The notes under the pieces: generated by a model
The model's input: the letters and a program-made list of their open reading frames with translations, nothing else
What the model was told of the DNA's origin: nothing
Databases searched by the model: none
Program-made: the position numbers and the translations under genes
Source: Selaginella moellendorffii
Taxonomy: Eukaryota > Plantae > Lycopodiophyta
NCBI RefSeq assembly: GCF_000143415.4
Contig: NW_003314277.1
Location: 2,429,955 to 2,470,656 of the forward strand
DNA: 40,702 nucleotides
Direction of reading: 5' to 3'
In this document: in pieces, positions 1 through 40,702 of the stretch
Numbering within the stretch: the stretch's first letter is position 1
Layout: every line of letters starts with the position of its first letter

Positions 1-165
1 GAGATACTCTCGTTCTGTCCACAGCATTTGCCAAAGTTCATGGTGCCAAAGAGCATCGTCATTCTCACGGCCTTGGACAAAACCGTGACTGGCAAGATCC
101 AAAAACAGGTGCTGTGCAGCAAAGCAAGAGCTCTTGGCAGCGAAGCTCTACAAGCCAACTATTGA
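1..165 (+). pseudogene. C-terminal fragment of an AMP-binding / acyl-activating enzyme (acyl-CoA synthetase family); may continue left of the window; intact versus captured status unknown
   Basis: Frame +1 reads EILSFCPQHLPKFMVPKSIVILTALDKTVTGKIQKQVLCSKARALG...Y*. This matches the 'LP.FMVPK....LPKT.TGKIQK..L' terminal motif of ANL/AAE enzymes. Confidence 0.65.
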
Positions 166-186
166 ACTTGTAAAGCTTGAAATCGT

Positions 187-800
187 TCACGGCCTGGAAA
201 ATCCCCAGTCTAGCTTGGCAATTTTAAACCGGTCAGCTACTGTTCCGTCTATTGTAATGTACTGGAATGAAAAATAAATAAATAACATGCAAGAACCAAG
301 AACGCAATTCATCTACCTCAAACAGTAGCTTTGTCTTATCAGCTGTCACTCTTGCATATTCAAATGCTGACCTTCAAATCAAGCTCCATGAACTAAACTG
401 TCGACAAAAAAACATAGAAAAGGTAGAATATCAATACCATATAAAGAGCTTGAATATAGGAAACAAAACTGCAAGCTTACATTACAAGGGAAGTCATCCA
501 AGCTGAATTCGGCCATGCCAACCATGGCATGAACTGGAGCTGAGTAAATTGTAGTGTCAAAGAAATTGACGCCCATTAAATCCTTGATCGGGTGCTGCAG
601 GCAGCAGCCCTGAAACACAGCACAAGTTCGCTCGTAGCTGTGAACATGCCCCACACTGCTAAATCAACCTGTGCAAAAAAAATAAAATAAAAAATGACAG
701 TTCATTCTAGTTTTCCCTTTGAAGAGCTCGTGTTTTACCTTGTTTCTCAAGAGCAATGGTTCCACAGCTGCTACAAATTTCGGATCCACAGCACCATTTT
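187..800 (-). pseudogene. Purple acid phosphatase (nucleotide pyrophosphatase-type) 3' exons, disrupted
   Basis: Spliced exons read VDPKFVAAVEPLLLRNK / VDLAVWGHVHSYERTCAVFQ...APVHAMVGMAEFSL / FSSWSLI*RSAFEYARVTADKTKLLFE / YITIDGTVADRFKI. The GHVHxYERTC metallophosphoesterase motif is present; there is an in-frame TGA near 379; N-terminal exons are absent. Confidence 0.8.
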
Positions 801-960
801 CTTACCAGAAGAAAATATAATTTATAACTGGAGTACACTGAAAGAGAATTCTGCACATAATCCCACACATAGGGAAAGCAGGAGAGAGGGAGAACCTTGC
901 AGTCACCCATGGATTTGCCTGCTCTTTGCATAGCACCCTGTAGTTCTCCTTGCTCTTGTT

Positions 961-1066
961 CGCCCTAAAAGCCACAATTAAAAAAATTCTGATTTGAAAA
1001 GTTACGACCTTTTGTAATTATATCTCAGCCGTTAGATCTTGGCATATGCCCAGAATAAGTGTCATA
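961..1066 (-). mobile_element. 5'-subterminal segment of the non-autonomous Helitron family (unit D, truncated)
   Basis: cgccctaaaa...atctcagccgttagatcttggcatatgcccagaataagtgtc matches 7032-7133 and about 21561-21662, but lacks the terminal ~50 bp. Confidence 0.7.
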
Positions 1067-2674
1067 ACTTACGCTCTCCACATAGATTGTGCTCTCCACA
1101 TAAAATATTATTAAAGACCTGTAATTGATAGCATGTCCATCATGTTTCTCTTGTCTTTTTTTTTTCAACAGAAAATGAATTAGTTTTTTATAGTTTTTTT
1201 TTTCTATTTTCATACCTATAAGAACTCTTTCTTCATTGTGATTATCATTGTGTACATCTTTTAATAACGCTAACTGGGAAATAACCGCAAATGCAAGCAT
1301 GTTTTTTAGCATAAGGTAGAGCTCTTAAATAACGTTAATATCTTCAGGTTGATAATTGCGACAGTCTAAAAGCATCAACTGAATTCCATTTATAGAAGAA
1401 TCCAGACTTCACTCAATAATCAGAGTTTTAATTGTGATATAATGTTATGAGTTATATTTATTATGTGATAGAGTCAATTGTAGAAGAGATTTTTTATATA
1501 AATATTATATTAAGTTTAACTATGTATGATATTATTATGATTATGTTAAAAATANNNNNNNNNNNNNNNNNNNNNNNNNNNNNNNNNNNNNNNNNNNNNN
1601 NNNNNNNNNNNNNNNNNNNNNNNNNNNNNNNNNNNNNNNNNNNNNNNNNNNNNNNNNNNNNNNNNNNNNNNNNNNNNNNNNNNNNNNNNNNNNNNNNNNN
1701 NNNNNNNNNNNNNNNNNNNNNNNNNNNNNNNNNNNNNNNNNNNNNNNNNNNNNNNNNNNNNNNNNNNNNNNNNNNNNNNNNNNNNNNNNNNNNNNNNNNN
1801 NNNNNNNNNNNNNNNNNNNNNNNNNNNNNNNNNNNNNNNNNNNNNNNNNNNNNNNNNNNNNNNNNNNNNNNNNNNNNNNNNNNNNNNNNNNNNNNNNNNN
1901 NNNNNNNNNNNNNNNNNNNNNNNNNNNNNNNNNNNNNNNNNNNNNNNNTCATTTCAGATTGAAAGTTTTGGAATTGCATGATAATAAGTGAAAGATGTTA
2001 TCTTTATCTGTTATATTTTCTTTTATAAAATTATAATATTTTACATATTTATCATTGATATTCCCTTTTTACCTAATATTTATATTCATGCATTTTAAGA
2101 GTAATATTTAAAATATAAAGTATTATATTATATATCATAAACATTATTTCTGTAGTTATTTTTATAAATCTGAAATAAGATTATTATCTCCCTATATTCA
2201 TGTATTTATATTTAAAATTAAGGCTTTATAACACTGTTATGAATGCTGAAATTTTATGATGATAAATGCATGGTAATGTTTTACTCTATACTGGGGTAGA
2301 GTAGGGTTTGATGATATATAAACTTTTCTTTATGCTAGAACTATAATATATCAGAAAATTCATGAATGGTATATAGAAGGTTTAATATAATATAATTAAA
2401 TTTCTTTATGTACTAATGTTGTCTCAATCATATTTATACCTTATTATGTTTTTCATGTATAAATGCAATGTAGAATAAAGTGGTAGAAAATTTATGATAT
2501 TATATAAATCTTAGGCTACATCTTAGCCAATTGAAATCTCAATATGTTTAATTTCATTTATATTTATATTAATAAATAACATAAGATTACTAATAAGAAA
2601 ATATTTTAATAATAAGAGATAAATAATAAGAGGCAGGCAGTGCTAGGAATTGCAAGAGCAAGAGGAGGGTTGTC

Positions 2675-3003
2675 ATGGTCAAGAGCAAATCAACACCAAG
2701 AAAGCTAGGGCAAAGATCATGTGCGAATCAGTGAAACAGACTGGCCCAATAGTTCATGAAGAATTCTATGAAGAATTGCTGTAGATTAGACTTTATAGAA
2801 TATAAGTAATATTAGTCTATGAAAAAATTGTTATTAGTATTTGAAAAGACCAGTTTGACATAAAAGGATCAAAATCATCAGGTTCCAACTATCATGCATG
2901 CAAAGTGTTCCATCAAAGGAGAAATAGGCTGCTGAGGACTACCTTGTCCAACTCTTTGAAGCCATCAATTTATGTGCCCTTCATGGCAAAAGAGTCACAA
3001 TAA
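2675..3003 (+). pseudogene. Histone H3-fold fragment, CENH3-like, degenerate
   Basis: 2928-3003 reads AAEDYLVQLFEAINLCALHGKRVTI, preceded by an AG acceptor and followed by gtaag. A decayed N-terminus MVKSKSTPRK starts at 2675. 'AAEDYL' is typical of plant CENH3, whereas canonical H3 has AAEAYL. Confidence 0.65.
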
Positions 3004-5419
3004 GTAAGTATTCAAATAACACATACAAAAAGATTATAGAATTTATCAGCCAGCTTGAAAATTATACATTTACCCTGTCGGCTTAGAGGAACCTTGGAGC
3101 ATTTCATTTGATACTACATTTCTTTTTCTTGCAAGTTCACTTAGAGTTTACCATGCAGCTTATACTTATTGATTAGAATCCTCAAATTTTCTTAGAAAAT
3201 TGCTGCTACTTTCAGGCATAAATCACTGTTAATTTCAGGAATCCTCAACCACATATTTTTGGGAAATTAAATTTAGTATTGGCAAAAGATCTTACCTGGA
3301 AAGAGATGTAATTAAAAGCAAAAGTAAAATAACATAAGATTACTAATAAGAAAATATTTTACACAACAGATATCTAGAACTATTAACTCTTCTATTTTAA
3401 GTTATAAAATATCATATTTTTATAGAAACTATTTTATTTATATTATAAATTAGATATTTTTCTTTATTGTATTTAGTATTTTTGAAATTTATTTAAACTT
3501 ATTCTCTAAAATTACATTATATTGTTATTTTAGATTTTTTTTCCATATTTGTATTCGATATCCTCTCCCTTCAAAATATCATACTTTTTAGAAGTACTAT
3601 CTAAAAGTTAAAGTATTATATTTTATGTCATTAAGATTCTTTCTGTATGTGTTTTTATATAGAGAGAATGCGAAAATGAATTAAGATTATTATCTTTATG
3701 TTTAGTTTTATTTTTATATAAATTTACAATGAGGCTAAAATCTTTCAATGAAAGGTAACTTTTTATCCTGATATTATGGTATTGATGATTCATAATATTG
3801 TTTTTTCCTAAAACCATAACATATCAGAAAATGAAAAAATGGTCCATAGATTGCTTTATTAACAATAAATTTTAAGTGATGATGAATCACATTTTTTAAG
3901 ATGGTAGCCTTTTGTATTGTGTCTAATGTTGTCTCAATGATATTATATTTATCTGTTTTCCACGTATCAATGCACAAATTATTAGTGTAAATAACAGACT
4001 TATTACATATTCATCAATGAATCTACTCATATTGAGTTGTCTATGAGCTCAGATATAGTCTCATATTTATGCAATATCATAAAGTTATAAATCATAAGAT
4101 TATGATAAAAGTATAACTTATTTACAAGATATAATAGCTGGAGCTATTCAACTCTTCTATTTTAAGTTATAAAATATATCATTTCTATAGTCACTAATTT
4201 ATTTACTTTTAACTTTATAGTATATCTTTTATTGTGTGTACTATATACCATCTTTGTAATAAAAATTATGTTTAATTTTAATAATGTAGTATTTAATTAA
4301 TTAGATACTCTTTGTTCTATAAATTTTTTGTTCTAGAAAAAAGAGTATTTCATTGATTTGAGACTATATTTTTAAACATATTGAACATATTTTTTGTTTT
4401 AAAAATATCGTATATAGTAGACATAATAAAAAAACTCATCAATGAATACCATCTTTCTACAACTAAATGTTTAAAATCATTTGAACCTAGTGCATTATAT
4501 CATCTTGGATCAGTTGTCCAATTTCCTTTTATATGTATTACAATATCACTTATGCCTCCTTGAATATTTGTTGAATTTAACTCCAGAGAATACAAAAAAG
4601 AAAAACGCAAGCAAATGAAGTTAGTAATGGTGAAAAGGAAATAGGAACTTACTGCTGGCATTTTCTTTTAAGCCACTCGAACTTTCTTCATGCCCAAGTC
4701 GTTCTCAAGGCCAGGAGCACTCTTTTTTACACCACTCCTTCACAGCTTGTCGATCTTAATGCTGCAATTGTTGGCAAATCCATGGGTGTTGCCAGTTGGC
4801 GGAACATCTCCAGTTTCACATATTCTGCAAGCATTGTTTTTGCCCATATTACTTTCCAAACAAATCTCCACATTAGTGGTAAAAGGTATGAGTGCTTGAT
4901 TTCCAGTAGCATTTGCTACAATTACATCCCCTTCTAAAATGGCATCCACAGTTTTCTGCTTTCTTTTGCAGCCCATTTCCAGCTAGTTATTTCAATTTGT
5001 ATAATGCAAAGTAGAATATCTTTGGTAGGTGTTAGTTCTGTTTAGATCATCATGCAACGATACAGTTTCTTATCGATAAGTTTTTTTGGTTTTTTTTTCT
5101 GCTTTGTATTCAAGCAAACATAGCAATAGCACAATAGAATAGAGATTCTTGTATGTGCAGGTCACTCTTCTGAACTGTTTTCTTCTTGCACGCTTCCTTT
5201 TGAATGTTTTAAGTGTTTTTAGGATCGTGATCTGGAACGACATATAAGACATTTTGTTTTTTACCTAAAACCTTTACGAGAGAGAGCAAAATACTAAATA
5301 AAATCAAACACGGAAATCATTTCTATGCCCTGATTTAATATACAAATATCATGTACCGAATCAAACCAAGCTCATGGCTTCAAAGTTGTGTCTATAAACA
5401 CGTACATACACAACAGTTT

Positions 5420-5730
5420 ATTTAATGCTGTCTTATTACTTCAGAAATGGCTTTTTTGAAAACAGTTCATGGCTTTGTCTGTAAGAAAGTAGAGTAGGCT
5501 GCCATGTAGAGCTCCAATCCTTGTTCTCCACCACCTCAGCTGCCATGTACTTTGCTGTGGTGATATCTCCTAAAGGTGCTGATCACCACTTTGTCGCGCA
5601 TGTTTAGCTTAGAAAGAGTGTTGTCGAGCTTGAGATCCTGGTGAACCACACCCCTCTATTTGAAGGTCTTTACCAGCTGCTTGATGATTCTGGCTACTTT
5701 CTCCTCACCAATCTTCTCGCAAACATGCTA
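5420..5730 (-). pseudogene. Ser/Thr protein kinase catalytic-domain remnant
   Basis: Reads EEKVARIIKQLV..*RGVVHQDLKLDN...TAKYMAAEVV, a degenerate HRDLKxxN and YMAPE, with stops and frameshifts. Confidence 0.6.
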
Positions 5731-5829
5731 TATTTAAAAGACCAAATAATTATGGAATAACGCCTTAAGAAAGGAAGGCAATATTTCCACCAACGAACGT
5801 AACCACTCGAGGAAAAATGCCCGTGCCCT

Positions 5830-5925
5830 GTGCAAAAGGAGACTCGGACAACACCACAAAGTCAGCAAACTTTCTTTGTGTTAGCGACCCAACCAAATCC
5901 TCCAATGCAGCTGCATACACACAGT
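5830..5925 (-). pseudogene. Amidohydrolase-3 (LAF3/YtcJ-like) C-terminal fragment
   Basis: Reads YAAALEDLVGSLTQRKFADFVVLSESPF, matching the 'GSL.PGK.ADFVVL' end motif of this family. Confidence 0.55.
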
Positions 5926-6067
5926 TTGGTCTTTACTACGGCCTTTTGGACGTCTTGTGGTTTCCTCCTGTGATGTTTTCCTTCTTGGCGTTAGAGAGTA
6001 ACTGAGGATCAAACGAAACAGACCTTGCCATGTAAGATTGCGCTGCCTGAGCAAAGCCAAGCTTGTA

Positions 6068-6880
6068 CTAGAAGAGCAGCCCACGGAAGAGTTTCCCATT
6101 GATGGAGGCTTCTAGCGTGTATCCGTAGTTGAATACGTCGCTTTCTCTAGCTTCAAACATCTTCTCGCCTAGCAGCTGAACGTGAGCTTGAAACTCTGTA
6201 GCATGAGTTTGACAGGGAAAAATTGGAGAGGTCCAAGGTTTTCCGCAGATACCTCCGTGAGATGAAACCAAGCTCTTCTCCGCATCCTGTTGCTTGTCTA
6301 GCACGAATGGCGTGGCACGATACTTTTGCCGCCTTCTCTTAAGTTCCTTATGCATGGATAGCTTTGGTTCTGATGGATCTTTCTCCCTCAGCATCTCTTC
6401 ACAGAAAAACAGCAACCATATTGTCAAGAATGGCAGCAATGTCAATAAAAGGGAAATACATGTCATCCAGAGCTTCAAGCTCTTCGTTACATCCCTCATA
6501 GAAGAATAATATGCCTCACTCTTCGTCCACGGAATCTCCTGCAAGGGAGAAACGTGGAGAAGGCCCAGGACCAGAGGGATTCGAAGTCGCCCAAACACCA
6601 GTCGCTACAAAATACGTAAAAGCCCCATGAGAGACCAACAGGAAACAAATCTACCTACAAGCGAAATACTTTCCATGGCTGATTGTTGTGTGCCCGGCTC
6701 CTAGCATCAGCTCGGCACCAATCGTCTTTACCTCCCACCATGCCATTGTTTCTGGATTACCACTGTCCTCGCCACCCATGACAACGAAACAGTTCTTATA
6801 GGAAGAGCAGGTATGGCTATCCCAAGGAATAGGCGAGACTCCAGTGGTAGAAATCTTCTTCCAGACAAAAGTATCTACAG
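6068..6880 (-). pseudogene. Plant kelch-repeat protein, C-terminal fragment
   Basis: Kelch-like segments TFVWKKISTTGVSPIPWDSHTCSSYKNCFVVMGGED, GAGHTT and GCNEELEALDDMY are present. The C-terminus reads EKMFEARESDVFNYGYTLEASINGKLFRGLLF. Frameshifts and stops are present. Confidence 0.7.
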
Positions 6881-7307
6881 GAAAAAAAAAGTTTAGAAGA
6901 AAACAAGGAAAGATAACAGAATATTACTCGTGTTCAAAACATGGAGGACGTTGTAGTACTCCTACTCTGAGGGATCGCTGGATTTCCCACATCCCCCATA
7001 CACGAATCGACGCTGTCTCCTTGTGGTCACGCGCCCTAAAAGACATTTGAAATTTTTTATGATCCCAAAAGTCAAGACTTTACATTGTTTAATCTCAGCC
7101 ATTAGATTTTGGCATATGCCTAGAATAAGTGTCCCCAGTATATGCTATTATTATACGGGCTTTTTCGTTTAAATATATGGGTACTAGCAGGGATCCCAGC
7201 TCCGCTAGGAGTAGTAGAGAATATTTTCAATTTGAAAAGATGTATTTGTAACTATAATTATTTAAACTATTTCTTTTTCTTAATTTGTTTTAGCATGTTT
7301 ATTTTTA

Positions 7308-8090
7308 TAAGTTGCTACCAAGACTTACAGCTTTGATTCCAATGTGTATTATACAGCTTTACCAGGTTTGCAATTCCTTCATGCCTTTTTAGTCATTTCT
7401 TTACTGCACTAACTGGTTTTTCTCATGACAAGTTTGAGCCACAAAATCACAGATATCATGTAGTGATGGTGGTAGTGACAGTTTAGTGACCCTTCTATGA
7501 AAGTTCTTAAGCACAATTCTTAGGAATGGAGCTCTACCTCAGCTTCATAGAAATTGCTTAATGAAAAAACAGCACTATAAAAAAAAAATTATAAACTAAA
7601 CAATGAAGAATCCGAGTAAGCATGTCAAGGAAAAGAAAAAGTACACATACCTCGAGTGGTCATTAGGGAGAGAGCAATAGGAGTGGCATGAAACTGGATT
7701 GGCGCTATGTAGCATTTAAAAAGCTGCAAAACAGAGGTGAGGCACCAAACACCAAGAAAAAGAAAAAAAAAAATGAAAAAATGATCATAAGAATCATAGA
7801 ACACAAGCAAGGTAAGCCAGAAACTTGCTTAGAAATCTCAGCCGGCCTAAACAACAAAGTTTCTTACCTTGTTACTATTACCAGTTGCTACTAAGACTTA
7901 CAGCTTTGATTCTAAGCTGTGCGTTCTGCAGCTTTTGTTTTTTTCTCATGACCACAAACATCATGCAGCGATGGAAGCAGTGACAGGTTGGTGACCCTTG
8001 TGCGGAAATCCACATTTGCAGTTAAGTTCTTAAGTGTTGTGTCATAACTCTCAGGAATGGAGCTCTACCTTGGCTGCATTTAAAACTAAA
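7308..8090 (+). repeat. Diverged direct duplication inside unit B (about 7308-7560 versus 7883-8090)
   Basis: Shared blocks gttgcta.aagacttacagctttgattc, ttttctcatgac, gtgaccctt, aagttcttaag and aggaatggagctctacct occur in the same order. Confidence 0.7.
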
Positions 8091-8829
8091 GAATGATTGA
8101 AATCAGCAAACAGAAGGAAGGTAAGCAAATTGTAAGTTGTAAATGATGTACCTGCAGACAAATCTTGCAGATGGTGTCCTCTTTTTAGTTGCACCAGTGC
8201 TGCACACACTTTTGATGAGCATACTACCAAACACAAAAGAGAGAAAAATAAATGAGGAAGAGCCAGAATTGCTTAGAACTCTCAGACAACTCAAGGAACA
8301 AAGTCCCTACCTTCAACCTGCTGCAACAAGAGCATGGGATTTCAGGATTCCCAGTCTCGTCTTTCTCCTGCCCACCACCATCACAAGGATCACTCCATAA
8401 AGCCTCCATCGATAAAATCCCAACAGGGCAAAAATAGAATCTACTGAACATGAAAAAACAGGTTTTGAGCTGGTTCCATTCTTATAGAAATGGGACTCGC
8501 CCAACCAGTGCTGAGTCTCTCAATGTCCGTGTGTGGAGAGCAAAGAACACAACCAGCACATCTTTAATTTCATGGCAGCCAGGAGCCTTGTGCCATGGAA
8601 CTTACAGCTGGGTAGGAGAAGGAGAACTCTGACTTGAGAAACTTTGCCATGGTCAGCAAGGGATGAGGAATTCTCACAGTCGACTTGGATGCATAACTCC
8701 ATGCAATATCAACAACATCGAGCGAGCATGACAAGGAAATTTTGTAAGTTGATCGAATAAATTCTGTATTGATTGAAATCAGCGAATATGAGGAAAGTAA
8801 GAAAATCAAAAAATTTAGTGCGGATGACA

Positions 8830-9830
8830 TTACCTGCTGACAAATCTCACAAATGGTGTTCCCTTATCCTTATTCCCAGTGGCTATATTGGGAACCAGGA
8901 ACTATTCCAAGCTGCAGTGCTCCTGGCCTCATGGAATAAAAAACGTTCTGGTTTCTTTTGAGCCCATCCTGCGTGAATCAAGCAGCTAGAGCTCCAGAAG
9001 ATTCTTCGAGTTGTAGAATTTGAATGAACTTGAACTTGTACTGAAGTTTTATACATAGAACAAGATGCACACTTCACAGGTAAAATGCCTTGCTTGCTGT
9101 GTCCTTAGTGTGCTACATCGCGACTTTTTTTGTCTTGGGATATCTGTGTAAGTGGTTCAATCCTGCTTATCAAGATTGCAAGCTCAATCTCTTCTTTATC
9201 ATGAGCTCGCTATCTCTTAGCATCTCTTTTTCTGCTATCTTCGTGCATCCTCAGGTAACGACGTTTTCTCTGTTGAGTATGAATGATTGTTTGTTTTTGT
9301 TCCAGCTGAATGGGCGCCTGCTACCTGCTCTACTGCATGTAACTATGCTACAATGCATTGTCAAGCGAGCCGTGAGACTACAATTGAATTAGAGTGGCCA
9401 CCATGCTTATCTCCGTGATATATTCTGTGGACTCTTTGACCACTTTTCTGTCTCTGCCAGCTCCTCCTCGCAAGGAAGGTAACATTAGAGCGACTTTGTG
9501 AGTTTTTCTACTCAATTCTTCTTCCAGAAGCTCCTTTGCAACCTTTGCTCTCAAGGAGAGATTTCAAAAACAGCAACAAACTAAGCAGCACTGGATCTGA
9601 GAACGACTTCCACGAAGCAAAGAAGCCGTCCCAGCACCGTCCTGTCACGTACATCTACTCATTCTTTTATATCTTGCGAGCATGTACTCGGCTATGTTGC
9701 TCACTGGACCGGAGACAAGGATGCTATCGACATTGGCTAGCCTTCAAAATGGGTCCAGATTGGCACAATGTGGTTCACAGCGGCACTATACATTTTATTG
9801 TTCATAGCTCCACTCATAGACTTCTTCTAA
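8830..9830 (+). pseudogene. SERINC/TMS (serine incorporator) membrane protein fragment
   Basis: Reads WFNPAYQDCKLNLFFIMSSL...HPQ|LNGRLLPA, then PVTYIYSFF, MYSAMLLTG and DIG*PSKWVQIGTMWFTAALY. These are plant SERINC motifs, with frameshifts and a stop. Confidence 0.75.
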
Positions 9831-12789
9831 GCGCATGTGAAGTAAGCTCGAGTTTATTGTAACGTAGTGTTGTAAATTTGGAGAAGAATTAAAAGTCTTT
9901 GGTTGGAAGCAAATTAAGAGTTTTCACCATGGGATCTAGTGTTGAAGATCGATTGTGAGAACTTTGGAGCGCCTGCATGGAAGAAAAGCAAACGAATGAG
10001 GAACAAAAACTGATCGAGTTTTTCTTTGTTTTTACCTTGTTCTCCTGCATAGATGGGGATCTCATACAGCTTTTGCCGCTAGAATCTCGTGCACATAATC
10101 ATCTTCAACCTGTGAGATCACACAGTCAGAACAAACGCGCGCCCTAAAAGGTGATAAAAGCTTATGTTTATGAGACGAATGGATCATACGGACAGTATGG
10201 TCGAAAGGCTACTTGCTGGTAATGCAGCGGTGGTGGCAGATGCTGAGGTTATGGAGGTGTCACAACCACAGCTGCTGCTGGTTCTTCACAGAACCTGTTG
10301 ATCAAAGATCATCCTCAATGACTTCTTTTCGGCTTTTTGGTCACCTCACAGAACAGTGATTGTCTAAAGAAGTATTTTTTTTTCTATTCCAGGATAGTCT
10401 CCAACATTCAGGAACTTCTCTTGTATTGTGTGGTCAATTTCTTGAGGTCCTTGCTTGGAATTTTGGAATTTTGGGGCCATTTTTGTAGGTACCATACTTT
10501 ATCAAAATCCATAGTTTGAACTAAAGGCTTCCTTTGTGTGGAGCACTGTCTTGAAGATCATGGGTATAGGGATATTCCCATATATCAAGTCTTGGTAAAT
10601 CACCATTTCCCTTGTCCAGAAGTCCCAAATCCAACACCTCTGGAAGTCTTTTGTGAATTTTATTTTTATGCATATATTTTATAAAGGTGGGAATATATTG
10701 ATATTGTAAGTGGACTTAGAATGTTTAAGAAAATCATGTAAAATTCTTTTTGAACTTGACCTAAAATATAAGATTAATATAAAATAAATAGATTATAATA
10801 CTATAGAATGAAATATAGAAAGAACATATAACATACATACATATAACATGGATTTTGTGGAAAATGCTAATATTGAAGACTAAAAATGATTTATAACATT
10901 ATTCCTATTTATAAAGATATTAAAAATAATGATATTCTAAGATATCCTCAAGAATTTTTTGTTTCATTATATTTTTATATATATATTCTCTATTTTTATT
11001 ATTATCATTATATTGTAAAATAGTGATTATTAGTGATATTATTAGCATTTTCTGAACACTATAGTGGTGAGTGATATAATGGAGTTTCTTTGTTTAAAAG
11101 AAGAAGTAAACTTGTATTGTCATAGAAGGGTCAAAATATCATCATGTGTGACAAAATTCCATATTTTTTGTTACTGCTCTAATCCCAATTTCCAATGCAT
11201 GCCATTAATTTTACTGCAATAGTAATATAACTATTCAGTAGCTACGTTATTAATAATTAAAAAGCTGTATTATTTGAAATTTTTAAATTTTTTTTACATC
11301 ATCATTTAAATTTATCATGGGAGGACCCTAGCATAAATTCTAACTTTTATTTTTTTAAGCTATCTGCTATTTGTATGACATGTGGTTTCTCCTTTTTCTC
11401 TACTATTTTTAATTTTTATCGTGCTCATTGAACAGCCCAAGATTTAACACCCTTTCAGCTGTTGAATCTGTGATAATAACAAATACAACTCAAAAACAAA
11501 ATCAGTCTATGCTATCAAGTTTTTACCCAAGGAACTTCATGTGCTTGGATGTACCAGAAAGGACTCCTTAGCTTATGGAACTGAAGAAGGTAGCTCGAGT
11601 TTTTCTTTCATCTCTGAGAAGAAGCTAACAAAGCTTTTGCTTGTAGTAACCTGAGCATAGATGGTGAAAACTGGTGGCAAGGCCATGCACATGCTTACTC
11701 AATTCCCAGCCAAGGCACTCTTAAAAGGATTGATTCACCAGGTTTAATATTTGTAGCATCACAAGTCTCCCTGCAAGCTGACTTGGTCACTCAGAGAAAC
11801 TGAGAGACAGTCTACTTCGTGATTGAGTTGAAGGAACTCAAGTTGGTTGTTTGGTTGTTGTTGCTGTTTGTGGGATTGAAACACCAGAGGATCTTCTCAT
11901 AGATTGCCTAGGACATGAATGCATCCTTGCCAACACTGATTTTCAGGGGTTGTTCATGTAAGTAGTACTCATTTCTTACAAGTTTGATACTATGCAGGTT
12001 AGGTCATTTGTCTGACACAGCAAGGCGTGAATTTCATCGTTAGCATGTAGCTCTAGATCATAAAAAAAAATTGGTTTTTTTACTTCCATACTTGGTCCCG
12101 GTGGGAGTGTGAAAGCTTTTCTCTCAGATTTACCAGACACTTGCTGGGCAGGAATGATGGTACATATGCATGAGTTTTTCCTCTAGTGTTTTTCAATCTC
12201 TTTCTCTTTCTTGAGCAACTATGGCAATGCTTTCCAAAACTTATACACATATGGCGGATACAGCATTCTTCCCTGCATTGATGCTGTTATTGCCTACATC
12301 TCTGAAGATAACAGCACATAGATGATAATTTGGTAACATCACTTGATATCAAATCAAAATCTGGATTTGATCATTTGTAATCTGGATCTATAATACAGCA
12401 CACTTAGGGATGGACGGTTGCCTGTGAAAGTCTGCAAGAACAAGGTAACTGTAGAGCTGCAAGGAATGAACCTTCAGGAACTTACTCTATGAAGAATCTA
12501 ATAATCCAGAACACCTTCTGCTCAAGGTTCCTCGGGGATATGAAGAAAGAAACATTTAGACTGCGAGAGATTCCTTAATGACCTTGCCATAAGCAAACAC
12601 GTCTGCTTGGGCATATAAACTCGTTGGTTGTTATGACAATTTACTGACAATCTCATCTGAATGAATCGTCAGCCTGTGGTAACGAGAGTAATAACAAACT
12701 TACTTCTCAAAATCACTGATTGCTGTCTTTTGATGATTCCAATGAAGTCGCACAGAACAACTTGATGTTTGTTACTATCTGAAAGTACT

Positions 12790-13110
12790 GAGCTCTCCTT
12801 CACCAAGGCGCAAAAACGCAGAAAAGCGAGAGTGTTGAGGCTGATATCGTCACTAAACTTGTTTTCTTATGAACGCAAGAATGCCATTCACAGTCTGTGA
12901 ATATTGTGTTCTTGGTTTCAGTAATGTGTTGAAAGTTATTTCTGGCAACTTTCTCCACCAGTTCAAATGCAAGATGCATAATGCCGCTATCTCTATCTGT
13001 TGCAGCAGTAATAAAAATCTGTAATTGATAAAGCATTGATACCTTGTCCAAAATTACTCAAAACTTTGTTACCATAACCATAATTTTCCAGCCAGATTTT
13101 ACGTTGCCAA
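12790..13110 (-). pseudogene. BIG-type Sec7 ARF-GEF fragment (HDS region); further decayed exons may extend toward ~11500
   Basis: Reads NVKSGWKIM...IFITAATDRDSGIMHLAFELVEKVARNNFQHITETKNTIFTDC...SLNTLAFLRFCA, matching the BIG1-5 consensus NVKSGWK/AFE/FTDCV/SLNAIAFLRFCA. Confidence 0.8.
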
Positions 13111-13649
13111 CTCGGATCCTGCCTCTGTTGAGACCTGTGGCACTCAGGAGGAACCTGGCAACCTCTTCAGGAATTTTCTCCACTTCTTGGCTTTTACAAG
13201 GAAATCAATACTCATGCAAGGCTTCTGGTTGAATAGTATGATTCCTTTCTGTATAGTGTAAAAAGCTTGGAATGCCCAGTTCTTCATGCATCCCTGGTGT
13301 ATAGGGTGGAAAAGTTACAGAAGAAATTCTCAGCACTGGCGCTCTCTTACAATGAAGCAGGGATAGAGGTTACCTGAAGCTCAAGGTTGTGAACACGTCT
13401 TTGACTGCATTTAAGTTGATGCTTGATCTGTTTCTGATTCTAATGGTTCAGTGGTCTCATCCCCGACTTCTGTAGCAATAGCTCCTCCCGTGGATATGCT
13501 TAGAGTGTCCGAATGTCTACTTCAATGCCATAATTTCTCGCAAAGACAATGAAACTATGAAACTATAGCAATGAAACTATAACTCTGATATCATGTCCTG
13601 CAGAAATAAGTTTCTTGCCAATAAGGTCCTGTCCGCAGAAAAATCCAGA

Positions 13650-14330
13650 TTGTTTAAAAAAGAAAACCGATGAATGACATGATCACCTGTGTCGCATTGA
13701 AGGCACGTTTTAAATATTTCAACGTCCAGGCAAGTATCACTAATCCGCATAGTGGAAGCTAGCAAGGAAAGAAAACCACAGTTTGTCTGACCTGATCAAA
13801 AGATTGGGCCAGTGCAAAACCTCCTAGACGACCTTTGCCAGTCCCAACAAAAGAACAACTTCCTCTCCAATCTGGAAGAAGCAAGTAATCAGATTTGAAT
13901 GAAAGGATATGAATTTCAGTACCTTCAAATCAGGGGTGACGATGAGTGTAATGTCTGGACAAGTCACATACGACTAATGACGAGATTCGCAAGTGCCTTG
14001 ACAGTTTCACCACCTGCTTGAACAGCCATTGACAAGCTGTCCTTTCCACCTTCTATTGCAACCTCAAGCTCGATCACAGTGTCACGAAGAGCAACAGCAG
14101 GATTGTACATATATTTCGGAATCAAGTTCAACCTGCAAAGTTAAACAGATCATAAGGTGTGTAAACACAATTAAGATGAGAGTACCTTAGCCCAAACAAG
14201 ATTCGTCAAAGCTTCTCCAAGCGCCAGCCTAGCCATAGCTGCAGGATTCAGCAGTCCCTGCAAATTGTCTTCAGAAAAAAGTAATGAATTTTAAATCTAC
14301 CTTGATCGGTTGTTCACCAATAGCGCATGC
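13650..14330 (-). pseudogene. PUR4: Phosphoribosylformylglycinamidine synthase (PurL/PFAS) internal fragment
   Basis: Exons read ACAIGEQPIK / GLLNPAAMARLALGEALTNLVWAK / IELEVAIEGGKDSLSMAV / YVTCPDITLIVTPDLK / RRLGGFALAQSFDQ, with frameshifts. Confidence 0.85.
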
Positions 14331-17300
14331 AGCATGTTGCACTTGGACACATCCTTGACATGTTCATGGAGTCACATGAAACCATGGAGTTTGTGGATGC
14401 GTCGCTTCTTCCACCTCACAGCCAGCTCCTGGAGAACGTTTGTGGCTTGCAGAGACTTTGGAATCTNNNNNNNNNNNNNNNNNNNNNNNNNNNNNNNNNN
14501 NNNNNNNNNNNNNNNNNNNNNNNNNNNNNNNNNNNNNNNNNNNNNNNNNNNNNNNNNNNNNNNNNNNNNNNNNNNNNNNNNNNNNNNNNNNNNNNNNNNN
14601 NNNNNNNNNNNNNNNNNNNNNNNNNNNNNNNNNNNNNNNNNNNNNNNNNNNNNNNNNNNNNNNNNNNNNNNNNNNNNNNNNNNNNNNNNNNNNNNNNNNN
14701 NNNNNNNNNNNNNNNNNNNNNNNNNNNNNNNNNNNNNNNNNNNNNNNNNNNNNNNNNNNNNNNNNNNNNNNNNNNNNNNNNNNNNNNNNNNNNNNNNNNN
14801 NNNNNNNNNNNNNNNNNNNNNNNNNNNNNNNNNNNNNNNNNNNNNNNNNNNNNNNNNNNNNNNNNNNNNNNNNNNNNNNNNNNNNNNNNNNNNNNNNNNN
14901 NNNNNNNNNNNNNNNNNNNNNNNNNNNNNNNNNNNNNNNNNNNNNNNNNNNNNNNNNNNNNNNNNNNNNNNNNNNNNNNNNNNNNNNNNNNNNNNNNNNN
15001 NNNNNNNNNNNNNNNNNNNNNNNNNNNNNNNNNNNNNNNNNNNNNNNNNNNNNNNNNNNNNNNTTTAAATAAGGGAGTACTAGCAAAAGTCCCAGCTATG
15101 CTGGGAGCATTGTGTTTATTCCTGATGTTTTAATAATTTCAAAGAGTTGTAATTGTAATTATAAATTTTAACATAATCTAATCTTTATATTAAAAATCAC
15201 TTCTACAATTGACTCTATCACCAACACACATCATAACATAATAAATATAACTCATAACATTATATCACATAAAAAACTCTAATTGTTGAGTGAAGTCTTG
15301 GATCTTTTATAAATGGACTTGCTCATTGTGGGAACCCATGGTCAGATAAGTCATTTAGAGATTAAGATTTGGTAACTAATTTTTTTTCTTTTATTTGAAA
15401 TTTCTATATAGTTGATAAAATTTATTATTAATTCATGATTCATTCAGCTTTACAATTTTTCTCTTAAATATACTAAAATATAATGATGTTAAATATATAC
15501 ATATATATTAAAAACTTACTTAAATATATATCTTGTAAATTTAAAAAATATAAACATTATTATGGAGTTTAATTTTTCATCTTTTCAGACTGAAAGTTTT
15601 GGAATTGCATAACACTAAATGAAAGGTGCTACCTTTATGTGTTAGATTTTATTCTAAGAACTTTAAATATTTAAATATTTATCTTTGATATTCCCTTTGT
15701 GACTAATATTTATATTCATGTATTTTGAGAGTAATATTTAAAATTAGAATTATTTTATTATACTTTTCTCTTAATGACACTAAAATATAATGATGTTAAA
15801 ATATATATTTAAAACTCACTTAAATATACATCTTGTAAATTTAGAAAATATAAACATTATTATGTAGTCAGTTTTATATTTTATTCTAAGAACTTTAAAT
15901 ATTTACATATTTATCTTTGATATTCCCTTTGTGCCTAATATTTATATTCATGTATTTTGAGAGTAATATTTAAAATTAGAAGTATTCTATTATATATCAT
16001 AAATATTATTTTTTATTTGTTCTATTTAGAGAGAATTCTAATCTGAAATAACATTATTATTTTCTATATTCATGTATTTATATTTAAAATTAACACTTTA
16101 TAACAATGTTATGAATGCTGAAATTTTATAATGATAAATGAATTGTTAAGTTTTACTATATACTGGGGTAGAGTAAGGTTTAATGATATATAATCTTTTT
16201 CTTTATGCTAGAACTATATTATCATTTGGGATATTAGATTGTTCTCATTAAGAGGTTTGCTTGGTTGTTGTTAATAGTGAATGATTTGTTATTCTTTGGG
16301 ATGGTGGGTTATTTCTTCAACAATGATAAGAACTCTTAATATTTTACATATTTATCTTTGATATTCCTTTTTGCCTAATATTTATATTCATATTTTTGAA
16401 AGCTTGCAATTACATATAATTCTTTAAATGTTAAAAATTCTAAAATCTTTCATCCTTTCTATAGGATGGAACCAAAGAAAATTCACGAAATATATACAAT
16501 TAAATTTCAGTTGATCATATTTATATCTTATTATGTTTTTCATGTATAAATGCATTATAATATAAAGTGTTAGAAAATTAATGATATTATATAAATCTTA
16601 GACTATATCTTATCCAATTGACAACTCAATGTGTTTAATTTCATATATGTTAGTATTAAAAAGTACCATATGATTTTTGATAAAAACATATTTTACACAA
16701 CAGCTAGACATATTAACTCCTCTATTTTAAGTTAGAACATATCATATTTTAATAGACACTATTTTCTTTATATTCTACTTTAACATTTTTTATGTGTTTT
16801 TGCATTATATTAACATCATGTACAATCACATCACCTAATGACATCCACATTTTTTTATTTTCTCTTGCTACCCATTCCCAGGATTCCAAATTTATATTTC
16901 CATTGTTCATAAGCTAGTGCAAGTTCTCTAGATTTCAGTAGCATAGATAGGTGATAGATCTGCTGTAGATCATTATGGCAAGAAAATGTTTCTTATTGGT
17001 AAGAGGTTGTTTCTTTGTATTCAAGAAAACATAGCAATAACACGATAGAATATAGAGATTCCTTGTTTTTGCAGGTCACTCTTCTGGATTGTTTCTTCTT
17101 GCACATTTGTTGATGTAAAATCCACAATGAATGTTCTAGTTTTCTTAGGTTTGTGAATTAGAATGACGTACAGACAATTTTTTTCGTATAACCGTACAGT
17201 TTAACATAAACTCTTTACGAGAATAAAAAAAACTAAACCGTACATATCTGTTCCTTTTAAAATAGACATGATGGGTTTAAGGAGTGACGGCCACCAGGAT

Positions 17301-18608
17301 TACACATTTTCTAATTGCACCATAACCACAGCCCAGACATTGTACGTGATGTTACCCATACTGGACATAAGCCGAAAATGCGCATGTCCCAGTCGAGCAT
17401 CATCNNNNNNNNNNNNNNNNNNNNNNNNNNNNNNNNNNNNNNNNNNNNNNNNNNNNNNNNNNNNNNNNNNNNNNNNNNNNNNNNNNNNNNNNNNNNNNNN
17501 NNNNGTACAAGGAACTCTCAGCTTGTCTGAATTTGATACTTATGTTAGCACTTAGGCTCTTAATGTTCCTATAGGATTCTCATGCAACTAAATTCAACAG
17601 GTGGTAAAGATCATTTGGAGAAATGGCTGTATACCTTTAAGTCAATGATAGACCTTGCTATGATAATAATCCATGTCATCATTGAAGTGTTTGGTCTTAA
17701 GTCCTAGCTATGAACCATACTCTTGGTTGGAATCTAGTGCCACAGTCAGTGCTCTAATCCCTTACACAGCATTCCTTACATGGCCTTGATTGTGTCTGTA
17801 GAAAAATCTGGGATTCAAGATCAATTTGTCTCTAGAGAAAAAAAACCTTGCTGCTAAAAAAAAATAAAACCAACCAGCAGCTGGTGCTTCAATTTGGTCC
17901 TTCCAGGCCTTTTTGAGGGAAATAATAGTTCTTAGCTTCATTAATGCATTGTGTAGAGAAAATTGATGTTTTTATTTGTTTGTTTTGTAATATAAACACC
18001 AGAAAAATGACTATCAGACTTGAGTGTAAGAAACTTGCCTGGTTGGCTCTTTTGTGCTCATTTGTGTGAGTCTCAAATGCAATTCCCCTTTATAAATTGC
18101 AATTATTACATTTTCCCCTCTAAAATTTTAGATTGCAGATATTGGGAATTTAAATGCAATTATTCTGGGAGATATTACAGTAATCTGGTGTGAGGATTTA
18201 TGTGCCAAATATTTTCCAGCTCTTTGATTTAGAAATTAAAAATTATAAAATTAGTTCTAACATACTACTATATACATGAATAATTAAAATATATTTTATA
18301 TTGCAAGAACCACTGCTTCCTTCTAACTCTACGAAATTTTTGGCTTTATTAAATAATATAGAATACCATTATCTACATAAAGTATAAAATATAAAATCTA
18401 TTTTTAAAGAAATTTATTAAAAAAGAAACATATTTTCAGCTTATATCAGTTGTAAGATGGATGTTTTAGAAAATGCTAATCTTGAGGACTAAAATTGATT
18501 TAGCAAACTATTCTTAGTTATAAAGATACTAAAAATTAATGTTATTTTATTATATCTTCCTTCAGATGGAGCTTCGCTTTCTTCAACTTCTTTGATTCCT
18601 CTTACAGG

Positions 18609-19267
18609 TGGTTATGGAGCTGGGAGGCAATGCTCCATGCATAGTGGAAGATCTCATTCCAGACTTGGAAGGTACAATCGCTAGGTTGGTCCACGGGGGA
18701 TTCTATCAAAGTGGCCAGTCGTGCATTCACATGCAGCGTCTTTATGTGAGAGGTGGCCTTTACAAGGAGGTATCTGACAGTCATTTCTAAATTCTATCGT
18801 ATTCTTTGCTCTCAAATCGAGCTTTGATCTAATGTATCTGGTGCTGGTTGTGTAGGTGAAGGACGCATTGATCGCTGCCGTTAAGAAACTCAAAGGTGGA
18901 GATCCTCGCCAAGACAACACGTCCATTGGGCCCATGATATCCGAGTCGTTGGCAGCTACAGTGGAGAAGAGCGTGAACGAGGCAGTGAAGGCACTTCTAG
19001 TTGGTGGTAAGTGAAGAGGAGCTTTCATGGAGCCAACGATCCTGGAAGACGCTCCCTTTGACACAGACACAAGGAAGGAAGAGATTTTCGGTCCCGTGAT
19101 CCTTCTCTACTCATACAAGAAAGCTCTCAAAGTTTCTAGCTCATGAAGTTCTTATTTACTTCCTTTTTTTTTCTCTAAACTAAAACGGTGGTGACGCAGT
19201 GATTTCAAGGAAGCTGTGAAGGAAGCTAACAACACGCATTATGGTCTCCAGGCCGGTGTCTTTACGC
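18609..19267 (+). pseudogene. ALDH21: ALDH21-type aldehyde dehydrogenase (NADP-dependent SSADH-like) central exons
   Basis: Reads [13 protein letters not shown]...GGFYQSGQSCIHMQRLYV / ...LVGGK*RGAFMEPTILED...EEIFGPV / DFKEAVKEANNTHYGLQAGVFT, with an in-frame TGA. FYQSGQSCI is the ALDH21-like catalytic Cys context. Confidence 0.75.
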
Positions 19268-19387
19268 AGACGAGGACAACTCAGCAATGATTTGTGGATA
19301 GACTGTATTTACTCTTCTCAAAAGCTCGAGCTTGAGCTTGATCAAAAGTAAGACGTGTTGCTTTTGATCCTCGTCTGCGTAAAGACA
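19257..19387. repeat. Perfect 20-bp inverted repeat with a 91-nt spacer
   Basis: tgtctttacgcagacgagga (19257-19276) and tcctcgtctgcgtaaagaca (19368-19387). Confidence 0.9.
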
Positions 19388-19399
19388 GGGACGGTCCCT

Positions 19400-19530
19400 C
19401 AGCCACAATATGGCTGGCTATCAATGCGCATGCTTGGCAAATCGTTGAGGCAAACTCCTCCAGCCTGTGAGGATCAAATAATGAAACGCAAAGCTACCTC
19501 GATGTGCTCAAACGCATAGAAGGCCTTGTT
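19400..19530 (-). pseudogene. ALDH21: Continuation of the same ALDH21 gene, inverted
   Basis: The minus strand reads NKAFYAFEHIE|intron|AGGVCLNDLPSMRIDSQPYCG, the segment that follows GVFT in ALDH proteins. Confidence 0.7.
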
Positions 19531-19539
19531 GCTCACTCG

Positions 19540-20255
19540 GTCTCTAGCACCATCAACCTTTTACCTTTAGGAAGGAGAATGCTTGTCTATAAGCTCCTGG
19601 GAGAAGGTCCATAGCTTGTGAGTGAGCTCGGGATCTCTGCCATAAGCGCTACAGTTGGATTTGTTGGAATCCATGAAGTATTGCCTGGTGACGTCCTTGA
19701 GGCTTGGATGTAAAGCCGCGTAGCACGTCGTAGCAGCACCCTGAGAGATCGATCACGTATTAGTCACGAAAAACTTCCAGATAATTGGGAGAATTCTTCT
19801 TACCTGTGCCACATTTTTAGCACCCTGAGAGATAGATCATGTATTAGTCACGAAATTTCCAGATAATTGGGAGAATTCTTCTTCCCTGTGGCACATTTTT
19901 CCAAAGGAAGCTGGAGAAGAACTTGATAATCCCTGCATGAAGATCAAAGTTCCATAAGAAACCGAAAGCTTGCTCGGTCTCTAGCACCTGATGATCAACC
20001 TTTTACCTTTAGGACGGAGAATGCTTGTTTATAAGCTCCTGGGAGAAGGTCCATAGCTTGTGAGCGAGCTCAGGATCTCTGCCATAAGCGCTACAGTTGG
20101 ATTTGTTGGAATCTACGAAGTATTGCCCGGTGACGTCCTTGAGGCTTGGATGTAAAGCTGTGTAGCACATCGTAGCAGCGCCCTGAGAGATCGATCACGT
20201 GCTAGTCACGAAAAACTTCCAGATAATTGGGAGAATTCTTCTTACCTGTGCCACA
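19540..20255 (-). pseudogene. Short-chain dehydrogenase (TIC32/retinol-dehydrogenase-like) last exons, tandemly duplicated
   Basis: GAATMCYTALHPSLKDVTGQYFVDSNKSNCSAYGRDPELAHKLWTFSQEL occurs in two near-identical copies (about 19540-19810 and 19975-20255). An exon reading IIKFFSSFLWKNVPQ lies between them. Confidence 0.75.
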
Positions 20256-20446
20256 CGAACACACTGTGGATTGGACACATTACTCACATTACTCATTACA
20301 CATTACCTCCAGAGTGATGGAACTTTACAAGGTATGAGGAAAAATTCCAACTTGATCAAAAGAATTCCATGATTTTCCGTGTATACATAGGTATCTTTTC
20401 TATCTTGTTGTGATGTCCACAGCCTCGAGCACCTGGAACAAACAGG

Positions 20447-20630
20447 AACTTTAAGCCTCGAAAGAGAATAGCGAAGAGCAAGAGAGTGAAAAACCTTGAT
20501 TCTAGTCGTGGTTCCAGCCTCATTAAAAGTTAAAGATTTCACTCGAGATCTTGGGAGAAATAACGATAACTTTAAGCCTCGAAAGAGAATAGTGACGAGC
20601 AAGAGAGTGAAGAACCTTGATTCTAGTCGT
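20447..20630 (+). repeat. ~63-bp direct repeat, two copies
   Basis: aactttaagcctcgaaagagaatag...gagcaagagagtga..accttgattctagtcgt at about 20447-20509 and 20567-20630. Confidence 0.85.
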
Positions 20631-21466
20631 CAATGACAACGTGAATCCCCTCGTTGTCCGAGACGTCGTCCCTGTCGTGAGCTCCGTCCACCATAGCCTC
20701 TTCACCTTTCACTCCCAATCCTCATCGCATTTCCGAGCAGAGCACATCGATCTGCCGAATGCACCTGCACAGGCGGATACTGGCGGATTTGTTCCCCGCA
20801 TAAGTCTGGAAGGCGTCGAGCCTGTTCTCGCTGATCATCAAGCACAACTATGGCAACACAGAGAAAGCCATGAGCCTCTCAAACCTTTGCAAACGGAGAA
20901 ACACAGCCTCGTTGTAATAGGCTGGGACTTTCAGCCGCTTAGGATCATTATCCAGTGCCGTTCCCAGGACTTCTTCCGGAGCTGTCCAAAAACGAACGCG
21001 TTAGTTTTTTCTAGTGTCTAAATCGAAGGAACTCACTCAAAGGTGTTGGATAAGGAACAAATGTAGGTTGCGGCTTTTGGTAGGAGGTTTTTGGTCCCTC
21101 GCCAGGCTCCAACGCCGCCGTTGCTGCGATTGGCCAGAATATCTTGGTCATCCTGGAACATCTCAAGTTAGAATCGCAGGGACGAAGATAGGGGGGTCAA
21201 GGCTCTTTTACCAGATGATATTCTGCATTGAGTACTTTTTCCATAAGTGAGACTTGTTTCTTCACTCGATAATTCTCCTGTTGAAGAATGCTTTGGCGTC
21301 GGTTAAATGATTGTCATTTTCCAGCGCGTGGCCATTATCCTGAGCTTTTGAACTCAAGAATGAACCAACCAGTGGCAGCTTCAGTTCTTCACGTACAGCT
21401 GACTGTAGCTTTGAGGTGCTCTGCAATGAAGACCTCATTGAATGAATGAAGACAATGAAGACAGAG

Positions 21467-21470
<4 letters not shown>

Positions 21471-21518
<48 letters not shown>
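21471..21518. repeat. (AG)24 microsatellite
   Basis: Read directly from the sequence; on the minus strand it follows an apparent splice donor (gaag|gtac). Confidence 0.95.
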
Positions 21519-21521
<3 letters not shown>

Positions 21522-21712
21522 CTTCCTGCTAGCGATGATCGACGCTCTCTCCTTGTCACGCGCCCTAAAAGACATTTGAAATTTTTTATGATCCCAAAAG
21601 TCACGACTCTCCATTGTTTAATCTCAGCCGTTAGATTTTGGCATATGCCCAGAATAAGTGTCCCCAGCATATGCTATTATTATACCGGCTCTTTCGTTTA
21701 AATATATGAGTA

Positions 21713-21730
21713 TGATGATGATGATGATGA
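21713..21730 (-). repeat. (TCA)6 run abutting the 5' terminus of Helitron unit A
   Basis: Plus strand reads ...atatgagta tga tga tga tga tga tga ttg. Confidence 0.9.
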
Positions 21731-21976
21731 TTGTTTTATTTTGAATCTTAAAAAATCTAAATGTTTTTTATGAAATAATTTTTTATTTATTATTTGAAAC
21801 ATTAAAGAAAGTTAAAGTTAAATTTAGTGAATGTGTTCATTTTAGTTAGTAGTTTTCTATCTTATTTTTTGGATAAGGTTTAAATGAAAAAAATTTGATT
21901 AAATCAACTCTATTTGATTTGAAAACATTTTGAATTTTTTTTACTTTATAAGTATGGATTTAAGTGAAATATATTT

Positions 21977-21979
<3 letters not shown>

Positions 21980-22038
<59 letters not shown>
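21980..22038. repeat. (TA)n microsatellite
   Basis: Read directly from the sequence. Confidence 0.95.
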
Positions 22039-22041
<3 letters not shown>

Positions 22042-22267
22042 GATTATTGATAATTATTTACGAGCCATCAAATTGGAAAAAACCATATTATCCATTGATT
22101 AAATCATTAATTCTAGAAAGTAATTAATAAGAATATACTTAAAGAATCAGTCATATGTTCGTAAATTTAAATAAAGGTCTTTAAATATGAAGAGAGATTT
22201 TTTTGTTTTGTTTTGTTACTATTATGAAGTTGACGAATATCTCAGACAAAAAAAACATGCATTCAAA

Positions 22268-23121
22268 TCAACTCTGAAGTCTTTCTAGGCCTCTCAAGAC
22301 ATCCAATATGCAAACTCCTCCCTCTATTGTTGCAAATGTTGATGAGCAGCTGGATGTTGGGCTTGTAGCTTTAAACCTCTTCCGTGCTTTACATGCCAAG
22401 CACCACACAATTGTTTTTAAAAATATTCTTTGTCCTTGAAAGAAAAAGACCATACCTTTTGCAGTAGGCACATATTCGTCAAATTTAAGACCTTCAATGA
22501 AGAGCTGATAATCGCGGGCGTCGAGACGACCTTTCACCTGGTATCGTATTGAAAGCGATCAAACCAACAATCTTAAAATCTTCGGTTAACAGAGCTAGAT
22601 CACCTCTTGAATGAAATCTGTGGCAGCTTTCAACTTATCATGGCTCTCCTGGATATCACCTGTAAATCGTTTGCTTCACACAAAAACCTCGACAAACACC
22701 AGTACCAGAATCCGCGCTGCTAATGGTAGCCAAATCGTAGTCATCAAACTTCCGCTTTGGTAGCAAGCCACGAAAGCTGAAGTGTTCCGGTAAGAGAACG
22801 ATACGATGTGCTGAAAGATCCGCAGCAAACCTTTCGAGGAGATCATGGCGCTCGGGAGCTGCAAACAAGCCGGACGCGACAATGTCGTCTAGATTCGTTG
22901 CGCCGCGTTCATAGCCATCGATCCAAGCGACGAGGCGCTTACACTCGGGAGAAGCTGAAAAACAAAGCATTCCTCTTTAGCATTGGAGGAATTTCCAACA
23001 ATCCATTTACGTACTTGAGGATCGAGCTTCCACTAAAGTAGAACCTTTAGACCGGAAAAGGATCAGTGAATTGGGAAAAAACAAAAACTGGACTTGCACC
23101 AATTGATCCGCCCAATTCCAT
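22268..23121 (-). CDS. Small 7-exon gene (~167 aa) composed of RTEL1-like harmonin-homology (HHD) segments, with no helicase domain
   Basis: GT-AG splicing gives one open frame: MELGGSIG|STLVEARSST|SPECKRLVAW...SGLFAAPERHDLLES|FRGLLPKRKFDD...ADSG|DIQESHDKLKAATDFIQE|VKGRLDARDYQLFIEGLKFDEYVPTAKA|RKRFK...LQS*. It aligns by eye to the RTEL1 C-terminus at 26160-26600. Confidence 0.65.
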
Positions 23122-23176
23122 GTCAAGAGCTCCGTCCTATTCCAAAGCAGCAGCAGCAGCTATGTCATCGGCTTAT

Positions 23177-23184
23177 AAACCCTA
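23177..23184. promoter_or_regulatory. Telo-box (AAACCCTA) upstream of the HHD-only gene
   Basis: Exact AAACCCTA about 55 bp upstream of the ATG at 23121. Confidence 0.4.
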
Positions 23185-23471
23185 CACCCCTTTTCAAGAA
23201 TATCCTTAGAATAATCATTACTTTCAAAAGTGAAATCACCCGGCAAGAATAAACATGGACCCAAGAGAATGAGAAATTTAGCGCAAATCCTCCCGGCATG
23301 TAAAGGATCTTGCTCTGTAAACAAGCAGCAAAATCCTTGAATAAAAGGATAAAAAATAAAAATTTACATAACAAACACCATTAGAAATAGGAAAGAACAA
23401 CAGGAAAAAACAATTGTTCAAGTAGTTTCTTTTCTTGGCAATCATATATAACAATAAGAATTTAAAAGCAA

Positions 23472-26088
23472 TCAAGGCAACATATTTCCTATGCATATGT
23501 ACTTCATCTGCAGAAAGAAGAAAGAAATTTAAAACGAGAAACCTCATTCCTTTGATCATACCTCCAAGTACTCGTCGATTCCGTATTTGGATCCCTCACG
23601 ACCAAGCCCGGATTGTTTAACACCACCGAATGGAGCGACCTGGACCAGAAAGTTTTTAAAACGAACTCCAAAAACGCGTAAATCTACCTCCGTAGAAATC
23701 ACTCCTTCGTTCCAACCAACCATTCCATATTCTAATGCCTCCGCCACACGCCAAGCTCTAGAGATGCTTCCCGAAAAAAGATACGCAGCCAATCCTGAAG
23801 ATGTGCCAAATGAATGACAGGAAATTCCAAAGATGAATGAAGCTCACCAGCTTCGGTGCTGTTGGCAATCCTGATTGCGTCCTCGTCTGTTTTGAATCTG
23901 ATCAGGGGTGCAACAGGCCCAAAAACTTCCTCTCTGCAGAAAGAAAAGAAAAAAAAACGGAGTCCCTGATCCACTTCACCGGCAGCAAACTTACTTCATT
24001 ATTAGCATCTCTTCTGTTGCATCTCCGAGAACAGTTGGCTCGTAAAAGGCGGCACCAAGTCTATGTCGATGGCCTCCCGCCAGGAGCATTGCACCCTGTA
24101 AATCCAAGTCCACAGAATCAGGCCATGGCTTATTCGGATATCGGGTTATTACCTTCGATAATGCATCTTCAACGTGTTGCTCTACCTGTTATTACAAATT
24201 TTATAGCGAAAAACATTAAAAGATCACTACCTTCTTCACAGCTGCTTCATTAATCAGGGGACCCTGTATATAAAAGACCACATCAATAGCTCGCCAAAGC
24301 CTCTTGAGTCCTACAATACCTGCGTGACCCCTTCTTCCAAACCATTTCCAACCTTAAGGCCAGATACCGCTTGAATAAAAGCCTCCGCAAACTTGTCATA
24401 TATACCTTGAAAAATGAGACTTAGAAACAAGAAAGGTCGTACTAAAAAGGCATACCATCTTGGACAAGGACTCTATTGGCACAAACACAGGTCTGGCCGC
24501 TATTCCGGTACTTGGAAGCCAACTGCATGGGGAAAAGATACACGACAAGAGAAATCAGTAAAAGGCTGTGTCAAAAGTATCAAAACAATCAAAACAGAGT
24601 ACTTACGGCTCCTTTAACAGCCACTTCTATGTCTGCATCATCCAGTATGATACATGGTGCATTTCCACCAAGTTCAAGAGATAACTGTTCAAGCAGAAAA
24701 GTACAAGCAATAAGAGAGATACAGAAAAGGAAAACGCTGTACCCGCTTTACGGTACTTGCTGCTCCAGCCATAAGCTTTTTACCGACTTGTGTAGACCCA
24801 GTGAATGAGATTTTGCGAACCTACTACAGCTTACAGTGTTAGAATAAAAAACAAAAGTTAAGTACCTTAGTGCTCTCCAAAAGTGCAGCTCCGATTTGCG
24901 GAGCATCTCCCATGACAACGTTGATGACTCCCTTCATTGACACAGTTGATATAAAAGGTCCACCATTCGTTAGAAAAACTTACAGGGGGTATACCAGCTT
25001 GAATGGATAGTTCTGCAGCAGCTAATGCAGTCAAGGGCGTAAGTTCTGCAGGCTTAATCACTACTGTGCAGCCTGCTGCAAGTGCTGGAGCAACCTATAC
25101 AAGGTTGAGACAAAAATAAATATTTTTCTGGATGTGAAAAACTTTACCTTGCGTGTGATCATGGCAAGGGGAAAATTCCACGGAGTTATCGTACCTACAA
25201 CACCAACAGGCTACAAAATAGATATTTTTCAGGTTGCCTCGACCGTGGTAGTTCAAATGTGAAGTACCTGCTTTACAACGAGTAATCGCCGGTCTGGATA
25301 AGGCGATGGTATAATATCGCCATATGTGCGCTTTGCTTCCTCGGCAAAAAGCTCTATGAAGCCAGCTCCATACGAGACCTGCAAATATAGAGCACTAAAC
25401 TCGATACCATGAAGCTAGACAGAGAGTTACCTCACCAAGGGCTTCTTTCAAAGGCTTTCCTTGCTCTAGAGTCATCAGCTGGGCTATCTCCTCTTTTTTC
25501 TCAAGTATGAGCTCATACCTGTCATGCTTATCTCAAAACCCAGGGAAACTACACCTTTGCCATCCTCACCATCTACGCAGAAGCTTGCTTCTCTCCGAAC
25601 ATGTCTTTTTACTCCATGCTGAAAGAAAAGAGAAAAAAAACTTAGCTTGGAGTTCGATCACGATTTTACGTACACTTAAACGCGTTGTGTGCAGAGTCGA
25701 TGGCCGACAATGTCTCTCTTTCCCCCATGAGCGGAACCTCTGTTAAAAACTCACCAGTCGCAGGATTGTAAACCTGGCCAAATAAAAGGGCGTAAAGCCG
25801 GCTTTCCTACGACCGAAACCCAAGTGATCTTCTATCTTACAGGCAGCGTTCTACCGTCTTCAGCGGACACCCATTCACCAGAGATCAATCCTTTGGCTCG
25901 CAGTAGCCCCGCATTGTTGATCTTGTCAAGCACAGCCTGACTCGCACCAGCGCTTGCGATCGTTGCCATTCGCGCCTGAGAAAAGGTTATACACGTTAGA
26001 ATCACTCGTCAACCAGGCAGACACCCACCTTTCGTCCAGAATTGAGCTGGAAAAGCGCTCGACAATGGCTCCCAGATATCCGAAACAT
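23472..26088 (-). CDS. ALDH5F1: Mitochondrial succinate-semialdehyde dehydrogenase (multi-exon)
   Basis: Likely transit peptide [14 protein letters not shown].... Motifs [47 protein letters not shown] and [25 protein letters not shown] are present; the last exon reads [11 protein letters not shown]. Confidence 0.92.
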
Positions 26089-26159
26089 CGATTTAGCTAT
26101 AGGGCTGAAAGGTATATATTAGATGCCCGTACATAAACATAGTACGGTATATACATCAG

Positions 26160-29100
26160 CTATGGTTTTTGCCTCTTCCGACTTCCCAAGGGAAAGCCAG
26201 AGTAGCATTCCTTACAATCACCTGCATAAACGCATCAGCCTCCCTTTCGATAAAAAAAGCGTTACCTGAATTTGCACTCATGTATTCATCAAAGTTTTTC
26301 TGATATCGACTCGGTAGAAAGCAACCAAACCTGCAAAATAGTGATAAGTCTGAAAATGGAATAAAGAGCAGCGAACCTCTCAAGAAGATAACGGCGCTCG
26401 GGAGCCGCAAATATGCCGGACATTGTAGTGAAGACATCTTCTACCTTCGTTGTCCCGTCTTTGAAGCTTTTCATGCACGCCAGAAAGCGCTCATACTCGG
26501 GGCTAGTGAGACGAGCTTTCACCTGGCATAGTGTTAAAACTCTCCTCACTAAATAGCTTAAGAAAGCTTACCTCTTGAATGTAATTTCCAGCAGTTTTGA
26601 AAGCGGAAGTACCGACCGTGCCGGCCTCGCAAGCTTCTATTGGCGAAGACACACGATCGGTACCCTCATCAGAACCTCGCTGTTTTGAGACGCTAATGGC
26701 GTTTTTGACGAGCTCGGGACGACTTCCAAACGCGCGATTGGCAGGCTTGATTGCCGCACTGCAGAGCTGCTGATTTCGTTTCGCGGCAAGCACCACAGAC
26801 AGTGGCTGCTGTTCATTTGTAGAGGCCCCAAAGATCTTACTCTGTGAAAACAAACTTCTTTTAATATAGAGGAACATGGAACTATGTTACGTACTAGGGG
26901 ATCAATAGTTTTACGCTCCAGGAAAACATTTTCGTGTACCGCAGACACCGTAGAAACTGCGTAACAAAAACAATGAATTTTGCAAAGGCAATGTGTTCTT
27001 ACCAGCTGATGCAATGAATGCCGTTACAGCTGACTGTCTTGGTTCACTTTGTAATGGATGAACTTTGTTCAAACACGGCAAATCAGGCAAGCTTGACGTG
27101 TTTTGCTGGACTTTAGACATTGTCCGCGGTTGTGGCTTTTTGTCCTTGAAAAATCTAGTCAATGTAAAAGCAGCATCCCCGAACTTCGAATATAGCTGCA
27201 TGTTTCTGTGAATATGCAAGAAAATTATAATGTTTTACAAACCTTGACGTGGGGTCTGAGCCACAGTGACAGTTGACTTTGTGCACCAGCCTGGGCAAAC
27301 CTGACTTGCCAAACATAAAGCAACTAAAAGAAGCTTTGCAAGCTACCTTTCGTCACAGAGAATGATTGCACCATAATCGTTCTTGTGTCGTATAACCCGT
27401 CCTACAGCCTGATTGACGGCTCGTGAAGCCTGTTGTACGTACCAATCCTCTCCAGTCAGAACCTGGAAAGGTTTTGTTACTACAGGTGATTTTGTAGCAT
27501 CTCAAGTACCTTACGGGTACTGGTTTTTGTTCGTCGTCCTTCCTCGTCTAGATACTGTCTCTTCAAACGCACCTAAAAGCGAAAAGTCTATTTTCAATGT
27601 TACTGATTTGTAAGGACTCACTTTCGGATCAGTCTTCATTGCAAAAGGCATTCCTGTAACAATAACCGCGCGTCCCGTTTCATCCGCAAAATCTAAACCT
27701 TCGCTAACCTGAAAACGGCAATAGACTAAACACGAAGACGGTCGAAAATCGTAGAAGAAAAATACGAAGACGCAAGGCCCAACCTTTCCTCGACAAACAG
27801 CAAAAAACACAGCTCCTGTAGCTGTTGAATCCTTTACTTTCGCCAGAAAATCCTTGAAACATAGACACTGAATTTGAGGACATGGCAATAAAAAGTAATC
27901 ACCTCGTGTGCTTGATTGAATAATGCCGACTCCTTTGGCTCAACGACCGGTTGCTTATGCTTGCAAATCCTCTCCCATAACGTGTGTCCATTTACTTGAT
28001 TCTGTGACCGATAACTTAGTCGAATTGCTCACTCGAGATTGTTACTAACCGGAGTTTGCCATGAATCAACACATGAGTTCAATAAATAGTAGGAAGGAAA
28101 AAATACAAGTAGACCATCGGGAACAATTCGCGCGAAATTTACTAGAATCAATAGATAGAATGTGAGCTTAAAAAAAGAAAAAGTTGTCGTTACCAATTGT
28201 ATTCCCAAGATCGTTTTTATACTCCGGAGAGTCCCGAGTTCGATAAGATGAATTTAAAGCCCGTCCGGAAGGCCCAGAGGATACCACACCAACCCATATC
28301 TGGTTCGCTCCTATCACATGAGGATTTTCCAGCCGGACGTCGAATGGTCTGCATAGTAAAAAAAAAACTCAATCAAGAACGTGACCAAAATATACGTACA
28401 GTTTTAATTCGATGGCAAACGACTCAAGCGGGGACAACGTTCCAGATGTTAATACAATTGTACGAACTCCCAATTTTGAAAACTCTTCCATGGCTATTCC
28501 GGGATTGAAACACCACCAGCTAAAAGTTCGTGATTTTTTGTCGCCTGAGCAGGATAGATATTACGCAAAGTTTATACAGAACGATTACACAAACAAACCT
28601 TTGCTCAATCCCTTGTCCTCGGCTCTTCTGTAAGAGTTTTGTACATGCACCTAGCATTCGCCAGTTAATAAAAGTTACTCTAAACAGACTTTGAAAACGC
28701 TTACACGGTAACAGGTAGCATGAGATGAGTCCTTTCCCCTGAATATAGTGCGGAACGCATCTCGTAACAACTCAAGCTTGCAAGTTGATGTTTTTGGCTT
28801 TCCCGAAGGCGCGCTAGAATCTACAAGAAAAAGGTAAAATGTCAAATTCTTGAGAAGCAAGCACCTTCTTGTAGGAGACTGATAGCAGAATCAATTGTAT
28901 CTGTTAGCATTGTAGAGGTTTCCCAGGTAATTTTCAGCTCCGACAAGAAGTCATAAATGTAAGATCCTGGTCGTGTGAAACCTAGCTCTTCCGAATCAAA
29001 AGAGATGTCGTCAATTTTTTTGCTCAGCTCCAACAACAAAGCTGTAGACGCAAAAGTTAGCTTCTTTACATAGCAATATCTACATCACCTTTCAACAGAG

Positions 29101-30233
29101 CGAAGTTTTCAGGATCACCAGACTTGTCTGCATTATTGCTGATGCTTCTCTGAAGTGTTGCCAGCTCAACGCATTGGCCAGCCTCGGAGATGCATGCCGA
29201 TAATGTGGTCGTCGGAAGGTCAAAAGATGCTGCATCAGCACAAACACCTTCCTGAGAAATTCAGATGAGCATTTCCGATAAGAACCATGACGAAGGACAT
29301 ACCAGATTGTGAGCCTCGTCAAATATTATGACAGAATTCTCCCAACGGATTCCGGTTAGCGATTTTCGGTTTTCCTTGTCGATGAGATAGTTATAAGGAA
29401 CAAAGATCATGTCTACTGAACCGTGAAGCTCTCGAGAGAGGAAATACGGGCATCTGCAACAAATATTTAATCATAACGTTTTAGACATAAGATAGATTGG
29501 CACTTACGGACCATGGGTTCTGCCAATTCGAACTAAATCTTCTATATCAATCGGTTCGTTCCCGAGTTCCGGATTTTTTTTGAGGTATTCTGGAACAAGA
29601 GATATTAGAGCAAAATTGCGGAATGAAACGGAAAATACCATTGACACGAGTGTGGTGGTAACACTTGCGGGCTTTGCACGAGGTACGACAAGCATTATTC
29701 TGAGCTCTCCCCCGCAATTTTTGCACATCTTTCTCAATGCATAGCTGCTCTCTCGATCCAAGAGCCACCATCTTCGGCCTACAGTTCATCAAAGAATATA
29801 AGCTCCCAAACTTTTATCGAGATCAATCAAACCTGTATGACGTCGCCTTGAGCTCGTGAATGACTTGCTGGAGCTGGCTGTGCGTTCGAGAAGCGTAGAT
29901 TACCGTAGGAAGCTTGTTTGCCTCCTGCGAGGAAGTGGGATCGAGATCACTGGATTGACTACTGGCGCTCATCCTCCTCCCCCGATCCGGCGGAGCGAGA
30001 CTCTCCCGCCAAGCCAGTGTCGCACAGAGCAAGCACAGAGTCTTTCCAGTCCCTGTCGGGCTCTCCAGAAGCGCATTTTGCCCCTGTGAGATTCGAGATA
30101 TATTTCGGTCAATCGATCTTCTGGAGCTTACCTTCTGGAGCGCCGCTATCACAGATTCCATGTACACGAGCTGGCAATCGTAGGCATCGTAGGGGAAGCG
30201 CACGTCAACGCCCTTGAGCTTGTAGCTCGGCAT
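26160..30233 (-). CDS. RTEL1: Regulator of telomere elongation helicase 1 (XPD/Rad3-family Fe-S helicase), multi-exon
   Basis: Q motif FPYDAYDCQ, Walker [55 protein letters not shown] and [13 protein letters not shown] are present. The C-terminal HHD reads YIQEVKARL...[18 protein letters not shown]. The 3'-most exon and stop are inferred. Confidence 0.93.
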
Positions 30234-30415
30234 TCTGCAAACGAAGAACCCTAGCCAAGAGCTACATTCTTAGGGCTTTTCAAGAGAAAAGAGAGGGAAA
30301 AATGTCCTTTTGCCGCCATTGGCCATATTTAAGAGAGATTTTGGATAGCTCTACCGTACCAGGGTTTTACTGTGGCTCATTCTTCTAGGGTTTGATCGCA
30401 ATCTATCTATCAGTC
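30234..30415. promoter_or_regulatory. Compact bidirectional promoter between RTEL1 and BAG
   Basis: Divergent ATGs at 30233 and 30416, with a telo-box TAGGGTTT at 30386-30393 and near-matches at about 30247, 30271 and 30361. Confidence 0.55.
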
Positions 30416-31434
30416 ATGATCGGCTCCAAGACGGAGAATGCCGGGGATCCTGGCGATCTCATCTCCTGGGAGCTGCGACCGGGAGGGATGCTCGTCCAGA
30501 AGCGCCAATCCGGCGAGGGAGAGAATGGCGATTCCACTCCAGCAGGGCCTTTGATCAAGATCCGGGTCTCCCATGGCCTCCAGGCGCATGAGATCAGCGT
30601 TCCGGCGCAAGCATCATTCGGTAAGAGGATAGAAATCGATCGATCGATCGACAGAGAGGGGGAGGAGATTTCCATGAGATTTCTAGTTTTTTTTTATTTT
30701 TCTTTTCTTTGGTCCTGGATGGAACAGGCGAATTGAAGAAGCTGGTAGCAGTAGAGACGGGCCTCCAGCCGCACGAACAGAGGCTTCTCTTCAGAGGCAA
30801 GGAAAAGGATGATGTCGAGTACCTCCATTTGGCTGGTGTGAAAGACAAGGCAAAGATCATCCTTGTCGAGGACCCGGCCAGCCGCGAGAGGAGGCTGGAG
30901 GAGATGAGGAGCAACGAGAAAATGGAGCGGGCTTGCAGGGCCGTGGCGGAAGTGGGATCCGAGACTGACAAGCTCGCCGAACAGGTACCAAAGTTCCTTC
31001 TTTTTTCTGCTTCTGATTCTTCGATTGCTTCGCAGATCCCTGCTCTGGAAGCAGCCGTTCAGAGCGCTCATAATGTCCCCGAGAGAGATCTCGACAAGCT
31101 CACGGAGCTTATGATGCGGCAGCTGCTCAAGCTGGATGCGATCGAAGCCGATGGCGAGGCCAAAGTCCAAAGGCGAATACAGGTACTAGTTTTGATCTTC
31201 CATCTCTCGATCCATTCTCATCGCCTCTCGACACTCCAGGTGAAAAGGGTCCAGAACTACGTCGATTTCCTCGACAACCTCAAGACCAAGAACTCAATCC
31301 CGCATCCTCTGGCCTCCAGGAACAGCGTTGTGACCACGAAATGGGAAACTTTCGATAGCGGCGTTGGCAGCCTCACTGCTCCTCCACCGCAAGGCACTCC
31401 AAACATCACCACCGACTGGGAAAAATTCGATTAA
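30416..31434 (+). CDS. BAG-family Hsp70 co-chaperone (ubiquitin-like + BAG domain, BAG1-4 group), 4 exons
   Basis: WELRPGGMLVQKR N-terminal motif; UBL domain ETGLQPHEQRLLFRGKEK...GVKDKAKI; BAG domain LTELMMRQLLKLDAIEADGEAKVQRR; ends WEKFD*. Confidence 0.92.
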
Positions 31435-32097
31435 TCGATCGAGTCACCGTCGATCGATCAATCGATTGCAGGTATCTATTATCCTTTTTCTCTTTCCTTC
31501 CATTCCATTCTCTCTGGGGTCTATGATTCTTTACTCCCAATGCTTGTTTGGGACGAAGCATACCCAAACCAAAGTGCTAGTGTCTGCTTGTACAGAGAAT
31601 TTAATACACACAGGAAAAGCCATACCTGTAACCTTTCAGTTAAAGTCTGCGATGGGCATATTCGGGTACACTATTTAGAATATTCTAGTTTAAAACTTCA
31701 ATGCGCTTTCCCGTTCCACTCCGGAGTTCTTTTTCCACCAAATGAAAGTACTGGAAAGACAAAAATCGTGACAACGACAAACATCACGCTTGGATCACTC
31801 ATCCTAATCGCGTGCGCTCGGCTAAAATTCACGCTGCTAGATTGGGGTTGGCTGGAAACTTGAAAGAACTCCCCAATCTTCTCTTCGGCGAAGCCCGCTG
31901 GCCGAGTCGATAGAGTTGAATTTGGACAGTGTCTTTGCCCAATTTGTTTTCTTTAGTCTCCCTTCCTCTTTTCTCGGTGGATGGAAGAATCCATCGCCTC
32001 CATCACCACCGCCACAGCCAGGAAGAACAGCAGCAAGCAAGAACACGAGAGCTTCGACACGATCTTCCTCTCCTGGCCAGATGATCGATAATTCGCG

Positions 32098-33350
32098 ATG
32101 GCAAACTGGGGGCTGGAGCTGATTGCCGGCATCGCGCTCGTCGTCGCGTGCTTGCTCCTACTCCTCGTCATCAGGATCTGCGTGGCTCGGAAAAACCGCG
32201 GCCGGGACGATGATCAGCAGCGGCGGCACCGGCAGAGTCCAAATCCTCCATACCTGCGGCACGATCAGGGTAACAGCAGCAGCGGTGCCAACGGCAGAGC
32301 GCGGAATCAGAGCTGGAACTCGATCAAGATCGCTGGATTCAACTGGAAAGACTACCCGGCGCTCATGTCCGAGGCGCTCGAGAATGGATGGGCGGCATTT
32401 GCCCTCTCCCAGGTGGACCATGGGATGGATCATCGTCCCCATCATCGGAAGCAGGGATTTCACGCGGAGACAAGGTGGGAGGTCGGGCCAGGGACCGAGC
32501 TGATGCAAATTCTTCGATCCAATCCGGGGATTCCCATCGCGGAGATTTCATCCACCGGGAGCGCGCAGTTCTTCAAATCCGCGCTGCCGCTCCCTGGCCC
32601 CTTCCTGGGAATCTACTCCTACCCGCAAGAATCCTACTTTGAGATCACAGTTCTTGGAGCGAAAGACCATGATCTTGACAAGAATGCGAGGCAAAATTCT
32701 GGGAATTCCACCGCCGAAATCGAGCAGATTGTAGCGATCGGACTCGTCAGAGGCTCCTCTTTTGGCGATCGCGGATCGATCGGCTACTACTCCAATGGTC
32801 AGATCCTTCTAAACGGTAGGAGAAAAGCGTATTGATTGCTCTTACTTGCTCACGAGATTTTAGGGTTCTTCCAGGAGCTCTCTACACAGACGAGAGGTTC
32901 AAGCGAAAGCCATGGATTCCAGCTCGCGGCGACACGACGGTGGGCTGTGGATTCAACCCCGCCGCGCGAATTGTGTTCTTCACGCTCAATGGCGAGATGA
33001 CCTGCCAGGCCGACTGCTCCAGGGCGGAGGAATTCGGCAGCCCTCTTCACGCGGCGTTCCTCTGTAACTTTGACGCCACGGCGATCGTAAATCTCGGCCA
33101 GAGTGCCTTCGAATTCCTGCCCGAGAACGCGAGGAGGACGGCGGATCCTGGAAATCACAGGCCCTACCCCGATCGAGGCGCCAATCGAATGGCGATCCAG
33201 TACGACAGTGGCGAATTGTTTAGCCAGCGGTTGGAGGGATCGCCGGCGCTGTCGCAAGACCTTCGCAGGCCCACTCCCTCCGAGGCCGAGTCGGAGCTCT
33301 TCGAGATCGTGATTGACGCCGAGGGCAACGAGAGATTCGTCCATAGGTGA
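32098..33350 (+). CDS. Membrane-anchored SPRY-domain protein, 2 exons (intron 32816-32874)
   Basis: N-terminal hydrophobic helix, then ALPLPGP...YPQESYFEITV, SIGYYSNG, TVGCGFNP...VFFTLNG and VNLGQSAF, all SPRY/B30.2 motifs; the reading frame is preserved across the intron. Confidence 0.85.
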
Positions 33351-33442
33351 TCATAGAGAAAAATTCTCCAGGAATCAGAATATTCGCAACGCGCCTAGAG
33401 CGGATCTGTGACCGTCCGATTGCTCTAGAAACCAGCGGCTAG

Positions 33443-34275
33443 ATGCTAACCCTAATTCGTCATTTTGAGCAAAATCATCAAGATTTGTCTAACGAGTAAA
33501 TGTTTGCAACTTCGATCTGAGCTTCCATCCCAAGCGGCATAGATCTTCCACACCGGCATCATTGGGATTACCTGATGGGATCTCTCATAGATCGCTTCGA
33601 CGAGCACGACGGGCCGGTTCGCGGCGTCCATTTCCACAGCTCGATATTTCGATTGATCTGGTCCAGGCGATGACTACAAGATCAAGGTCTGGAACTACAA
33701 GGCGAGAAGGTGCTGCTGGGGCATCTGGATTATATCCGGACTCCATCAGAAGTATCTCTGGATCGTGAGTGCTAGCGACGATCAAACCATCAGGACTTGG
33801 AACTGGCAGTCCCTGCATCGCTGGATCAGACTATTCGTTTATGAGATATCAGCTCTCTTAGGAAGAAGACGGTCTCCCCAGCAGCGATCTTTCAAGTACG
33901 GGGCATGACAGGGGTGTGAAATGGGCTGCTTTCCATCCAAGATTGCCTCGACAAGTTCGGCTGTGGAGGATAAATGGTATGTGAACTTCTTTTTTGTCAT
34001 GCTGTCTAGTTTTCTAAACGCTTGCATTGGTTCTATCAAGAGCAGCTCCGTCCCAGACCAGGCGGGGAGTCGAAGTGGAACAGGGCGAGGGGAGTCAAAG
34101 AGCCGGAGCCGGAGCCCAGGAAGGCGAAGAGGAGGGAGGCTGGGAGCTGCAAGGCCTGGAACTTGTGGTTCTTCGCTGGTGTAATTCCAGGGGCTCCGAT
34201 CACTCAACTCTGGACGCAAAGCTCCTCCTTGGCTGCCGATCACGTCGCCGCTGGAGCCTTCGAGCAATGCGCCTC
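33443..34275 (+). pseudogene. COPA: Coatomer alpha subunit remnant with many internal deletions
   Basis: Fragments [84 protein letters not shown] and C-terminal-domain QLWTQSSSLAADHVAAGAF appear in order but in shifting frames. Confidence 0.88.
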
Positions 34276-34314
34276 CTCACTCCGCAACTCAGGATCAATA
34301 AATATATATAACTA

Positions 34315-37300
34315 CTAGCAATTGCCTAGCAAATGTTGGCTGGTTGGCAAATTTGATGCCATTTCAAGAGGTTTGCTGAGCTTAGCTATGTTTGCTATTT
34401 GATCAACTCTACAATTGAAAGACATTCTCTTGACCAAACGTATTATTTGTAATCATAAAATAGTAATGCATTTACCATACTTGATTGTTGTCTAAACTCC
34501 TCAAATCCAGATTTCCTATGCTGGAATTTATGAACTTTGCCCATGAGCATTACATCAGCTAGATTAGATTACTGTTGAGTTGCATTCCTCTATTTTAAAT
34601 GTAAAGAGCCTAAAGAATATTTCCAAGTCCATCTTTGGTGCAGGTGTTGCTATTTGCTCCACAACCTGCTAGAAAGGTTCCTCCTTGGGTGAGCCAGAAG
34701 CCATTATACTACAATGAGAGTTGCACTCAAGAAGTAATAGGATGAAAACTATACCTCTGCCATTAGCAGCTCAATAGCACATTGCTATAACCAAAATGGC
34801 ACACCACCCAATGCACACCATTTAGTGCTAACTTTGTTGTGGTGTGCACTTGAAACTCACAATTGCAAGTCAAGGGTGGCTGAGTTGATAACTTTGTGAA
34901 ATCATGGTTAAATTTGGAATCATGCCATATATTTGTCAGTCTACTTAAGAACTTCAGCATAGATTGTATTCACAATGTAAAAGTGTTGATCATGTGGTAT
35001 AAGATTGCCTTGAAGGGGGGTTGCAAGCACTTGAACACGAAGTTGTTCAGGTGATCTACACCTTGATAGAGCAACATAAAGTTGACCATGTATGAAAACA
35101 GGTTGCGGGAGGTAAATGTCAACATGGTTGAAAGTTTGGCCTTGGGCTTTAAAAATAGTTAAGCAATATCCCAAACAAATTGGGAATTGTCTTCAGGACA
35201 TCTTGAAAAGGATTTCAACATTAGAAAGTGTAAGGGTAATATGTGGAATAAAAACTCGCAATCCCTTGAATTGTCCCAAATGTTTCAAGATGCTTGCTTG
35301 AGAATGAGGTGAGTGCCATTGCATAAACCAATTTGTGGAGATATGTTCCTAAAAAGAATCAAAATCACTTTTTGTTTTAGAATTAATTTGTGTGGTGGTA
35401 GTCTTGATGAGGTGATTGAATTTAAGAATTCAATTGGGAACTCTTCAAGGTGATCTAAGTCAAATATGTCAATGCTCAAGTAAACATATGAATCACCTAG
35501 TAATCTTCCAACAATGTCATTATTTATTCTAAATGTATCATCATTGAGTGGGGTGAGAATAACCTTTGATGCAGCTGTATAAGTGTTTATAATGTCATTG
35601 GTATTTGGGAAAACAAAGTTTACAATAGGTGTAAAGATAGATAATACATGTGGTATTTTGATAATATTTGGTGGGAGACATGGCAATTGCAAATTATTAT
35701 CACTATTGCCAAGTTTGAAAAGCCATTCAAAAAAATAAAGATTGCTTAAACACATATTCTTTATTAGTGTTAGTGTTGTAAAGAGTGACCATAATTTATT
35801 CATTTTAACTGAGCTTGAAATAATAGAAGTTCTATAGCCATGGGGAACAATAGGAAGGGTTTGACGAAAGTCACCATTTATAATCACTATAATGCTTCCA
35901 AATGATTTAAAATTACATTTGAGATGCTTTAAACATTTATGAACCATAGAGAAAGCATGTGTATAGATCATATAAATTTCATCCCATATGAGAACATTTG
36001 CTTGTTTAATGGTTTTTCCAGCATCATTATCAATTGTTAACGCAAAGACAGAAGTTTCATTTAAAAGAACAGGAAGTTTAAAAGTTGTATGTGCTGTTTG
36101 ACCATATTTTAGCAAAATGCTTATAGTCTATACCATATTGATTACTTTTATTTTTTTTAATTGTAATGCTATAATAATAAGTAGAAAAGTTTTCTCAGTA
36201 CCACCAAGTCCATTAATAAAGAAACATTGATGCTAGTTAGTATCAATAGCATTTATAATGAGTTCAAAAATATAATATTGTTCATAACTAAATTGATTTA
36301 TATTTGCATTGATTTGGTCTTGTGATGAATTAGGGATCTTTATATTAAGCATGTGTTTAATAATGGGAGTAAGAGTTGGGAGTGGTAAACCAAAATCATA
36401 ATTAGATTTATTGTGTAGTTGGAATTTTGAGTTAATATCGACTAAAGCAATATCAAAATAGTTTATATCATTTCTAGCATAATCCTCAGATATATCAATT
36501 TTGAATTGATCCCATAATAGATTTGGATTTTTTGGTGAACAATACAAACAAATAAAAACAAATAACTATCTTAATTGGGATGGTATTTTAAAAGTAAAAG
36601 CTTCTTGCATGTAATATTGCCATTCTAAATCATCTACTAAAAGTCCCATTGCCATAACTACTTGTTTAAAAGATCGACAGTACATATATCCTCAAATGAT
36701 ATAACACCTTTTTTATGGAGCAATATAAGCCGCAAGTGGTACACTCTACTACTTAGAAGGAGATATNNNNNNNNNNNNNNNNNNNNNNNNNNNNNNNNNN
36801 NNNNNNNNNNNNNNNNNNNNNNNNNNNNNNNNNNNNNNNNNNNNNNNNNNNNNNNNNNNNNNNNNNNNNNNNNNNNNNNNNNNNNNNNNNNNNNNNNNNN
36901 NNNNNNNNNNNNNNNNNNNNNNNNNNNNNNNNNNNNNNNNNNNNNNNNNNNNNNNNNNNNNNNNNNNNNNNNNNNNNNNNNNNNNNNNNNNNNNNNNNNN
37001 NNNNNNNNNNNNNNNNNNNNNNNNNNNNNNNNNNNNNNNNNNNNNNNNNNNNNNNNNNNNNNNNNNNNNNNNNNNNNNNNNNNNNNNNNNNNNNCAGGTG
37101 ATTCATTTAGCTGTAAGTTTTGCACAATTTCAGGCCACTTTGGGTTGCGTGTAAATGTAATAAATAAGTTAGGTTTTCCAAAATATGTGACAATAGCAAT
37201 AGCATCTTAATAATGTTGTTGCATTGTTCGTAGGCTACCAGAAAATGTAGAAGGCAAAATTATAACTTTTCCAGATTCAATGTTATTAATAGTAGCTCTA

Positions 37301-39428
37301 TTACTAATATAGTCCATAAGCCCTATATAGTAATCCACTTTTAAGTGTTTTTGATGAGTGAAAAAGAAATTAAAGTTGTTAAATTGAACTTTTATATAAG
37401 CATCAACTATAAATTGTTGAGTGAGTTTCCCAGCATGTAATAATTGATCATAAAGGAAAGAGTTGCCAACGTTATCTCGTTGAGATAATTGATATGCATA
37501 ATACCGGAGTAGTGTTACATCGACTCATTGTAGTAGATTTTTTCATGCCAACCTTTATCACCAAATGGTAAAAGTAAAGTATATACCATAGGATCACAAT
37601 TTTCATTAAGAATAGAGATTTTTTTTGGCTGTGAGTTATATGGATGTATGCATATTTCTTTGTCAAGAAATAGCTCACCCTCATCAATAGCGAAAACAAC
37701 AACAACATCATTAGTCTGTGGCAAGTTATAATGATGTAGATTAGTACTTTCACTTCTAACAATTATGTAAACACCATGTTTTGAAGTTCCATTGCAAATT
37801 GAGTGATGTTGTTCTTGTGATTCAAGATCACACATCATTTGAAAAGCTTGTGTATACATGTTTATTGTTCTTAACAAGTTATTTAATTGTAATAACAAAT
37901 TAGGATCACAGTTTGTGTTGAATGGGTTTTGCTTTCTAATATTTGTAGCCTCAAATGCATCAAGCATATAAAGTTGTCCATATAATGGTGGCATATTAGC
38001 AACAGGATATGCTGAAGTAATATTATGATAAATTTGACTATGTATTTTAAAGCAATATGAGCCTTTACCATTTAAATTATCAATATTAGCACCTATTGAT
38101 GCAAAAGCCAAAGCACTGTTGGAATTTCTTATGTTAATTTTAAAGTTAGAGTTTTTATTTTCATTAAACAGCATACGCAATATAGTAGGTAAAGATGAAA
38201 GTTGGGGAAGGGAAACCTTTCCGTTCTGGCAGCACATTGATCTTGACTTGTTTTCAAAATGTAATGCATCACAAAAGACATATATGGATGACATATTTCC
38301 AATATTAAACATATGTATTTATGGTCATTATAATTCTTTTGATGTGCTAATTTATAGATAGTATAACTATGATGATTGCATGTATTAGTTTCATTAGCAT
38401 TTTCAAGGTTTATATTTTAATGACCCTCATCAGCATATGCTATGTTTGTATTAGCATTGTCGAGATCTGAAGTAATTTTTGCATTAGCATGTTCAAGGTT
38501 TAGATTAGTTTCTTCATTAGCATATGCAAGGTTGTTGTGAATATGAATATATGTGCTAGTGTCAATAATTGGAGAAAAATGGTAACATATGCCTCTTAAT
38601 ACTTCATGAAGATGAGGCATATTTGCTAGGGATGATAAATGAGATGAAATAACCTATCTAGTGCAAATTTAAACTTAAGGCAAGAAGTAGATATGAGTGA
38701 TGCATCTATCTAAAAGAAAATCAAAGCACTTATCTTAAAATTTTTAGAGATTCTAAGTAAAAGCTAAAACTCGTGTTCTTACACCAGAAAAAATATTAAA
38801 AAGAAAAAAATAGTGAGAGCACAATCTGTACACACCTTAATCTGTAAACAAAAGAGACTAATCTAACAAAACAAAACCTAAACACAAGACTGGCACACCT
38901 TTTCCAAGGCATGGTGAGCAGCCATGAGCTTGTTCTCTCTCGCAAAAGGACATGGACTACAAACTCTCTGGCCGTGAGAGCTGGCTCTAGCTCCTCCACA
39001 AACCCAAATGAAAATGTCTCAAATTTCCACAACACACAAAAGTTCAGATTGTTGTGGTTGGGGGCCAAATTTGCAGCTGCCGGCCCGATGCTAGACATGG
39101 ATCTCTGCAAGAAGAAGTGCAATTGCTGCGATTGCCACTGATCTGCCAAGCAAGCATTAGCTCGATTGCGGCAAGGGATCTAAGGCAAGCTAAAAAGAAT
39201 GGGCACGGGGGCAAGACACCACTGGTGACACATGTTAGATGCTTATGTTGCCTTGCTTGGAGCCAATGCACACCACTATGGTGGTCTCCCACTGGCCAGG
39301 GATAACATCAGAAAAATTTCTCACACAACCATGGCTACCAACCCTAGCATGGGCCTGGGATGACCTCCGCTCGGGCGTGGGTTCCAACAGCCAAGAGGGC
39401 CGTCTTTATATCACTTTATATGTATAGA
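34315..39428 (-). mobile_element. Autonomous-type Helitron (RepHel), decayed, with both termini
   Basis: 5' end TCTATACATATAAAG at 39428. 3' end has an imperfect GC-rich hairpin (about 34322-34350) followed by CTAG at 34315-34318. It is inserted between a34314 and t39429 with no target-site duplication. Confidence 0.88.
34941..38312 (-). pseudogene. Helitron Rep/Pif1-helicase coding region with stops and frameshifts
   Basis: N-terminal region CCQNGKV, ALAFASIG, YGQLY, DPMVY; Rep region LPSTFSGS...GKPNLFITFTRNPKWPEI; Pif1 motifs GLGGTEKT (broken Walker A), LIWDE, GDFRQTLP, LCNGT, KAQGQTF and HGQLYVALSR. Confidence 0.92.
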
Positions 39429-40702
39429 TATTTATATATACATACATATATACATACATACATACATATTCATTAATATATACTCAATTCTCATTTTTCT
39501 GAACACTCACATTAATGGAGATGAGGGGTATTTCAATTTCTCAGGCAAAGATTTTTAATAGTATTTACTCTAATGTTCAAGATTGTGCTTTTGTTCTTAT
39601 TCATTTTTTGTTATCTTTCAGATTTAAATCTATATAAGCTTTTGTAAAATCTAAATGTAAGTTTCTAAAATTTAGACTTCCCAAAAGGGTATCTTAATAC
39701 TCTTAATTGATTGAAAGAAGGGATTTATAGATCTTTCCCTTTTATATTTGAACCCTTATAAATCATTAATTAAGTTGTTTGATTTAATTGCTCAAAATTC
39801 ATCACATTTTTATCAAGTTAAAATCCATTGCACTTTCCTGCAAATTCATGCCCTTGTAATGAAAATTGAGAGCTATAACTCTTTTGAGAGTTTCACTCTT
39901 TTACTCTCTTAATACCTTACCCCTTAAGTCAAGTTTAATTAAACAAAATTGGACCACCAGATGTCAATCTTAACATACACCCTACCTTAATCTTAACATA
40001 TGCCCTACTTCTTGGTCAAGCCCAACCAAACTATATTGGACTATTAAATTTTTGTAGCACACATGGTTTTCACCCTTTATCTTATGGTGCTTAATATAGG
40101 ATAACTATGAAGCGAAATCTAAACCCTCTATATGCTATGTGCCACATACCACGTGTCCAAAGACAGTAGAGTGGAACTTGAGTTTTAAAGCTTTAGGCCA
40201 TTGAATGAAGGAACAATGCCAAAATTCTAAATATAAAGCCAAGGATTGAAAGAAGTGAAGAATGGAACAACTTTTGAACATACAGTTTAAGAAATGAAGG
40301 CACAAAAATACGAAGTGACATAAAAACAATTCTAAAGCTTCTAACATCCTAATGCCAGGACCAGTATGAAAAACGGACTAAAATAAAGTTTAGAACTATT
40401 TCAGCATACTAGTGGCCTATCACAAATATATGGGTACTCCACCAACTAACATGATATGGAACTTGGGCTTAGACCTAAACCAGACGTAAAACAAAGACAA
40501 ACATGTAAACAAAAACTAAACTATACTTTAGGTTGGTTAGCCATATCTACTATCCTATTATATATTTGGACCCCCTACTCCCCACATGTTTTAGGTTTTC
40601 GGGTGCATATTAAGATTGATATTTGGAAGAAGATAAGGGTATCTAAAGGGTCATCCGCTGCACTGCCGTCTTTGGGGGTTCTTGATGTCCTTCTTCTTTT
40701 TT

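Follow-up and report, generated by a model that had tools for sequence, protein, structure and literature searches.

A 42-kb stack of gene-capturing Helitrons in Selaginella moellendorffii was probably built at one spot by serial insertion of new elements into the 5' tips of elements already resident there. Serial self-insertion at TCA|T, as read from the sequence, appears well supported, since an empty allele is known, tips without TCA follow CTAG ends at other loci, and whole tips follow CTAG ends only where positions +3/+4 offer no A|T. In the proposed mechanism, the founder would have entered a host A|T followed by bases similar to the family's 5' tip (TATATTTAA), and later elements, moved in trans by a putative RepHel, would have landed within the TCA|TAC of the resident tip, where +3/+4 form an A|T. 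Each such event would have pushed one TCA outward and left a CTAG|TAC junction behind. As every insertion would lie inside the previous tip, with TCA displaced outward, the stack would have grown on its 5' side. A putative transposase that binds target DNA as it binds its own left end would prefer resident tips, with TCA|T being the first such A|T. Only tentatively do we extend this to a Helitron lineage whose own left end is a base-precise landing pad, with (TCA)n as a near one-for-one counter and unit order as a dated record of insertion and gene capture at many loci.

Insertion site and empty allele

The window, i.e., the whole 40,702-nucleotide stretch analyzed (2429955-2470656), is the end of scaffold GL377581.1; sequence L002 is identical to window 20416-40702, and L001 and L003 belong to the other haplotype, on scaffold GL377566.1. 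The BAG-domain protein of the window matches SELMODRAFT_164705, which is encoded on two scaffolds. Ordinary host genes at window 23470-31434 (aldehyde dehydrogenase, RTEL1 helicase, and BAG-ubiquitin protein) show synteny on both haplotypes. Between L003 and window/L004, intergenic identity is only 78-86%, with genic identity of about 96%; on these alignments, the divergence at the locus points to deeply diverged parental genomes.

Relative to the empty allele, one haplotype alone carries an insertion of 42,086 bp (gaps counted) between a host A and T, at GL377581.1 2409599-2451684; the two haplotypes cease to be homologous at the TCA run. The far end of the stack was reached via a PPR gene about 570 bp beyond the empty site, through its protein and then its allele on the window's scaffold (DNA L004). 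There, as the first-pass annotation had predicted, the stack ends in CTAG next to a host T: the hairpin-CTAG at L004 4298 is followed by host DNA (CTAG|TTTATATTTAA), and the subsequent bases, TTTATATTTAATAC, are the host flank of L003 from 9508. The joined flanks (...AAACAA|TTTATAT...) equal the empty allele minus a 73-bp segment that lies between short direct repeats, an indel between the haplotypes one base from the insertion site; the A|T site is rebuilt, and target duplication is absent. A single-copy contig of an independent 2024 sample crosses the site over about 750 bases, which suggests that this sample also has the empty allele. A decayed Ty3-type LTR retrotransposon (L004 4621-9738; LTRs 87% identical), located 320 bp past the far end of the stack, is missing from the other haplotype.

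The empty site contains no TCA run (at most one TCA nearby), and none follows the last CTAG. The run is therefore element-borne rather than a host microsatellite, contrary to the possibility that five or six TCA copies were already present before insertion, and a microsatellite-targeting transposon was rejected on the same grounds. None of the three diagnostic sites is gap-made, each being contained in a single contig. The stack does contain at least five gaps, across which repeats of several loci could have been scaffolded together; such an artefact is exceedingly improbable, given that the key junctions and both host borders lie inside contigs and that the host sequences at the two borders adjoin each other in the empty allele, with order and orientation preserved. 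With both borders and the empty allele known, the locus is a good test case.

Units, junctions, and Helitron class

Read on the minus strand, the sequence runs from the host A (21731) through six TCA copies (21730-21713) to a TAC-type tip from 21712, in agreement with what had been described before. The 5' end of unit A is of the TC type, starting with TCA at 21715, and its sequence is not host DNA. At 15080|15079, a hairpin-CTAG is directly joined to TACTCCCTTATTTAAA (16 bases, then a 597-N gap), and at 7184|7183, it is joined to TACCCATATATTTAAACG; the earlier claim that hairpin-CTAG ends meet tips minus exactly TCA is borne out at both readable junctions. Apart from (TCA)6, no run of at least four TCA copies was found in the window or in eight other loci examined.

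Table 1. Coordinates of stack features in the window
Feature	Positions	Strand	Remarks
Host flank	21731..22200	-	Ends in target A (21731); homologous to empty haplotype as far as the site
(TCA)6 run, putative displaced 5' stubs	21713..21730	-	Unit A itself starts with the last copy (21715-21713); run not in empty allele (L001/L003)
A-type 5' terminus	21555..21715	-	Highly repeated across genome
Unit A, non-autonomous Helitron, ~6.6 kb	15080..21715	-	Unsized 100-N gap (17405-17504) inside
A cargo: duplicated exon block	19536..20255	-	Block also in L005
A cargo: aldehyde dehydrogenase fragment	18596..19268	+	PF00171, E 5e-12; copy in L005
A 3' end: hairpin (7-bp stem) + CTAG	15080..15106	-	Type common to ends in L006, L008, L009, L011
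Unit B, ~7.9 kb	7184..15079	-	B-type tip without TCA (15079-15064), then 597-N gap
B cargo: decayed FGAM synthase (PurL) exons	13500..14466	-	PF22689, E 1e-4; PDB 9n9w, E 4e-5
B cargo: Serinc fragment	9084..9859	+	PF03348, E 3e-6
B 3' end: hairpin with one C>T, + CTAG	7184..7210	-
Unit C, ~5.8 kb	1949..7183	-	A-type tip without TCA; Kelch and amidohydrolase fragments; AT-rich tail
Inverted piece, A-type 3' subterminal region	1382..1554	+	Opposite-orientation case whole in L006 at 6225
Unit D start	1..1063	-	Second-subfamily 5' terminus (1063-961) short of its first ~50 bases; gene-fragment cargo follows

The tips of A and C are 93-94% identical over 158-178 nt, and the tip of B is a different subtype that also follows CTAG in L006 and L008. 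In the independent sample, read depth at the A-type terminus is far above that of its flank; loose read ends at 21621 match the second subfamily, to which D belongs. Hairpin + CTAG 3' ends were located at 15080, 7184, and L004 4298, the A hairpin with a z of -2.8 and the B and far-end hairpins decayed. In three other C-like copies, CTAG lies 529-545 bp past the point equivalent to 1949, so that the CTAG of C should lie in or around the 394-N gap. The inverted piece beyond that gap (Table 1) is probably an insertion in opposite orientation. The AT-rich tail of C carries an imperfect 205-bp palindrome (window 4227-4431), which other copies also have. Left of the window, the stack continues for 20.4 kb to L004 4298. 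Across 17405-17504, 14467-15063, and 1555-1948, no end overlaps and no examined locus bridging both sides were found, so that a further junction may be hidden in unit A and in unit B, either of which could comprise several elements.

All cargo of the stack consists of gene fragments, and it differs from unit to unit (Table 1), as had been proposed. The duplicated exon block of A, with no Pfam match, presumably resembles the C-terminus of a short-chain dehydrogenase. Unit A has two copies of it and the L005 element about four (2771-4193), which we attribute to tandem expansion within the cargo. The gene SELMODRAFT_412041 (LOC9642760; window 6068-8409, L007 10001-12342) is built from the Kelch cargo of C, and its JGI model crosses the B|C junction; it is, for these reasons, probably a chimeric Helitron product. 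Within the stack, a reading frame for an RPA70 C-terminus is present at L007 21453-21968.

A rolling-circle tandem array was rejected on two grounds: (i) both junctions lack TCA, rather than joining CTAG to the whole TC end, and (ii) near-identical monomers are not seen, as cargo differs and the tails of A and C are 12.8% apart. The latter difference, despite the common tip and tail type, indicates that the units are not one amplified monomer. It also bears on an explanation in which the family starts at TAC, rolling-circle concatenation or insertion behind CTAG accounts for the joining of the units, and the TCA run has nothing to do with them. In keeping with this, the examined sequences contained no A-type element standing alone with just one TCA; against it stand the absence of the run from the empty allele, the unlike cargo and tails of the units, the breach of the 5'-TC and A|T rules by a TAC behind G, and a B-type tip with TCA after CTAG (L005 2019), which also counters the idea that tips normally begin at TAC. 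We consider this explanation very improbable.

The stack consists of non-autonomous, gene-capturing canonical Helitrons with an unusual and apparently precise self-targeting habit. The canonical features are a 5' TC, a hairpin-CTAG, which agrees with the class definition of a 3' CTRR with a GC-rich hairpin about 6-12 nt upstream, A|T insertion without duplication, no terminal inverted repeats (no inverted match between the 5' and 3' ends of any unit), and dispersed copies, those with the same termini occurring at six other loci. Replitrons, with short terminal direct repeats, and Helentrons, with subterminal inverted repeats and a TT target (definitions in PMC10288648 and PMC13085455), were rejected since the ends here are TC and hairpin-CTAG at A|T. 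No RepHel was found in the visible stack, which holds only the RPA70 C-terminal fragment; in the Mothra paper (PMC4683698), Helitron-type RPAs occur only in flowering plants.

Elsewhere in the window, 34315-39428 (minus strand) is a decayed autonomous-type Helitron of another family, encoding Rep and a PIF1 helicase with stops at 35000-38300. Its 5' end, TCTATACATATAAAG, follows an (ATGT)n run and its 3' end is CTAG|T; homology to the other haplotype ends at 34301, its 3' border. It was rejected as the driver of the stack because its ends differ from those of the stack. A homologue search with the window's helicase gave no Selaginella match, and a sequence-pattern search in metagenome contigs gave no match.

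Target preference at other loci and in known Helitrons

The six other loci were reached through proteins from the Kelch cargo of C and are therefore selected by common cargo. Across nine sequences, 5 of 16 intact CTAG ends adjoin tips without TCA, three of them in other loci, and the upstream 3' ends concerned are of three different types. At L009 21425, CTAG adjoins the tip of another family minus its first three bases. Whole tips follow two of the 16 ends (L005 2018 and L009 15747); these begin TCA-AAC and TCC-TTC, with no A|T at +3/+4. This small internal control indicates that insertion at TCA|T is favored over a family starting with TAC. Insertions also occur deeper in tips: at L006 6225, an element facing the other way begins about 27 bases into a B tip, and a read contig has an insertion 33 bases into an A tip. 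Downstream flanks, the founding host site included, have TATTTAAA within 20 bases in 9 of 16 cases (one mismatch allowed); the corresponding share is 5% for A|T sites overall and 22% for those that are most AT-rich (p 0.003). A B-type tip without TCA at L010 15963 (minus strand) follows a Kelch cargo fragment that ends in CTTG; this fragment may belong to an element that terminated too early and entered at the same site.

The nesting at TCA|T could have happened partly elsewhere, with several stubs or several units carried in one composite jump through a nick at an outer TCA of a donor stack or read-through of CTAG ends, so that the run would count events of the elements' lineage rather than events at this locus. 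Several observations favor this: (i) in Fusarium, 5' stubs of 31-85 nt are stacked on Helitrons and transpose along with them (PMC5148889); (ii) within 4.3 kb, the far unit of the stack carries a series of three 3' ends (L004 704, 3917, and 4298), each of a different type and two of them decayed, from which we conclude that read-through is common here; and (iii) a junction of the same 3'-end type with a B-type tip occurs at three loci, and these three junctions could descend from one event. On the other hand, A-type tips without TCA after different 3'-end types (in the window and L005) need independent events, run length and stack length both come to about six, and a single 42-kb jump would pass at least five terminators. 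We regard composite jumps or inherited stubs, by either route, as improbable, though to be taken seriously. A TCA run at an outer end was not encountered again in the six other loci.

Serial insertion into resident tips, the reading we prefer, has partial precedents. Helraiser (PMC4778049) inserts at A|T, forms precise CTAG-TC circle junctions, and has a flank preference that is strongest on the 3' side. Like Helraiser and wheat Xuan-Feng (PMC13286980), the elements here have 5' TC, hairpin-CTAG, A|T insertion without duplication, captured fragments, and extra internal 3' ends; unlike them, which are reported to insert at A|T in AT-rich DNA without local hopping, many copies lie at a fixed base of earlier tips. 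In Fusarium oxysporum, self-insertion of FoHeli near the 5' end leaves stacked stubs, and nests are tandem or in opposite orientation (PMC5148889), much as here; in contrast, FoHeli belongs to a non-canonical group with few stubs, no trinucleotide run, and no 40-kb train of mixed cargo. Maize Helitrons are similar in clustering, nesting, multiple ends, and stepwise gene capture, but the extract of that account used here (PMC3288121, citing Yang and Bennetzen 2009) does not describe a base-precise self-target or a stub run. Centromeric Helitron arrays are likewise head to tail without spacer, although, as summarized in PMC5148889 (citing Xiong et al. 2016), they repeat one monomer, whereas the units here differ and have tips that are three bases short. 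Paramecium telomere-targeting Helitrons (PMC13085455) share sequence-directed piling in the same orientation and short repeat blocks; their target is the host telomeric repeat, while the elements here target their own tip and generate the repeat themselves.

Helitron-in-Helitron nesting is already known from maize and Fusarium. In the literature searched (subscription papers and Repbase aside), no report was found of a fixed +3/+4 self-target, of a microsatellite born in this way, or of these Selaginella stacks. With respect to the open question of Helitron target choice beyond A|T, a fixed target in the own tip would imply common recognition of donor end and target. A microsatellite could arise without slippage through serial tip insertion. 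The 40-kb block of gene fragments, located between two host genes on one haplotype only, may represent a safe-haven strategy.

The TCA run as a tally and the order of the units

The first-pass annotation equated the number of TCA copies with the number of units, predicting six. At 6-8 kb per unit, the total of 42 kb would hold about six, the 21.4 kb beyond A-C corresponding to about three, which is compatible with the prediction; visible 5' ends number four (A, B, C, and the clipped D), with about 16 kb unread, i.e., 12,125 bp outside the examined sequence and 4,125 N in the examined part. A strict match between run and unit count is doubtful, while the run is plausibly an approximate record of nesting events, six here. 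The tally can err low, because front and deeper insertions add no TCA; junctions can shift by read-through without leaving stubs; and the tally can err high, as slippage may add copies. Stubs may also be lost, or be inherited by travelling with an element as in Fusarium (PMC5148889).

Taken further, slippage would mean that a microsatellite arose from two or three true stubs and lengthened during replication, with six counting nothing. In favor of this explanation, the run has no imperfections, there are long perfect (CT)n and (TA)n tracts no more than 300 bp away, and A and the L005 copy differ greatly in (CT)n length; however, at least four 5' ends are visible, and short trinucleotide runs rarely slip. 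Growth of the run by slippage is, in our judgment, quite unlikely.

The order of the units was also proposed to record age, with A the youngest, partly from the perfection of its hairpin. The stem of A is indeed perfect, but its loop has one G>A relative to five other copies, and the stem of B has one C>T; each being one base off related ends, the hairpins cannot rank A against B, and hairpin perfection was dropped as an age marker. The far-end hairpin has three differences from related ends. The tips fit the proposed order better, with private changes at 1 of 145 positions in A and 8 of 148 in C (p 0.04) and the tip of A nearer to other copies, though the difference is less clear relative to the read majority (5 in A and 11 in C; p 0.2). 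Unit order as an age record is plausible and weakly supported, and the stack is possibly an internal clock for gene capture. The 3' end of the far unit, the oldest in the proposed order, is not visibly old: it differs from the L011 copy at only 5 of 265 bases (1.9%), which suggests that the stack grew quickly and recently rather than along a clear gradient.
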